From the UHGV virus genome UHGV-0425465: DNA of 41,610 bases. The stretch is one strand, 5' to 3'. Position 1 is the stretch's first letter, and every line of letters starts with the position of its first letter. The DNA comes from a virus. Shown here piece after piece: positions 1 to 41,610 of the stretch. Under the pieces are notes generated by a model. The model ran no database searches. It had not been told where the DNA came from and saw only the letters and a list, made by a program, of their open reading frames with translations. The position numbers and the translations under genes were made by a program.

Positions 1-520
1 CGGCGCCCAGCCTGGCAATAAGAACGCCACAGGGCCGCCGAAGAATAAGAACGCAGAAAAATACGGTTTCTTCAGCAAGTACCTGCCTGAGGGGACCGTT
101 TCCATTATCCAGGAGATGCCCACGGACCCGCTGGACATTCTCTGGGACCAGGTACAGATAGCCTATGCTGCAATCATCCGGGCGCAGTCCATCATGTATG
201 TGAGGGACCGGAATGATAAGACCATTGAGAAGGTGGGCCATAAGGATGGGGAGACGGTCACGGAGGAGCGCTGGGAGGTACAGCAGGCCTGGGACAAGCA
301 GGGAAATTTCCTGCAGGCGCAGGCCAGAGCCCAGAAAACGCTGGAGGGCCTTATCAAACAGTATGATGAGCTCCTGCATAAAAACTGGGAGCTGGCCAGT
401 GAGGAGCAGAAAGCAAGGATTGCACAGCTCCGGGCCCAGACGGATAAGCTAACCGGGAACAACCAGGAGCTGGAGGACATGGAGGAGATAGAGGGGGATA
501 TCTATGGCGGCAGTAAATAG
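1..520 (+). CDS. terS: Terminase small subunit, C-terminal part (5'-truncated by the window edge; continues from 41429..41610)
   Basis: Frame open from nt 2. GNKNATGPPKNKNAEKYGFF repeat motif typical of Firmicutes phage TerS. Sits immediately upstream of terL and overlaps it. Confidence 0.7.
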   Translation, partial: GAQPGNKNATGPPKNKNAEKYGFFSKYLPEGTVSIIQEMPTDPLDILWDQVQIAYAAIIRAQSIMYVRDRNDKTIEKVGHKDGETVTEERWEVQQAWDKQGNFLQAQARAQKTLEGLIKQYDELLHKNWELASEEQKARIAQLRAQTDKLTGNNQELEDMEEIEGDIYGGSK

Positions 521-1883
521 GTTTGTCAGGAAAAAGACCATCCCATTTAACTTTTCCGAGAAGCACAAGGATTATATACGTAGGTGCGAGGCCTGCATGT
601 ATAACGTGGCGGAGGGTGCGGTCCGTGCCGGCAAGACAGTGGATAACGTGTTTGCCTTCGCCCATGAGTTGAAAACCACACCGGACCGGATTCACCTGGC
701 TACCGGTTCCACTATGGCCAATGCGAAGCTTAACATTGGTGATGCCAATGGCTTTGGGCTTGAGTGGATATTCCGGGGGCAATGCCACTGGGGGAAGTAC
801 AAGGACAATGAGGCGCTGTTTATCAAGGGCCCGGACACAAGGGGAAAACAGAAGATAGTAATCTTTGCGGGAGCCGCCAAGGAAGATAGCTACAAGAAGA
901 TTCGTGGAAACTCCTACGGTATGTGGATTGCAACTGAGATTAACCTGCATCACGATAACACCATCAAGGAGGCATTCAACCGTCAGCTGGCTGCCCGGCG
1001 CCTGAAGGTGTTCTGGGACCTGAACCCTGATAACCCAAGGGCGCCCATCTATGCGGAGTATATAGACAAGTATCAGCGACAGGCGGATGCAGGGGACTTC
1101 CCGGGTGGATACAACTACATGCACTGCACCATCTACGATAACATCAACATCACCCCAGAGCGTCTGCGGGAGGTCGAAAGCCGGTATGATAAGAACAGTA
1201 TCTGGTACCTCCGGGACATCAAGGGAATGCGAGTGGTGGCCAATGGCCTTATCTATCGCCGGTTTGCTGATGATACAAGTACCAAGCAGTACACGTTCCG
1301 CCTGACAGATAAGCCCAAAGACATCATGGAGATTATCCTGGGGATTGACTTTGGCGGCAGTGGTTCCGGCCACGCCTTCACGGCCACAGCCATCACCAGG
1401 GGATACCATAACGTGGTTGCACTGGCATCAGAATGGATTGGTTGCAAGGATGAGAAGGGGAACCAGATAGAGATTGACCCCGAAATGCTGGGGACAATGT
1501 TCTGTAACTTCTGCCAGAAGATAATCAGCAGGCACGGGTACATCACAACAGTGTATGCAGACAGCGCAGAGCAGACGCTGATAGCTGGCATCCGGAGCAG
1601 CCTGCGTAAACATGGACTTGGGTGGGTCCGTGTAGAGAATGCCCTGAAAACTGAAATCAATGACAGGATTAACGCTACCGCCATCCTGATGGCCCAGGGG
1701 CGTTTTTATTATGTCCAGGGCGAGTGCCAGAGCCTTGTGGATGCATTGAGTACTGCAGTGTGGGACCCAAAGGAATTGACGAAGAATGTCCGGTTAGATG
1801 ATGGTACAAGCGATATTGACAGCCTGGACAGCTTTGAGTATACGTTTGAACGGCAGATTAGCAGGCTCATAAAGTATGGATAG
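504..1883 (+). CDS. terL: Terminase large subunit (PBSX/XtmB-like)
   Basis: 459 aa, ATPase N-terminus and nuclease C-terminus by length and position; directly precedes portal. Confidence 0.85.
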   Translation: MAAVNRFVRKKTIPFNFSEKHKDYIRRCEACMYNVAEGAVRAGKTVDNVFAFAHELKTTPDRIHLATGSTMANAKLNIGDANGFGLEWIFRGQCHWGKYKDNEALFIKGPDTRGKQKIVIFAGAAKEDSYKKIRGNSYGMWIATEINLHHDNTIKEAFNRQLAARRLKVFWDLNPDNPRAPIYAEYIDKYQRQADAGDFPGGYNYMHCTIYDNINITPERLREVESRYDKNSIWYLRDIKGMRVVANGLIYRRFADDTSTKQYTFRLTDKPKDIMEIILGIDFGGSGSGHAFTATAITRGYHNVVALASEWIGCKDEKGNQIEIDPEMLGTMFCNFCQKIISRHGYITTVYADSAEQTLIAGIRSSLRKHGLGWVRVENALKTEINDRINATAILMAQGRFYYVQGECQSLVDALSTAVWDPKELTKNVRLDDGTSDIDSLDSFEYTFERQISRLIKYG

Positions 1884-1897
1884 GAGGTGAGGGGACG

Positions 1898-3277
1898 ATG
1901 AGATTCACAAAGATGCTGGACTTAATCACGAATGTCCTGAATAAGGATGCGGACACGCAGGTGGATGTGTGCCTGACATCCCAGATGGCGAACCAGATAG
2001 AGTTGTGGACCCGGATGTATGAGAACCGGTCCCCCTGGGTGAATAACAAGGACGTGCTCAGTGCGAACTTAGCGCCGACCATTGCCTCAGAGATTGCGCG
2101 CCTGGTGACGCTGGAGCTCAAATCTGAGGTGACAGGTGGAACGGCGGCGGATTACCTGAATGAGCAGTATCAGCGTAAGGTGATCAAGGATTTGCGCCGG
2201 TATGTTGAATACGGATGTGCTAAAGGCGGACTGGTGATGAAGCCATACATTACCCAGCAGGGCATTGAGGTACAGTTCGTACAGGCAGACTGTTTCTTCC
2301 CATTGTCTTTCGATAGTTCCGGTCGGATTACGCAGTGTGTATTCACAGAGCAGTTCCGGAAGGGTCAGAAGATATACACCAGGCTGGAGGTACACACGCT
2401 GCAGGGAAAACGGGTACATATCACCAACCGTGCATTTGTGGCCACAAATGATTACAGCCTTGGCAGCGAAGTGGTGGTCAGTTCCATAGACAGGTGGTCG
2501 GAGCTGGTTCCGGAGCTGCTGCTTGAGGGGGCAGACCGGTTGCTGTTTGGGTACTTTAAGGTACCGTTGGCCAATGCGGACGATTCAGACAGCCCACTGG
2601 GCGTATCTGTGTTTTCCAGGGCCGTGGACCTGATCCGGGAAGCAGACAGGCGCTATTCCAACATCTGCTGGGAGTATGAGGGGACACAGCTGGCTGTCCA
2701 TATTGCCACCTCCCTGCTAAAGTACAACCAGGACCGGGACAAGTTTGAGTATCCGGGAGGTAAGGAACGGTTATACCGAAACGTGGAATACGATACAGGC
2801 GCCGCGGATAAGCCTTTCATTGACACCTTCAGCCCAGAAATAAGGGACACGGCCCTATTCAACGGCTTTAACAACCAGCTGAAGCTGGTGGAGTTCAACT
2901 GCAACTTGGCCTACGGTACCCTGTCAGATCCACAGAGTGTGGATAAGACCGCCACTGAGATTAAGACCAGCAGGCAGCGCTCCTATGTGATGGTGTCCGA
3001 TACCCAGATGGCATTACAGGATGCCCTGGAGGACCTGGTGTATGCCATGAGTTTCTGGGCGGCACTGTATGGCTTAATTCCAGCCGGCAGTGACTATGAG
3101 GTGTCATCTGATTGGGACGACAGCGTGATCGTAGATGCGGAACTGGAGCGTCAGACAGACCGGGCTGATGTAGCAATGGGCGTAATGTCCCTGGCAGAAT
3201 ACAGGGCCAAGTGGTACGGCGAAACCCTGGAGGAGGCAGCCAAGAACCTGCCGGAACCAGCATTGACGGAGGAGTGA
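1898..3277 (+). CDS. Portal protein (SPP1 gp6-like)
   Basis: 459 aa following terL; RBS GGAGGTGAGG. Confidence 0.8.
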   Translation: MRFTKMLDLITNVLNKDADTQVDVCLTSQMANQIELWTRMYENRSPWVNNKDVLSANLAPTIASEIARLVTLELKSEVTGGTAADYLNEQYQRKVIKDLRRYVEYGCAKGGLVMKPYITQQGIEVQFVQADCFFPLSFDSSGRITQCVFTEQFRKGQKIYTRLEVHTLQGKRVHITNRAFVATNDYSLGSEVVVSSIDRWSELVPELLLEGADRLLFGYFKVPLANADDSDSPLGVSVFSRAVDLIREADRRYSNICWEYEGTQLAVHIATSLLKYNQDRDKFEYPGGKERLYRNVEYDTGAADKPFIDTFSPEIRDTALFNGFNNQLKLVEFNCNLAYGTLSDPQSVDKTATEIKTSRQRSYVMVSDTQMALQDALEDLVYAMSFWAALYGLIPAGSDYEVSSDWDDSVIVDAELERQTDRADVAMGVMSLAEYRAKWYGETLEEAAKNLPEPALTEE

Positions 3278-3281
3278 GGAT

Positions 3282-3551
3282 ATGAAGTTAAAAGATCTAT
3301 GGGTCAGGATAGGGAATATAAAAGTATCATCAAAGGACATGACTAAATTATCGCTTGAATGTGGGAAAGCAGTAATAGAGTATAATGAACCAAATACACC
3401 GGAGGGGGCGTCAAAGTTTTCCAGGCTTGTATGCCGTCCAAGCGAAGTTGTATTTATATGTCCATACGAGGCTAGTGAAGGACATAGAGATATCACAGGG
3501 AGTGTGACCAAGACTACGTTTTGTACGAAGGAATGCCCTTATGACACCTGA
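3282..3551 (+). CDS. Small Cys-rich hypothetical protein (AT-rich insert in head module)
   Basis: 89 aa with 5 Cys; RBS GGAGTGAGGA; visibly lower GC than flanking genes. Confidence 0.5.
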   Translation: MKLKDLWVRIGNIKVSSKDMTKLSLECGKAVIEYNEPNTPEGASKFSRLVCRPSEVVFICPYEASEGHRDITGSVTKTTFCTKECPYDT

Positions 3552-5295
3552 GGAACTGGAGAAGCTGCCAAAACCATTGGAGCGCACCATGACGGCTCTG
3601 GAGCTGTCCGTCATGGATGAAATCATACAGCGCATTCAGGCGGCTGCTCAGATAACTCCGCTCATTGACTGGCTGTTGGTGAGGATGGATGCCATTGGAG
3701 CAGGCCGGGCGCGAATCAAACAGCTGATAGGTGAGGGCATCAGAAAGGCGGGTCTTCAGGTGGATGACATCTATGAACAGGCGGTCAAGTCTGACTACAT
3801 TCGCAACAAGGCAATCTATGAGGCTGCTGGCAAGGACTACCAGCCCTATGAGGACAACCAATGGCTGCAGCAAGTCGTGGATGCTGCCAGGAGGCAGACC
3901 AAGGGCAGCCTGCGGTCGCTGGAAAACATCACTCAGACCACGGGCTTCAACGTGTCGATGGGCGGCGGCCAGAAGGTATTCACGCCGCTATCCGAATACC
4001 TGGAGCGCAGCCTGGACAAGGCCATGCTGGGAATTACCACTGGCACCAGGACGTACAGCCAGGCCATTGGTGAGGTGATTGACGAGATGACGGCCAGCGG
4101 CATCCGGACGGTGGATTATGCATCTGGAAAGTCCGACCGGATTGAGGTGGCAGCAAGGCGCGCGGTGATGACGGGCGTGGCCCAGATGACCAAGCAGGTC
4201 AGCGATAGGAATGCCGAGGAGCTGGGGACGGACCATTGGGAAGTGGATTGGCACATGGGTGCACGTAACACTGGGACCGGATACCTTAATCACCAGAGTT
4301 GGCAGGGAAAGGTCTACAGTTCGGAGGAGATGCGGACAGTTTGCGGCGAGGGCGAGATGCTTGGATTTGCAGGGATTAACTGCTATCATATCAAGTTTCC
4401 TTTCCTTCTTGGAATCAGCAAGCGCAAGTACACGGATGCGTGGCTGAAAGAACAGAACCGGCGGGAAAATGAAAAGAGGGTATATAGAGGCCGGGATTAT
4501 GACACATATGCGGCATTACAGCATCAGCGCCGCCTGGAACGTACCATCCGGAAGCAGAAGCAGGATGTGGAGCTGCTGGAGAAGGCTGGAGCTGACAAGG
4601 AAGATATCACGGCGGCTAAGTGCCGGTTGCGGCTGACCAACAAGACCTATGTGGATTTCTCTAAGGAGATGGGGCTGCGGCAGCAGCGTGAACGGTTGAG
4701 GGTGCCAAAGGATATAGTTGCAGGGGATATCAAAGATGATATAATAAAAGAGATAAGACTTCCAAATGAAGCCTTGGACGCAAAGAATATTACCCCAGAT
4801 ATAGTAGATGAAATCCAATCGGGAATAGACGAAATGAAACGGGAATATGACTTTCGGATTGACCGGGCGTTAGTGCAGGATGTAAGTGACAGATACCCTG
4901 ACACCCCATACCTGACAAGGGTAGTTGATAATCATGGGTCAAGGGAAGTTGAGTTCGTGATTAATAAAGGCTATAATTTCTCTGATTTCAGAAGAATCGT
5001 GAAGACTGGTTATGAGACCGGATACTTTGCCGGCCGCACCATCGAGGACCATGCTATCCATGAAATGACCCACGTAATGGCAGGCCAACAGTTTAAAACT
5101 ATTTCTGGTTACAATGCCTTCAAAGAGCGATTGGAAAGTCAATATGTTCCAGGGGTATCTGGATATTCGGACGCCATGAAGGATGGATTTGAAACCTTGG
5201 CTGAAGCATTTGTGAGGATGAGGAATAATGAGTACGTCCCGTATGATGCTAAACAATTAGTTATAAAACATATTGAAAGGTGGCGAAAACAGTGA
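3541..5295 (+). CDS. Minor head morphogenesis protein (MuF / SPP1 gp7 family) with an extra C-terminal domain carrying HEMTH (HExxH)
   Basis: 584 aa; placed after portal; central MuF-like region (DHWEVDWHMGARNTG); coiled-coil linker; C-terminal about 150 aa with AIHEMTHVMAG. Confidence 0.7.
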   Translation: MTPEELEKLPKPLERTMTALELSVMDEIIQRIQAAAQITPLIDWLLVRMDAIGAGRARIKQLIGEGIRKAGLQVDDIYEQAVKSDYIRNKAIYEAAGKDYQPYEDNQWLQQVVDAARRQTKGSLRSLENITQTTGFNVSMGGGQKVFTPLSEYLERSLDKAMLGITTGTRTYSQAIGEVIDEMTASGIRTVDYASGKSDRIEVAARRAVMTGVAQMTKQVSDRNAEELGTDHWEVDWHMGARNTGTGYLNHQSWQGKVYSSEEMRTVCGEGEMLGFAGINCYHIKFPFLLGISKRKYTDAWLKEQNRRENEKRVYRGRDYDTYAALQHQRRLERTIRKQKQDVELLEKAGADKEDITAAKCRLRLTNKTYVDFSKEMGLRQQRERLRVPKDIVAGDIKDDIIKEIRLPNEALDAKNITPDIVDEIQSGIDEMKREYDFRIDRALVQDVSDRYPDTPYLTRVVDNHGSREVEFVINKGYNFSDFRRIVKTGYETGYFAGRTIEDHAIHEMTHVMAGQQFKTISGYNAFKERLESQYVPGVSGYSDAMKDGFETLAEAFVRMRNNEYVPYDAKQLVIKHIERWRKQ

Positions 5296-5574
5296 TTGTG
5301 ATTCCTATATGCCTAAAATGTGAATATTGTGAAAAGGGTATGAAATGCAGGGTATATCCGCAAGGCATACCTAGGGAAGTTGTATTGGCTCAAAAGCCGC
5401 CTGGGGATATATGTAAGGATTATAAATACAAACGGGAGAGTGAAGCATCTGATTAGTCAGGTGCTTTTATTATGCTTAAAAATCGGTCAGAAGATAAGAC
5501 CTAAAACAGTCAGCCGTTGGTGGATGGTTACACACCTACAAATAACCTAAGGACGGGCAGGAAAGGAAAAGAAG

Positions 5575-6108
5575 ATGAAGACAGAGGATTTGCAGGCAAA
5601 AGGATTGTCACAGGAACAGATTGATTATGTCATGGCCGAATACGGAAAGGACGTCAACGGGATTAAGCAGGAAAGGGATACCTATAAGTCCCAGCTTTCC
5701 GCAGCACAAGCTACCCTTAAGAGCTTTGAAGGCGTAAACATATCGGAGCTCCAGGGGAAGATACAGACCCTGACGGCAGACTTGGCCAACAAGGATGCTG
5801 AGTACCAAAAGCGGCTGGCGGAACGTGATTTTAACGACCTTCTGAAATCCACAGCGGAAGGCTTCAAGCCCAGGGACATTAAAGCTGTTATGCCTTTCTT
5901 GGATGTGGATAAGCTGAAAGCCAGCAAGAACCAGGAATCGGATATCAAGGCAGCCCTGGAAATAGTCAAAAAGGAAAAGGGCTATCTGTTTCAGGACGTC
6001 AGTATTCCCCGGGTGGTTGCGCCTACTCCTGGGCCTGGTGGTGAGAAAACAGATGACACAAGGACACAAGCAAACAATGCCTTAAGAAGTCTTTTAGGCA
6101 GAGAATAG
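5575..6108 (+). CDS. Scaffolding protein
   Basis: 177 aa, helical and charged, immediately upstream of the major capsid gene. Confidence 0.7.
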   Translation: MKTEDLQAKGLSQEQIDYVMAEYGKDVNGIKQERDTYKSQLSAAQATLKSFEGVNISELQGKIQTLTADLANKDAEYQKRLAERDFNDLLKSTAEGFKPRDIKAVMPFLDVDKLKASKNQESDIKAALEIVKKEKGYLFQDVSIPRVVAPTPGPGGEKTDDTRTQANNALRSLLGRE

Positions 6109-6121
6109 GAGGTAAAAGAAT

Positions 6122-7312
6122 ATGCCAGTAAATATTACAAGCAGGGCCGACGCGGAGGCCATTATCCGTGAGCAGGTTATTTCAACTATTTTCCAGGACG
6201 CGCCGAAGCAGTCTACTTTCATGTCCCTGGCACGGAAGCTGCCGAACATGACAAGCAACCAGACCCGGATGAGGGTACTTGACTTCCTTCCGACCGCATA
6301 TTGGGTGGATGGGGATACTGGCATGAAACAGACAACCAGGCAGGCTTGGGATAACGTATTCATCGAGGCTGCGGAACTGGCAGTCATCGTGCCGATTCCT
6401 GAGGCAGTGCTGGATGATGCGGAGTTCGACATCTTCGGTGAGATTACACCGAGGGTCAACGAGGCAATCGGCCAGCGCGTGGACAGCGCAATCATCTTCG
6501 GTGTGAACCGCCCGCGTAACTGGCAGAATGACATCATCACGCTGGCCAGGCAGGCGGGTAACAACGTGGCTGTGGGTTCCGGTCCGGATTATTATAATCT
6601 GCTTCTGGGCGAAGGCGGCGTCATCTCCAAGGTGGAGGAAGATGGTTTTATGGCAACTGGAGCGTTGGCAGCCATGAGTATGAGAGCGAAGTTGAGAGGA
6701 ATCCGGGCAACGGACGGCAGCCTTATTTTCAAGTCTGACATGCAGGGTTCCACAAATTACGCATTGGACGGCGCGCCGATGTATTTCCCACAGAATGGGG
6801 CCTACGATAACACCATTGCACAGCTGATTGTTGGTGATTTCAAGCAGGCGGTGTATTCCATCCGTCAGGATGTGACAGTAAAGATTCTGGACCAGGGTGT
6901 CATTCAGGACCCGACAACGAAAGAAATCGTCTACAACCTGGCGCAGCAGGATATGGTTGCCCTGCGTATTGTATTCCGGATGGGGTGGGCGCTTCCGAAT
7001 CCGGCAACCAGGATGGATGAGGACCGTGTTGGCTGTCCATTTGCATACCTGGAGCCGACAAGCCCGACAACTACGCAGAAGGTAACATTCACAGTTAAGG
7101 ACAATGCGGAAGTACCGGTGGCCATTGATGGAGCAATTGTGGACGTGAACGGTTCTAGGGTTAAGACAGACGCGTCCGGCGTGGCAGAGTTTAACCTCCG
7201 CGCGGGAACATATCCAGCAAAGATTAAAAAATCAGGCTACAGCCAGGTTACCGAGACAGTGACTGTAGCAGGTGAAGCAGTAACAAAGGACGTAACCCTC
7301 ATCAAGCAGTAA
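6122..7312 (+). CDS. Major capsid protein (HK97 fold) with a C-terminal prealbumin/CarboxypepD_reg-like domain
   Basis: 396 aa after scaffold; the C-terminal about 85 aa (TFTVKDNAEVPVAIDGAIVDVNGSRVKTDASGVAEFNLRAGTYPAKIKKSGY) matches the carboxypeptidase-regulatory / Ig-like pattern. Confidence 0.75.
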   Translation: MPVNITSRADAEAIIREQVISTIFQDAPKQSTFMSLARKLPNMTSNQTRMRVLDFLPTAYWVDGDTGMKQTTRQAWDNVFIEAAELAVIVPIPEAVLDDAEFDIFGEITPRVNEAIGQRVDSAIIFGVNRPRNWQNDIITLARQAGNNVAVGSGPDYYNLLLGEGGVISKVEEDGFMATGALAAMSMRAKLRGIRATDGSLIFKSDMQGSTNYALDGAPMYFPQNGAYDNTIAQLIVGDFKQAVYSIRQDVTVKILDQGVIQDPTTKEIVYNLAQQDMVALRIVFRMGWALPNPATRMDEDRVGCPFAYLEPTSPTTTQKVTFTVKDNAEVPVAIDGAIVDVNGSRVKTDASGVAEFNLRAGTYPAKIKKSGYSQVTETVTVAGEAVTKDVTLIKQ

Positions 7313-7325
7313 GGAGGCAGGCACG

Positions 7326-7697
7326 ATGCAGGCTTATACTGACGAAATGTACTATATCAACGATTATCTGAAGGGAATGAAGCCGGTTATCACATCTGGC
7401 TTCCTTTTTTACGCCCAGTCTGCCAGCCAGGTCATTGACCGGTATACGTTCAGCCGTCTGAAAAATGTAGTGGAGATACCGGAGGCAGTGCAGATGTGCT
7501 GCTGCGAACTGGCTGAGTCTGAGTACCGTAGGGAGAAGCAGCAGAAGGAGGCCGGCGGGAAAACATCGGAGAAGATTGGTACTTATTCAGTCGGCTTTGC
7601 CAGCGCCCAGGAATCCGCCACGGCAATAAGCAGGGAACAGCGCGGCATTGTCATGAAGTGGCTGGCAGATACCGGCCTGTGTTACCAGGGAGTGTGA
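7326..7697 (+). CDS. Head-tail connector (gp6/gp15-like)
   Basis: 123 aa directly after MCP; typical size and position. Confidence 0.55.
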   Translation: MQAYTDEMYYINDYLKGMKPVITSGFLFYAQSASQVIDRYTFSRLKNVVEIPEAVQMCCCELAESEYRREKQQKEAGGKTSEKIGTYSVGFASAQESATAISREQRGIVMKWLADTGLCYQGV

Positions 7698-7698
7698 T

Positions 7699-8079
7699 AT
7701 GTATACCAATGCGGATGTGACGCTGTACTTGTACAGCAAGGAAGGAAAGGCCGAGAGATACACCAGGATGCCCATAGAAGGTGTGTACTGGGAGGACGTG
7801 AGGCAGTCCACCTATCTTAAGACTGGCCAGAGGGACGGCACATCCGTCCTCCTGGTCATACCTTTAGAAAGCATGGACGGCCCAATAAAACTGACACAGG
7901 GCAAGGACCTGGCCGTCAAGGGTATTATTGAGGATGAAATAGATTGCAGCAGTCCGGAAACCATGTCAAAGTCCCTGGCCGCACTTAAGTCCACCCACGG
8001 TTTCATGACGGTGGTCACGGTGGATGAGCGGCTGTATGGCAGTGAGTCAGTACAGCATTATGAGTTGGCATGTAAGTAG
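7699..8079 (+). CDS. Head-tail adaptor / head closure protein (putative)
   Basis: 126 aa, position in connector cluster. Confidence 0.45.
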   Translation: MYTNADVTLYLYSKEGKAERYTRMPIEGVYWEDVRQSTYLKTGQRDGTSVLLVIPLESMDGPIKLTQGKDLAVKGIIEDEIDCSSPETMSKSLAALKSTHGFMTVVTVDERLYGSESVQHYELACK

Positions 8080-8090
8080 GAGGTGGGACT

Positions 8091-8513
8091 GTGGATGTAA
8101 AACTGGATATGTTGTCTACAGAGGAATTGCTTAGGCGTAATGGGCTTGAAGTTGGTGGAAATGTCCAGAAGCTGGTGGATTCGGAGACCATGCGGTATAT
8201 GAGTGACTACATGCCTCGCAGACAGGCAGGAGAGCTGGAACACATGATGGTTATGGCCACGGTGATTGGTTCCGGTCAGATTGACATACCAGGTCCTTAT
8301 GCCCATTATCTGCATGAAGGCATCCTATATGTATCACCGACAACAGGCAGCGCCTGGGCGAAGAAGAACGAGATTAAGGTTCCCACGGACCGGGAGTTGA
8401 CCTATGCCGGTGCCCCTATGCGGGGCAAAAAGTGGTTTGACCGGATGAAGGCTGACCATAAGGATGATATCCTGCAGGCTGCCCAAGCATTGATAGATAG
8501 AGGAGGGAAGTAA
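8091..8513 (+). CDS. Head-tail joining / minor capsid protein (HK97 gp10-like, putative)
   Basis: 140 aa, GTG start after RBS AGGAGGTGGG; YAHYLHEG motif. Confidence 0.45.
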   Translation: MDVKLDMLSTEELLRRNGLEVGGNVQKLVDSETMRYMSDYMPRRQAGELEHMMVMATVIGSGQIDIPGPYAHYLHEGILYVSPTTGSAWAKKNEIKVPTDRELTYAGAPMRGKKWFDRMKADHKDDILQAAQALIDRGGK

Positions 8514-8966
8514 TTGACAATCATAGATTTCATGAGGCAGAAACTGACAGAATATCCAAAGATATCAGAATTCCTGACAGACAGCGATATCCATGTGGAC
8601 TTCACTGAACCGGACTCCAGTTATGGCCTGTCCAGCAATGGTGACAGCCTGGTCAAGGAGGATATGCTGGGGAACCAGACCCGCCGGCACAACTTCTCCA
8701 TGTATGCTGTGGCGCCATCCTTTACGGATTACTGCCGCCTGGCCAACAGCAATTTTCTCTTGGAACTTGGCTACTGGCTGGAACAGCTGCCTGAAGAGGG
8801 TGGCCTTATTGCCAATATCGGAGGGCGGGAAATGGAAGCAAGGTTCCTGAAGGCCACCACATCCAATGCAATGGCCATGCAGCCCATGGGTGAGACAGTT
8901 AACGATGGGATCCTGTACCAGATACAGATACAGGTGACCTACAAAATAGAAAGCGAGGACTTGTAA
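8514..8966 (+). CDS. Tail completion protein (putative)
   Basis: 150 aa, TTG start with GAGGAGGG RBS; position before the major tail gene. Confidence 0.4.
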   Translation: MTIIDFMRQKLTEYPKISEFLTDSDIHVDFTEPDSSYGLSSNGDSLVKEDMLGNQTRRHNFSMYAVAPSFTDYCRLANSNFLLELGYWLEQLPEEGGLIANIGGREMEARFLKATTSNAMAMQPMGETVNDGILYQIQIQVTYKIESEDL

Positions 8967-9499
8967 TGCACAAAATGGAACTGCAGCTGTTCGCGGAATC
9001 AATCCCTGCAGCTGGAAAAATTAAAAGGAAATGGATGGCACATTATATTGATGCTGCCCTCCCATCTGCCAGCAAGGCTGAGTACAGCCGCCTGGGCAAG
9101 GACCTGGAAGAGTACGTTGTAGAAATGAATGCCAATGTGGAAACCAAAAACAATATCTGGGGAGAGACATCCGTCAACCTGGACAGCTACCAGCCCCAGG
9201 CATCCGCCGACCCGTATTATGCTGAGATTGGGGAGCCGTTATTTGACCGTCTGCAGGCAATCGTGGACGAACGGCAGACGCTGGATGACCTTAAGACCAG
9301 TGTGGTGGAGGTACATCTCTGGGAACCAGTTGAATCAGCGGAAGGTACCTATGTGGCGTATAAGGAAGATGCAATCATTGAAGTATCCAGTTATGGCGGG
9401 GATACTACGGGATACCAGATTCCATTCAATGTTCATCATACTGGAAACAGGGTTAAGGGTAAGTTTGTACTTGCCACAAAGACGTTCACTGCTAATTAA
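8966..9499 (+). CDS. Major tail protein (tail tube)
   Basis: 177 aa; precedes the tail chaperone pair and tape measure. Confidence 0.6.
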   Translation: MHKMELQLFAESIPAAGKIKRKWMAHYIDAALPSASKAEYSRLGKDLEEYVVEMNANVETKNNIWGETSVNLDSYQPQASADPYYAEIGEPLFDRLQAIVDERQTLDDLKTSVVEVHLWEPVESAEGTYVAYKEDAIIEVSSYGGDTTGYQIPFNVHHTGNRVKGKFVLATKTFTAN

Positions 9500-9514
9500 G
9501 GAGGGGTAATAACA

Positions 9515-9964
9515 TTGAGAAGTATTAATTTTGATGATGGACTTAAGTCATTTGCAATCAATGGGGATGAATCCAGGGTAATCAGGTTCAACCCTGGGGA
9601 CCTGAACATGAAGGTCCGGGCAAAAGAAGCTGTTAAACGGATTTCGGACTGGCAGGCAAAGATAGAGGATATCAAGCTGAATACAGACGGAACACCGGTA
9701 AATGATGATGGAGGGGCATCGGACGCCCTTGAGGGTTTTGATGCCATGCTCCGCCGTGAACTGAACCATATCTTCAACGCGGATGTCTATGACATTGTGT
9801 TCAATGGGCAATCTCCCCTGTGTATTGTTGGAAAGGAGGAGAAATGTTTCCTTTTTGAGGCCTTCCTGTCTCCTGCCATGCAGATAATAGAGGAGGAGAT
9901 AGATGCGTTTGCGAGGGATAGCCAGGCACGCGTGGATAAATATACAGCAGGGTATCATAAATGA
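9515..9964 (+). CDS. Tail assembly chaperone (gpG-like)
   Basis: 149 aa; LKSFAINGDESRVIRFNPGD motif typical of siphovirus chaperones; acidic C-terminus. Confidence 0.65.
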   Translation: MRSINFDDGLKSFAINGDESRVIRFNPGDLNMKVRAKEAVKRISDWQAKIEDIKLNTDGTPVNDDGGASDALEGFDAMLRRELNHIFNADVYDIVFNGQSPLCIVGKEEKCFLFEAFLSPAMQIIEEEIDAFARDSQARVDKYTAGYHK

Positions 9965-10521
9965 TTGGGCGGCTGCCAACATCCATCATGGTGGCAGGAA
10001 CCGAGCGGAAGGTCCGTCCTGATTTCCGCGATGTCCTGGTAATAATGCAGGCCTTTAATGACCCGGAACTGTATCCAAGCGAAAAGTATGATGTAATGCT
10101 GACTGTACTGTATGAGGAACCGGATGGAATACCTCCTGAGGCAATCCCTGAGGCAATTGAAAAGGCCCTATGGTTCCTTGATTGTGGCCAGCAGGAGACA
10201 GACAACCCATCACGGGTGAAGGTGATGGATTGGGAACAGGACGAAACCCTGGTATTCCCTGCTGTCAACAAGGTGGCTGGACAGGAAGTCAGAAACACCG
10301 AGTACATGCATTGGTGGACCTTCATGGGATATTTCATGGAGATTGACGATGGTACATTTTCGACTGTTGTCGGTATCCGGCAGAAGAAAGCCAAAGGCAG
10401 GAAGCTGGAAAAATGGGAGCAGGAGTTTTATAGGAACAACCGGAAACTCTGCGACCTCAGGAAAAGGTATACCGAAGAGGAACAGGCGGAGATTGATTAT
10501 TGGAATAAGCTATTGGGCTAA
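9961..10521 (+). CDS. Phage Gp15-family protein (second tail chaperone, gpT-like)
   Basis: 186 aa between chaperone and tape measure; overlaps previous stop. Confidence 0.6.
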   Translation: MIGRLPTSIMVAGTERKVRPDFRDVLVIMQAFNDPELYPSEKYDVMLTVLYEEPDGIPPEAIPEAIEKALWFLDCGQQETDNPSRVKVMDWEQDETLVFPAVNKVAGQEVRNTEYMHWWTFMGYFMEIDDGTFSTVVGIRQKKAKGRKLEKWEQEFYRNNRKLCDLRKRYTEEEQAEIDYWNKLLG

Positions 10522-10569
10522 GACGCAGGACAGGCGTCTTATTTTTATGCCCTGGAATGAGGTGAAGAT

Positions 10570-13356
10570 ATGGCAGCGGACGGAAGCTTGATATTCGACA
10601 CAAAAGTGGATACGACCGGATTCGAAAAAGGAAATGATAGTCTTCTGAAAGCAGCAGAAAGACTTACTGCGGCAATTGAAAACCTGTCCACCAGGATGGA
10701 CCATTCGTTCTCTTCCTCCGGGGCCTCCGCTGCGTCAATGGCCCGGGAGGTGGACAATGTTTCAGAGTCCACCAGGAAAGCAAGGGAGGAAATGGAGCGC
10801 CTGGGGAAGGAAAAGGCGGCAACCTTTTCCGGTACCATTACAAATAACAATGAGACACCGTCAGCCATCCCGGATGATGGGAAACGGTATGACATCTATG
10901 GGAATGATGTTGATGCCATCATAGCTAAAAACCGTGAACTGGAAGCAGCCGCCAGACAGACGTCCGCAACCGTAACTGCCGAGGCGCAAAAAGAAGGAAG
11001 GGCAGTAGTCGGATTAAGGGATTCCATAGTACTTGCCGTTGAGTCGTTTAAACATTTCCCGGGTAATATAGTATCGCTTTTCCAGAGGGTTGGCGCGGCA
11101 ATGGAAGGGACGCAGGGGAAGGCAAGGACGTTCCAGGATGAAATAGACCGCTATCAGGACGCGCTGTACAATGCAGAGCGGAAAGGGCTTGGATTAGGAA
11201 ATGCGGAATATGACGAAGCATACAAGGGGCTCACACTTGCCAAGGCTGCTGCAGAGAAGTATAAAAAATCCTTAGTAGGTGTGGACAGCATCCAGAAGAA
11301 GGCAGGCAGTTCGGCCGATAAGATGGGTGGTTCCATAAAACGGGTTAAAAAAGAAACGATACCGTTGACTAAAAGCATACTGAAGCTTTCCAACATGTTT
11401 AAGTTAATGCTTGTGCGTATGGGCATGAGGGCGGTAATAAAAGCAGCGCAGGAGGGCTTTAGCAATCTGGCCAGGTATTCGGACGGGACGAATAAAAGCA
11501 TTTCCATGCTGATGTCTGCGAATACCCGGCTTAAGAACAGCTTTGCCACAGCGTTTGCTCCGGTTTTACATACAGCGGCACCAGCATTAAAACAGATGAT
11601 TGACCTGCTTTCTGCCGCAGCAACCTATGCGGGCCAGTTCATCGCGGCACTGACAGGCAGGAGTACGTTCGTGAAAGCAGTGGATGTTGAAGAGGATTAT
11701 GCGGCTTCACTTAAGGAAACAAATGAGGAACTGAAAGAAAAGGAAAAGGAGACCAGGAAGCTTGCCTTCGCATTCGATGACCTGATTCAGGCTCAGGGTG
11801 GGAGTGATTCCGATACATACAAACCACCTACCCCGGACCAGATGTTTGAAACAGTTGAAATAGAAGGGAAAATCGTAAGATTTGCGGATACAGTAAAAGG
11901 CATCCTTGCAGGCCTCTTTGACCCCATGCGCCAGTCCTGGGATGAGAATGGATCCACGGTCATCGATGCCGCAGGGTACGCCCTTGACCGCCTGAATAGA
12001 CTTGGAAGTGATGTGGGAAGGACCTTCATGACTGTCTGGGAAAGAGAGGGATATGGGAAAGCAGTCACGGATGATGTGCTGGTTTCCGTATCGAACCTGC
12101 TTTACACAGTCGGGAACCTGGCGGATGGTTTTGACCGGGCATGGGAGAGCGGCGATACTGGACTGCTGATCATGCGTCATCTGGGGGACCTGCTGTTAGA
12201 GGTGACCGGGTTCTTCCGGGATGCCACGGGGGAAATCAGGATATGGTCCGGGACACTGGATTTTTCACCCTTACTCAAGTCATTTGATGGGATCCTGGTA
12301 AGTCTCAGGCCAATCGTGAGCAAGATTGGGGATATACTTTTATGGCTATTGAGGGACATCCTGCTTCCATTGGCTAAATGGGGATTGGAGAATGGTGTAC
12401 CGGCTGCTTTTGACCTGATATCCGCTGCATTGAAAGCGCTGGATTCAATACTGAATGCGTTGAGACCGCTGGCCATGTGGTTATGGGATGAATTCCTGCA
12501 GCCGTTGGCAAAATGGACAGGGGACCTGTTCCTGAAAGCAATCCAGAAAATCGTTGAATGGCTGACACAGTTCTCCGATTGGATATCAAGGCATCAGACT
12601 GATGTTGAGAACATAACGCTTGCGGTACTTGCCTTTTTTGCGGCATGGAAGTTTTCTGAATTCGTTGTAGGGATAGCAGGGCTGATAACCAGGCTGGTAG
12701 GCTTCCTGGGAATCGGGGAACGTGTCATCTCATTACTGGTCAGGACCGTGTCTAACATCAATCCCCTCATCCTTGCGGTATCCGGTATCATATCCCTGAT
12801 TGCCATCCTGGCCAGGAACTGGGGGAACATGACCCCGGAAGAAAAAGTGATTGCCGGCATATTGGCGGCCGCATCGGCAGTAGGTATCCTGGCGGTTGCA
12901 TTGGGTGCATTGGCAGGGGGAGTAGGGGCAGGTGTGGTAGCTGCTTCCCTGGCTGCAGGGATTGCGGCAGCAACAATAGCCATCAACGCAGGAAAGCGTG
13001 CTGCATCTGTAGGATATGGAGGGAGAAGTATAGGCCCCGTATCCGCATACGCAATACCTGTATCCACTTATCGTATGCCGCGCCTGGCAACAGGAACCGT
13101 GGTACCACCTCGTGCGGGTGAGTTTGCTGCAATCCTGGGCGACAATAACCGGGACACGGAGATTGTCAGCCCGGTCCCGGCCATGAAACAGGCATTCAAG
13201 GAAGCAATCGAGGAGATGGGAGGTATCGGTGGGAACCAGACACCTAAGGCGGACCTGATTGTGGATGGTACGAAGTTCGGACAGCTGGTATATAGGTTCA
13301 ACAACAAGGAAAAGCAACGCGTTGGCGTCAGGATGGTAACGGAGGGACAGGGATGA
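10570..13356 (+). CDS. Tail tape measure protein
   Basis: 928 aa; coiled-coil N-terminus; hydrophobic/Gly-Ala-rich segment near the C-terminus; follows the chaperones. Confidence 0.85.
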   Translation: MAADGSLIFDTKVDTTGFEKGNDSLLKAAERLTAAIENLSTRMDHSFSSSGASAASMAREVDNVSESTRKAREEMERLGKEKAATFSGTITNNNETPSAIPDDGKRYDIYGNDVDAIIAKNRELEAAARQTSATVTAEAQKEGRAVVGLRDSIVLAVESFKHFPGNIVSLFQRVGAAMEGTQGKARTFQDEIDRYQDALYNAERKGLGLGNAEYDEAYKGLTLAKAAAEKYKKSLVGVDSIQKKAGSSADKMGGSIKRVKKETIPLTKSILKLSNMFKLMLVRMGMRAVIKAAQEGFSNLARYSDGTNKSISMLMSANTRLKNSFATAFAPVLHTAAPALKQMIDLLSAAATYAGQFIAALTGRSTFVKAVDVEEDYAASLKETNEELKEKEKETRKLAFAFDDLIQAQGGSDSDTYKPPTPDQMFETVEIEGKIVRFADTVKGILAGLFDPMRQSWDENGSTVIDAAGYALDRLNRLGSDVGRTFMTVWEREGYGKAVTDDVLVSVSNLLYTVGNLADGFDRAWESGDTGLLIMRHLGDLLLEVTGFFRDATGEIRIWSGTLDFSPLLKSFDGILVSLRPIVSKIGDILLWLLRDILLPLAKWGLENGVPAAFDLISAALKALDSILNALRPLAMWLWDEFLQPLAKWTGDLFLKAIQKIVEWLTQFSDWISRHQTDVENITLAVLAFFAAWKFSEFVVGIAGLITRLVGFLGIGERVISLLVRTVSNINPLILAVSGIISLIAILARNWGNMTPEEKVIAGILAAASAVGILAVALGALAGGVGAGVVAASLAAGIAAATIAINAGKRAASVGYGGRSIGPVSAYAIPVSTYRMPRLATGTVVPPRAGEFAAILGDNNRDTEIVSPVPAMKQAFKEAIEEMGGIGGNQTPKADLIVDGTKFGQLVYRFNNKEKQRVGVRMVTEGQG

Positions 13357-13739
13357 AAGGGAGCATATTCTCAATTGATGGCGTGGAGCTGCGGGTGAAT
13401 GTCATGAAACTGGAAAGAGGGTTTTCTGTGACGGACACAAAAAATTCTGGACGGCTGCAGGACTTTGACATGCATCGGGAAATAGCCGGTACATTCTACA
13501 ACTATACGCTTGAAATCGAACCATATCCTGAATACAGGGAGGATTATGATACCTTTTACGACATCATTTCAGCCCCAGTGCCGTTCCACAGTATGGTATT
13601 TCCTTATGCGCAACAGACATTGGAATTTGAAGCCTATGTTACACAAGGTAAGGACACGATGAAACGAAGTAATGGGAAAAACCTGTGGGCAGGGCTGTCG
13701 GTGTATTTCGTTGCGAAGAAACCACAGAGGAGGCCATAG
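13353..13739 (+). CDS. Small tail component (hypothetical)
   Basis: 128 aa, translationally coupled to tape-measure end. Confidence 0.4.
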   Translation: MKGSIFSIDGVELRVNVMKLERGFSVTDTKNSGRLQDFDMHREIAGTFYNYTLEIEPYPEYREDYDTFYDIISAPVPFHSMVFPYAQQTLEFEAYVTQGKDTMKRSNGKNLWAGLSVYFVAKKPQRRP

Positions 13740-15534
13740 AATGTTCCTGAAACAGACAATCCTATCAGATGCTCCGCAGAACATGGAGGGACTGAAAATC
13801 GTATATGATGACGTGGCGCCATATGCAAAGGAGCACAGCAGCGTCCAGGTGATTGCCCCAGGGCTACGGCCCCATAAAGGACTATACCCAAGGGAAGGGC
13901 TGTACCCGGGAAGGACCAGGATAAGACAGGAGTTCCCAGACCTGAAGCGGGATGACCTGAAATATCCGGGGTACGCACTGTGCCTTCCGAGGTTTGCATT
14001 GCTGGATGGAAAATACATCAACTTTCCGGATGATGCAGCGGACTACGGCTACATATCGGATGGGATATCAGGGGAAGACTGCCAGCTTGCAAGGTCGGTC
14101 CACTCCACGGGACTCCGGCCTCACGTTGGCATGCATCCCAGTGTGTTCCTATTCCCGCAGCCCAGTGTGGATGAGACAGTAAGCAGTCCGGAACTTACCA
14201 TCCTGTTCAGCCAAAAATTCACAAGTGTAGGCGTGCTGTTGACGTTCAACATGATGTCCGGGGATTATCCCACGCGTTTAAGGATCAGGTGGTATTCAGA
14301 TGGGGAATTGTTATCCGATATGGAATTCCATCCTGATTCCGTGCGCTATTTCTGTAATAACTATGTGCGCCTGTATGATAAGATAGCGATAACGTTTTAT
14401 GAGACATCACGGCCATGGAGGCCGGTATTCATCACCCGGATTGATTATGGGATTTACAGGGATTTTTTCGCGGACGAGATCCTGGAGTCTTCCTGCCTGC
14501 AGGAGGTCAATGCAATCAGTGAGAACATCAGCATCAACACGCTGGATTTTACTGTCCGTACTGAAACGGACATCCCATTTGATTTCCAGAAGAAGCAGAA
14601 GCTGGCACTGTATTTCAATGGACAGCGTATCGGGAACTTTTATTTAAGGAATGGGGCAAGAAAGAACCGGACAGATTACCATATGGACAGCCACGATGCG
14701 GTTGGGATACTGGATGGGAATGAGTTTGCCGGGGGAGTGTATACGGGACAGCGGGCCGGTGATGTGGTTGATGCAATTTTCGAAGGGGAGGATTTCAATT
14801 ACCTGTTGGATGAATCCCTTTCAGATATCCAGTTGACTGGATACATACCTTATACAACGAAACGTAATGCACTTGTGCAGATTGCGTTTGCCATAGGAGC
14901 CGTGGTTGACACAAGTAATTACGATGGGGTATTGATTTATCCACAACAGACAGAGGTGACTGGTGAATTCATGCCATCCGATACATTTGATGGCGTGACA
15001 CTGGAACACAATGACGTGGTGACAGGAATCCGGCTGGCCGTGCATACATACCAGCAGTCAGAAGAGGCAGAGGAACTATATAATGATACGCTTTCCGGTA
15101 CTGCCGAGGTGATATTCCCTGAACCACATCATGGCCTGGCAATCACAGGGGGGACAATCATGCGGAGCGGGGACAATCATGCGGTGATCAATGGGACTGG
15201 GGGTACGGTAGTGATGACTGGTAAAAAGTACACACATCTGACAACTTCCCTCCTGAAAGAGAATCCTGCCATCGTGTTCAATAAAAATGTCAGGGAAGTA
15301 TCAGAGGCCACACTTGTACATCCAGGGAATGCTGCCGAAGTTCTTGACCGGGTATACGGATACTACCAGCGCGCTGAAAATGTGGCTGGTGATGTGCTGC
15401 TGGCGGATAAGGTCCTTGGACAGATGGTGGCGGTTGATACTGGATATGACGGAAGGCGGAATGGGACATTGGAAAGCATAAACTATCAGTTCGGCCTGCG
15501 CGAGATAAGGGCGGAGGTAACGATACATGAGTAA
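13740..15534 (+). CDS. Distal tail / baseplate protein (phage tail family protein)
   Basis: About 598 aa from ATG 13740 (RBS GGAGGCCATAGA ATG); position after tape measure. Confidence 0.55.
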
Positions 15535-15967
15535 ATACGTGGATGCATTGATATTTGACCGTGTGGCGGCTGATGTGCAGCAGATGACGGACAAGGCATA
15601 TATAGATTATCGGGACCTGAACCGGATAGAGTCCGCAATCAAATGGGTATCATATGTCCTTAACCGGTATGGGTATCCCAATAAGACAGAAAACAAACTG
15701 GATTGGAGGCCGGAGGACCGGCGTACGGAAACCGAGATGGGACGGTTGAGGAATAACCTGTCTGCCATCCGGGCAGCCTATTACACGCCGCCCAGTACCC
15801 CGCAGACTCCGGAGAAAATCACATACACGTCCATCTACCAGGCCAATTTCATTGAAAAAATCATATATGACTTGGGAACATTGATTGAGTCATCCTTTCC
15901 AGGACCGCGCCGGTTCGGTTTCCATCTGGGAAGGAGGATATTGGGAAACAGGAGTATAGGGATATGA
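15527..15967 (+). CDS. Hypothetical tail protein
   Basis: 146 aa, overlapping coupling with neighbours. Confidence 0.4.
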   Translation: MSKYVDALIFDRVAADVQQMTDKAYIDYRDLNRIESAIKWVSYVLNRYGYPNKTENKLDWRPEDRRTETEMGRLRNNLSAIRAAYYTPPSTPQTPEKITYTSIYQANFIEKIIYDLGTLIESSFPGPRRFGFHLGRRILGNRSIGI

Positions 15968-16434
15968 GCTTAAAAACGAATTATAAGGATGATAAGTTTG
16001 CAGGCAAGCGTCTGTATAAGATTACTTCCCAGGATGATGGGATTGTCACCCTGGACGATGTGACGCATTATGCGGAAACGGGGGACATATTCTCCGCCCA
16101 GGACATGAACGATACTAATGAGGCTGTCAACCGGATTGACGAGGATGTAGGAATCTTAAAAGGGGAAGTTAAGGTCAACATCCCTGTCTCAGGGTGGAAT
16201 GCCAGTGCACCTTATGTACAGACAATATCCATCCCTGGGATGAGGGGGACATATTCCCCCACACCGGGGATGCTGTATCCGGATGCCATGACAGAGGAAC
16301 AGAAGACACAGATAGATAAGAGTTCGAACATGATAACCAAGCTGGAGACCATTGATGGAGGAATCAGGGTGACCTGTAAATTCAGGAAACCTACTGCAGA
16401 CATGATAATATCACTGAAAGGAGCAAAGTCATGA
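15964..16434 (+). CDS. Hypothetical tail protein
   Basis: 156 aa, in tail operon. Confidence 0.4.
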   Translation: MSLKTNYKDDKFAGKRLYKITSQDDGIVTLDDVTHYAETGDIFSAQDMNDTNEAVNRIDEDVGILKGEVKVNIPVSGWNASAPYVQTISIPGMRGTYSPTPGMLYPDAMTEEQKTQIDKSSNMITKLETIDGGIRVTCKFRKPTADMIISLKGAKS

Positions 16435-16850
16435 ACCTATCATTACCTTTCCGGGGGCAGTCAGTGGATATAAATGGGCTGACTGCGGTACCATCAGATG
16501 TGCGTAAGAACAAGCGTTATATCGGTAACGGCAGCGATGATGAGAAGCTTGGCGCGATGGAACCAATCGCGCCTGTTGAATATGACCTCCCGCTTAACGG
16601 GACATATGACATACCTCCAGGGGAACATATGGGAGGTGATGTGGTACGGCAGGGCATTGCTTCCAGGCCTGGTGAGTATGTCACCCCGGGATCTGGTCAG
16701 ATTGTTGTTGAATGCGCTGGGAAATATATGACGGGTGACATCATCATCCTGGCGGTAGAAAACCTTACCAGTGACAACATAAAATATGGGGTTGTGGTGG
16801 GCGAAGGGGAAGGAGCTGTCACCGGGACATGCCAGGGATTTTTCGATTAA
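16431..16850 (+). CDS. Tail fibre/baseplate-associated protein, short paralog
   Basis: 139 aa; shares a roughly 95-aa homologous domain (…QIVVECAGKYMTGDIIILAVENLTSDNIKYG…) with the next gene. Confidence 0.45.
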   Translation: MNLSLPFRGQSVDINGLTAVPSDVRKNKRYIGNGSDDEKLGAMEPIAPVEYDLPLNGTYDIPPGEHMGGDVVRQGIASRPGEYVTPGSGQIVVECAGKYMTGDIIILAVENLTSDNIKYGVVVGEGEGAVTGTCQGFFD

Positions 16851-16864
16851 TCAGGAGGATCATA

Positions 16865-17767
16865 ATGTCAATCTTATCGTTAAGGAAAAATGGTGGAGGT
16901 GTAGATACGGACCGGCTTACAGCATTACCTGAGGATGTCACGGAAGGTAAGATATTTCTTGGGGCCGGAAGTGATGGCCGGCAGGTAGGTACCATGCCGG
17001 ACCATGGAAGTCCCAAACTGACATTGCCTGTGAATGGGAAACTGGAACTTCCAGCCGGGAAATACAGTGGGGGCCAGGTTACTCAGGCCATAGAAATGAT
17101 GGATGCACAAAGCGTAGGGCCTGGTGCGAAACAGATTGTGATACATACTGCTGGGAAATATATGACAGGGAACATAACCGTAAGGCCAGTCAGGAACCTT
17201 ACCATATCGAACATAAGGAAAAATGCTTATGTCGGTGGTGTAGGGCCTGGGATATGGGAAGGGTATGTTAATGATGACCCACTAACCCCATACCTATATG
17301 GTACATTTTATGGTTCACAGGGCATCACATACATGCGGTATACGACATACCGGCAGGGGACCGGAAAGGTATCCCTTGCACGTGACCATATAGCGGCCAG
17401 TGCAGGGAGCGGACAGACAGTGGCGTTCGTCTTTGACCTTCCCATACGGTTGGACGGTGTGGAATCGCTTTCGGTTGAGATGTCAGGTACAGGGAAGACG
17501 GCAAAGGTCATGGTGTGCCGCAACCGGGTGGAGAACTACATAGAAGAGGCAACCGTGTCAGGATCCACAATAAAGTACAGTTATAATAAGGCGCTGGGAG
17601 ATATCCTCCTTGATGGCTCCATCGGAAGGAGCAGCGCTGAAGGGAATGAGTGGCAGCAGCAGAAAACGTTCGGACTCAGCGGATTGACCGGGAATGCTTA
17701 TTTATACATCGGTTCCTCATCAGCTGTATTTGATTTCAATCTATACTTTGCAAAATTCAACACATAA
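16865..17767 (+). CDS. Tail fibre/baseplate-associated protein, long paralog
   Basis: About 300 aa from ATG 16865 (RBS CAGGAGGATCATA); N-terminal domain paralogous to 16431..16850 (…QIVIHTAGKYMTGNITVRPVRNLTISNIRKN…). Confidence 0.45.
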   Translation: MSILSLRKNGGGVDTDRLTALPEDVTEGKIFLGAGSDGRQVGTMPDHGSPKLTLPVNGKLELPAGKYSGGQVTQAIEMMDAQSVGPGAKQIVIHTAGKYMTGNITVRPVRNLTISNIRKNAYVGGVGPGIWEGYVNDDPLTPYLYGTFYGSQGITYMRYTTYRQGTGKVSLARDHIAASAGSGQTVAFVFDLPIRLDGVESLSVEMSGTGKTAKVMVCRNRVENYIEEATVSGSTIKYSYNKALGDILLDGSIGRSSAEGNEWQQQKTFGLSGLTGNAYLYIGSSSAVFDFNLYFAKFNT

Positions 17768-17777
17768 GGAGGAAGAC

Positions 17778-18377
17778 ATGTCATTAGTAAGTGAATTAAA
17801 GACCATAGCAGATTATAATCCTACAGCCTATGTGAATAATTCGGAACCGGATTTAGATGCGGAACACCTAAACAAAACAGAACAGGCTTTAAAGCGGGTG
17901 ACGGATGCGGCAAATGATGCGATAAACGCACTGAAAGAACTGGAGGAGCAAAAGTTATCCTTAAATGCCATCGTGCAGACGGAGTCCACGGCCACGGATA
18001 AGGTACCGTCCAGTGCATATCTTAAGCAGGCACTTGGTACCATAAATAGCAATTTAGAGTCCAAGGCCAATGCTGATACAGTGTCTGGATTATCCGCAGA
18101 CCTGAACAATGTCAAGGAATCTCTTAGTCCACTCAAAACAAGCCTTGTGGGAGACATTAACAACAATACCGTGGGAGTTGTTAACATAGTTGCATGGGAT
18201 TCTAATACCACCAGTACACCAAAGTCCACAGGAAACACTGCGTACGGCAATGGATTCTGCCTTACGTACAGCCTTGGTGATCAGTGGCTATGCCAATTGG
18301 CAATGGCGGTTGGCGACCCTAACCTATATACCAGATATAGGCGTGATGGCGTTTGGAGTGGCTGGACAACGAAATGA
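17778..18377 (+). CDS. Tail fibre protein (constant N-terminus + C-terminal tip domain, variant A)
   Basis: 199 aa; coiled-coil N-terminus; C-terminal …RDGVWSGWTTK knob-like end; RBS AAGGAGGAAGAC. Confidence 0.6.
   Translation: MSLVSELKTIADYNPTAYVNNSEPDLDAEHLNKTEQALKRVTDAANDAINALKELEEQKLSLNAIVQTESTATDKVPSSAYLKQALGTINSNLESKANADTVSGLSADLNNVKESLSPLKTSLVGDINNNTVGVVNIVAWDSNTTSTPKSTGNTAYGNGFCLTYSLGDQWLCQLAMAVGDPNLYTRYRRDGVWSGWTTK
18044..18057. repeat. Inverted repeat, left copy (AAATAGCAATTTAG) inside the fibre gene; putative inversion crossover site
   Basis: Perfect 14-bp match to the reverse complement of 18834..18847; encodes N-S-N-L in the same codon phase in both ORFs. Confidence 0.6.
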
Positions 18378-18381
18378 TTAT

Positions 18382-18867
18382 TTAAAATTGCGAGTCAGTG
18401 TTAATATGTGCTAACTTAGCATTAGTTTTATTATCATATATCACCAGATATTTTTTATTAGACTCCAAAGACAATCTGTATGGAATATCAGCGTTTGTGA
18501 TAACCTTATCGTTATCCAGATATGCCGTCCCATTATTGTGGATACCAAGGGTATGTGTTTTATCAGGGGACCGTAAAGATGTTTTATTTGTGGACTTGAC
18601 TATATTCTGTACCCAATCAGACCAAATATTGCTGGTTCTGATTCTAACAAATTCATCACCATTGCTTGTGTTAATTGCTGTTATGGTGGCAGTGGAGTCA
18701 TTCATAACGATTGCCTCAAAGGTTCCATAAGACGAAGGGGTTCCGGTTGCGCCGGAACTATAGTATCCAGCATATTTACCAACTGGTAGTGCACCAATGA
18801 TATCAGTTATATTGCCGGACGTTATTTTCATCCCTAAATTGCTATTTTGAATATGAATGAAACCCAC
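18382..18867 (-). CDS. Alternative tail-fibre C-terminal cassette (variant B), probably expressed only after DNA inversion
   Basis: 161 aa minus-strand ORF convergent with the fibre gene. Ends …SNIWSDWVQN (same WS.W knob-like motif). No convincing RBS. Contains the in-frame NSNL-coding 14-bp repeat. Confidence 0.5.
   Translation of the reverse strand: MGFIHIQNSNLGMKITSGNITDIIGALPVGKYAGYYSSGATGTPSSYGTFEAIVMNDSTATITAINTSNGDEFVRIRTSNIWSDWVQNIVKSTNKTSLRSPDKTHTLGIHNNGTAYLDNDKVITNADIPYRLSLESNKKYLVIYDNKTNAKLAHINTDSQF
18834..18847. repeat. Inverted repeat, right copy (CTAAATTGCTATTT) inside the minus-strand cassette
   Basis: Reverse complement of 18044..18057. Confidence 0.6.
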
Positions 18868-18933
18868 AAACCAGGTCCCTAAATGGGGCTTATTTTATTG
18901 CCCGGCAGGCCGCCGGGCGGAAAGGAAAAATCT

Positions 18934-19344
18934 ATGAATGAAAAAATCAGATTAAAAAACGGTAAGGAGTATCCACTGGTTATCGGAGGTACTTCCTCCA
19001 CTCCCACCACTCTGCGGCTTATCTTCCAAACGGCGGAGCCGCTGGAGGACATCGTGGCCGTGTTTACGGATGCGGCAGCCACGGAGCAGATTAAGACTGT
19101 CAACGAGGATGGCAGCACATTGCTGATGTACGATGGCTATACGGTACTGAATGACCCAAAGAGTATTGATGACTACTACCTTATCACACCGGAGCAGTAC
19201 GGGGAGGATGGAACCGTCACCGCCGAGGCCGTATATGGCCGTGTGGCGCTCCTGACGCTCTCACAGCCGGACGTAAAGGCTGCGGTGGAAAAGAATACGG
19301 CTGACATTGATTACGTGGCTATAATGGCCGGTATTGATTTATAG
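18934..19344 (+). CDS. Hypothetical protein (tail/lysis junction)
   Basis: 137 aa from ATG 18934. Confidence 0.4.
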   Translation: MNEKIRLKNGKEYPLVIGGTSSTPTTLRLIFQTAEPLEDIVAVFTDAAATEQIKTVNEDGSTLLMYDGYTVLNDPKSIDDYYLITPEQYGEDGTVTAEAVYGRVALLTLSQPDVKAAVEKNTADIDYVAIMAGIDL

Positions 19345-19355
19345 GAGGTGTGACT

Positions 19356-19490
19356 ATGGATGTAAAAGGACTGGCGCAGAAGTATTACCCAAGATTATGG
19401 GACATTGACCGGCTTAAGGCCCTGGTGGCCGCGGGTAAACTGTCCGAGGCGGATTACAAGGAGATTACCGGAGAGGACTACACAAAGTAA
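19356..19490 (+). CDS. XkdX-family small phage protein
   Basis: 44 aa, MDVKGLAQKYYPRLWDIDRLKALVAAGKLSEADYKEITGEDYTK; RBS TAGGAGGTGTGAC; classic position between fibres and holin. Confidence 0.65.
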   Translation: MDVKGLAQKYYPRLWDIDRLKALVAAGKLSEADYKEITGEDYTK

Positions 19491-19499
19491 GGAGACATC

Positions 19500-19841
19500 A
19501 TGGGTGTGATAGCACAATACATAAGTGTTCACTGGGTGGAGTGGCTGTTTGTAGCCATTTCCACCCTTTTAGGATTTGGGTACCGGCAGATACTCAAAAG
19601 GCAAAAGGAGGAGTCCGTAAAGACGGGGGCCCTCCATGACGGCATGCAGGCTCTTTTAAGGGACCGTATCATACAGACCTATAATCATTATCAGGATAAG
19701 GGATTCTGCCCGATATATGGCAAAGAGAATGTTAAGCGGATGTATGATGCATATCATGTCCTGGGCGGCAATGATGTGGCAACAGAGCTTAAGGACAAGC
19801 TTATGAAGATGCCGGAGGAACTGGCGGAAAGAGAGGAATAG
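19500..19841 (+). CDS. Membrane protein with one N-terminal TM segment (holin-associated / lysis regulator, putative)
   Basis: 113 aa; hydrophobic VEWLFVAISTLLGFGY then charged tail; RBS AAGGAGAC. Confidence 0.45.
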   Translation: MGVIAQYISVHWVEWLFVAISTLLGFGYRQILKRQKEESVKTGALHDGMQALLRDRIIQTYNHYQDKGFCPIYGKENVKRMYDAYHVLGGNDVATELKDKLMKMPEELAEREE

Positions 19842-19844
19842 AGT

Positions 19845-20099
19845 ATGGATTTATCTTTTTTTAGCAATTACGCAGTAGCGGTCATTGTAGGCATTTGCTT
19901 GATTACAGGATACATAGCAAAAAAGTGGGTGAAGGACCTGGACAACAAATACATCCCTACCATGGTGGCTATCCTGGGAGCGGCACTTAACATCTGGATT
20001 GCGAGAAGTGTAAGCCCGGAAATCATCCTGGCCGGGGCCTTTAGTGGTCTTGCAAGTACAGGCCTGCACCAGGCGTTTAAACAGATGATAGAAGGTTAA
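19845..20099 (+). CDS. Holin
   Basis: 84 aa, two predicted TM helices, immediately upstream of endolysin. Confidence 0.7.
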   Translation: MDLSFFSNYAVAVIVGICLITGYIAKKWVKDLDNKYIPTMVAILGAALNIWIARSVSPEIILAGAFSGLASTGLHQAFKQMIEG

Positions 20100-20105
20100 T
20101 CGGAC

Positions 20106-20141
20106 GTTGCGATATCGCAACTTGTGACGTCGCAACTTTTT
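20106..20141 (+). terminator. Palindrome GTTGCGATATCGCAAC plus alternative hairpin GTTGCGA…TCGCAAC followed by TTTTT
   Basis: Perfect 16-bp palindrome 20106..20121; GTCGCAAC 20129..20136 then T-run; alternative pairing possible (attenuator-like). Confidence 0.4.
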
Positions 20142-20143
20142 AT

Positions 20144-20173
20144 GGCCTGGGAGCAGTCCCGGGCCTTTTTTTT
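20144..20173 (+). terminator. Intrinsic terminator (GGCCTGGGA-GCAG-TCCCGGGCC + T8) in the endolysin 5' leader
   Basis: 9-bp stem (one G-U), 4-nt loop, eight T; ends 5 nt before the lysin RBS AAGGAGGT. Confidence 0.6.
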
Positions 20174-20186
20174 AAGGAGGTACGAC

Positions 20187-21029
20187 ATGACAGCATTATT
20201 AAGGAGACAGGCCGTAATCGACAAGTACGCAGAGATTATAGGCCGCAATATATACAGCCAGTCCCTGAGGGACTACTGCTATAAGGCATACAGGGATGGC
20301 AACTATTACAGTGATTGCAGCAGCTCCATCTGCTACGCCTACAAGGAGGCAGGCCAGGGCTTCGGCATCACGAACACGGCTGGGATGTACAACTCTGCCA
20401 AGCTGACCACGGTGGATGCGGACATAGCCCAGGGCATCCCGGATACGTCCAGACTAAGGCCAGGGGACATGCTGCTGTTTGCCGGCACAGATGCCAGCCG
20501 TCCACTGCGGATAGGCCACGTGGAGATGTACTGTGGCAACGGCATCATCTGTGGCCACGGCAGCGGCAGGCCATCCTATAAGGACCTGGTGGCTTACTGT
20601 AAGAGCCGGTACAACTCCTGGGCATCAGGAGGATGGCGTAAGGGGCTGGTATGCGTGCGCAGATACATACAGGACGATATAGCGCAGGAGCCGGAGCAGC
20701 CCAGAAAATCCGGCTGGGAGCAGGGCGCAGATGGGACTTGGAGTTTCTTCCTGGGTAACACCGGGGAGTGTGTCCGCAACAGCTGGTACCTGGACACGGA
20801 CGGCAAGTGGTACTGGTTTGACGGCGCGGGACACATGGTCACCGACACCTGGTATCAGTACAAGGGAGCCTGGTATTATCTGGGGGCTGACGGGGCTATG
20901 GTCCAGGGGCTGCAGGCCAGCGGCGACAACTACTATTACCTGATGCCGGACGGCAAGATGGCCACGGAGCCGGTGACACTGACTCCGGACAAGGACGGGG
21001 CACTGCGCTGGCCCGGGCTGGCGGAGTAA
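20187..21029 (+). CDS. Endolysin: NlpC/P60-family cysteine peptidase with C-terminal cell-wall-binding (choline-binding-like) repeats
   Basis: About 280 aa from ATG 20187; Cys in DCSSSICYAY, His in GHVEMY…GHG; C-terminal repeats GTWSFF…GKWYWF…GAWYYL…NYYYLMPDGKMATE. Confidence 0.75.
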   Translation: MTALLRRQAVIDKYAEIIGRNIYSQSLRDYCYKAYRDGNYYSDCSSSICYAYKEAGQGFGITNTAGMYNSAKLTTVDADIAQGIPDTSRLRPGDMLLFAGTDASRPLRIGHVEMYCGNGIICGHGSGRPSYKDLVAYCKSRYNSWASGGWRKGLVCVRRYIQDDIAQEPEQPRKSGWEQGADGTWSFFLGNTGECVRNSWYLDTDGKWYWFDGAGHMVTDTWYQYKGAWYYLGADGAMVQGLQASGDNYYYLMPDGKMATEPVTLTPDKDGALRWPGLAE

Positions 21030-21058
21030 TAAAAAGCGGCGGGGATTACTCCTCGCCG

Positions 21059-21559
21059 TTAATCTCTCCATTCTAGCAGTTTCCATCCTTTCCACGAGTG
21101 GGATGGGTTTTTTGGACGCTTACCTTGTGCTGTTGCTTTAATCTTCGCAAAACCGTCAAAGGCTTGTTTAGGAGTACCGTCAAACAGTTCTGGACGCTCC
21201 CTTATAAAGTACATAAGGTTATGGCACTTGTATATCTGTCCGATGGGGGATTGGATTACCCAGTATTTTGCATTTACATGTTTATAGCCGGAGTTCTCCA
21301 TATAGAACCGTTTTCTTCCTTCACATAAGCGCTGCATGGTGTTATCATACACACCATTTTTATGCAATTGTTTACGATGTGCGGATGAGCAAGCAGGAGA
21401 GCAGCATACACTGTCAGCGGATGGGGATGCCTTAAATGTGTTTCCGCATATTGGGCAGGTTCGGTAATGCTGCTTATATTCCGTCTCGCAGATTTTTGAA
21501 CAGAAATATTTATTCTTACATGATTTTGGCTTACCACATATGATGCATGTATCTGACAA
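21059..21559 (-). CDS. Zinc-ribbon-containing hypothetical protein (moron gene 3)
   Basis: 166 aa, many CxxC pairs in the N-terminal half; minus strand opposite the structural genes. Confidence 0.5.
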   Translation of the reverse strand: MSDTCIICGKPKSCKNKYFCSKICETEYKQHYRTCPICGNTFKASPSADSVCCSPACSSAHRKQLHKNGVYDNTMQRLCEGRKRFYMENSGYKHVNAKYWVIQSPIGQIYKCHNLMYFIRERPELFDGTPKQAFDGFAKIKATAQGKRPKNPSHSWKGWKLLEWRD

Positions 21560-21572
21560 AATGACCCACCCC

Positions 21573-22010
21573 TTAAAGTATCATTTGGTGTATCTCCTTA
21601 CCATATCTTACATTTTCAAAAAAATATGGATTAATGCTCTTGGGACAGTATTCGTAATCACTGTCGTCAACCCCGAGTTTTTCCATTTCATCATGTATGA
21701 ACTTGAAATAATCGTCATGAGAGAAGTCACGGGAATCAGCAAATACATTGAAGTCATCCGGTAACAATTTTTCATATGCCATTTTAGAAAATCTGTTAAA
21801 CAGCTTCTTCATAAGACATGGATGGATGAGTTCCTCCAACTGCCTTATGATTAGTTCTTCTGCCCATGGGGCCGGATTACGTTTACCAGCGTCCCAGTCC
21901 TCAATGGTTCTGGACGGGATACCCAGGAAAGCTGATAAATCAGATTGTGTCATATTTGCCTTTAAGCGATATTCTTTGATTCTATTCATGTAATCCTCCC
22001 TATTTAACAT
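21573..22010 (-). CDS. XRE-family HTH transcriptional regulator with C-terminal extension (moron gene 2)
   Basis: 145 aa; LKANMTQSDLSAFLGIPSRTIEDWDAGKRNP helix-turn-helix. Confidence 0.65.
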   Translation of the reverse strand: MLNREDYMNRIKEYRLKANMTQSDLSAFLGIPSRTIEDWDAGKRNPAPWAEELIIRQLEELIHPCLMKKLFNRFSKMAYEKLLPDDFNVFADSRDFSHDDYFKFIHDEMEKLGVDDSDYEYCPKSINPYFFENVRYGKEIHQMIL

Positions 22011-22311
22011 GCTCTATGATGTATTTGGCATCAGTAAGGCTACTCAACTCATTAATGAGACTTGCAATACCGTTGTGGTATTCATCGGATGTCATCCGCC
22101 TGTTTGATAGCATCATACCTGCAACTTCGTTCACCTTAAATACTTTATTAGCCAATATGGATCTGGCATAGTCTACCTGTCTATCAGTCCCGGCTAATTC
22201 CTGCTCAAAGCGGAAGACAATGATGGTATGGCAGTCAGTGCAGTCCACCATGATGTTATATCCTTTAAGTTCCGCTCTCTTTTCCATTGTGTTTTCAGCT
22301 GTCATCATCAT
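22000..22311 (-). CDS. Hypothetical protein (moron gene 1)
   Basis: 103 aa; RBS AGAGGAGG; 11-nt overlap with the next gene. Confidence 0.5.
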   Translation of the reverse strand: MMMTAENTMEKRAELKGYNIMVDCTDCHTIIVFRFEQELAGTDRQVDYARSILANKVFKVNEVAGMMLSNRRMTSDEYHNGIASLINELSSLTDAKYIIEHVK

Positions 22312-22342
22312 TATGTATTCCTCCTCTTGTTTGATATAATCA

Positions 22343-22371
22343 TTATACCACGCATTGCGTGGTATTGCAAG
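22343..22371 (-). promoter_or_regulatory. Sigma-70-type promoter (TTGCAA-17-TATAAT on the minus strand) with an embedded 21-bp perfect palindrome operator
   Basis: Minus strand reads TTGCAATACCACGCAATGCGTGGTATAATGATT; palindrome ATACCACGCATTGCGTGGTAT at 22346..22366 fills the spacer. Confidence 0.6.
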
Positions 22372-22540
22372 TGGTAAATATTATTTTTATATTAAAATAG
22401 CAATATACAAACATAGGAGGTGCCGCAGCCGGCGCCGGATGAGTTTGAGAAGGTTTGGAAACGGATACAGGATGGAGAGTAAGGAAGAGGCGGGTACCGG
22501 ATGCGACCGGGCCCGCCTGCCTAATTGCATCATCTTTGGA

Positions 22541-22772
22541 GTATCACACGAAGTATCACACGATATGTTCCTTCTATATTAAATACGTTGTATTTTACGG
22601 GTCCGATTCCCGTCAGCAGCTTTAACCACAGCCCTTGTGTTTACTGGAATATCCGGTATTTACAAGGGTTTTTCTTTGCAATTGCGTTAAAAACATGAAT
22701 TATAAATGTATGTAAATGTAACGATTTTTCTGGTCAAGTATCACACGAAAGTCACACGGTATCACACGGATT
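22541..22772. other. Putative attP: arm-type direct repeats (GTATCACACGA/G x5) flanking a core with a tRNA/tmRNA 3'-end-like segment
   Basis: Repeats at 22541..22564 (x2) and 22738..22770 (x3) adjacent to the int 3' end. 22597..22620 ACGGG-TCCGATT-CCCGT-CAGCAGC resembles a T-arm plus acceptor 3' strand. Confidence 0.45.
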
Positions 22773-23796
22773 TTAACTGTTTGAAATGTTCATTGATTTT
22801 CCGGTTCTGCTTAACCGACTCCAGGTCAATGACGTTCCGGTAAACAGTTTTCATCACATTGTCGCTGGCCCATCCGCCGCGCTGGAGTATGTACTGGTCC
22901 GGTATCCCAATTGCATGCATGATGCTCGCTGAGTAGTGCCTGAGGTCATGGAAACGGAAGTGCGGGATATCAATTGTTTTAAGGACTCTCCCGAATCGAT
23001 GGGTTATATAATCCGGATTGCTTTTAACCAATGGTCCCTTGATGTTTTTTATTTTATCAATCACAAAATCCGGAAACTCGACACTACGATAACTTCCATA
23101 AGTTTTAGGCTGTTTTATATACCATTCGCGGTCGGCGCCTTTAACCATGCTCTTGCTAACCTTAATGGTATTCCCGTGAACATCATTGCTGGTCAGTGCG
23201 CAAATTTCACCGCGCCTAAGAGGGCCGAACGCCGCCAACAGAACTGCAATTTCCAATTCTGTTCCCTTGATATGGTTCAATAGCTTTCTTACGTCATCGT
23301 CACTGGGGCAATATAATTCCGCTTTCTTTTTTGCCGGAAGTGTAACTTTGACCCTTAAATCCGGGGCAAACATCTCAAGTGTAACAGATAGCAGCCCGTA
23401 GGCATTGCGTACTGTTTTTGGGCTTACTTTTGCAGCCAGGTCTGATATCCATATCTGGATGGCCGTATTGTCCAGCTCTGGGAGCCGTATGGCCCCAAAT
23501 TTGCCGCTTAAATAGTTCTTGATGATACCTTCATACCCTCTTATAGTTGACGGGCTTAAAACGCCTTTCTTGACTTCCAGATAGCGCTTGGCGGCTTCAT
23601 TGATGCTCAAGTCGTTCATAACTGGGGCGGGTTTATCTTTATTTGCTTTCCACTCAGCCGCAGCCAGTTGGGCCAATTTCTTTGATGCTGCAGTGAAGCT
23701 CTTATAATGTTTCTTCCCACCATCATCCGTATAATCATATACCTGTACCCGGAATTGACCGGATGGAAGCTGGTTCTTTTTCTTCGGTTTAGCCAT
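22762..23796 (-). CDS. int: Tyrosine site-specific integrase
   Basis: 344 aa; N-terminal arm-binding-like domain; C-terminal catalytic region with …HDLRHYSAS… (HxxR) and a downstream Tyr. Confidence 0.85.
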   Translation of the reverse strand: MAKPKKKNQLPSGQFRVQVYDYTDDGGKKHYKSFTAASKKLAQLAAAEWKANKDKPAPVMNDLSINEAAKRYLEVKKGVLSPSTIRGYEGIIKNYLSGKFGAIRLPELDNTAIQIWISDLAAKVSPKTVRNAYGLLSVTLEMFAPDLRVKVTLPAKKKAELYCPSDDDVRKLLNHIKGTELEIAVLLAAFGPLRRGEICALTSNDVHGNTIKVSKSMVKGADREWYIKQPKTYGSYRSVEFPDFVIDKIKNIKGPLVKSNPDYITHRFGRVLKTIDIPHFRFHDLRHYSASIMHAIGIPDQYILQRGGWASDNVMKTVYRNVIDLESVKQNRKINEHFKQLKSV

Positions 23797-23954
23797 GATT
23801 ATCCTCCTTTAAATTATTTGGGCATAAAAATAACAGCCCTCTTGTGCTGACTGCCCGAAGATGATACAATATAGTTGCAAGTTATATTGTGCACATCTTC
23901 GAGCATGATTGATGTGTGGGCCGGTTCCTGTTGGCGCAGGGGCCGGCTTTTTGC

Positions 23955-24155
23955 TTATTTAAATAAATCAAACAGACTAAATGAAGTCTTTTTATATACT
24001 TTGTTATAGGCAGCCTTTTTAGGATTCTTTATCCACCCCATTCCTTTCTTTCCATATCCGGGTATTAGGGCCTTTTTAACTGCTCTCTTTGCGCGTCCAG
24101 TTGTCCTGGCCTTTAGGGATTTCATAGGGCTAATCTTGCGCATTCCAAATTTCAT
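23955..24155 (-). CDS. Small very basic (Lys/Arg-rich) protein
   Basis: 66 aa; strong RBS AAGGAGGTG 7 nt from ATG; same strand as int and the cI-like gene. Confidence 0.5.
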   Translation of the reverse strand: MKFGMRKISPMKSLKARTTGRAKRAVKKALIPGYGKKGMGWIKNPKKAAYNKVYKKTSFSLFDLFK

Positions 24156-24292
24156 AGCAACACCTCCTTGTGAAAAGTATTTTCAATAACGATAGATGTT
24201 GAATAAGAACATCTGTTCTGCTATAATTAAACCGAACATAAGTTCCGCATCGTTTGGTCATCTTGTGCAGATACTATCTGCGAGGTGATGCA

Positions 24293-24505
24293 ATGGATGT
24301 TGAAATAATCTTTCATATCAAAGAGATTCGGAAGGAAAAAAATGTATCCCTTCGTGAGCTCTCTGAAAAATCAGGAATAAGCAAATCAGAGATAAATTTT
24401 ATTGAAAACGGTCATCGGGATCCCACTTTGCGAACCATGTGCCTCCTTTCCCTGGCGCTGGACGTATCGCCCTCACGGCTGTTCACAGCGAGAATAAAAC
24501 GCTAA
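24293..24505 (+). CDS. XRE-family HTH regulator (Cro-like)
   Basis: About 70 aa from ATG 24293; EKNVSLRELSEKSGISKSEINFIENGHRDP helix-turn-helix. Confidence 0.6.
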   Translation: MDVEIIFHIKEIRKEKNVSLRELSEKSGISKSEINFIENGHRDPTLRTMCLLSLALDVSPSRLFTARIKR

Positions 24506-24515
24506 TTCCTGGACC

Positions 24516-24535
24516 TTGTCCACAATAGTGGACAA
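24516..24535. promoter_or_regulatory. 20-bp perfect palindrome TTGTCCACAATAGTGGACAA (candidate operator)
   Basis: 8-bp arms around AATA, just downstream of the Cro-like gene. Confidence 0.4.
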
Positions 24536-24663
24536 ATCTACATATTTCAAGGATTTTCAACAACCATTGCGTTCAAATGGTATAACATAGTCAGTAAAGT
24601 GACTACAGTATTTATCCACTTCATCATTAGATGAATCAAAACAGGGAAAGGGTGGTACATATT

Positions 24664-24780
24664 ATGGGCAATAAAAAATCTAAAGTGCAGGTTATTAAAT
24701 CTATTGTAGAATTATTGCATCAGGCAGATATTGACCAGCTGGAAGAAATTGTGGTATTTATCAAAAACTACATATTGTAA
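24664..24780 (+). CDS. Small hypothetical ORF (38 aa)
   Basis: RBS AAAGGGTGG about 9 nt upstream; ends at the bidirectional terminator. Confidence 0.3.
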   Translation: MGNKKSKVQVIKSIVELLHQADIDQLEEIVVFIKNYIL

Positions 24781-24787
24781 ATGGATT

Positions 24788-24812
24788 GGGCCAGAAGTTA
24801 CTGGCCCTTTTT
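24788..24812. terminator. Bidirectional intrinsic terminator GGGCCAG-AAGTTA-CTGGCCC + TTTTT between convergent genes
   Basis: 7-bp GC-rich stem; T-run after it on the plus strand and A-run before it; the cI-like stop lies in the loop. Confidence 0.55.
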
Positions 24813-25193
24813 CATATTGTCAAGATACTTAAGCGCTACTTCCTCCAGGACCTTTTTGCTTGTGGCATCTAACTGTTCATATGTAACAATGAAAGTCTTA
24901 ATGGCATTCGCCACCACGGAATCAGTGTCTTTTAAAAGCTGTGCTGTATGTTTCATGACCTTCTGCTGGTCTGTAAGTTGCTCAAACATTTCACCTTCTC
25001 CGGTTCGGAGCCAAGTTTCATTAACATCGAATTCTCTGCATATATCAGATATCACTCTATCTGTTGTGTTGACTCTGTTAATCTCAATATTGCTGAGGTT
25101 TCCCCTGCTAATTTTTAGTCTATCTGAAAAATCTTCTTGATTCATATTGAGAACATCTTTTCGTAGGTATTTTATACGTTCATAGATTTCCAT
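24798..25193 (-). CDS. cI-like repressor (XRE HTH; no peptidase domain)
   Basis: 131 aa; N-terminal HTH (NQEDFSDRLKISRGNLSNIE); divergent from the early operon. Confidence 0.65.
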   Translation of the reverse strand: MEIYERIKYLRKDVLNMNQEDFSDRLKISRGNLSNIEINRVNTTDRVISDICREFDVNETWLRTGEGEMFEQLTDQQKVMKHTAQLLKDTDSVVANAIKTFIVTYEQLDATSKKVLEEVALKYLDNMKKGQ

Positions 25194-25227
25194 TACATCA
25201 CCCTCTTTCTAATCTAATTATGTTCTT

Positions 25228-25309
25228 ATTATAACATTGGTAAAAATGCGTGTCAAGCGCAAATGAATAGTAAATATTACTTGACACACGCAAAAAGAGT
25301 TGCTATAAT
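25228..25309. promoter_or_regulatory. Genetic switch: face-to-face divergent sigma-70 promoters with shared operator repeats
   Basis: Plus strand TTGACA(25281)-17-TATAAT(25304). Minus strand TTGACA (plus 25252..25257)-17-TATAAT (plus 25228..25233). Operator half-sites TGCGTGTCAA / TTGACACACGCA / TAACACGCAAATG. Confidence 0.6.
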
Positions 25310-25343
25310 GCAATTAACACGCAAATGAAAGCGAGGTGAGAAC

Positions 25344-26006
25344 ATGAAAACAGAACTTTGGAACGGCTACCCCATCCGGTTTGTGGAAATAGACGGCGAG
25401 TGGTGGGCGGTAGCTAAGGACGTGGCGGTAGCGCTGGGGTACGCAAAGACAGAGCATCTGACAAGGCGGTTAAAGGCAAAGTACAAGGGTATTCATAAAG
25501 TGAATACCATATCCGCAAAGGGTACTACAAAACGGGGGACCCTTTGCGGAGAACAAATAGTAGTGGTCTTAACGGAGCAGGGTGTTTACAAGGCCATAAT
25601 GAATTCCCATAAGCCAGAGGCAGAAGATTTTGAAGACTGGGTATTCCTTATTATAAAGAACCTCCGCCAATCCTCTGGCCTTGAAGGATTTCAGGTATTC
25701 CGCATGCTGGACAAGGAGCATCAGCGGGAGATGATGGGAAAGCTTAACCGAGGATTGAAGGAGCCAAAGCGATTCGATTTTATCAAAGCAAATACGATAT
25801 CCAATAAGGCAGTTTCTATAAAGTATGGATATCCCAAGATGATAAAGAAAGCGGACATGTCCCCGGAAATGCTGGTGGACAGGCAGGAGCTTCTGGAAGA
25901 CACGGTTGAGCTGATGGAAATCAAGGACAAGTATGGTCTGGAACTGTCGGTGAGTGAGGAAGTATATAAACTTGCTACCGGGCAGAAGGACAGCCAGACA
26001 GCATAG
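25344..26006 (+). CDS. Antirepressor (Bro-N domain protein)
   Basis: 220 aa; N-terminal YPIRFVEIDGEWWAVAKDVAVALGY Bro-N signature; first gene of the early operon. Confidence 0.7.
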   Translation: MKTELWNGYPIRFVEIDGEWWAVAKDVAVALGYAKTEHLTRRLKAKYKGIHKVNTISAKGTTKRGTLCGEQIVVVLTEQGVYKAIMNSHKPEAEDFEDWVFLIIKNLRQSSGLEGFQVFRMLDKEHQREMMGKLNRGLKEPKRFDFIKANTISNKAVSIKYGYPKMIKKADMSPEMLVDRQELLEDTVELMEIKDKYGLELSVSEEVYKLATGQKDSQTA

Positions 26007-26023
26007 AAAGCGAGGTGAAAATA

Positions 26024-26184
26024 TGTTGAACATGGATGCGCAGAAGGAGCAGGAAATTAGTAAGATGGTTACAATTCTACAACAGATTGATGTATCAGAC
26101 ATTGAACTGCTGACCAGAGACGCAAACACCTTATTAATGAGGAAAAAGCGTGAAGACATGGAAAACAGTCAGGAAGCAGGCTGA
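26024..26184 (+). CDS. Small hypothetical protein
   Basis: 53 aa from ATG 26024, RBS GAGGTGAAAAT. Confidence 0.35.
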
Positions 26185-26227
26185 ATAAGCGCGCATTGGC
26201 AAGCGAATAAGGAGGAGGTGAGAGGGC

Positions 26228-26407
26228 GTGGAGAAATTGTTCAATTCGATTTGTATTGACTTATCCAAAGGTATCTTTGAATTAAATGGAGAAGCGATGA
26301 AAAATGTAAATAACATGGAATTGTCTTGCGATGGAAGAAATTGGTTCCTGCGAGTTTCCAAAGACGAATTTTACACAGGAACCAGAGGGCAGAAGGTTAA
26401 GGAATGA
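26228..26407 (+). CDS. Small hypothetical protein (GTG start)
   Basis: About 59 aa; strong RBS AAGGAGGAGGTGAG. Confidence 0.3.
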   Translation: MEKLFNSICIDLSKGIFELNGEAMKNVNNMELSCDGRNWFLRVSKDEFYTGTRGQKVKE

Positions 26408-26711
26408 ATTTAGCGATAAAATCAGTGACTTCGGCAAGTCCATTTTTAAAACGATTTTCCATGTAAATGATGAAACTGTCTTGAAGTTGAAATCCGCCGT
26501 CAACATATTTTTTTATAAATCCGGCTCGCTTTAATTCATTCAAAGTTTCATCAATGTCATCATCTGACCATGAAGACAAAACAGGAATACCATTGTAAAA
26601 ATCACATAGGAAATGTTTGGCGTTTGCCTTGGAAACACCTTCTTTTCTTTGGGATAAATAGGACTTGTAGACACTACAGCATAGTTTATCGGCATCTTTT
26701 GTGAGTTGCAT
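26397..26711 (-). CDS. Hypothetical protein encoded antisense to the early operon
   Basis: 104 aa on the minus strand, in the early region. Confidence 0.45.
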   Translation of the reverse strand: MQLTKDADKLCCSVYKSYLSQRKEGVSKANAKHFLCDFYNGIPVLSSWSDDDIDETLNELKRAGFIKKYVDGGFQLQDSFIIYMENRFKNGLAEVTDFIAKFIP

Positions 26712-26811
26712 AGCTATTCTCCTTTCGTTTGTGCTCGGCGCTGCAACGCCTGCAAATACAGTATAGGACAGGGGGAGGAAAAAGACAAGACAGTGAGGAG
26801 GTGATACTTAC

Positions 26812-27018
26812 GTGAAAACCCCTAAATGGATAATAGAGTTCAAGATAGACCTTTATGCACTGAAAGAATATAGGGGCTGGACAGACGAGGACCTGGGTAA
26901 GCAACTGGGAGTGACATCCAGAACTGTTATGAACATGCGTAAAAATCCGTGTTCAGTAAACGGGGGACTTATCCTCAGGGTACAGGATATGCTGAGGGAA
27001 GCAGAAGAGAAATATTGA
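26812..27018 (+). CDS. HTH DNA-binding protein (Cro/excisionase-like)
   Basis: 68 aa, GTG start after GAGGAGGTGATA; LGKQLGVTSRTVMNMRKNP HTH. Confidence 0.5.
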   Translation: MKTPKWIIEFKIDLYALKEYRGWTDEDLGKQLGVTSRTVMNMRKNPCSVNGGLILRVQDMLREAEEKY

Positions 27019-27034
27019 GAGGAGGGCAAGAACA

Positions 27035-27301
27035 ATGACAAAAACAACCGAGTTAGCCATCCGCGCCAGGGCGACCATCCGATACCCCGGCTGGCGCCTG
27101 GACATCGTAGGCCCTACCACCGCGGTACTTACCAACATGATGGGCAGACGGCGGATGGTCACGTTCAGACGGCGCAGGAAGCGGCGTGACGGTCCATGGA
27201 TGCGGCTGGCCAAACGGGCGGTCCCCATGGTCATATGGGGAGTGGGGATGTGGATGGTGTCCATTGTGATTATGATGATGGCCATGGGCGTGGAACTGTG
27301 A
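27035..27301 (+). CDS. Hypothetical protein with hydrophobic C-terminus
   Basis: 88 aa; Arg-rich middle; membrane-like tail. Confidence 0.4.
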   Translation: MTKTTELAIRARATIRYPGWRLDIVGPTTAVLTNMMGRRRMVTFRRRRKRRDGPWMRLAKRAVPMVIWGVGMWMVSIVIMMMAMGVEL

Positions 27302-27315
27302 AAGGAGGAAATGGA

Positions 27316-27588
27316 TTGAACAAGACATATAGAGGTGCCTATGAGCGCATGGTTGACCGCATGATAGCGGGACAGGCGGGGACCATTGAAATCAACTGGA
27401 TTAACATGTCTGCCAAGGAAGCCGGGAATGGCGGTGCAGACCGGGTCACTGAGAAACTGGTTGCCGCCGGGTACCGGCCTGATGGAAGTGGGTGCGCGGA
27501 GAGATACCGGAAGGCTTATGAGGAAGGACAGAAGGTGGATGGGCGTTATATACGGCTTCCGCAGGAGACATGGATGCGGAGCGCATGA
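27316..27588 (+). CDS. Hypothetical protein (TTG start)
   Basis: RBS AGGAGG 7 nt upstream of TTG 27316; about 90 aa. Confidence 0.35.
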   Translation: MNKTYRGAYERMVDRMIAGQAGTIEINWINMSAKEAGNGGADRVTEKLVAAGYRPDGSGCAERYRKAYEEGQKVDGRYIRLPQETWMRSA

Positions 27589-27603
27589 GAGGAGGTGAGG
27601 AAG

Positions 27604-27846
27604 ATGTACAGGCCTGAGGAGGAACTGCGGGCCATAATGGACCTGCTGGCAGAATGGCGCAGTAAGACCGGAACCGGAGATGTAAATATATTCATTCTGG
27701 CAAGTGGGCATGGCAGGGCATATAACTGGGACAACAATAAGGCAACCTACGAAGTCGGAGGGTATTTTGGCCCACAAAAAAATGGACCCCAGACGGGTGG
27801 AGCCGTCAAGAGTCCAGTAACTAAAAACATCACACCCTTAGTATAA
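27604..27846 (+). CDS. Hypothetical protein
   Basis: About 80 aa. Confidence 0.35.
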   Translation: MYRPEEELRAIMDLLAEWRSKTGTGDVNIFILASGHGRAYNWDNNKATYEVGGYFGPQKNGPQTGGAVKSPVTKNITPLV

Positions 27847-27870
27847 GGGATTTCAAAGGAGATTGCAAGT

Positions 27871-28365
27871 ATGAGATTATATGAACTTACAGAACAGTAT
27901 CAGATTTTGCAGGATATGGCCTATGACCCAGAGGTGGACGAGCAGACGTTGCGGGATACTATGGAAGGCCTGTGGGGAGAAATCGAAGAAAAGGCAGACG
28001 GTTATGCCAAAATCATTACAGGCATGGAAGCCGACATTGAAGCCCTGAGGGAAGAGGAGGCGCGGCTCTATACGCGGCGTAAAAGGCTGGAGGACCGCAA
28101 GAAGTGGCTGAAGGACAACCTGGAGGCCAACATGCGTGAGATTGGGAAGACAAAATTCAAGACGGCCCTGTTCAGCTTCAACATCCAGAAGAATGGAGGC
28201 CTGCAGCCATTAATCATAGACGGGGCCATCGATGACATACCGGGACGCTTCCTTATCCCGCAGGACCCGGTCCCAAACAACGAGGCCATCCGTGGCCTGC
28301 TGGCGGAGAAGCAGGTTGACTGGGCCCACCTGGAGCCGCGCGGCGAGAGCCTGAGGATAAGGTGA
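27871..28365 (+). CDS. Siphovirus Gp157-family protein
   Basis: 164 aa; MRLYELTEQYQILQDM…coiled coil…KTKFKTALFSFNI; typical first gene of Sfi21-type replication modules. Confidence 0.65.
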   Translation: MRLYELTEQYQILQDMAYDPEVDEQTLRDTMEGLWGEIEEKADGYAKIITGMEADIEALREEEARLYTRRKRLEDRKKWLKDNLEANMREIGKTKFKTALFSFNIQKNGGLQPLIIDGAIDDIPGRFLIPQDPVPNNEAIRGLLAEKQVDWAHLEPRGESLRIR

Positions 28366-28598
28366 TGGCCGGGGGAGATATCACCCCGTTCCGGATGCAG
28401 GTGCTCATGGATGTGGCGGCCCGGATTGTGAAGGTTATGGTTACGGGTGCCTGGCATCTGTCTTTTGAAGAAATGGACATGGTATTGGCGCTGGTACGGA
28501 ACGGGATGGACGAGAGCGTGAAACGTAATATGAAAGGAGATAAGAAGGATGTTTTTAAAGACAGCGGAACTAAAGAAGATGATGAAGTCGGCGCTTAA
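28362..28598 (+). CDS. Hypothetical protein
   Basis: 78 aa. Confidence 0.35.
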   Translation: MMAGGDITPFRMQVLMDVAARIVKVMVTGAWHLSFEEMDMVLALVRNGMDESVKRNMKGDKKDVFKDSGTKEDDEVGA

Positions 28599-29223
28599 GA
28601 GTGCAGGGCTTTATGTGGGAAACATCGCGGGAAACTATCTGGTATATGGAAGTACGTGGGGATTGAGCACGGATGCGGAATACGCTTCCAATAAATTCAA
28701 GGCTGCACTTACTGAACTGATTGGGGATATTCCGGAACCCGGAGAGTGCTACAGGTACTATATGCAGGAGAAACAGGTGGCGCAGGATACATGCGTGGAT
28801 TACCCGGATATCTATGAAGCCTGGAAGGCAGCGAAGGACTATGCGGTGGGGACCCCGCTCAACTTTGTCTCTTGGCCCCATGAATTTAATGTATATCAAA
28901 TACATAGTAACGGAAAGTATGTGATTGTACCCAGGTCGCAGGTGTCAGATGTAATTAGCATGAAAGAACTGGATAGCACGGTTGAAGCCATGCCGGGCAG
29001 GCCAAGCTATCTGCTATGCACGCTGTACTGGAAGAATGACACCACTATTTATTGGGTCGCGACAGTAGAAACTGGTGAGCGTGCCAGAAACGCGCTGTTC
29101 CCAGCATTATCAGGGCTTGATTTCTTCCGTGAGGACTGGCTCCCGAAGGAAGATGAGGAAGGGACAGATAGTGGAGAGGCGGGAAAGGAATCCCTGGATG
29201 ATGAGGAGCTTCCTTATGCGTAA
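28579..29223 (+). CDS. Hypothetical protein (acidic C-terminus)
   Basis: About 215 aa; start uncertain (28549 or 28579). Confidence 0.4.
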   Translation: MMKSALKSAGLYVGNIAGNYLVYGSTWGLSTDAEYASNKFKAALTELIGDIPEPGECYRYYMQEKQVAQDTCVDYPDIYEAWKAAKDYAVGTPLNFVSWPHEFNVYQIHSNGKYVIVPRSQVSDVISMKELDSTVEAMPGRPSYLLCTLYWKNDTTIYWVATVETGERARNALFPALSGLDFFREDWLPKEDEEGTDSGEAGKESLDDEELPYA

Positions 29224-29241
29224 GAGAGAGGAGGGAAAGAA

Positions 29242-29904
29242 ATGGCAATACCGGTATTGATTATGGGAAAATCCGGTAGCGGAAAGTCCCGAAGCATGAA
29301 GAATTGTGTGGGAAAGGATTTTGGCTTAATCCGGGTGATTAATAAACCTTTACCATTCAAGGGAAAGATTGGCGGTACAGTAAGTGATAAATATGATTAT
29401 ATAAAGCAATGTCTAAAGAGCCCGAACTGGCCCAAATCCATCGTGATTGATGATGCGGGATATCTCATTACCGGACAGTTCATGGATGGGCACAGCACGA
29501 CAGGGAAAGGGAACGCAGTGTTCGGGCTATACAATCAGCTGGCGGACGATTTTTATCGCCTGATTAAGACCATTCAGGATGATGTTCCGGAAGACCGGAT
29601 TGTGTATGTCATCATGCATGAGGATACCAATGATTATGGGGACATCAAGCCTAAGACAATTGGAAAACTTCTAGACGAAAAGGTGTGTCTCGAAGGGTTG
29701 TTTACGGTAGTTCTTCGCTCAGTAAAAAGTGACCGTTATATATTCATCACACAGTCGCGTGATGGGGCAGTAAGCAAAGCGCCGGATGATATGTTTGAAA
29801 GTGTTGAGATTGATAATGACCTTCTCCTGGTGGATGATACAATCCGGGAGTATTACGGGATACAGAATCCAAAGAACTTAAAGGAGGACAAGCTGAATGA
29901 TTAA
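29242..29904 (+). CDS. AAA_24 / Sak4-like RecA-fold ATPase
   Basis: 220 aa; Walker A GKSGSGKS at the N-terminus; position after Gp157. Confidence 0.65.
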   Translation: MAIPVLIMGKSGSGKSRSMKNCVGKDFGLIRVINKPLPFKGKIGGTVSDKYDYIKQCLKSPNWPKSIVIDDAGYLITGQFMDGHSTTGKGNAVFGLYNQLADDFYRLIKTIQDDVPEDRIVYVIMHEDTNDYGDIKPKTIGKLLDEKVCLEGLFTVVLRSVKSDRYIFITQSRDGAVSKAPDDMFESVEIDNDLLLVDDTIREYYGIQNPKNLKEDKLND

Positions 29905-30502
29905 GAAACCACAAGGATATGACGAGGCAGCTGCCTATACTGGCGAATCACAGCAGCTGCCAAAAGGGAAGTATGAATGCATCATCAAGCAGGTGGCAGT
30001 CCAGGAATCAAAGAACGGGAACGCGCAGTTCGTAATCCTGTTTGATATCCTGACAGGTGAGCATAAGGATTTTTACCAGAAACTGTTTGACGCCGAGAAG
30101 ATCCAGAACCCTTCCAGCGCCAAGTGGAAAGGTGTGTTCAAGCAGAACATGGACGGGAAGGGCTTGTCCTGGTTCAAAGGTGTCATCACATCCATTGAGC
30201 GGACGAACAACTTCACCTTCCAGTGGGACAAGGAAGGTAACGAGAAGATGCTGGTTGGGAAACGGTTCGGGGGTGTATTCCGGCGCAGGCAGTTCGAGAC
30301 GGAGGACGGGAGCCGTCCCATCGTGACCGAACTGTTCCGGATCCGCAGCGTGGCAGGCCTTGCTGAGGCGGAAGTTCCAGAGGATGAACTTCTGCCGGAT
30401 GGTCCAGTACAGAGAAAAGTTCCTGACACTGCCAGTACGGTTGGGGATGGATTCATGAACATCCCAGATGGGGTTGAGGATGAGGGGATACCGTTCATGT
30501 AA
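29897..30502 (+). CDS. DUF669-family phage protein
   Basis: 201 aa; canonical partner of Sak4 in Sfi21-like modules. Confidence 0.55.
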   Translation: MIKKPQGYDEAAAYTGESQQLPKGKYECIIKQVAVQESKNGNAQFVILFDILTGEHKDFYQKLFDAEKIQNPSSAKWKGVFKQNMDGKGLSWFKGVITSIERTNNFTFQWDKEGNEKMLVGKRFGGVFRRRQFETEDGSRPIVTELFRIRSVAGLAEAEVPEDELLPDGPVQRKVPDTASTVGDGFMNIPDGVEDEGIPFM

Positions 30503-30545
30503 TTATGACCCGGAGTTGTTCCAGAAGGTCAGGGAAGGAGTCCCA

Positions 30546-31100
30546 ATGCGGCAGGTGGCAGAATTCTACGGCCTGCAGGTGAACCGGAAGGGGCTATGCC
30601 AGTGCCCCTTCCACCATGATACGAACCCCAGTCTTAAGATATATCCAGATGGGAAGGGGTTTTATTGCTTTACTTGTGGTACAGGTGGGGACCAGATAAA
30701 GTTCACAGCGTTGTACCGTGGAATCAGTAATACAGCAGCGGCACGGGAACTGGCTGCAGCCTTTGACATTCCTGTTAATGTGCCCGTGACATACCGGGAA
30801 AAGCGGGAGGCGGAGAAGATACAGCGCAGGCGACGCGAATTGGCAGTCTTTATACGGCGGTCAAGGATGTATTTGACCATTTACCGAGGCTTGCTTTGTA
30901 TGGCAGTCCGTGAACATAATGAGCATTTCTGGGAGGGACTGGGAAGTTTATCCCGCGTGGAATATCTGCTTGATTGTCTGGAGCAGTGTCCAGAAGAATT
31001 ATATGCAGACAAAAAGGCGGTGAAAAAGATTGGAGAAGTCGAAAGACGAATTGCTGACTGGTATGTCAGAATTGAGCCCGACGGAACCATTTCCAGATGA
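30546..31100 (+). CDS. Primase zinc-finger (CHC2) domain protein
   Basis: CQCPFHHDTNPSLKIY…YCFTCGTGGDQIKF = DnaG-type CHC2 zinc finger; RBS GGAAGGAG. Confidence 0.65.
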   Translation: MRQVAEFYGLQVNRKGLCQCPFHHDTNPSLKIYPDGKGFYCFTCGTGGDQIKFTALYRGISNTAAARELAAAFDIPVNVPVTYREKREAEKIQRRRRELAVFIRRSRMYLTIYRGLLCMAVREHNEHFWEGLGSLSRVEYLLDCLEQCPEELYADKKAVKKIGEVERRIADWYVRIEPDGTISR

Positions 31101-32925
31101 GGTATTCTACCAGATATTTGAGATTGAGGACAATGTGGAACGGACCCAGTATATTGAGGCATTGCGGAATACTGCCAGGAGACTGAAAAGGGCAACGGAA
31201 TTCAACAACGTCTATAAATCCTTTGTCCTGGATTATGCCCAGAGGCAGAAGCAGACCGGGCAGAAGACGAGGTTCACGGACCAGCCGATGGAACTGGTCT
31301 GCGGTGAATGGACCGCAAACGACCTTGGGGTCAGGGCGGTACATTATGATAAGAACGCACTGCCGGTACCGGCAGTGGCCTGCAGCCATCCCATCCTTCC
31401 GGTGGAGATACTGAAAAACGTGGATACGGCCCAGGAACGCATCACATTGGCCTATTTCAAGTCCGCCATGTGGCAGACCATCACGGTGGACAGGAGTGTG
31501 TGCGCCAATACAAATAAGATTGTGGACGCACTGAGCCAGTTCGGCATAGAGGTGACATCTGATAATGCGAAGAACATGGTCCGCTATATATCAGAGTGTG
31601 TGGGGCTCAACCCATTAACCCTCAACCCGAAGAAATCCATCAACCGCCTGGGATGGGTGGGGAGTTCATTCACCCCTTACGCCGAAGATATCCGCTATGA
31701 GGGCGACATGGACTATGAGGTAATCTTCCGGAATGTGAAGGAAGCGGGCAGTTTTGACACCTGGCGGGATTTATGTGCCGGCCTGCGGCAGAATATCCCA
31801 CTCCGGATGATGATGGCTGCCAGCTTTGCGTCCGTATTGCTGGAGCCCCTGAAAGTCCTACCATTCGTCCTTCATGTCTGGGGGACAACCGGGACCTGTA
31901 AGACGGTTGCACTGATGGTATCCATGAGTATCTGGGGGAATCCCAAGATGGGTGGCCTGGTCAAGACCATGAACATGACTAAAAATGCCATTATGCGCAA
32001 TGCATCATTTTTATGCAGCATTCCCTTTGCCGGGGATGAACTGCAGACCATCAAGGATAAGTGGCAGGGGAATTTTGACCAGCTTATATACCAGATAACG
32101 GAGGGGGTTGACCGTGGCCGCGCAAGGGCTTATGGAGGCGTGGAAGAGACCAGGACCTGGAAGAACAGCTTCCTGTTCACGGGAGAAGAGCCGATAACCA
32201 AGGCGAACTCCGGTGGTGGCTCTAAAAACCGTGTGATTGAGATAGCAATCGATGGCCCGCTGGTGGATGATGGGCACCATGTCAGCAGTGTGGTCCAGGA
32301 GAATTATGGGTTTGCGGGGAGGAAGTTCGTGGAATACCTACAGGGGCAGGAAACGGAAAAGATTGTGGGACGTTATAGGGAAATCTTTGACGAATTATGC
32401 AAACTGGAAACGACCGATAAGCAGGCAATGGCTATGGCCTGTATCCTGCTGGCGGACGAAATCGCGGTAAGGCTGTTTTTTACGGAGGAGCAGGCGCTCC
32501 GTGTGGAGCAGGTAAAACAGTACCTCCAGAGTGCATATGAGGTTGATGTAGCGGAGAGGGCTTATCAGTCAGTCTTAAACTGGGCGGCAAAGAACCCAGT
32601 CCGTTTTGAGGACCCAAAGGCCGACAGCTCACCGAATAAAGGCGAGGTGTGGGGGAAAATTGACGATAATCTCCTGATTGTAAACCGTGACGTATTATTG
32701 GCCTATCTGGATCAGGGAGGGTTTGACTATACTGCTGTCAGCAGGAAATGGAACGATAAGGGATACCTGAAGAGGACACCGCAGGGGAAATTCATACATA
32801 ACACAAAGGTGTATGGGATTAAGTCAAGCTATGTCAAAATCATCCTGCCACAGGATGATGACAATACGGATTCGGATGGATTTATGGTAGTTGATGGAGA
32901 ACAGGGGAGGCTCCCGTTTGATTAA
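31030..32925 (+). CDS. Phage primase/helicase (VirE/P4-D5-like, SF3-type P-loop)
   Basis: 631 aa; Walker A GTTGTCKT; follows the CHC2 primase domain gene. Confidence 0.6.
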   Translation: MEKSKDELLTGMSELSPTEPFPDEVFYQIFEIEDNVERTQYIEALRNTARRLKRATEFNNVYKSFVLDYAQRQKQTGQKTRFTDQPMELVCGEWTANDLGVRAVHYDKNALPVPAVACSHPILPVEILKNVDTAQERITLAYFKSAMWQTITVDRSVCANTNKIVDALSQFGIEVTSDNAKNMVRYISECVGLNPLTLNPKKSINRLGWVGSSFTPYAEDIRYEGDMDYEVIFRNVKEAGSFDTWRDLCAGLRQNIPLRMMMAASFASVLLEPLKVLPFVLHVWGTTGTCKTVALMVSMSIWGNPKMGGLVKTMNMTKNAIMRNASFLCSIPFAGDELQTIKDKWQGNFDQLIYQITEGVDRGRARAYGGVEETRTWKNSFLFTGEEPITKANSGGGSKNRVIEIAIDGPLVDDGHHVSSVVQENYGFAGRKFVEYLQGQETEKIVGRYREIFDELCKLETTDKQAMAMACILLADEIAVRLFFTEEQALRVEQVKQYLQSAYEVDVAERAYQSVLNWAAKNPVRFEDPKADSSPNKGEVWGKIDDNLLIVNRDVLLAYLDQGGFDYTAVSRKWNDKGYLKRTPQGKFIHNTKVYGIKSSYVKIILPQDDDNTDSDGFMVVDGEQGRLPFD

Positions 32926-32929
32926 GAAA

Positions 32930-33235
32930 GGGGGTCCAACCAGTCCAACCTTGCACTTTTTTTAGGTTGGACCCTGAAACCCGCATAAAATAAGGCTTTT
33001 TTATATACAGTCCAACCATCCAACCAGTCCAACCATTTTATATATATCGTATGGGGAGAGAAAAAGTTTGTATAAAATTTAACAAATATAGTTTTGCTCT
33101 AAAAATATACAGTTATGCAACCGGATTTTAGGTTGGACGGTTGGACCATACGTAAAATCAAGGGTTTCCGGGCCTGATTTGGTCCAAAACCCGGTTGGAC
33201 GACCTTGAAAAACGGTTGGACCATAAGAAAAAAAA
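32930..33235. repeat. Iteron array (GTCCAACC / GGTTGGAC about 10 copies, both orientations): putative replication origin
   Basis: Direct and inverted 8-mers clustered in an AT-rich 300-bp intergenic region right after the primase/helicase gene. Confidence 0.65.
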
Positions 33236-33249
33236 AGGAGGATTGAAGA

Positions 33250-33639
33250 ATGAGGATACCAATCATCAGGGTGAAAGACGGTGATTATGAACATATCGTA
33301 GGGACCAACAGCCATGATGTCCTGTATATAGACGAAAGAAGCGGAGGGATCCAGTACCTGAACATGCAGTGCTGTGAAGGAACGAAAAAGTTTGGGGCTG
33401 GACAGGCAATGCAGTTTGTTGGGGAGCCTATGGAGGAATATGATGTGCTTGGTCCGGAAATCAGGTTCGTGACAGTGGAGGAACTGATTGGGATTGCCGT
33501 GGAACACATGAAGGAAAGCACGGAAAATAAGATAAGGCTTCATGAGATGGCAAAGGTGTATCTGGAGGAAAAAGTAAAATGTCAGAAGCGGCTGGAAAAC
33601 GATGATGTGAGGGATTCCAGTGGGGCGCTTCCCTTCTAA
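33250..33639 (+). CDS. Hypothetical protein
   Basis: 129 aa; RBS AAAGGAGGATTGAAGA. Confidence 0.4.
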   Translation: MRIPIIRVKDGDYEHIVGTNSHDVLYIDERSGGIQYLNMQCCEGTKKFGAGQAMQFVGEPMEEYDVLGPEIRFVTVEELIGIAVEHMKESTENKIRLHEMAKVYLEEKVKCQKRLENDDVRDSSGALPF

Positions 33640-33649
33640 GGAGGATATC

Positions 33650-34099
33650 ATGGGAAATAAAAGTACAGGGACACAGTTTGAAAAGGAGTTTGCTGACATC
33701 CTGGCGGCCAACTGGTTCTGGGTGCATCTATTCCAGGATAATAAAAACGGGCAGCCCTGTGACGTGATTGCGGCCAGGAATGGGCATACATACCTGTTTG
33801 ACTGCAAGGACTGCCAGGGGGATTCCTTCCCGCTGAAGCGGATGGAGGAAAACCAGTACAACGCCATGCGCCTGTTTGAACTGACAGGCAACAGCCGCGG
33901 GCAGTTCGCCATCCGGTTCAGACAGGGCGGGATATATCTCATGGATTACTGGCAGCTGAAGGCATTACGGGATAATGGGATGAAGAGTATTGACAGGGCC
34001 GGCTGCCAGCTGTACGGGATGGATTTCCAGGCATGGCTGGCTGACAGGGGCAATGTGGACGGATGGGGTGGTGAGGATGCATGTCACGATTGGGAGTGA
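33650..34099 (+). CDS. PD-(D/E)xK nuclease (VRR-NUC / Holliday-junction-resolvase-like)
   Basis: 149 aa; E…D(VIAARNG)…FDCK motif arrangement; RBS AGGAGGATATC. Confidence 0.5.
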   Translation: MGNKSTGTQFEKEFADILAANWFWVHLFQDNKNGQPCDVIAARNGHTYLFDCKDCQGDSFPLKRMEENQYNAMRLFELTGNSRGQFAIRFRQGGIYLMDYWQLKALRDNGMKSIDRAGCQLYGMDFQAWLADRGNVDGWGGEDACHDWE

Positions 34100-35459
34100 G
34101 ATAAGGGTAAGGGATGCAGGGAAACCGGTATATGACTGGTGCAATGAGAACCTGATACTGCCGAACCCGGAATATACAGACCGGACCCGCAGGGGGCTCT
34201 GGACGGGGAATACACCGCGATACCTATGGCTCTACCGCGTAGAAGGCAGCGACCTGGTCATCCCGGTCGGCGTAGGGAAGCAGTTCAGGCAGTTCATGAG
34301 ACCGGAGGATACGGTGGAGATACAGCTTGCGGATAACGGGAAGATGGAGTATGCGGGAGAGATCCCCCTGTATGACTACCAGGAACCGGCAGTCAGGGCC
34401 ATGAGCCATAAGAGCTGCGGGATCCTGCAGAGCCCGTGCGGTTCCGGCAAGACACAGATGGGGATTGCCCTGGCGGCCGCATTATCACGCAGGACCTTAT
34501 GGATCACACACACACAGGACCTGCTTACCCAATCCTTCGACCGGGCAGCCCAGTACCTACCGAAGGAGACCCTTGGGAAGATAACAGCAGGGAAGGTGCA
34601 CATAGGCAGCCATATGACATTCGCAACGGTCCAGACATTGTGCAGGCTGGACCTGTCCCTATATCGGGACAGCTGGGATGTAATCATTGTTGACGAATGC
34701 CACAGGCTGGCTGGCACGCCTACGCAGATGACCATGTTCTATAGGGTCATGAACAGCCTGGCGGCGCGGTATAAATATGGCCTGTCAGCTACGGTATACC
34801 GGTCGGATGGGATGATCAGGAGTACCTTCGCGGTCCTGGGTCCGGTGGAATACCGGGTTCCGGATGATGCGGTTGCGGATAAGACAATGAAGGTACGGGT
34901 CGTGCAGCGGGATACAGGGATAGAGGCCAGCCGGTGCTGCCTGGATACGGATGGGACATTAGATTATGGAAAACTTATCCCATATCTGACAGGCAACAGT
35001 CAAAGAAATGGGATGATTGTGAAGGACCTTCTGAATAACGCGGTGTGCTGGAACCTGGTTTTGTCCGACCGCCTGGAACATCTCAGGACCCTTATGAACC
35101 TGTTGCCAGAGGAATACAGGCCATTTGCTGTAATGATTGATGGTAGCATGACAAGCAAGACAGGCAGGGCTGCCAGGGAGAAGGCAATTGAAGATATGCG
35201 GAACGGGAAGAAGCATTTCCTATTTGCCAGCTATTCCCTGGCCAAGGAAGGACTGGATATACCGCGTCTTGACCGGTTATACATGACCACACCTAAAAAG
35301 GATTTTGCGGTGGTCACACAGAGCATTGGAAGGATAGCAAGGGTATTTCAGGGTAAGGGCGATGCAATATGCTATGACTATGTGGATGATATCCAGTTCT
35401 GTCAGAATCAATACAAGCGCCGTCGAGCGCATTACAAGAAGGCGGGGTGCATCTTATGA
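34077..35459 (+). CDS. DEAD/DEAH-box (SF2) helicase
   Basis: Walker A SPCGSGKT, DECH box (IIVDECHR), C-terminal helicase domain. Confidence 0.7.
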   Translation: MHVTIGSEIRVRDAGKPVYDWCNENLILPNPEYTDRTRRGLWTGNTPRYLWLYRVEGSDLVIPVGVGKQFRQFMRPEDTVEIQLADNGKMEYAGEIPLYDYQEPAVRAMSHKSCGILQSPCGSGKTQMGIALAAALSRRTLWITHTQDLLTQSFDRAAQYLPKETLGKITAGKVHIGSHMTFATVQTLCRLDLSLYRDSWDVIIVDECHRLAGTPTQMTMFYRVMNSLAARYKYGLSATVYRSDGMIRSTFAVLGPVEYRVPDDAVADKTMKVRVVQRDTGIEASRCCLDTDGTLDYGKLIPYLTGNSQRNGMIVKDLLNNAVCWNLVLSDRLEHLRTLMNLLPEEYRPFAVMIDGSMTSKTGRAAREKAIEDMRNGKKHFLFASYSLAKEGLDIPRLDRLYMTTPKKDFAVVTQSIGRIARVFQGKGDAICYDYVDDIQFCQNQYKRRRAHYKKAGCIL

Positions 35460-35698
35460 CCACAAAAGGGCAGATAGAACGAGATAAAGAAAATGGGAAG
35501 CTTGTAAAAGGCGTGTTCTGCGATGCATACAACTTTTACTTGAAGTATCACGGAAAACCTATGGAGCCTGGCACGTGGGACGGAGCGACGAGGGATTTTG
35601 CTGATATCATGGGGAAGTACAATGGAGCACCGATTTGCGGCAGGCTGATGCTGGCTACCTTCTCACAGCTGGAGGAAGAGACACGATGGATAGGGTAA
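35455..35698 (+). CDS. Hypothetical protein
   Basis: About 80 aa. Confidence 0.3.
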
Positions 35699-35896
35699 AA
35701 GAAAAAAAAACAACCGGAATCCCCGGTTTATATCTGCAGCCAGTGCGGACAGGAGATAAGCGGGGACCATGTTTATATCAAGACAAAGCGGCAGACGGAG
35801 CTGCACATACACTTCGGATGCATGCCGGGGAGGCGTAGTAGAAACGAATGATATCATAAATCGATGTTTTGAAAATCAAGAAAGGAGGCTGGAGCG

Positions 35897-37063
35897 GTGG
35901 CCACCGTGACAGGATATCCTGGCTCCTTTCGTAAAATGGAAAAGATAGAATTAACCACGGAAGAGTGGAAAGCAGAGAAAAAGAAAAAAAAGGCCCAGAT
36001 GGTAGCTATGCAGGCCTTGCCCTATGAAGTTAAGGTGAAGCGGGCAGAACTGCGGGCCAGGGAATACATAGAAAAATTGGATGACATGGAGCTGAACGCC
36101 CATGTGAGCGTTGGTGGCTTGGACAGTATTGTGCTGTTGCTGTTTCTGCGGAAGATTGGCATTGATGTTCCGGCCATATCGGTATCGGCTTTAGAGGACA
36201 AGAGTATTCAGCGAATCCATCGGGAATTAGGAGTAATACCGATTGCCCCAGGAAAATCCAAGGTACAAATTTTACAAGAGTATGGCTTCCCGGTTATCTC
36301 CAAGAAAATTGCCGGAAGAATCGAAACCTTACAGAATCCTACAGACAAGAATAGGACAGTTCGCCATGCAATCATTACAGGTGAATGTGGTGCCCAGGGA
36401 CATTATGCCAAGAACAGCCGTATGAAGCTGCCGAAAAAGTGGTTGGAGCAGTTTGCAGGATATGAAAATGAGAATGAGGGCGTGAATTATAGGATTGCAC
36501 CTTTCAAGGTTAGCAACAAGTGCTGTCTGTACATGAAAGAACAGCCTTGCGACAAGTGGGCAAAAGAACACAAGAGCCGGCCCTACCTGGGGCTGATGGC
36601 GTCAGAAGGGGGACAGCGGGAGGAAGCGCTGACAGAACACGGCTGTAACTATTTCGGCAAGGGAGTCATCCGTAGCGCACCATTTGCGCCATTCCTGCGT
36701 CAGGACCTTTTACAATTGGCACTTGACCTTAATGCGCCGGTGCCGGAGATATATGGGACGATTGAGCGTAGGCCAGATGGAACCCTGTACACCACAGGGG
36801 CACAGCGGACGGGCTGCAGTATGTGTGGTTTTGGTGTCCACATGGAACAGCGTCCACACCGGTTCGACCAGCTACGGGTCAGGAACCAGAAAGAATGGGA
36901 ATTTTGGATGTACCGCTGTTGTACGGACCCAGAGACTGGCGAGAAATTCGGTTGGGGCCGGGTGCTGGATTACATCGGCGTTGAGTGGGAGAATGTACCG
37001 GATGGAGTAGACTTGCCTGGGCAGATAGATTTTTTTACAGGTGGGTTTATTTCACAAAATTAG
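35897..37063 (+). CDS. PP-loop ATP-pyrophosphatase (PAPS-reductase/DndC-like) family protein
   Basis: 388 aa; SVGGLDS = SGGxDS PP-loop; C-terminal Cys cluster (KCCLYM, GCNYFG, GCSMCGFG); GTG start with AAAGGAGG RBS. Confidence 0.6.
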   Translation: MATVTGYPGSFRKMEKIELTTEEWKAEKKKKKAQMVAMQALPYEVKVKRAELRAREYIEKLDDMELNAHVSVGGLDSIVLLLFLRKIGIDVPAISVSALEDKSIQRIHRELGVIPIAPGKSKVQILQEYGFPVISKKIAGRIETLQNPTDKNRTVRHAIITGECGAQGHYAKNSRMKLPKKWLEQFAGYENENEGVNYRIAPFKVSNKCCLYMKEQPCDKWAKEHKSRPYLGLMASEGGQREEALTEHGCNYFGKGVIRSAPFAPFLRQDLLQLALDLNAPVPEIYGTIERRPDGTLYTTGAQRTGCSMCGFGVHMEQRPHRFDQLRVRNQKEWEFWMYRCCTDPETGEKFGWGRVLDYIGVEWENVPDGVDLPGQIDFFTGGFISQN

Positions 37064-37097
37064 CGTTTTCCGGGAAAGCCGGAGAAAGGAAAAGAGG

Positions 37098-37274
37098 ATG
37101 GAGACAAGAGTTTTTGAGCGAGATGGAAAGACATGGACCAGATTCAAAGTTAAAGTAAAAGAACTGCGGATATATGCCAGATTATTAAAAAAATGGGTGG
37201 ACATTGAAAAACCGGTTAAACAGAGTAGTCGGTACATATATTTTGAGGCTGAGGGTGATTTGCTCAATAATTAA
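37098..37274 (+). CDS. Small basic hypothetical protein
   Basis: 58 aa; preceded by the conserved stem-loop motif. Confidence 0.4.
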   Translation: METRVFERDGKTWTRFKVKVKELRIYARLLKKWVDIEKPVKQSSRYIYFEAEGDLLNN

Positions 37275-37308
37275 GATTTCCGGGAGAGCCGGAGGAAAGG
37301 GAGCCGAA

Positions 37309-37452
37309 ATGGAAGAATTGAAGTCTTGTTCATTTTGTGGAAACATTAAAAAAATAGTGTGTGATGCAATCAATATGGTCTGGGCTGGCGCGATGATTGG
37401 CGGTGGAGTAGCGATTGGATTCTTTGCAGTGTGTGCATTATTGATTCATTAA
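37309..37452 (+). CDS. Small membrane protein (47 aa)
   Basis: CSFCG then one TM helix; preceded by the second copy of the stem-loop motif. Confidence 0.4.
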   Translation: MEELKSCSFCGNIKKIVCDAINMVWAGAMIGGGVAIGFFAVCALLIH

Positions 37453-37665
37453 TTTAGGATTTGAGAAATAAAAAAGAGCCTTGCGGCTCTGCCCGACGTT
37501 TTCGCTGGCCTGTGCACCGGCCTGGAACTTAATCCGAGGGCGAGGAATTGCAACCACACAAGGGTCTACTGACGGCTTTGCGTTCCCTGTTATTTAATAT
37601 CATTATAACAGATTTGTTTACAAAATCAATAAGAAAATTAGCGATATTGTGCAGAAAGGATAATC

Positions 37666-37830
37666 ATGAATGGATTAATTGGTATGTGGCTTATGTTTTC
37701 CGCAGTCATCTTCGGATGCATTTGTCTATTCGGGATGGATTTTACATTTAAACAAAAGATTTGGGCGATGGTGCATTTTGAAATGTTTATAACTGCACTT
37801 TTAGCAGGAGCGTACTTTTTGAGTAAGTGA
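37666..37830 (+). CDS. Small membrane protein (54 aa, putative)
   Basis: Two hydrophobic stretches; RBS AAAGGA; under the ORF-track length cutoff. Confidence 0.3.
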   Translation: MNGLIGMWLMFSAVIFGCICLFGMDFTFKQKIWAMVHFEMFITALLAGAYFLSK

Positions 37831-37871
37831 TGGGGAAACCGAATATTAGTATTTAGGAGGTACAAAGCAGA

Positions 37872-38060
37872 ATGAAAGCGTTTCAGTGCAGCCGGTGTGT
37901 GCAGTTACAGCAGGATGATTTATCAGATAAGGTTTTCTGCCCTTTTGCTCAGCCGGTGCCTAGATATCGTGATAAATCAGACAGGGAGTTGTGCTTGGCG
38001 GCATTTAAGTCGTTGTCGCCAGAACGACAATGGCATGAGCGATTCGGATGGGAAAATTAA
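37872..38060 (+). CDS. Small Cys-containing hypothetical protein
   Basis: 62 aa; RBS TTAGGAGGTACAAAGCAGA ATG. Confidence 0.45.
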   Translation: MKAFQCSRCVQLQQDDLSDKVFCPFAQPVPRYRDKSDRELCLAAFKSLSPERQWHERFGWEN

Positions 38061-38075
38061 TATTTAGGTGAGTAG

Positions 38076-38528
38076 ATGAAAAGAGTATTGGATGCATGTT
38101 GCGGAAGCAGGATGTTTTATTTTGACAGAGATAATCCAGAGGTTTTGTATGCCGATAATCGGGAGGTAGAGACAACTCTTTGTGATGGCAGACAGTTGTT
38201 GATTAAACCGGATATTCAAATGGATTTCAGACAAATGCCATATGAAGACAGTTGCTTTAAAGTGGTGGTTTTTGATCCACCGCATCTGGTTCATGCTGGC
38301 ACAGGTTCTTGGTTAGCTCAGAAGTATGGGATCCTTCCAGTAGACTGGCCAGAGTATCTCAAACAAGGATTTAGTGAGTGCATGAGAGTTCTTGAACCAG
38401 ATGGATTGCTAATTTTCAAGTGGAACGAAGATCAAATAAAATTATCTGAGGTATTGAGAGTTTTTGACAAAAAACCATTATTGGGAGACCAGAGAGGAAA
38501 AACAAGATGGTTAGTTTTCATCAAGTAA
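38076..38528 (+). CDS. Small SAM-dependent methyltransferase (motif I VLDACCGS, motif IV FDPPH; likely DNA N6A/N4C amino-methyltransferase)
   Basis: 150 aa; motif I then (D/N)PP(Y/H) about 60 aa later (gamma-like order). Confidence 0.55.
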   Translation: MKRVLDACCGSRMFYFDRDNPEVLYADNREVETTLCDGRQLLIKPDIQMDFRQMPYEDSCFKVVVFDPPHLVHAGTGSWLAQKYGILPVDWPEYLKQGFSECMRVLEPDGLLIFKWNEDQIKLSEVLRVFDKKPLLGDQRGKTRWLVFIK

Positions 38529-38563
38529 ACTGAAATTTGTGTGATTTTGAAAGGACAAAAAGA

Positions 38564-38716
38564 ATGGCTAAAATAAAGCTTGAAATGGAACATGGCATTA
38601 TGTATGAGTGTCCTAACTGTGCCGGAGAGGTTGAGATGGGACAGGACTATTGTCAAGATTGTGGAGAACCACTGGAATGGGTGGAGGATTTCTATGAGAA
38701 AGAAAGCAGACAGTAA
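38564..38716 (+). CDS. Zinc-ribbon protein (50 aa; CPNC…CQDC)
   Basis: RBS AAAGGA; two CxxC pairs. Confidence 0.45.
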   Translation: MAKIKLEMEHGIMYECPNCAGEVEMGQDYCQDCGEPLEWVEDFYEKESRQ

Positions 38717-39010
38717 ACAGGCCAAAGCCAACAAGGTCCTGCGGACATCGGCCGTGGCGGCATCAGCTGAATCGGCCATCCGAGAACCGCCGCCGGATAC
38801 ATGGCCTGTCAGGATGCCGCCCTATGCATACACCAGCCTGTGCCCGGACCCGGGACTGCGCCGGCCGCCGAAGGGAGTGATACGGTACCATGAGACAGTG
38901 CTACATAGACAACGGGCGCGGGGGCTGTGATGGCCAGCGCAACAACAAGGGCAGGATACGGTATGGGTGCTGGGCATGCCCATGGCTGGATGCGGGAGGA
39001 GGTGATGCCG

Positions 39011-39511
39011 ATGAAACAGACAGAAGCGTTGGAGGAAGTGGCCAGGCTGGCCGCAAAGGAAGCCCTTAAGGAGCATGAGAAGCAGCTCCGGAGGGAAAAG
39101 AGAATAAAGGTATTCCAGAACACCAAGAAGCTGATGGAGAATTATAACCGCATTTGTCAGAGCGTGGAGGAGGGAGTGGCAGAACTGTCCGACATGGATA
39201 ATGGCGATGAACTGGAGGAGTTCACCGAGGAAGATATCTTTATCAACAGCATTCTTAAGGGCAAACTTCGGAGTATTGTCATGATAGGGCACATAGACAA
39301 GTGTCTGAAGCTCCTGGAGGATGAGGAATGCCGCAAGAATACGCATGAGAAGTATCTGGCATTCAAGTATTTCTATCTGGATGGGATGACATATGAGAGT
39401 ATTGCAGAGATTTATGGATATGGGGAACGGACGGCCAGACGGTGGATAACAGAGCTTACGGGAATACTCAGCGTATATCTCTTTGGGGCTGATGCCCTCA
39501 TGCTGGATTAG
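39011..39511 (+). CDS. ArpU-family / sigma-70 region-4-like late transcriptional regulator
   Basis: 166 aa from ATG 39011 (RBS GGGAGGAGGTG); C-terminal HTH YLDGMTYESIAEIYGYGERTARRWITEL; classic position upstream of terS. Confidence 0.65.
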   Translation: MKQTEALEEVARLAAKEALKEHEKQLRREKRIKVFQNTKKLMENYNRICQSVEEGVAELSDMDNGDELEEFTEEDIFINSILKGKLRSIVMIGHIDKCLKLLEDEECRKNTHEKYLAFKYFYLDGMTYESIAEIYGYGERTARRWITELTGILSVYLFGADALMLD

Positions 39512-39515
39512 GGGC

Positions 39516-39533
39516 TTGACAGGAGCGTGTCAA
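39516..39533. promoter_or_regulatory. Palindrome TTGACA-GGAGCG-TGTCAA just after the ArpU stop
   Basis: Perfect 6-bp arms. Confidence 0.35.
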
Positions 39534-39543
39534 AATCGTGTCC

Positions 39544-39572
39544 TTGTCATGTCCGTTTGGATGATTTATAAT
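39544..39572 (+). promoter_or_regulatory. Sigma-70 promoter TTGTCA-17-TATAAT
   Basis: Near-consensus hexamers with 17-nt spacer; no ORF downstream for about 330 nt. Confidence 0.55.
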
Positions 39573-39579
39573 TGTAATA

Positions 39580-39833
39580 TGCAAAATTGGGTGATACGAA
39601 AAAGACTTGATTTTGTTATCCTCCCCACAGATAGCGGCCGCCAGGTGTCATACCCTGGTGGCTGACTAACCGGTATTGTGTAATCCCTCATAAGACAGAC
39701 CTGTACTTTCACGGGACAATGCCGCAGGGTATGCAACCGGTAAGGTATCTGGTTTACCCCACGACATTTTCCAGATACGTTGATTTTCTCCTTTTGATTA
39801 GTCCCTGCGGATATAGCGGGGGCTTTTCTTTTG
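39580..39833 (+). ncRNA. Candidate small non-coding RNA (about 250 nt) bounded by a promoter and an intrinsic terminator
   Basis: Internal 9-bp stem-loop 39637..39662; terminator CCCTGCG-GATATA-GCGGGGGC + TTTTCTTTT at 39804..39833; no plausible plus-strand ORF. Confidence 0.4.
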
Positions 39834-39863
39834 TCAGATTTTGGTGTATCCTTTAGAATATAC

Positions 39864-39892
39864 TTGAGAAATCTTAAAAAAAGAAATATAAT
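39864..39892 (+). promoter_or_regulatory. Sigma-70 promoter TTGAGA-17-TATAAT driving the GNAT-ASCH cassette
   Basis: Hexamers with 17-nt spacer, 25 nt upstream of RBS GGGGGAGGG. Confidence 0.5.
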
Positions 39893-39916
39893 AATACAAA
39901 GACAGTAGGGGGAGGG

Positions 39917-40972
39917 ATGTATGGCGTGGGGAAAAATTTGGAGTATCTTCAGTTTCAAGATATTGATTTATCAGATGCTTTTTTTGATTCTTTAAAAGCT
40001 GATTATCGTGGATTTGAGGGATGGTTTAAAAGAAAAGGCAGTAATTGGGCATTTTTGCATAGAAATAGAAATCAGATAGATGGATTTCTATATTGCAAGT
40101 TGGAAAGAGAAAAAGTTGATGATATTACTCCTGTATTATATGCGGATAGAATTGCTAAAATCGGTACTTTTAAGATTGATTCGCATGGCACAAGGCTTGG
40201 AGAACGATTTGTAAAAAAGGCATTGGATTATGCAATATCAGAAAAAGTGGATGTTTGCTATGTGACGATATTTGAAAAGCAACAAGGCTTGATAAATCTG
40301 ATAAAAAAATACGGATTTAGAAGGTACGGAGAGAAAAGAACAGTGGACGGAACAGAATCAGTCTATGTTAAGAATATGAGAAGGCTGATTGGCGATGTTG
40401 TATTGGATTACCCGTTAGTATCTTTACATGGAGTTAAAAAGTACTTGATATCGATATATCCGCAATACCATTCAGCGATGTTTCCTGATTCGATACTAAA
40501 GACAGAAAGCGTAAATATTTTACAGGATATAACATATACGAATTCTATTCACAAGGCATATGTTTGCAGAATGTCAAACGTCGATAAGCTAAAAAGAGGG
40601 GATATATTGGTAGTTTATCGTACTGCAAGTGATGGACCAGCCGAATATAAGTCTGTTGCTAGCTCCATATGCGTAGTAGAAGGCGTGAAAAGTCAGGATT
40701 GTTTTAATTCTTTCGATGATTTTTATGATTATACCAGTAAATATAGTATTTTTGATAAAACAGAGTTGAAAAAGTGGTACGAAAAAGGTAGTTGTACTGT
40801 GATAAAAATGCTTTACAATATTGCTCTTTCTAAAAGGCTCACTAGGCATACACTTATAGAAGAAATTGGAATTCCTAGAGATGGTTATTGGGGTTTCCTG
40901 AGAATAACAGATGAACAATTAAAAAACATATTGAAGGCTGGGGGCATAGATGAAAGCATTATTGTCGATTAA
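39917..40972 (+). CDS. GNAT-fold acetyltransferase fused to a C-terminal ASCH/PUA-like domain (AT-rich)
   Basis: 351 aa; GNAT motif-B-like NLIKKYGFRRYGEK; C-terminal half begins KKYLISIYPQYHSAMF, resembling the ASCH N-terminus of the next gene (MKALLSIKPEFIAEIV). Confidence 0.55.
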   Translation: MYGVGKNLEYLQFQDIDLSDAFFDSLKADYRGFEGWFKRKGSNWAFLHRNRNQIDGFLYCKLEREKVDDITPVLYADRIAKIGTFKIDSHGTRLGERFVKKALDYAISEKVDVCYVTIFEKQQGLINLIKKYGFRRYGEKRTVDGTESVYVKNMRRLIGDVVLDYPLVSLHGVKKYLISIYPQYHSAMFPDSILKTESVNILQDITYTNSIHKAYVCRMSNVDKLKRGDILVVYRTASDGPAEYKSVASSICVVEGVKSQDCFNSFDDFYDYTSKYSIFDKTELKKWYEKGSCTVIKMLYNIALSKRLTRHTLIEEIGIPRDGYWGFLRITDEQLKNILKAGGIDESIIVD

Positions 40973-41327
40973 ACCAGAGTTTATTGCAGAGATTGTTGCA
41001 GGAAGTAAAAAGTTTGAATATCGCAAGGTATCATTTAAGAAAGAGGTAGACTCTGTTGTGGTATATGCATGTATGCCTATAGGAAAAATTGTTGGAGAGT
41101 TCAAAGTAGGTGATATCATAGCAATGCCACCCAATGATTTGTGGAAAACAACAAAAGACTATTCTGGGATATCGTATAAGTTTTTTTGTCAGTATTTTAA
41201 GGGAAGAAAAAACGCATATGCAATACAAATTAAAGAGTATATTCCATATGAGGCGCCAATAGATCCCTATAAAGAGTTTGAACATTTTGTGCCACCGCAG
41301 TCATATCGATACTTAGCAGATGTCTGA
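40950..41327 (+). CDS. ASCH-domain protein (PUA-like; YqfB-like fold)
   Basis: 125 aa; MKALLSIKPEFIAEIVAGSKKFEYRK … VGDIIAMPPNDLW typical ASCH. Confidence 0.6.
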   Translation: MKALLSIKPEFIAEIVAGSKKFEYRKVSFKKEVDSVVVYACMPIGKIVGEFKVGDIIAMPPNDLWKTTKDYSGISYKFFCQYFKGRKNAYAIQIKEYIPYEAPIDPYKEFEHFVPPQSYRYLADV

Positions 41328-41428
41328 TGGAATCAAAAAGAAATAATGAGTTATGTAGCGATATTTCAAAGGGCCACCTCCGGGCGGCTCTTTTCTATAC
41401 CCAAAACGACGAATCGAGGTGAGGAGGC

Positions 41429-41610
41429 ATGGCCAGGGCGCCAGACCCAAGAATCGAACAGGCGAAGGCCATGTATCTGGAAGGCAGGAAACTAGTTGAG
41501 ATTGCAAGTCAACTAAATTTGCCGGAGGGAACGGTCCGCCGGTGGAAGTGCACACACAAGTGGAATAACGAGCGTTCGGATAGAGTTAGCGAACGTTCGC
41601 AAAGAAAACG
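41429..41610 (+). CDS. terS: Terminase small subunit, N-terminal part (3'-truncated; continues in frame at nt 1)
   Basis: MARAPDPRIEQAKAMYLEGRKLVEIASQLNLPEGTVRRWKCTHKWN = TerS HTH N-terminus; RBS GAGGTGAGGAGG. Confidence 0.7.
   Translation, partial: MARAPDPRIEQAKAMYLEGRKLVEIASQLNLPEGTVRRWKCTHKWNNERSDRVSERSQRK

Follow-up and report, generated by a model that had tools for sequence, protein, structure and literature searches.

Accounts of phage host range in the gut mostly turn on point mutation, DGRs and a few classical invertible segments. Gin, Cin, Pin and Min are serine invertases that act at sites of ~26 bp with a Fis-dependent enhancer; in these systems, the invertase gene lies beside the segment and a fibre-assembly gene inside it. 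In the R64/IncI1 shufflon, which concerns the conjugative-pilus adhesin PilV, the tyrosine recombinase Rci is encoded beside the array and recombines inverted sites only, the site being the 19-bp sfx. The Rin shufflon of Bifidobacterium and Eggerthella prophages has an 11-bp asymmetric site, rix, before each cassette and an Xer-like tyrosine recombinase without the arm-binding domain (Mavrich et al. 2018, PMC6109161; PMC8778435). The Bifidobacterium prophages 689b-1 and Bb423phi2 (tRNA-Met) contain a second inverted locus, in which a simple inversion of ~500 bp at an 8-bp site makes a structural gene exchange its 3' end with a small gene next to it; no recombinase flanks this locus, and an invertase acting in trans was proposed (PMC6109161). 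For a BV01-like phage of Phocaeicola vulgatus, all configurations of a tail-fibre shufflon were seen in reads (PMC13596623, 2026 preprint).

We studied a locus with similar features in the virus genome UHGV-0425465, of which the whole analysed stretch of 41,610 nt is called the window. Because the conservation of a short site, the breakpoints of homology, a shared N-terminus and array-bearing relatives all agree, we think that positions 18044-18847 probably form a minimal shufflon of the tyrosine-recombinase type, a unit of just two cassettes that varies the receptor-binding tip of the fibre, with the enzyme probably provided in trans. The fibre gene (17778..18377, plus strand) has a ribosome-binding site, AAGGAGG, at 17767-17773, 5 nt before the ATG. 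Its constant N-terminal part (17778..18043, residues 1-88) is XkdV_N-like, and a precomputed match to PF27308 (XkdV_N) exists on proteins related to the fibre. This part is followed by the left crossover site AAATAGCAATTTAG (18044..18057, plus strand), which encodes (I)NSNL as fibre residues 89-93, and by cassette A (18058..18377, plus strand), the expressed tip with a knob-like beta domain, running from ESKANADTV to GVWSGWTTK. Cassette B (18382..18833, minus strand; 37.8% GC), the silent inverted tip running from GMKITSGNIT to INTDSQF, lies tail-to-tail with A at a distance of 4 nt, and the segment holds nothing else. The right crossover site (18834..18847, minus strand) is in the frame of cassette B, and 776 nt separate the two 14-bp arms. 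The inverted repeat described in an earlier note on this DNA is thus real, the arms being exact reverse complements, and each copy encodes N-S-N-L in phase with its own open reading frame (17778..18377 and 18382..18867). The minus-strand frame starts with a short open stretch, MGFIHIQ (18848..18867, minus strand), whose GTG lacks a Shine–Dalgarno sequence and does not mark the true start of a gene; the GFIHIQ flank is kept beside unrelated silent cassettes in five other loci (L001, L016, L017, L024 and L038). Directly 3' of the switch and outside the invertible segment lies a 136-aa gene of unknown function (18934..19344, plus strand; phrog_12931), found also 3' of the right site in L017, L021, L024 and L035, and after it come XkdX, holin and lysin genes.

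When 18058..18833 was inverted in silico, fibre residues 1-93 ran in frame into GMKITSGNIT and gave a product of 243 aa, as the earlier note had proposed; in the flipped state, GGTACCATAAATAGCAATTTAGGGATGAAAAT would be joined to CATATTCAAAATAGCAATTTAGAGTCCAAGGC. The minus-strand frame was also correctly said to have no RBS: a Shine–Dalgarno sequence is absent before both the GTG and the internal ATG, and no promoter-like site was found upstream of the frame on the minus strand. The W-S-x-W ending ascribed to both tips holds for cassette A, in which GVWSGWTTK precedes the stop codon, but not for cassette B, where NIWSDWVQ ends the first beta domain at around residue 80 of 154 and ~70 more residues follow. 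As for a third recombination site between the cassettes, no conserved motif was found at the cassette junctions of the loci compared; the junctions consist of abutting or overlapping stop codons (TAATCA and TGATTA types) with 0–15 nt between.

The structures of both tips were predicted, and both A and B model as beta knob domains with weak matches to pyocin and phage-fibre tips. The C-terminal domain of cassette A has an AF2 pLDDT of ~90 and, in structural comparison, weakly matches the R2 pyocin fibre (6ct8), while cassette B has a pLDDT of 80 and shows weak similarity to knob and receptor-binding proteins of phages. The AF2 model of the fibre has long helices over residues 28-120, and the helix at 79-99 spans the left site, which is accordingly predicted to sit within a helical stalk. 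Pfam, PHROGs and NCBIfam gave no family for either cassette; another cassette carried on this N-terminus, P0038, is an H_lectin.

The length of the repeat alone is unremarkable. An exact 14-mer inverted pair at a spacing of 50–1500 nt appeared in 39 of 300 (13%) dinucleotide-preserving shuffles of the window, and the arms at 18044 and 18834 are the sole such pair in the real one. The repeat goes beyond chance because it is conserved in other genomes, and it is on this ground that the proposed selection on the DNA site itself is upheld. The search of relatives for the same repeat showed that it recurs, with the core AATAGCAATTTA found in 49 distinct sequence contexts in related phages. The site logo computed from these, a set that includes loci found via fibre-protein similarity and not via the site, reaches ~2 bits at TAGCAATTT and falls to ~0 in the flanks. 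The consensus crossover site is AA(A/G)TAGCAATTTAG; it is a near-palindrome with the halves CTAAATAG and CAATTTAG, its asymmetry coming solely from the AGCA centre. Every cassette, both in the window and in over 40 loci, is headed by AATAGCAATTTA in the reading frame, with the site inverted for the silent ones, and the same N-terminus (97–100% identical) is joined at NSN(L/F) to at least 14 different C-termini. The fibre protein P0043 is present on 374 contigs, of which one measures 1.6 Mb. A blastn search of 16800-19400 against 50,697 GenBank phage records gave no match, and scans of IMG/VR with patterns for the left and right flanks gave no contigs beyond those already in the set.

The breakpoints of homology coincide with the sites. 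Up to base 18057, L017 matches the window at 99.3% identity and L024 at 99.5%; homology to the 99%-identical phages stops at 18055-18057 and resumes at 18831-18836. Cassettes that are silent in one phage are expressed in another: cassette D is active in L023 and silent in L017 and L036, a variant of cassette A is silent in L060 and expressed in L053, and the J, K, A', SHKANAADY and SQKANSSDL cassettes behave likewise, the backbones of such swaps being 98.7–99.6% identical. B-type cassettes are found expressed after NSNL (P0001, P0004, L048 and L056), and cassette A is a discrete module from the site onward in L003 and L004. An 869-bp site-to-site unit is 100% identical in L001, L002 and L003, although the alignment of L001 and L002 through this unit is 79% identical overall and L003 has nothing in common with either outside it. 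In three loci (L003, L004 and L025), units occur as orphans, flanked by a fibre N-terminus on neither side. The frames of silent and orphan cassettes are open, with dN/dS of 0.09–0.27 (0.15 for cassette B against the copy in L025), and judged by these ratios, the silent cassettes are under purifying selection.

Relatives were also searched for a linked invertase, and larger viral contigs were found to carry arrays of 10–14 copies of the same site around an Xer-like tyrosine recombinase. Two of them, L010 and L011, show 100% identity across 4779 + 2902 nt and differ by a 685-bp cassette that has been moved and inverted with its ends at the sites; the cassette is fused to the fibre N-terminus in L010 and silent in L011, and the Xer-like recombinase inside the array has 331 aa. 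Such dedicated recombinases were found in the same-site relatives L010-L012 and in L096, an Erysipelotrichaceae prophage in which the same core occurs as a 22-nt inverted repeat beside a 37%-identical recombinase. L096, an unrelated locus, contains a DGR-type RT as well. A 42%-identical recombinase is located among repeated AAATAGCGGG sites, and a 2.6-kb contig of an Enterocloster MAG encodes a truncated, 58%-identical fragment of this recombinase family (L088), whose extension gave only truncated proteins on contigs of ≤3.5 kb. The array-bearing contigs have a GC content of 35% vs 48% for the window and are therefore probably from other hosts. Arrays and phages without an invertase have whole site-to-site units in common: one within the L011 array matches the unit of L006 at 98.2% identity, and L006 has no recombinase within the 8.2 kb of its sequence and a right flank 85% identical to that of the window. 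A site common to invertase-bearing arrays points to an enzyme family.

The idea of an invertible fibre switch stood the comparison as far as its architecture is concerned, with a constant N-terminus, a site, a tip that is expressed and another that is inverted and silent behind a second site, but inversion was never seen in this phage lineage among the contigs and proteins searched. The sole other copy found of this phage (L035), a contig from SRR9701178, matches positions 15382-20415 of the window with 100% identity over 5 kb, and its segment is oriented in the same way. A search of 5.8 billion proteins for the fusion of the N-terminus with cassette B gave no full-length near-identical match, only B-type cassettes on other N-termini. 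The predicted recombinant junctions were not found in IMG/VR either, a result of small weight, as that collection contains no relative of cassette B. Among ~20 arrangements, there was no reciprocal pair in which two cassettes had exchanged the expressed and silent positions, and a single metagenome scan gave nine loci with new cassette pairs, none of them reciprocal. Replicate contigs for a pair always had one orientation (n = 3 for A with F, n = 4 for J with M and n = 4 for C with D). In the contigs compared, this fixed orientation argues against frequent flipping and suggests that inversion probably either happens seldom or depends on an enzyme acting in trans.

The constant orientation and the missing reciprocal pair would also be expected if the sites were joints for exchange between phages and nothing more, the segment being static and the silent cassette a passenger that becomes useful after transfer. 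Such exchange could proceed by relaxed homologous or single-strand-annealing recombination, for which the window encodes a Sipho_Gp157/AAA_24/DUF669 recombination module, or through another phage's recombinase only. Whole units and single cassettes clearly do move between unrelated backbones, and the orphan units fit the same picture. We nevertheless consider pure exchange unlikely: a promoterless, in-frame cassette placed tail-to-tail behind an inverted site is useless unless invertible, and the silent cassettes bear the marks of purifying selection. Furthermore, the breakpoints fall exactly at the 14-bp site and are not scattered over long homologous flanks, and the array-bearing relatives combine true in-place rearrangement with a dedicated recombinase.

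A scan of every window ORF of ≥180 aa agreed with the earlier note that the sole recombinase is the tyrosine integrase (22762..23796, minus strand; Pfam Phage_integrase, phrog_1) and that there is no serine invertase, these ORFs containing no Resolvase or Recombinase domain. A phmmer search with Hin and gamma-delta resolvase seeds found no match in the window or the loci. A dedicated Xer-like invertase beside or inside the cassettes is absent from the window, its ORFs include no reverse transcriptase such as a DGR would have, and the invertible segment contains no fibre-assembly (chaperone) gene. With no other recombinase in the window, the phage's own integrase might catalyse the inversion too, and L002 indeed has the switch together with a 67%-identical integrase. 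Yet the several GTATCACACG-like repeats near int, around a tRNA T-arm-like hairpin stretch, are attP-like and unlike the fibre site, which makes a moonlighting integrase, as suggested earlier, unlikely. L001, 98.8% identical through the fibre and with identical sites, has a different integrase type, and the profile of the array-resident recombinases does not match the window integrase; in light of these, we regard this explanation as highly improbable. A 12/14 match to the site, AAATAGCAATATAC at 22395-22408, lies ~350 nt from int and might be read as a third crossover site or as connecting the integrase to the switch, but it is probably a chance match, as the invariant TTT is changed and the stretch is AT-rich and promoter-like. 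Finally, the notion of a repeat arisen by chance, with an independent gene or a spurious ORF on the minus strand, could appeal to the shuffled windows and to the lack of a Pfam or NCBIfam family for either ORF, but it is effectively refuted by the comparative evidence of 49 conserved contexts, breakpoints at the sites and B-types expressed after NSNL elsewhere, together with the missing promoter and RBS.

In the minimal shufflon unit that we favour, the constant stalk meets the crossover site at the N-S-N-L codons and cassette A is read on from it, while cassette B, lying behind the inverted site with neither promoter nor start, is silent. Recombination between the sites would invert 18058-18833, joining the stalk to B and silencing A, and we infer that the segment of this phage inverts. 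The enzyme would most likely be an Xer-like tyrosine invertase of the family seen in the same-site multi-cassette arrays. As the phage encodes no invertase, the enzyme would have to be supplied in trans, by a co-resident prophage or the host, and inversion is therefore probably rare or conditional. The alternative tips would presumably change the host range and, since the phage has no flipping enzyme of its own, outside help is probably needed for any such change. The sites also act as junctions where phages exchange whole units and single cassettes, giving a shared pool of tips. More tentatively, the two-cassette units could be mobile modules that rely on one universal crossover site, with the invertases of some phages shuffling tips in their own arrays, acting in trans on invertase-less phages of the same cell and moving whole units across unrelated phage genomes, including to non-fibre positions; we hold this to be possible but doubtful. 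Were it true, it would mean a community-level, integron-like host-range pool across Lachnospiraceae and Erysipelotrichaceae phages.

On one Enterocloster phage backbone, a single short DNA site thus unites at least 14 alternative tips for receptor binding, and through this site the backbone is linked to arrays in other phages that have many cassettes and a recombinase of their own. If flipping or exchange takes place in trans, the host range of a temperate phage would depend on the prophages that share its cell. This is relevant for the prediction of phage hosts from sequence and for the engineering of tips at a natural, structurally tolerant joint, and the site and the enzyme family are a concrete candidate pair for experiment.

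Comparison with other genomes upheld the analogy of the switch to shufflons. With the Mu G, P1 C, e14 P and p15B Min systems, the locus shares a constant fibre part and variable parts chosen by inversion in the control of host range (see also PMC6109161), but the serine invertase, the ~26-bp sites with their Fis-dependent enhancer, the adjoining invertase gene and the internal fibre-assembly gene of the Gin, Cin, Pin and Min systems are all missing in the window. The resemblance to R64 lies in a tyrosine recombinase and short asymmetric sites that open each alternative C-terminal segment in frame; there, however, the product is a pilus adhesin and not a phage fibre, the recombinase is encoded at the array and the site is different. 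The BV01-like phage is likewise a temperate gut phage with a short directional motif between cassettes overlapping the distal end of a tail-fibre gene, but it has three cassettes, a flanking recombinase, the motif TGGGAGAACT and a Bacteroidota host, and its activity was shown by read analysis, whereas the window is known from sequence comparison. The Rin shufflon, compared here by description, has the same constant N-terminal RBP segment with alternative C-terminal cassettes and a short asymmetric site before each; both occur in temperate gut phages, the invertase of our array-bearing relatives is also Xer-like, and some cassettes have H-type lectin domains (here P0038). The two differ in the site (TTCCCTAACCC in Rin, AATAGCAATTTA here), in the hosts (Actinobacteria vs Lachnospiraceae) and in content, as Rin has several cassettes and an adjoining rin gene, and the window is limited to two cassettes and lacks an invertase. 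The locus of 689b-1 and Bb423phi2 is like that of the window in having two gene ends bounded by a short inverted site in an element without a recombinase. The site there is another one, and the proteins are also different and of unknown function; the inversion there was deduced from two genomes of opposite orientation, whereas no opposite form of the same pair was found here. On the other hand, the site of the window is common to invertase-bearing arrays.

The window is the complete genome of a temperate siphovirus-like phage, with genes for a small terminase, an SPP1-type portal, capsid, a 928-aa tape measure and tail proteins, and for a holin, lysin, integrase and replication functions. Its fibre gene (17778..18377, plus strand), a constant N-terminus followed from 18058 by cassette A, the expressed tip, has a strong RBS. 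For the convergent minus-strand ORF carrying cassette B (18382..18867), neither an RBS, as the earlier note had stated, nor an upstream promoter-like site was found. The 14-bp inverted repeat described there is exact, with AAATAGCAATTTAG at 18044-18057 (plus strand) and its reverse complement at 18834-18847 (minus strand). Translation of both copies gave N-S-N-L in the frame of each ORF, and in-silico inversion of 18058-18833 yielded the proposed in-frame fusion of fibre residues 1-93 to GMKITSGNIT..., a product of 243 aa. The W-S-x-W motifs placed at both C-termini required one correction: in cassette B the motif closes a first domain near residue 80, and the protein continues to residue 154. 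The AF2 models place NSNL (residues 90-93) within a long helical stalk (helix 79-99), with a confident C-terminal beta knob beyond the fibre stalk, and give cassette B a confident beta domain (pLDDT >90 at residues 10-80). Both models had matches, with weak E-values, to the R2 pyocin fibre, phi812 baseplate proteins and phage K gp144, and are consistent with receptor-binding tips.

Taken alone, the 14-bp repeat is not beyond chance, because 39 of 300 dinucleotide shuffles contained a comparable exact inverted 14-mer pair 50-1500 nt apart. The same motif recurs as inverted pairs in loci found by fibre-protein similarity: TAGCAATTT is essentially invariant in 49 distinct contexts, and its flanks carry almost no information. 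The conserved site, AA(A/G)TAGCAATTTAG, approximates a 16-bp palindrome of the halves CTAAATAG and CAATTTAG with asymmetry confined to the AGCA centre, a combination suggestive of a tyrosine-recombinase core site. Within the 12-mer, the final base (A, T or G) goes with the cassette and the base preceding TAGC stays with the flank, which places the crossover within about TAGCAATTT. Elsewhere in the window, a promoter-like, AT-rich stretch some 350 nt away from the integrase gene contains AAATAGCAATATAC (22395-22408, plus strand), which matches the fibre site at 12 of 14 positions and the core at 11 of 12, with a change in the otherwise invariant TTT; 0.4 such matches are expected in the whole window.

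Alignments of contigs from other genomes show that homology breaks exactly at these sites. Over 13778 to 18057, contigs L017 to L022 match the window with 99.3% identity, and L024 does so with 99.5% up to base 18057; similarity is then lost and returns at 18831-18836. Cassette A behaves as a discrete module, being all that L003 and L004 have in common with the window (18043 to 18383). An 869-bp site-to-site unit is 100% identical in L001, L002 and L003, although the L001-L002 alignment through it has an overall identity of only 79% and L003 has nothing else in common with either. Overall, we hold it very likely that the sites are genuine joints of site-specific recombination.

The tips that follow these sites are diverse. 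In the protein database, one identical N-terminus (MSLVSELK...GTINSNL) is joined to at least 14 unrelated tips, including an H-type lectin, and on four further N-termini NSNL is followed by a B-type tip. On backbones with 98.7-99.6% identity, L023 expresses cassette D, which L017 and L036 carry in silent form; roughly 70% of the segment in L023 corresponds to the L017 segment inverted. Cassettes J, K, A', SHKANAADY and SQKANSSDL were likewise seen in both states. The silent and orphan cassettes have stayed intact and show purifying selection, with dN/dS of 0.15 for cassette B and 0.09-0.27 for the others. The GC content of cassette B (37.8%, genome 48.2%) fits import from a lower-GC pool. A sub-domain of it (KTSLRSPDKTHTLGIHNNGTAYLDNDKVITN, window 18484-18594) has 86% DNA identity to L017 4298-4408, part of the expressed cassette C of this sister phage, in opposite orientation. 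The cassettes are themselves mosaics of shared sub-domains, which could provide a route to single-cassette replacement by homologous crossover.

The convergent cassettes lie end to end, their stop codons 0-15 nt apart, at window 18375-18384 and at the corresponding junctions of 15 loci, often as TAA next to TCA or as TGA-TTAT-TTA, mutually reverse-complementary forms; this packing reads the same after inversion. The interval from the right site to the following gene contains two hairpins (18873-18918), AGGTCCC-TAAAT-GGGGCTT followed by ATTTTATT, and the GC-rich GCCCGGC-AGGCC-GCCGGGC, which might terminate fibre-gene read-through whichever way the segment is oriented. Contig L048 (781-1937) has three sites; on its silent strand an M-type cassette, GNSNL and a C-type cassette form one 216-aa ORF (protein P0106), with the internal site where the M cassette elsewhere carries a site-like AATAGCATTTTT near its own end. 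Orphan site-to-site units of two cassettes (L003 953-1820, L004 5447-6004, L025 2986-3892 and 12 similar contigs) are flanked on neither side by a fibre N-terminus. The neighbour is a host 3-dehydroquinate-dehydratase-like gene in one case and an integrase at 1 kb in a second; a third unit sits between a large terminase with a regulator and the portal gene.

Arrays of the same site point to the type of enzyme. The viral contigs L010, L011 and L012 (98-157 kb) contain 10-14 site copies in both orientations, each heading one small cassette, and in mid-array a 331-aa Xer-like tyrosine recombinase (Pfam Phage_integrase and SAM_4/SAM_1; NCBIfam XerA/C/D models). L010 and L011, with 100% identity over 4779 + 2902 nt, differ in the position and orientation of one 685-bp cassette whose ends coincide with sites; L011 carries it silent, and in L010 it is joined to the fibre N-terminus. 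This is direct evidence of recombination at the sites. Whole units also cross between array-bearing phages and two-cassette phages such as L006, whose right flank is 85% identical to the window's: its 658-bp unit is 98.2% identical to one within the L011 array and recurs in L013 and L009 (99.7-99.8%). The recombinase family also adjoins phage tail genes elsewhere. In L096 (6788-10828), an Erysipelotrichaceae prophage, GTTAAATAGCAATTTAA forms a 22-nt inverted repeat. One of its arms falls within a fibre gene, at ...ALNSNL..., and a recombinase gene whose product is 37% identical starts 95 nt downstream of the other. The 2.7 kb enclosed by the two inverted sites, with the recombinase just outside, include the distal portion of a fibre gene (419 aa) and encode a reverse transcriptase bearing the DGR-type motif PIGNYCSQ. 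This one fibre locus may be subject to two diversification systems. In L042 and L043, repeated AAATAGCGGG sites surround a family member of 42% identity, with small genes rearranged between the two contigs. In this podovirus-like pair (P22-type portal; 5000-11000), the sites around the recombinase read (T)AAAATAGCGGG(C) and several small genes lie on one side of it in one contig and on the other side in the second; the locus looks like a related shufflon on a different site with the AAATAGC half in common.

The window itself has no match to a profile of this family (70 members) and no serine recombinase; the earlier note had likewise seen no Gin/Hin-type serine invertase. That note had offered moonlighting by the integrase as one possibility. 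This is unlikely, because the att-like region flanking the integrase differs from the fibre site and L001, 98.8% identical through the fibre and with the same sites, has another integrase type. Several GTATCACACG-like direct repeats flank the integrase (22541-22566 and 22737-22770). The approximately 170 bp between them contain ACGGGTCCGATTCCCGTCAGCAGC, which looks like the T-arm hairpin and acceptor 3' end of a tRNA; ARAGORN found no complete tRNA in the window, and 22540-22770 is probably an ordinary attP, its core derived from a tRNA and its arm-type sites serving the integrase. Supply of the invertase in trans is plausible. Proteins closely related to the fibre are placed in Enterocloster by their NCBI names, and one Enterocloster MAG encodes, adjoining lysis genes, a recombinase fragment of this family with 58% identity, where the contig end cuts off the array; all homologues are truncated.

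Whether the window phage flips at an appreciable rate is more doubtful, and we lean slightly against it. No flipped form of its cassette pair appeared in the protein-database search; IMG/VR junction scans were also negative, but cassette B has no relative there, so they carry little weight. The single other copy of the phage has the same orientation, independent contigs with the same cassette pair always agree, and about 20 arrangements include no reciprocal pair, which is evidence against frequent switching. Metagenome contigs often end at, or a few bases beyond, a site or within 45 nt of one (ends of L023 and L036, starts of L052 and L054), as would be expected from assembly-graph branching where several junctions co-exist; co-existing variants, instead of flipping, could give the same picture.

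As the best explanation, we consider it reasonably probable that the locus is a minimal two-cassette tyrosine-recombinase shufflon unit diversifying the fibre tip with an enzyme acting in trans. A Xer-like invertase of the array family, from a co-resident prophage or the host, would act on the window's sites, and recombination between the two would invert 18058-18833 and join the stalk to B. A literature search, of incomplete coverage, found no description of this site, the recombinase family's arrays or the Lachnospiraceae phage group. Tyrosine-recombinase shufflons of receptor-binding proteins are known in gut temperate phages, namely Rin in Bifidobacterium and Eggerthella (PMC6109161, PMC8778435) and that of BV01-like phages (PMC13596623), and for a simple inverted locus without a recombinase an enzyme in trans has been proposed (PMC6109161). 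The window works like these; of the defining features of a full Rin-type locus it lacks one, the resident invertase, and we rate it as an invertase-less two-cassette unit that has its crossover site, and even whole units, in common with invertase-bearing arrays elsewhere.

What the first reader, a model, noticed from the sequence alone, without database searches (positions are those of the whole stretch)
39544..39833. Stand-alone promoter-to-terminator transcript (about 250 nt) with no ORF: candidate phage sRNA upstream of the GNAT-ASCH cassette
A near-consensus promoter (TTGTCA-17-TATAAT, 39544..39572) is followed by about 250 nt lacking any credible plus-strand ORF. A strong internal stem-loop (GCCGCCAGG-TGTCATAC-CCTGGTGGC, 39637..39662) precedes a canonical intrinsic terminator (39804..39833). 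A second promoter then drives the downstream genes, so this unit is an independent transcription unit rather than just a leader. It could be a regulatory sRNA, a structured RNA, or an attenuator acting on readthrough from the ArpU gene.
Basis: seen in the sequence. Interest (0 to 1): 0.55.

Follow-up and report, generated by a model that had tools for sequence, protein, structure and literature searches.

The report
Structured leader RNA of phage late operon
The promoter-to-terminator unit is real and non-coding. It is the conserved, structured leader of this gut-Clostridia phage's late (DNA-packaging) operon, a slot that related phages fill with tRNA genes, and not a free-standing small-RNA gene.

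Summary
TTGTCA-17-TATAAT lies at 39544-39572. A roughly 255-nt stretch follows with no conserved ORF, containing the hairpin at 39635-39664. A strong intrinsic terminator lies at 39800-39833 (dG -18.7 kcal/mol).

The interpretation needs changing. The promoter sits 33 nt after a regulator gene with a sigma-region-4-type HTH. That gene is not a verifiable ArpU. The promoter is embedded in TGTC/GACA boxes that change together with the regulator's recognition helix. This promoter region is the best-conserved non-coding sequence in 80 related loci.

In relatives without the GNAT-ASCH insert, the same promoter, leader and terminator directly precede the small terminase gene (terS). In 58 of 61 distinct loci at least one terminator lies between this promoter and terS, usually 25-50 nt before the start codon with no promoter found in between.

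So the unit is the late-operon leader, an analogue of lambda PR'-6S RNA-tR'. Late genes would need terminator read-through; this is inferred, not shown.

The RNA is modular. P2 covaries strongly, M4 modestly, and M3 is nearly invariant in sequence. Unpaired segments are C-rich. It matches no Rfam family. About 20 relatives carry tRNA-Met or tRNA-Ile in the same slot. Whether the RNA acts in cis or in trans is unresolved.

The parts
39011..39511 (+). Late-regulator-like gene of 166 aa from ATG 39011. Databases often call a 193-aa form starting upstream. It has an N-terminal long helical hairpin and a C-terminal sigma-70 region-4-type HTH.
   Evidence: phrog_1558; weak HTH_23 and Sigma70_r4_2 hits. 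30 of 71 family members hit Sigma70_r4_2. The AF2 model has pLDDT 89.9, and its best PDB matches are sigma-E region 4 bound to -35 DNA. No ArpU model hit.
39516..39554 (.). Array of GACA/TGTC boxes: TTGACA 39516-21, TGTCAA 39528-33, TGTCC 39539-43, TGTCA 39545-49, TGTCC 39550-54. Inferred operator of the upstream regulator. It overlaps the -35.
   Evidence: Unique in the 41.6-kb genome. Conserved in 80 loci. All boxes switch together to TGGC in L048 and L072, and to GTCA in L071 and L078. The L071/L078 switch coincides with a change in the recognition helix (RTVRRW to RTVWRW); the L048/L072 switch coincides with GYGERT to GYAERT just before it.
39544..39572 (+). Late promoter: -35 TTGTCA, 17-nt spacer, -10 TATAAT.
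   Evidence: 11 of 12 matches. The -10 is TATAAT in nearly all of 57 distinct relatives; TACAAT, TAGAAT and TATACT occur once each.
39575..39580 (+). Second -10-like hexamer TAATAT, 2 nt after the -10. The motif TATAAT-NN-TA(A/G/T)TAT is conserved. Its role is unexplained.
   Evidence: Conserved across the family and in C. difficile phage phiCDKH02 as TATAAT-GG-TAGTAT.
39581..39616 (+). P1, a 5'-proximal hairpin: GCAAAAUUGGGU ... ACUUGAUUUUGU.
   Evidence: It is weak on its own (dG -9, z -1.0). The sequence CAAAAUU is conserved, but the structure is only partly conserved in distant loci.
39620..39626 (+). Unpaired C-rich tract CCUCCCC, complementary to a Shine-Dalgarno sequence.
   Evidence: Invariant in 14 close relatives. 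A C-rich tract precedes P2 in distant loci and behind other promoters.
39635..39664 (+). P2, a 12-bp hairpin with a 6-nt loop of consensus R-U-N-A-Y-A. It is the best-supported RNA structure in the unit.
   Evidence: 30 distinct sequences: 95.8% of cells paired, 6 of 12 pairs with compensatory double changes, many G-U pairs. The covariance model scores 54.4 bits on + against 7.7 bits on - and finds a single copy in the window. All 80 hits in the relatives are on the + strand.
39666..39744 (+). M3, a roughly 79-nt domain with almost invariant primary sequence (...GUGUAAUCCCUCAUAAGACAGRCCUGUAC...ACGGGACAAUGCCGCAGGGUA...).
   Evidence: Present in 38 viral contigs and 6 Lachnospiraceae genomes. 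Predicted helices are 87-100% compatible but show only one-sided wobble changes. The domain fold alone is not significant (z -1.15).
39745..39778 (+). M4, an 8-bp hairpin with a conserved C-rich loop (UUUACCCCACGACAUUUU here; UUUUAUCCCCCAUGACGUUUU in most relatives).
   Evidence: 92.5% paired. Two pairs change on both sides between clades (CUGG/CCAG against CCGG/CCGG) while the loop sequence is kept.
39784..39795 (+). CU box UUUUCUCCUUUU directly upstream of the terminator.
   Evidence: It recurs in front of several different terminators in relatives. It accounts for the weak sub-threshold Rfam matches to sRNA 3' ends.
39800..39833 (+). Intrinsic terminator: AGUCCCUGC-GGAUAUA-GCGGGGGCU plus UUUUCUUUU.
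   Evidence: dG -18.7 kcal/mol, z -4.3. Terminators of different sequence occupy the same position in relatives.
39831..39892 (+). Promoter(s) of the inserted accessory cassette: TTGTCA-17-TAGAAT and TTGAGA-17-TATAAT.
39917..41327 (+). Low-GC accessory insert between leader and terS: an acetyltransferase-like gene (39917-40972) and an ASCH-like gene (40950-41327).
   Evidence: GC is 0.30-0.38 against roughly 0.39-0.65 in the flanks. phrog_6345 and phrog_13728; ASCH is just below the Pfam cut-off. It is absent from most relatives, which carry other genes or nothing here.
41368..41401 (+). Second terminator-like hairpin plus U tract, ending 37 nt before the terS start codon.
   Evidence: dG -15.3 kcal/mol, z -2.7. 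My own scan finds it; the consensus tool does not list it. The same design precedes every terS class in relatives.
41429..41610 (+). 5' part of terS, the small terminase and first late gene. It continues at window position 1.
   Evidence: Joining the window end to its start gives one intact ORF that matches the L003 terS. That protein hits Phage_terminase PF10668.

Best explanation
The unit is the promoter-proximal leader cassette of the phage's late (packaging and morphogenesis) operon.

1. The regulator encoded immediately upstream has a sigma-region-4-type HTH. It is inferred to bind the TGTC/GACA boxes at 39516-39554 that surround the -35, and so to control the promoter at 39544-39572.
2. 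Transcription starts near 39579. That position is inferred; no TSS was mapped.
3. The transcript is non-coding and structured: P1, a C-rich spacer, P2, M3, M4 and a CU box. It runs into a strong intrinsic terminator at 39800-39833.
4. Polymerases that stop there release a discrete RNA of about 255 nt. This parallels the 6S RNA made from lambda PR' to tR'.
5. No promoter of its own was found for terS. It lies behind this terminator, behind the GNAT-ASCH insert, and behind a second terminator 37 nt upstream of its start codon. Late genes can therefore only be expressed by polymerases that read through.
6. So the cassette gates late expression. It also insulates late genes from read-through out of the regulator gene.

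The body of the leader is a swappable slot for non-coding RNA. This phage carries P2-M3-M4; relatives carry tRNA-Met or tRNA-Ile there.

Shown here: the elements themselves, their conservation, the covariation of P2 and (modestly) M4, the promoter-terminator-terS order across relatives, and the absence of another detectable promoter. Inferred: regulator binding, timing of expression, read-through or antitermination, and any activity of the released RNA.
For: - Promoter, hairpin and terminator are present.
- The promoter region is the most conserved non-coding sequence in 80 loci fetched through the regulator protein, at about 80% nt identity where the protein is 63-70% identical.
- The boxes are unique in the genome. 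They change together with the regulator's HTH in two independent variant types.
- The regulator's C-terminal domain models as sigma region 4, the domain that reads -35 elements of the TTGACA type.
- In L001 and L049 the scans find one promoter, one terminator and then terS.
- terS lies 149-3532 nt downstream of the regulator in all 60 distinct relatives where it could be located. All large intervening ORFs are co-oriented with it.
- 58 of 61 distinct loci have at least one hairpin plus T-tract between promoter and terS. The last one usually ends 25-50 nt before the start codon. This holds for all terS classes, with unrelated hairpin sequences.
- Identities of the terS classes are confirmed.
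- The same RNA module sits behind different late regulators and promoters that have direct-repeat boxes.
- C. difficile phage phiCDKH02, whose regulator is 43% identical, has repeats, TATAAT-NN-TAGTAT, a C-rich tract and a terminator in the same order.
- In staphylococcal phages, Ltr/RinA binding repeats lie just after the ltr gene, and a terminator lies between ltr and terS (PMC3152322, PMC3753634).
- tRNAs occupy the same slot in relatives.
Against: - There are no transcript data. The start site, the termination efficiency and read-through are all unmeasured.
- The regulator has no Q-like fold. Only 4 of 71 family members give weak Phage_antitermQ hits.
- The published model for the related Ltr proteins is promoter activation, not antitermination (PMC3753634).
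- The -35 and -10 are near consensus, so the promoter could be constitutive rather than late.
- Leaky termination, without any dedicated antitermination, could be enough.
- The scans cover only sigma-70-type promoters. A non-canonical promoter just upstream of terS cannot be excluded.
- The strong sequence conservation of M3 and of the M4 loop argues that the RNA does something of its own, which a pure 'gate' model does not explain.
Confidence: 0.55

Rival explanations
1. It is an autonomous trans-acting small RNA. The roughly 255-nt terminated transcript would be the functional product. Its unpaired C-rich segments would pair with G-rich ribosome-binding sites of host or phage mRNAs, as the C-rich motifs of RsaE/RoxS do in Firmicutes. 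The segments are the CCUCCCC spacer, the M4 loop and the CU box. This is compatible with the leader model rather than exclusive of it.
For: - It is a discrete promoter-to-terminator unit of typical sRNA size.
- The C-rich segments are unpaired in the predicted folds and conserved while the stems vary.
- The M3 primary sequence is almost invariant.
- The module behaves like cargo. It travels between phages with different late promoters and is exchanged with tRNAs.
- Sub-threshold Rfam matches are to the CU-rich 3' ends of sRNAs.
Against: - No target was found. Duplex predictions against all translation-initiation regions of the phage gave only z-scores of about -2.5 to -3.3, on partly spurious ORFs.
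- There is no homology to any Rfam sRNA.
- C-rich complementarity to ribosome-binding sites is unspecific.
- The position is always in the late-operon leader and never elsewhere.
Confidence: 0.25
2. It is a cis-acting processive antitermination RNA. The nascent leader, with P2 as the core, would bind the transcribing polymerase and make it resistant to the downstream terminators. HK022 put, Bacillus EAR, Tn916 canT and pLS20 conAn2 work this way.
For: - It lies where such elements must lie: downstream of the promoter, upstream of every terminator, and strand-specific.
- Late genes lie behind two or more terminators.
- Second P2 copies occur after inserted genes, again just upstream of a terminator.
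- Cis-acting antiterminator RNAs are now known in Gram-positive mobile elements (PMC11658703).
Against: - L047, L048, L049, L050, L058, L070 and L078 lack P2, M3 and M4. Apart from L058, where terS was not located, each still has a terminator between the same promoter and terS; L048 has four.
- M3-M4 is replaced by tRNAs in other relatives.
- The unit's own strong terminator immediately follows the element.
- No match to any Rfam family was found.
Confidence: 0.12
3. It is a ligand- or factor-sensing attenuator (riboswitch-like). M3-M4 would be a sensor whose state decides between the terminator and an antiterminator helix.
For: - A conserved structured domain lies directly upstream of an intrinsic terminator.
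- CCGCAGGG in M3 (39722-39729) is perfectly complementary to the 5' arm of the terminator, CCCUGCGG (39803-39810).
Against: - That complementarity shrinks to a generic 6 bp (GCAGGG against CCYUGC) in relatives. It disappears where M3-M4 is joined to a different terminator type, GGGCAUCCUAGAGGUAGGGUGUCC.
- M3-M4 is dispensable in many relatives.
- There is no Rfam riboswitch match.
Confidence: 0.05
4. It has no RNA function. The region would be a recombination-prone spacer whose only role is to carry the terminator of the regulator operon.
For: - The region is a mosaic hot spot where modules, tRNAs and accessory genes are exchanged.
Against: - P2 shows compensatory changes, and its G-U pairs are valid only in + strand RNA.
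- The M4 stem changes while its loop is conserved.
- M3 is more conserved than the neighbouring stems.
- The module is retained behind unrelated promoters.
Confidence: 0.03

Closest known systems
Lambda late control module: Q gene, PR' promoter, 6S RNA, tR' terminator
   Same: The order of parts is the same. A regulator gene is followed at once by a sigma-70-type promoter with regulator sites. A short non-coding transcript (194 nt in lambda, about 255 nt here) ends at an intrinsic terminator. The late genes, with co-oriented accessory inserts that have their own promoter and terminator, lie beyond it.
   Different: The regulator is not a Q protein; its DNA-binding domain is sigma-region-4-like. 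No promoter-proximal pause element could be established. The second -10-like hexamer lies only 2 nt after the -10. Unlike what I recall for lambda 6S RNA, the leader here is a conserved, structured and modular RNA. Antitermination is inferred, not shown.
Ltr late-regulator superfamily of Gram-positive phages (RinA, ArpU, LtrA = Sigma70_r4 type, LtrB, LtrC) and their ltr-terS intergenic regions (PMC3152322, PMC3753634)
   Same: The gene sits directly upstream of terS. It has sigma-region-4-like similarity. Repeats lie immediately after the regulator's coding sequence. A terminator lies between the regulator gene and terS. A single late promoter is proposed.
   Different: This protein matches neither the ArpU nor the RinA models. 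In the staphylococcal phages the terminator is placed upstream of the mapped terS 5' end. Here the promoter-like element with the boxes lies upstream of the terminator. A conserved structured RNA or tRNA slot was not found in the passages of those papers that I read.
Cis-acting processive antitermination RNAs: HK022 put, Bacillus EAR, pLS20 conAn2, Tn916 canT (PMC11658703)
   Same: All are structured RNAs in the 5' leader of a long operon of a mobile element. All lie upstream of terminators and are orientation-specific.
   Different: No Rfam family matched. The element is absent from relatives that keep the terminators. Activity is untested.
C-rich base-pairing sRNAs of Firmicutes (RsaE/RoxS type)
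   Same: A promoter-to-terminator RNA of 100-300 nt, with several unpaired C-rich motifs able to pair with ribosome-binding sites.
   Different: No homology was found. No target was identified. It is fixed in an operon leader rather than being an independent locus.

Membership tests
Lambda-type Q / PR'-6S-tR' late antitermination module | Regulator gene immediately upstream of a sigma-70-type late promoter that carries regulator sites. | tested here: met
   The stop codon is at 39509-39511, the boxes at 39516-39554 and the promoter at 39544-39572.
Lambda-type Q / PR'-6S-tR' late antitermination module | Intrinsic terminator between the late promoter and the first late gene, with no other promoter in between. 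| tested here: met
   Terminators at 39800-39833 and 41368-41401. 58 of 61 distinct loci have at least one. L001 and L049 have one promoter, one terminator and then terS. Only sigma-70-type promoters were scanned.
Lambda-type Q / PR'-6S-tR' late antitermination module | The regulator belongs to a Q protein family by sequence or fold. | tested here: not met
   Only 4 of 71 family members give weak Phage_antitermQ hits (best E 0.0016). The fold search returns sigma region 4 and no Q structure.
Lambda-type Q / PR'-6S-tR' late antitermination module | Sigma-dependent promoter-proximal pause element in the initially transcribed region. | tested here: inconclusive
   A conserved second -10-like hexamer exists (TAATAT 39575-39580). 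It lies 2 nt after the -10, closer than the pause element of lambda as I recall it. Function is not testable here.
Lambda-type Q / PR'-6S-tR' late antitermination module | Regulator-dependent read-through of terminators. | not testable with these tools
   This needs reporter assays or in vitro transcription.
   Pfam and NCBIfam give no ArpU hit; only HTH_23, Sigma70_r4_2 and sigma70-ECF below the cut-off. The PHROG is phrog_1558, of unknown function.
LtrA-type (Sigma70_r4) late regulators, Ltr superfamily | Sigma-70 region-4-like C-terminal domain. | tested here: met
   30 of 71 members hit Sigma70_r4_2 and 13 of 71 hit Sigma70_r4. In the model, the best match is sigma-E region 4 with -35 DNA, target-normalised TM 0.76.
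LtrA-type (Sigma70_r4) late regulators, Ltr superfamily | Gene located directly upstream of terS, with repeats just after the coding sequence and a terminator in the intergenic region. | tested here: met
   (homologues sit at the right end of isolated phage genomes), compared with PMC3753634.
LtrA-type (Sigma70_r4) late regulators, Ltr superfamily | The protein is required and sufficient for terS transcription. | not testable with these tools
   This needs genetics. Co-variation of the boxes with the recognition helix is only suggestive.
Cis-acting antitermination RNAs (put, EAR, canT, conAn2) | Strand-specific structured RNA between the promoter and the terminators. | tested here: met
Cis-acting antitermination RNAs (put, EAR, canT, conAn2) | Homology to a described antiterminator RNA family. 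| tested here: not met
   No Rfam 15 match at gathering thresholds over the window. Nothing relevant at E up to 10 in 39400-40000.
Cis-acting antitermination RNAs (put, EAR, canT, conAn2) | The element is present wherever downstream terminators must be overcome. | tested here: not met
   P2 is absent from L047-L050, L070 and L078, which keep terminators before terS. It is also absent from L058, where terS was not located.
RsaE/RoxS-type C-rich sRNAs | Own promoter and terminator, with unpaired C-rich motifs. | tested here: met
RsaE/RoxS-type C-rich sRNAs | Sequence or structure homology, or an identifiable conserved target. | tested here: not met
   No Rfam match. The target scan is indistinguishable from noise.
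tRNA or tRNA-like element | Cloverleaf recognised by tRNA detectors. | tested here: not met
   ARAGORN finds none in the window. There is no Rfam tRNA match even at E up to 10. M3 is 79 nt and contains CUCAUAA, but no cloverleaf can be drawn.
Riboswitch or attenuator | Conserved, mutually exclusive terminator and antiterminator pairing. | tested here: inconclusive
   There is an 8-bp complementarity in the window. It is not maintained with the alternative terminator types in relatives.

The most novel reading that the evidence does not exclude
Sigma-region-4-type 'Ltr-like' late regulators of Firmicutes phages would control late genes through processive terminator read-through from a single promoter next to their own gene, in a Q-like logic with an unrelated protein. 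The promoter-proximal leader would be a dedicated expression slot for functional RNAs. P2-M3-M4 would then be a new family of phage RNA that acts late in infection, in trans or on the transcription or translation machinery, and is interchangeable with tRNA genes.
Probability: 0.3. Interest if true: 0.75.

Novelty: new variant of a known kind. Interest (0 to 1): 0.55.

Why it matters
Late-gene control in temperate phages of Gram-positive bacteria is attributed to 'activators' (RinA, ArpU, Ltr) whose mechanism is unknown. In this group of gut Lachnospiraceae phages the order is unambiguous and conserved: regulator gene, boxes with the promoter, leader, terminator, then terS. That makes a testable case for terminator read-through as the controlling step. 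It might also help explain the reported RinA requirement for sequences more than 155 bp upstream of the mapped terS 5' end.

The analysis also defines a structured RNA that matches no Rfam 15 family. P2 has clear covariation, and M3 and M4 have conserved sequence. The RNA is found in dozens of phages and prophages of Enterocloster and related gut Clostridia.

Finally, the late-operon leader emerges as a hot spot where non-coding RNAs, tRNAs and accessory genes are exchanged, some of them resembling defence genes.

Tried and rejected
- **Known RNA family.** Rfam 15 gives nothing at gathering thresholds over the whole window, apart from an unrelated GP20-b motif. At E up to 10 in 39400-40000 there are only sub-threshold matches to generic terminator and CU-rich 3' ends. 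Rfam on 18 relatives found only tRNAs and one group II intron fragment.
- **tRNA or tmRNA.** None in the window.
- **DNA similarity to isolated phages or plasmids.** No match. An exact 33-mer of P2 has no hit in viral contigs.
- **Hidden small ORF.** Rejected. ORFs are not conserved, indels break the frame and there is no codon periodicity.
- **ArpU identity of the upstream gene.** Rejected.
- **Q-like fold of the regulator.** Not found. No PDB sequence relative was found beyond generic HTH domains.
- **Antiterminator pairing between M3 and the 5' arm of the terminator.** Present in the window but not maintained in relatives.
- **P2 as a multi-copy, nut-like site.** There is a single copy in this genome.
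- **P2 as a requirement for passing terminators.** Rejected by relatives that lack it.
- **Target prediction for the C-rich segments against all start regions of the phage.** No convincing target.
- **Literature.** A search for RinA/Ltr antitermination and one for phage small RNAs in Lachnospiraceae returned nothing relevant.
Full report
**1. The observation**

- TTGTCA-17-TATAAT lies at 39544-39572, 11 of 12 matches.
- A hairpin is centred on 39637-39662. It extends to a 12-bp stem at 39635-39664 (dG -23.5 kcal/mol, z -4.2).
- An intrinsic terminator has its stem at 39800-39824 and a U tract to 39833 (dG -18.7, z -4.3).
- A second promoter-like site, TTGAGA-17-TATAAT, lies at 39864-39892 ahead of the GNAT-like gene.

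Promoter-like matches in this region are not more frequent than in shuffles (14 found against 11.1 +/- 3.2). The consensus match by itself is therefore weak evidence. The case rests on conservation, described below.

The + strand transcript folds better than shuffles (z -3.56), while the - strand does not (z -1.53).

No ORF is credible. The 45-aa and 60-aa + strand ORFs and the 130-aa - strand ORF are not maintained in 14 close relatives. Indels of 1, 2 and 4 nt occur. Variable columns are spread 25/26/23 over the three codon phases.

**2. Context**

The window is a complete, circularly permuted phage genome. Joining its end to its start gives one intact small-terminase ORF.

Upstream of the unit lies a 166-aa protein gene (39011-39511). 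The 'ArpU' label does not hold.

- Pfam and NCBIfam give only weak HTH_23, Sigma70_r4_2 and sigma70-ECF matches. PHROGs places it in phrog_1558, of unknown function.
- Across 71 diverse homologues, 30 hit Sigma70_r4_2, 13 hit Sigma70_r4, 4 hit Phage_antitermQ weakly and 1 hits DUF1492.
- A confident AF2 model (pLDDT 89.9) shows a long N-terminal helical hairpin plus a C-terminal domain. The best PDB matches of that domain are sigma-E region 4 bound to -35 DNA. The Foldseek E-values are not significant (probability 0.99), and the N-terminal part finds nothing.
- Close homologues come from Enterocloster clostridioformis and E. bolteae, Hungatella, Lacrimispora and other Lachnospiraceae.
- In isolated phages of C. 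difficile, C. perfringens, Butyrivibrio and Brevibacillus, several homologues lie near the right end of the genome map. Some are annotated as sigma-factor-like.

This corresponds to the Sigma70_r4 (LtrA) class of late transcriptional regulators described for Gram-positive phages (PMC3753634).

Downstream of the unit lie a low-GC GNAT-like/ASCH-like insert (GC 0.30-0.38), a second terminator-like hairpin (41368-41393, dG -15.3) and then terS (ATG 41429).

**3. The promoter is the conserved late promoter**

Eighty loci were fetched through the regulator protein, at 63-99% identity. In all of them the 70-80 nt after the stop codon are the best-conserved non-coding sequence. Identity there is about 80% even where the protein has diverged to 63-70%.

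The conserved pattern is CTTGACA-N5-6-TGTCAAAAT-NN-TGTCC-TTG-NNN-TGTCC-N8-GAT-TTATAAT-NN-TA(A/G/T)TAT-(G/C)CAAAATT.

- The boxes are all variants of TGTC or GACA, the core of a -35 hexamer. That fits a sigma-region-4-type reader.
- They are unique in the genome.
- They change in concert. All boxes become TGGC in L048 and L072, and GTCA in L071 and L078.
- The two GTCA lineages share an R-to-W change in the recognition helix (RTVRRW to RTVWRW). The two TGGC lineages share GYGERT to GYAERT.

With two lineages each this is suggestive, not proof, that the regulator binds the boxes.

A second -10-like hexamer 2 nt after the -10 is conserved throughout. It is also present in C. difficile phage phiCDKH02, whose regulator is 43% identical. 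There three ATGATA repeats, TGTTATAAT-GG-TAGTAT, a C-rich tract and a terminator follow in the same order. I cannot explain this tandem motif.

**4. What lies downstream in relatives**

terS could be located in 60 distinct relatives, 149-3532 nt after the regulator gene. There are at least four terS classes. Three match GP3_package, Terminase_2 and Phage_terminase. The fourth matches no terminase model and is called terS from its position and sequence.

- In about half of them, nothing but non-coding sequence lies in between.
- Where genes are inserted, the large ORFs are all co-oriented with terS.
- In L001 and L049 the scans find one promoter, one terminator and then terS, 32-38 nt later.
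- Using my own hairpin-plus-T-tract scan, 58 of 61 distinct loci (the window included) have at least one terminator between the promoter and terS. The last one typically ends 25-50 nt before the start codon.
- The three exceptions (L005, L008, L013) have an imperfect hairpin followed by CTCTTTCCCT.
- The hairpins before terS have unrelated sequences in different loci but hold the same position. So the structure, not the sequence, is what is kept.
- No sigma-70-type promoter was found between these terminators and terS, either in the window or in the loci scanned.

The order promoter, leader, terminator(s), terS is therefore the conserved design. Late genes must be transcribed through terminators. 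The late region of the window also contains internal + strand terminator-like sites, at 5442-5467 and 10519-10541, and no strong promoter.

This is the architecture of lambda Q-PR'-6S-tR'. It also resembles what was reported for staphylococcal phages, where repeats lie just after the ltr gene, a terminator lies between ltr and terS, and RinA needs sequences more than 155 bp upstream of the mapped terS 5' end (PMC3152322, PMC3753634).

That read-through is active, as regulator-dependent antitermination, is my inference. The alternative is leaky termination. The regulator is not Q-like in fold.

**5. Anatomy of the RNA**

The leader is modular.

- **P1 (39581-39616).** A weak 5' hairpin. Its sequence, rather than its structure, is conserved.
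- **CCUCCCC tract (39620-39626).** Unpaired. It is invariant in close relatives, and a C-rich tract precedes P2 in distant ones.
- **P2 (39635-39664).** The best-supported element.
  - In 30 distinct sequences, 95.8% of cells pair.
  - 6 of 12 pairs show changes on both sides. All shifted registers collapse to 16-53% paired.
  - Many G-U pairs would be A-C mismatches on the other strand.
  - A covariance model scores 54.4 bits on + against 7.7 bits on -.
  - It finds one copy in the window. All 80 hits in the relatives are on the + strand.
- **M3 (39666-39744).** Nearly invariant in sequence across 30 distinct copies. Its predicted helices are 87-100% compatible but vary only by one-sided wobble changes. 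The structure is therefore plausible but unproven.
- **M4 (39745-39778).** It keeps a C-rich loop, UUU(U)AYCCCCCAYGACRUUUU. Its stem changes from AUCUGG/CCAGAU to CCCGG/CCGGG between clades. 92.5% of cells pair, and 2 pairs show compensatory changes.
- **CU box (39784-39795).** It precedes the terminator here and precedes several other terminators in relatives.

No Rfam 15 family matches.

**6. The slot is exchangeable**

- About 20 relatives carry tRNA-Met (CAU) or tRNA-Ile (UAU) between P2 and the terminator, in place of M3-M4. In L020, M4 directly follows the tRNA.
- Others have only P1, P2, M4 and a terminator, about 130 nt in all (L061-L063, L069). Others have P1, P2, a terminator and then terS (L001, L005, L008).
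- L047, L049 and L050 have only about 25 nt before a terminator and terS.
- L027, L036 and L040 have an ORF inserted after a first P2-like hairpin, followed by a second P2 with M3-M4.
- L059-L075 and L060 have a P2, CU box and terminator after inserted genes.
- The CCUCCCC-P2-M3-M4-terminator module also occurs behind different late-regulator genes. Their promoters have direct-repeat boxes (GGCGGTTTT x2, ATGTTCG x2, TGTTCG x3, TTTTCACGG x2) and an extended -10 of the TGnTAATAT type.

The RNA is therefore an independent module tied to the late-operon leader, not to one regulator.

**7. Mechanism**

I commit to the late-operon leader, or gate, model at confidence 0.55. The unit is the promoter-proximal part of the late operon. 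Its terminator stops both read-through from the regulator gene and unmodified late transcription. Terminated transcripts accumulate as a roughly 255-nt RNA.

What the RNA body does remains open.

- A cis-antiterminator role, as for put, EAR, canT or conAn2 (PMC11658703), fits its position. It is weakened by relatives that lack P2, M3 and M4 yet keep the terminators.
- A trans-acting role fits several facts: its cargo-like behaviour, the exchange with tRNAs, the conserved unpaired C-rich segments and the invariant M3 sequence. No target emerged.
- A riboswitch-like switch is unlikely. The 8-bp pairing between M3 and the terminator in the window is not preserved with other terminator types.

**8. 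Novelty and verdict**

The kind of thing is known: a late-operon leader with a terminator, and a phage-encoded small RNA. Three features appear undescribed, as far as Rfam 15 and my literature searches could show.

- The specific RNA (P2-M3-M4).
- Its interchange with tRNAs.
- The consistent promoter-terminator-terS order behind sigma-region-4-type regulators.

I rate it a new variant of a known kind, with interest 0.55.

Noticed in passing
window 41429-41610 joined to 1-~520: The window is a complete, circularly permuted phage genome. The small terminase ORF runs across the end-to-start junction without interruption.
   Followed up: yes
window 5485-5549 (+): The only Rfam match at gathering threshold is a GP20-b RNA motif (RF03003, 50 bits, E 3e-08). 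It lies just after a terminator-like hairpin at 5442-5467 and ahead of the ORF at 5575-6108.
   Followed up: no
window 39567-39580; L125 (phiCDKH02) ~3021-3034: A tandem -10-like motif, TATAAT-NN-TA(A/G/T)TAT, is conserved behind this regulator family, as far as a C. difficile phage whose regulator is 43% identical. Its spacing fits neither an extended -10 nor the pause element of lambda PR' as I recall it.
   Followed up: partly
L003, L004, L006, L007, L010-L013, L015, L020, L026, L028, L029, L033, L034, L042, L043, L051 (about 300 nt after the regulator gene): tRNA-Met (CAU) or tRNA-Ile (UAU) genes sit in the late-operon leader between P2 and the terminator. Further conserved hairpin modules precede them, for example GAAGCUGACGUUCUCC...AGCUUCGCAAAUCGGAUAGAG, which covaries with AAAGCC/GGCUUU in L071, L074 and L076. 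These modules match no Rfam family.
   Followed up: partly
L009 ~4790-4810, also L016, L017, L023, L061, L063, L069, L082, L086, L100, L105: Accessory genes inserted after the leader terminator in relatives have promoters containing CGAACATATGTTC-type palindromes (GAAC-N4-GTTC). These resemble the Firmicutes LexA box, which would suggest SOS-controlled accessory genes.
   Followed up: no
gap between regulator gene and terS in L014, L073, L048, L009, L033: The same hot spot holds varied accessory genes, some resembling defence genes. They include an HD-domain phosphohydrolase (HD + HD_assoc), an AAA_15/AAA_21 ATPase, and DUF4062 and DUF6731 proteins. A large protein in L033 that looks like a P-loop NTPase was not scanned. 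All are co-oriented with the late operon.
   Followed up: partly
window 39917-41327: The GNAT-like protein has no Pfam hit. It is assigned only through phrog_6345 and phrog_13728 (acetyltransferase). The ASCH assignment is just below the Pfam cut-off (21.0 against 21.2 bits). The cassette has much lower GC (0.30-0.38) than its flanks.
   Followed up: partly
window 38927-39011: Public gene calls for the regulator mostly use a 193-aa form that starts about 80 nt upstream, in a GC-rich stretch. Distant homologues are about 165 aa, and GGAGGAGG precedes ATG 39011. The shorter form is therefore more likely.
   Followed up: partly
L059 7432-7505: A match to the catalytic domain of a group II intron (RF00029, 45.4 bits) lies downstream of the packaging-gene start in one relative.
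   Followed up: no

Follow-up and report, generated by a model that had tools for sequence, protein, structure and literature searches.

The two-gene cassette described here is a member of the known GNAT-EVE + ASCH family, which is identical to PDC-M11 and to GevTA. It was found in the window, i.e. the whole stretch of 41,610 nucleotides of virus genome UHGV-0425465 that was analysed, and is a self-contained cargo of a temperate siphophage, located in a slot flanked by the conserved late-control region and by terS. We favour, with moderate confidence, its interpretation as a prophage-expressed toxin-antitoxin or defence moron, in which the GNAT-EVE protein encoded by gene A would acetylate a nucleic-acid-linked target and the ASCH protein encoded by gene B would counteract this activity. 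The host is probably a Bacillota bacterium, as judged by the taxa of the nearest homologues. The features of the cassette and of its surroundings are listed in Table 1.

Table 1. Features of the cassette and of the adjoining backbone; nucleotide positions are those of the window.
Feature	Position	Strand	Remarks
Upstream backbone gene, 194-aa HTH / sigma-70 region-4-like protein	38927..39511	+	Pfam HTH_23, HTH_28 and Sigma70_r4_2 just sub-threshold
Conserved backbone control region	39512..39849	+	mean column identity 91% in relatives without the cassette
Terminator-like hairpin, then T-run	39800-39824	+	within the control region, upstream of the insert
Window-specific insert (moron): promoter-like site, gene A and gene B	39850..41370	.	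blastn versus 80 relatives
Sigma-70-type promoter-like site TTGAGA-17-TATAAT	39864..39892	+	11 of 12 consensus positions
Gene A, GNAT-EVE fusion, GevT / PDC-M11A family	39926..40972	+	348 aa from GTG 39926; 351 aa from alternative ATG 39917
GNAT domain of A	~39941-40396	+	residues ~9-160
PUA-like/EVE domain of A	~40409-40969	+	residues ~165-351
Gene B, 125-aa stand-alone ZmASCH-type ASCH protein, GevA / PDC-M11B family	40950..41327	+	23-nt overlap with the 3' end of A
Terminator-like hairpin and U-run 3' of B, right edge of the slot	41368..41400	+	hairpin 41368-41393; RNAfold dG -15.3 kcal/mol
Start of terS	41429..41610	+	PHROG terminase small subunit, E 2e-14

The family assignment is based on profile matches over the full length of both proteins. 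The PADLOC model PDLC04419 (PDC-M11A) covers residues 7-351 of A with an E-value of 2.4e-142, and PDLC04425 (PDC-M11B) covers residues 1-123 of B with an E-value of 7.8e-46. The architecture is that of the family: an N-terminal GNAT domain is fused to a C-terminal PUA-like (EVE) domain, and an ASCH gene is adjacent. The proteins annotated as "GevT toxin" and "GevA antitoxin" in GenBank record PV340567.1, which originates from the E. coli lambda-like phage PhiR47_2, are 45% and 48% identical to A and B, respectively, over their full length. Gene order and overlap are the same, the lengths are similar (357 + 125 aa versus 348-351 + 125 aa), and both cassettes are prophage morons. However, GevT/GevA occupies a slot directly downstream of cI, whereas the cassette studied here lies upstream of terS in another phage backbone. 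The names GevT and GevA stem from this one record; the database names of the E. coli proteins are only "N-acetyltransferase", "hypothetical protein" and "ASCH domain-containing protein".

The pairing of a GNAT enzyme with ASCH domains, which a preliminary description of this DNA took to be uncharacterised, is thus not an unknown one: the operon was described in 2013 and 2020, is catalogued as PDC-M11 and carries the GevT/GevA annotation. Reportedly, it was Iyer et al. who in 2013 predicted GNAT-EVE + ASCH to be a toxin-antitoxin operon. Bell et al. (2020, PMC7641849) listed (PIN)-GNAT-EVE + ASCH as a predicted toxin-antitoxin system that is common in prophages, and noted that none of these modules had been characterised as of 2020; no experimental paper on the family was found in the literature searched. 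The idea of a toxin/antidote pair, put forward in the preliminary description, is in line with these published predictions and with the GenBank annotation. As in our case, the operons of Bell and Iyer pair an ASCH gene with a neighbouring gene whose product carries a PUA-like/EVE domain C-terminal to a GNAT domain. Some of them additionally contain a PIN domain and a gene for an AAA_17 ATPase, both of which are absent from the window's cassette. The PIN-less form is typical of prophages and occurs mainly in beta- and gamma-proteobacterial ones (PMC7641849), whereas the window's copy and its nearest relatives belong to Bacillota-type phages. PDC-M11 is a candidate defence system only, to which no phenotype is attached. 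Its other PDC-M11A models comprise 444-501 aa and possess an N-terminal extension, which A lacks.

The ORFs as called extend over 39917..40972 (A, 351 aa) and 40950..41327 (B, 125 aa), both on the + strand. The true start of A is probably GTG 39926, because the sequence GGAGG (39911-39915) is 10 nt away from this codon and only 1 nt away from the ATG, and because homologues begin with MGKNLEY and gene callers assign 348 aa in close relatives. For A, Pfam reported a GNAT match below threshold only (E 0.13), and NCBIfam gave only a weak match to PaiA; therefore, the fold was taken from structure prediction. In the model, the N-terminal domain has the GNAT acetyltransferase fold, and the loop HGT[RK][LM]GE[RQ]F (H90-F98 in A), which occupies the usual acetyl-CoA-binding position, is invariant among the homologues. 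Another conserved loop, residues 186-208, is modelled with low confidence. For the C-terminal half, the best non-GNAT match of Foldseek in the PDB was ZmASCH (E 1.7e-5, TM 0.69-0.76), a match which this domain and B have in common; 2ar1 was matched as well. The domain certainly belongs to the PUA-like superfamily, as had been proposed before. Its label EVE follows the literature (PMC7641849). Among 29 C-terminal domains of the family, Pfam found a weak EVE match in 10 (best E 1.1e-3) and an ASCH match in none; the window's copy gave no Pfam match, and a profile of the domain did not match any PDB sequence, even at E 10.

The second gene had been described as coding for an ASCH protein, and this holds: B has the ASCH beta-barrel fold (PF04266) and the characteristics of the ZmASCH subgroup. 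It keeps the GxKxxExR signature as G18-K20-E23-R25, which places it in the Glu-type 'GKER' group, and retains with Y39 and S118 the equivalents of the cleft residues Tyr47 and Ser128 of ZmASCH. By contrast, the parallel drawn to E. coli YqfB has to be given up. The signature of B is not of the Thr/Ser form GK[T/S]R, which excludes it from the small acidic N4-acetylcytidine amidohydrolases of the YqfB type. According to preprint data, YqfB, which has a Thr in its signature motif, acts on free ac4C, and ASCH proteins including ZmASCH strip ac4C from tRNA in vitro. ZmASCH (PDB 5GUQ), the best-studied Glu-type ASCH protein, has been reported to be an ssRNA RNase; it showed no activity on free ac4C and did not lower the ac4C content of tRNA in vivo. 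ZmASCH is a stand-alone protein, whereas B invariably comes with a GNAT-EVE gene. Of the proposed kinship between B and the C-terminal half of A, the common PUA-like fold stands; paralogy at the level of sequence was not significant in the hhalign comparison (probability 2-3%, E 0.013-0.02) and was rejected. As a side observation, the register of the A/B alignment agrees, with KYLxSIYP opposite KALLSIKP and VVYRT opposite VVYAC.

Both genes are AT-rich and lie, overlapping on one strand, where they had been described. The GC content is 0.33-0.36 over positions 39750-41250 and 0.45-0.63 in the flanks on both sides. The interval 39864-41327, which had been singled out in the preliminary description, has a GC content of 0.343 and coincides with the lowest-GC stretch of 1464 nt in the window (0.341, from 39851; window mean 0.482, sd 0.042); the genome, said to have roughly 50% GC, was measured at 48.2%. 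The GC3 values of A and B are 0.28 and 0.29, compared to 0.54-0.67 in the structural genes. A GC content below that of the flanks was observed for the cassette in 97% of 149 loci. The insert of ~1.5 kb is missing from 80 related phages: blastn homology to these relatives ends at ~39849 (39878 in relative L102) and restarts at ~41371, the left junction varying from 39850 to 39879 with the relative compared, and neither A nor B was detected in any of them (0/80). This absence and the deviant GC content (0.34 versus 0.48) confirm that the cassette is a moron inserted between the upstream HTH gene and terS; a promoter-like site and flanking hairpins, whose function is putative, complete the picture. 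When searched as DNA against the phage collection, the region gave no near match, and an Rfam scan of the window gave no match in or beside the cassette. In related phages, the slot is occupied by AT-rich cargo of other kinds, among it a dGTPase defence gene (E 5e-105).

The domain architecture of both proteins, the family membership, the linkage and the insert status were determined in this analysis; the following model is inferred. In the lysogen, the cassette would be transcribed from its own promoter, and its role would be that of a toxin-antitoxin-type module in abortive infection or defence (or in addiction). A would dock on nucleic acid via its PUA-like/EVE domain, the most likely target being tRNA or another RNA and a possible one a modified DNA base. 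The GNAT domain would then transfer an acetyl group from acetyl-CoA, resulting in growth arrest. B would neutralise A, either by removing the acetyl mark, which would constitute a DarT/DarG-like writer/eraser pair, or by itself binding or processing the substrate of A. The invariant loop at the acetyl-CoA site as well as the ZmASCH cleft residues and the signature of B may be read as signs of function and would support the model. It is conceivable, if rather doubtful, that the pair constitutes a reversible switch of nucleic-acid acetylation, in which the GNAT-EVE protein is the writer (e.g. of ac4C in tRNA, or of a mark on phage nucleic acid) and the ASCH protein a dedicated eraser. If this were true, it would be the first toxin-antitoxin or defence system with an acetyl-based writer and eraser, and the acetylation counterpart of DarTG. 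DarT/DarG is active in phage defence and has its toxin gene ahead of the antitoxin gene; the toxin marks nucleic acid covalently and an antitoxin with a reader/eraser fold removes the mark, which is what we propose for A and B. The likeness is one of working mode only: the modification is ADP-ribosylation instead of acetylation, the folds are unrelated, and the eraser role of B is a proposed one.

Alternatively, the GNAT-EVE protein could acetylate nucleic acid of the phage or of the host (a DNA base or host tRNA) in the course of infection, leading to restriction evasion or host shutdown, with the ASCH protein as a specificity or regulatory partner. Bell et al. consider phage GNAT-EVE proteins as a possible shield against host RM systems and cite Iyer's proposal of DNA-base acetylation (PMC7641849). 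Moreover, EVE and ASCH domains are able to read modified DNA bases, and the cassette adjoins the packaging genes and has the orientation of the late genes. Nevertheless, we regard such a role in counter-defence or takeover as unlikely: hairpins insulate the cassette, which has a promoter-like site of its own, 80 close relatives dispense with it, and in one relative the slot holds the above mentioned dGTPase, a bona fide host-type defence gene. In addition, the family is widespread outside phages as well, in the chromosomes of bacteria from different phyla, and the homologue of the E. coli phage lies beside cI. The latter is also the location of rexAB in lambda, which is expressed in the lysogen.

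The linkage of A and B is tight. All 158 homologous loci whose contig permits its detection contain B, which lies directly downstream of A in 153 of them. Among the genome loci, B was found in 78 of 80, the two remaining contigs ending 100-160 nt past A; among the viral loci, it was found in 80 of 80. It follows directly on the same strand in 76 genome and 77 viral loci, usually overlapping A. Across phyla and phages, the A-then-B operon linkage is near-obligatory. The family occurs in 206 of ~185,000 species genomes from many bacterial phyla and in 137 IMG/VR contigs; 275 of 5426 complete E. coli genomes (5%) carry the E. coli version, invariably on the chromosome. L162 and L164 have an A that is broken into two parts and a B that is intact, as expected of a decaying toxin and a retained antitoxin. 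This observation, the layout of overlapping and strictly linked genes, and the toxin/antitoxin annotation in GenBank are consistent with a pure addiction or stabilisation module, which retains the prophage or the cassette and plays no part in phage defence. However, the family is catalogued as a defence candidate, the slot carries a defence gene in a relative, and many prophage-borne toxin-antitoxin modules do function in defence, which makes an exclusive role in addiction improbable to us.

PUA-type domains bind tRNA ends, and as the C-terminal domain of A and B are of one fold, B could mimic A's targeting domain or compete with it. A classical type II system of the AtaT/TacT kind, in which A acetylates the alpha-amine of aminoacyl-tRNA, as GNAT toxins do (cited in PMC7641849), and B is a stoichiometric binding antitoxin using its ASCH fold as a protein-protein or decoy module, is nonetheless very unlikely, given that the partner is not an RHH/DUF1778 antitoxin, is encoded downstream of the toxin gene instead of upstream, and has retained the residues that line the nucleic-acid cleft in an active enzyme family, although a protein that only binds could do without them. 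AtaT, TacT, KacT and ItaT resemble the pair in having a GNAT-fold effector, a small two-gene operon, a location on mobile DNA and a proposed translation-related target, but they are single-domain proteins with an upstream RHH/DUF1778 antitoxin. The two-domain toxin candidate and its downstream ASCH partner rule out membership in the AtaRT/TacAT/KacAT group, with which the pair should therefore not be filed.

The window itself adds little new; its contribution is a further copy, rather divergent and from a Bacillota-type phage, of a catalogued family. The family deserves experiments, being strictly two-gene and spread over phages and a large number of bacterial phyla. Few other candidate modules of defence or toxin-antitoxin type are built in such a way that both partners have PUA-like folds of the reader/eraser type, here beside an acetyltransferase, and the report of ASCH proteins as tRNA ac4C deacetylases makes the writer/eraser model directly testable. 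The locus is also useful for the discovery of prophage cargo, as the slot is fixed, being bounded by a conserved promoter-leader-terminator unit and by terS, and is filled with differing AT-rich cassettes in related phages.

The backbone on both sides of the slot is conserved. The 194-aa HTH protein matches phrog_1558 (unknown function) and is found with 59-96% identity in 80 IMG/VR phages, in which the terS or terL homologue, where detected, is downstream of the HTH gene. Its earlier designation as late activator is plausible with regard to this position. The control region contains the palindrome TTGACA..TGTCAA, a promoter-like sequence TTGTCA-17-TATAAT at 39544-39572, and a structured leader of ~230 nt, for which RNAalifold identified only 2 compensatory pairs because the aligned sequences are too similar. 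The cassette had been credited with its own sigma-70 promoter behind a terminator. Sites resembling both are indeed present, position 39864 being the first base of TTGAGA-17-TATAAT, but the number of promoter- and terminator-like sites does not exceed that in shuffled controls; consequently, the cassette promoter and the upstream hairpin are plausible and not statistically established by themselves. The -10 element of this promoter-like site is inside the insert, and relative L102 also has the -35 element. The hairpin at 41368-41400 belongs to the conserved backbone; the sequence from 41368/41371 onwards is kept in relatives with other cargo. Finally, the terS ORF runs on in frame into positions 1..520 of the window (233 aa; after joining, the translation has no stop up to position 520), which indicates that the window represents a closed or circularly permuted phage genome.

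What the window carries is an autonomous prophage cassette, in which gene A, a GNAT fused to a PUA-like (nucleic-acid- or modified-base-binding) domain, occurs in strict linkage with gene B, an ASCH protein of the ZmASCH type whose cleft is intact (ZmASCH is the ASCH protein of PDB 5GUQ). The two ORFs overlap by 23 nt and, as a preliminary description had noticed, are AT-rich: The GC content of 39864-41327 is 0.343 versus a window mean of 0.482 (sd 0.042), and the interval coincides with the lowest-GC stretch of 1464 nt (0.341, from 39851). Between 39750 and 41250, GC is 0.33-0.36 compared with 0.45-0.63 in the surroundings; GC3 of A and B is 0.28 and 0.29 versus 0.54-0.67 for the terminase, portal, and tape-measure genes. 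The start 39864 chosen in that description is where the promoter-like TTGAGA-17-TATAAT begins. The promoter and terminator it assigned to the cassette do exist as sites, but a scan of the window gave site counts not above those of shuffled sequence; for this reason, the promoter-like site and the flanking hairpins are plausible candidate signals rather than proven ones. Translation of A probably begins at GTG 39926, which would give 348 aa. GGAGG (39911-39915) lies 10 nt from this GTG and 1 nt from the ATG start of A; homologues start with MGKNLEY, and A is called as 348 aa in close relatives.

Features of the cassette and of its phage surroundings
Feature	Position	Strand	Remarks
Integrase gene	22762-23796	minus	replication genes next
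Backbone element	39512-39850		91% column identity in relatives without the cassette
Palindrome TTGACAggagcgTGTCAA	within 39512-39850		
Promoter-like TTGTCA-17-TATAAT	39544-39572		within backbone element
Structured leader, ~230 nt	within 39512-39850		MFE -85 kcal/mol
Terminator-like hairpin + T-run	39800-39824		part of backbone element; shortly upstream of TTGAGA-17-TATAAT
Promoter-like TTGAGA-17-TATAAT	39864-39892		11/12 consensus positions
Gene A	39917..40972	same as B	ORF, 351 aa
Gene B	40950..41327	same as A	ORF, 125 aa
Hairpin + U-run	41368-41393		after B; dG -15.3 kcal/mol
terS	from 41429, in frame into 1..520		

The window holds an entire phage genome, in which terS is followed by terL and by genes for the portal, minor head, major head, and tape measure; the phage hosting the cassette is temperate. 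Its upstream HTH protein is encoded by 80 further IMG/VR phages (L082-L161; 59-96% identity), none of which possesses A or B. In many of these relatives, DNA homology extends from the HTH gene to ~39849 and returns at ~41371, just before terS; with L102 as the reference, the left junction falls at 39878, within the promoter spacer. The slot thus delimited is empty in L095 (~300 nt), and among the relatives it holds differing one- or two-gene cassettes (e.g. at L087 6082-7720 and L091 1682-3190), which are likewise AT-rich (GC 0.31-0.37). L098 (5962-7889) has a dGTPase defence gene (PADLOC E 5e-105) with a 195-aa partner, L122 (6056-7537) and L113 have a DUF6731 protein together with a membrane protein, and other relatives have several genes without known function. 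These slot data support, beyond composition, the earlier view that the cassette is a moron between the HTH gene and terS. Several gene pairs in the relatives' slots had no Pfam or PADLOC match and are candidates for unrecognised prophage defence cargo. A near-identical cassette (B 87% identity) is located directly upstream of another terS family, in unrelated phage backbones.

The backbone element ahead of the slot and terS resembles a late-control unit of the lambda PR'-tR' (6S RNA) type. No Rfam family matches it, and its leader displays only two compensatory pairs, the sequences being too alike for covariation support. Directly past the terminator T-run, L098, L111, and L116 have an extended -10-like TGTATGAT before their own cargo; the matching place in the window (39826-39860) reads TGTATCCT, plus the separate TTGAGA-17-TATAAT. 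Thus, the slot may supply a promoter to whichever cargo is inserted.

For protein A, Pfam gave only a sub-threshold match to Acetyltransf_10 (GNAT; E 0.13, residues 89-148). Among PHROG profiles, phrog_6345 matches over the full length (E 3e-133), residues 9-153 match an 'acetyltransferase' PHROG, and residues 164-351 match another, separate one. An AlphaFold2 model was computed with 33 homologues as input (pLDDT 84, pTM 0.84). Foldseek's non-GNAT matches of its C-terminal half are the ZmASCH structures 5y6b, 5guq, and 5y6c (E 1.7e-5 to 5.5e-5; target TM 0.69-0.76), and the Leishmania protein 2ar1 is also paired with it; as modeled, this half is therefore a PUA-like barrel. Its order of secondary-structure elements equals that of protein B. 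The profile-profile comparison of the two was non-significant (probability 2-3%), so that the proposed paralogy to gene B holds at the level of the fold only. Scanned singly, 10 of 29 C-terminal domains of the A family gave weak matches to Pfam EVE (best E 1.1e-3) and none to Pfam ASCH, which agrees with the literature label 'EVE'. The A family is very strongly conserved (mean column identity 61%). Invariant are the loop HGT[RK][LM]GE[RQ]F at the usual acetyl-CoA-binding position of GNATs and the block Y181-P182-x-Y184-H185, F189-x-D191-S192, E197, D204, N209-S210-I211-x-K213. Residues 186-208 (window 40472-40540) form the only long stretch of low model confidence (pLDDT < 50) and contain the invariant F189, D191, S192, L194, E197, and D204; this combination suggests a loop that may need a substrate or a partner, such as protein B, to become ordered.

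Protein B scores 21.0 with Pfam ASCH, just below the cut-off of 21.2 bits; many of the listed B homologues carry a precomputed PF04266. A profile of 29 homologues matches ZmASCH over its full length (E 1.5e-17). The domain calls of the preliminary description were essentially right. The (nearly) invariant residues G18-x-K20-x-x-E23-x-R25, Y39, Y82, and P116-Q117-S118 align to G25-K27-E30-R32, Tyr47, Tyr90, and Gln127-Ser128 of ZmASCH, which line the nucleic-acid cleft and influence binding and RNA cleavage. NCBIfam PRK12279 ('50S ribosomal protein L22/unknown domain fusion protein') is a further match of B (E 3.4e-8). The aligned part, positions 209-310 of the 311 in the profile, is the C-terminal 'unknown domain', which hints at a possible tie of this ASCH subtype to the ribosome or translation.

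The pairing had been taken for uncharacterised; it is in fact already catalogued, and the window pair is a fairly divergent addition to a known family. In PADLOC-DB, A is PDC-M11A (E 2.4e-142, residues 7-351) and B is PDC-M11B (E 7.8e-46); PDC stands for 'phage defense candidate', and PDC-M11 is so listed in a recent O157:H7 study. By tblastn, full-length homologues were found in GenBank phages, among them E. coli lambda-like phages, Salmonella SopEPhi, and Lactobacillus Lj965. In phage PhiR47_2 (PV340567.1), the homologous pair is annotated as 'GevT toxin' and 'GevA antitoxin', where 'Gev' presumably abbreviates GNAT-EVE. Identity to A and B is 45% and 48%, respectively. The two genes follow immediately downstream of cI, where lambda has rexAB. 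The panel to which the PhiR phages belong is credited to Brenes & Laub 2025. Of 5426 complete E. coli genomes, 275 contain the E. coli cassette (at least 99% identity), without exception in the chromosome. In general databases, the proteins go under the names 'N-acetyltransferase' and 'ASCH domain-containing protein'. Exactly the architecture of A and B was described by Bell et al. 2020 (PMC7641849), who name Iyer et al. 2013 as the first to describe it: a GNAT with a C-terminal EVE fusion, often with an N-terminal PIN domain, accompanied in 'almost all' operons by ASCH as another PUA-like protein. Of the PIN-less form, they write that it is 'commonly located within prophages'; the modules, none of them characterised as of then, were predicted to be toxin-antitoxin systems, a prediction which the toxin/antidote idea of the preliminary description matches. 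Our literature search found no experimental paper on the GNAT-EVE + ASCH family.

A and B make up a conserved operon. At 90% identity, a large protein collection contains 1253 clusters of A and 1047 of B. Scanning one genome per species yielded 206 A-family loci in Bacillota, Bacteroidota, Proteobacteria, Chloroflexota, Verrucomicrobia, and other phyla. B, sought by HMM, was present in 78 of the 80 loci kept for the linkage count, the two exceptions being contigs that end 100-160 nt past A; in 76 of the 78 it follows A directly and in the same orientation, in most cases with an overlap. Among 137 IMG/VR viral contigs with an A relative, 80 loci were kept; all contain B, 77 directly downstream. 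In 97% of 149 phylogenetically non-independent loci, the cassette has a lower GC content than the flanking DNA (mean 0.35 vs 0.44). ORFD (8722-9564) of the Methanothermobacter phage psiM100 (AF301375.1 / NC_002628.3) is an A homologue (26% identity, E 2e-16) within the annotated 'inserted fragment IFa'; the A family therefore also moves as an insert in archaeal viruses. In two phage contigs (L162 4976-6020, L164 1712-2756), B is intact and A is split into two ORFs at about residue 168/170, the GNAT/PUA-like boundary; either the toxin gene is decaying there or the split form is natural.

The most likely reading, as we infer it, is that the cassette is expressed from the lysogen as a toxin-antitoxin-type or abortive-infection module. 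The PUA-like domain of A would select a nucleic-acid substrate for acetylation from acetyl-CoA, and B would counteract A by enzymatic removal of the acetyl mark, by RNase-type processing, or by stoichiometric binding or competition for the substrate. Erasure has gained in plausibility because ASCH proteins including ZmASCH take ac4C34 off tRNA in vitro. As to RNase-type processing, ZmASCH has been reported as an ssRNA RNase. Caveats for an eraser role of B are its Glu-type signature, the inactivity of ZmASCH towards free ac4C, and the finding that ZmASCH left the ac4C level of tRNA undiminished in vivo. Candidate targets of A are an RNA base, aminoacyl-tRNA, which known GNAT toxins attack, or a DNA base, as proposed by Iyer (both per PMC7641849). 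A role in phage counter-defence, an idea raised by Bell et al. (PMC7641849), seems unlikely to us, and we likewise regard a pure addiction module as improbable. A classical AtaT-like system is improbable, too: Membership in that family is rejected on architecture, which does not extend to an AtaT-like mode of action. If a writer/eraser model were true, interest in the family would be higher; for the window itself it is moderate to low.

Elsewhere in the genome, genes for a PAPS-reductase-like protein (phrog_424; 35897-37063) and a small DNA-methyltransferase-like protein (phrog_954, E 3e-76; 38076-38528) lie upstream of the HTH gene and hint that the phage may modify its own DNA. Shortly before ORF 5575-6108 and the major head gene (6122-7312), there is a GP20-b RNA (Rfam RF03003; 5485-5549, plus strand; 50 bits versus a gathering score of 36.2).
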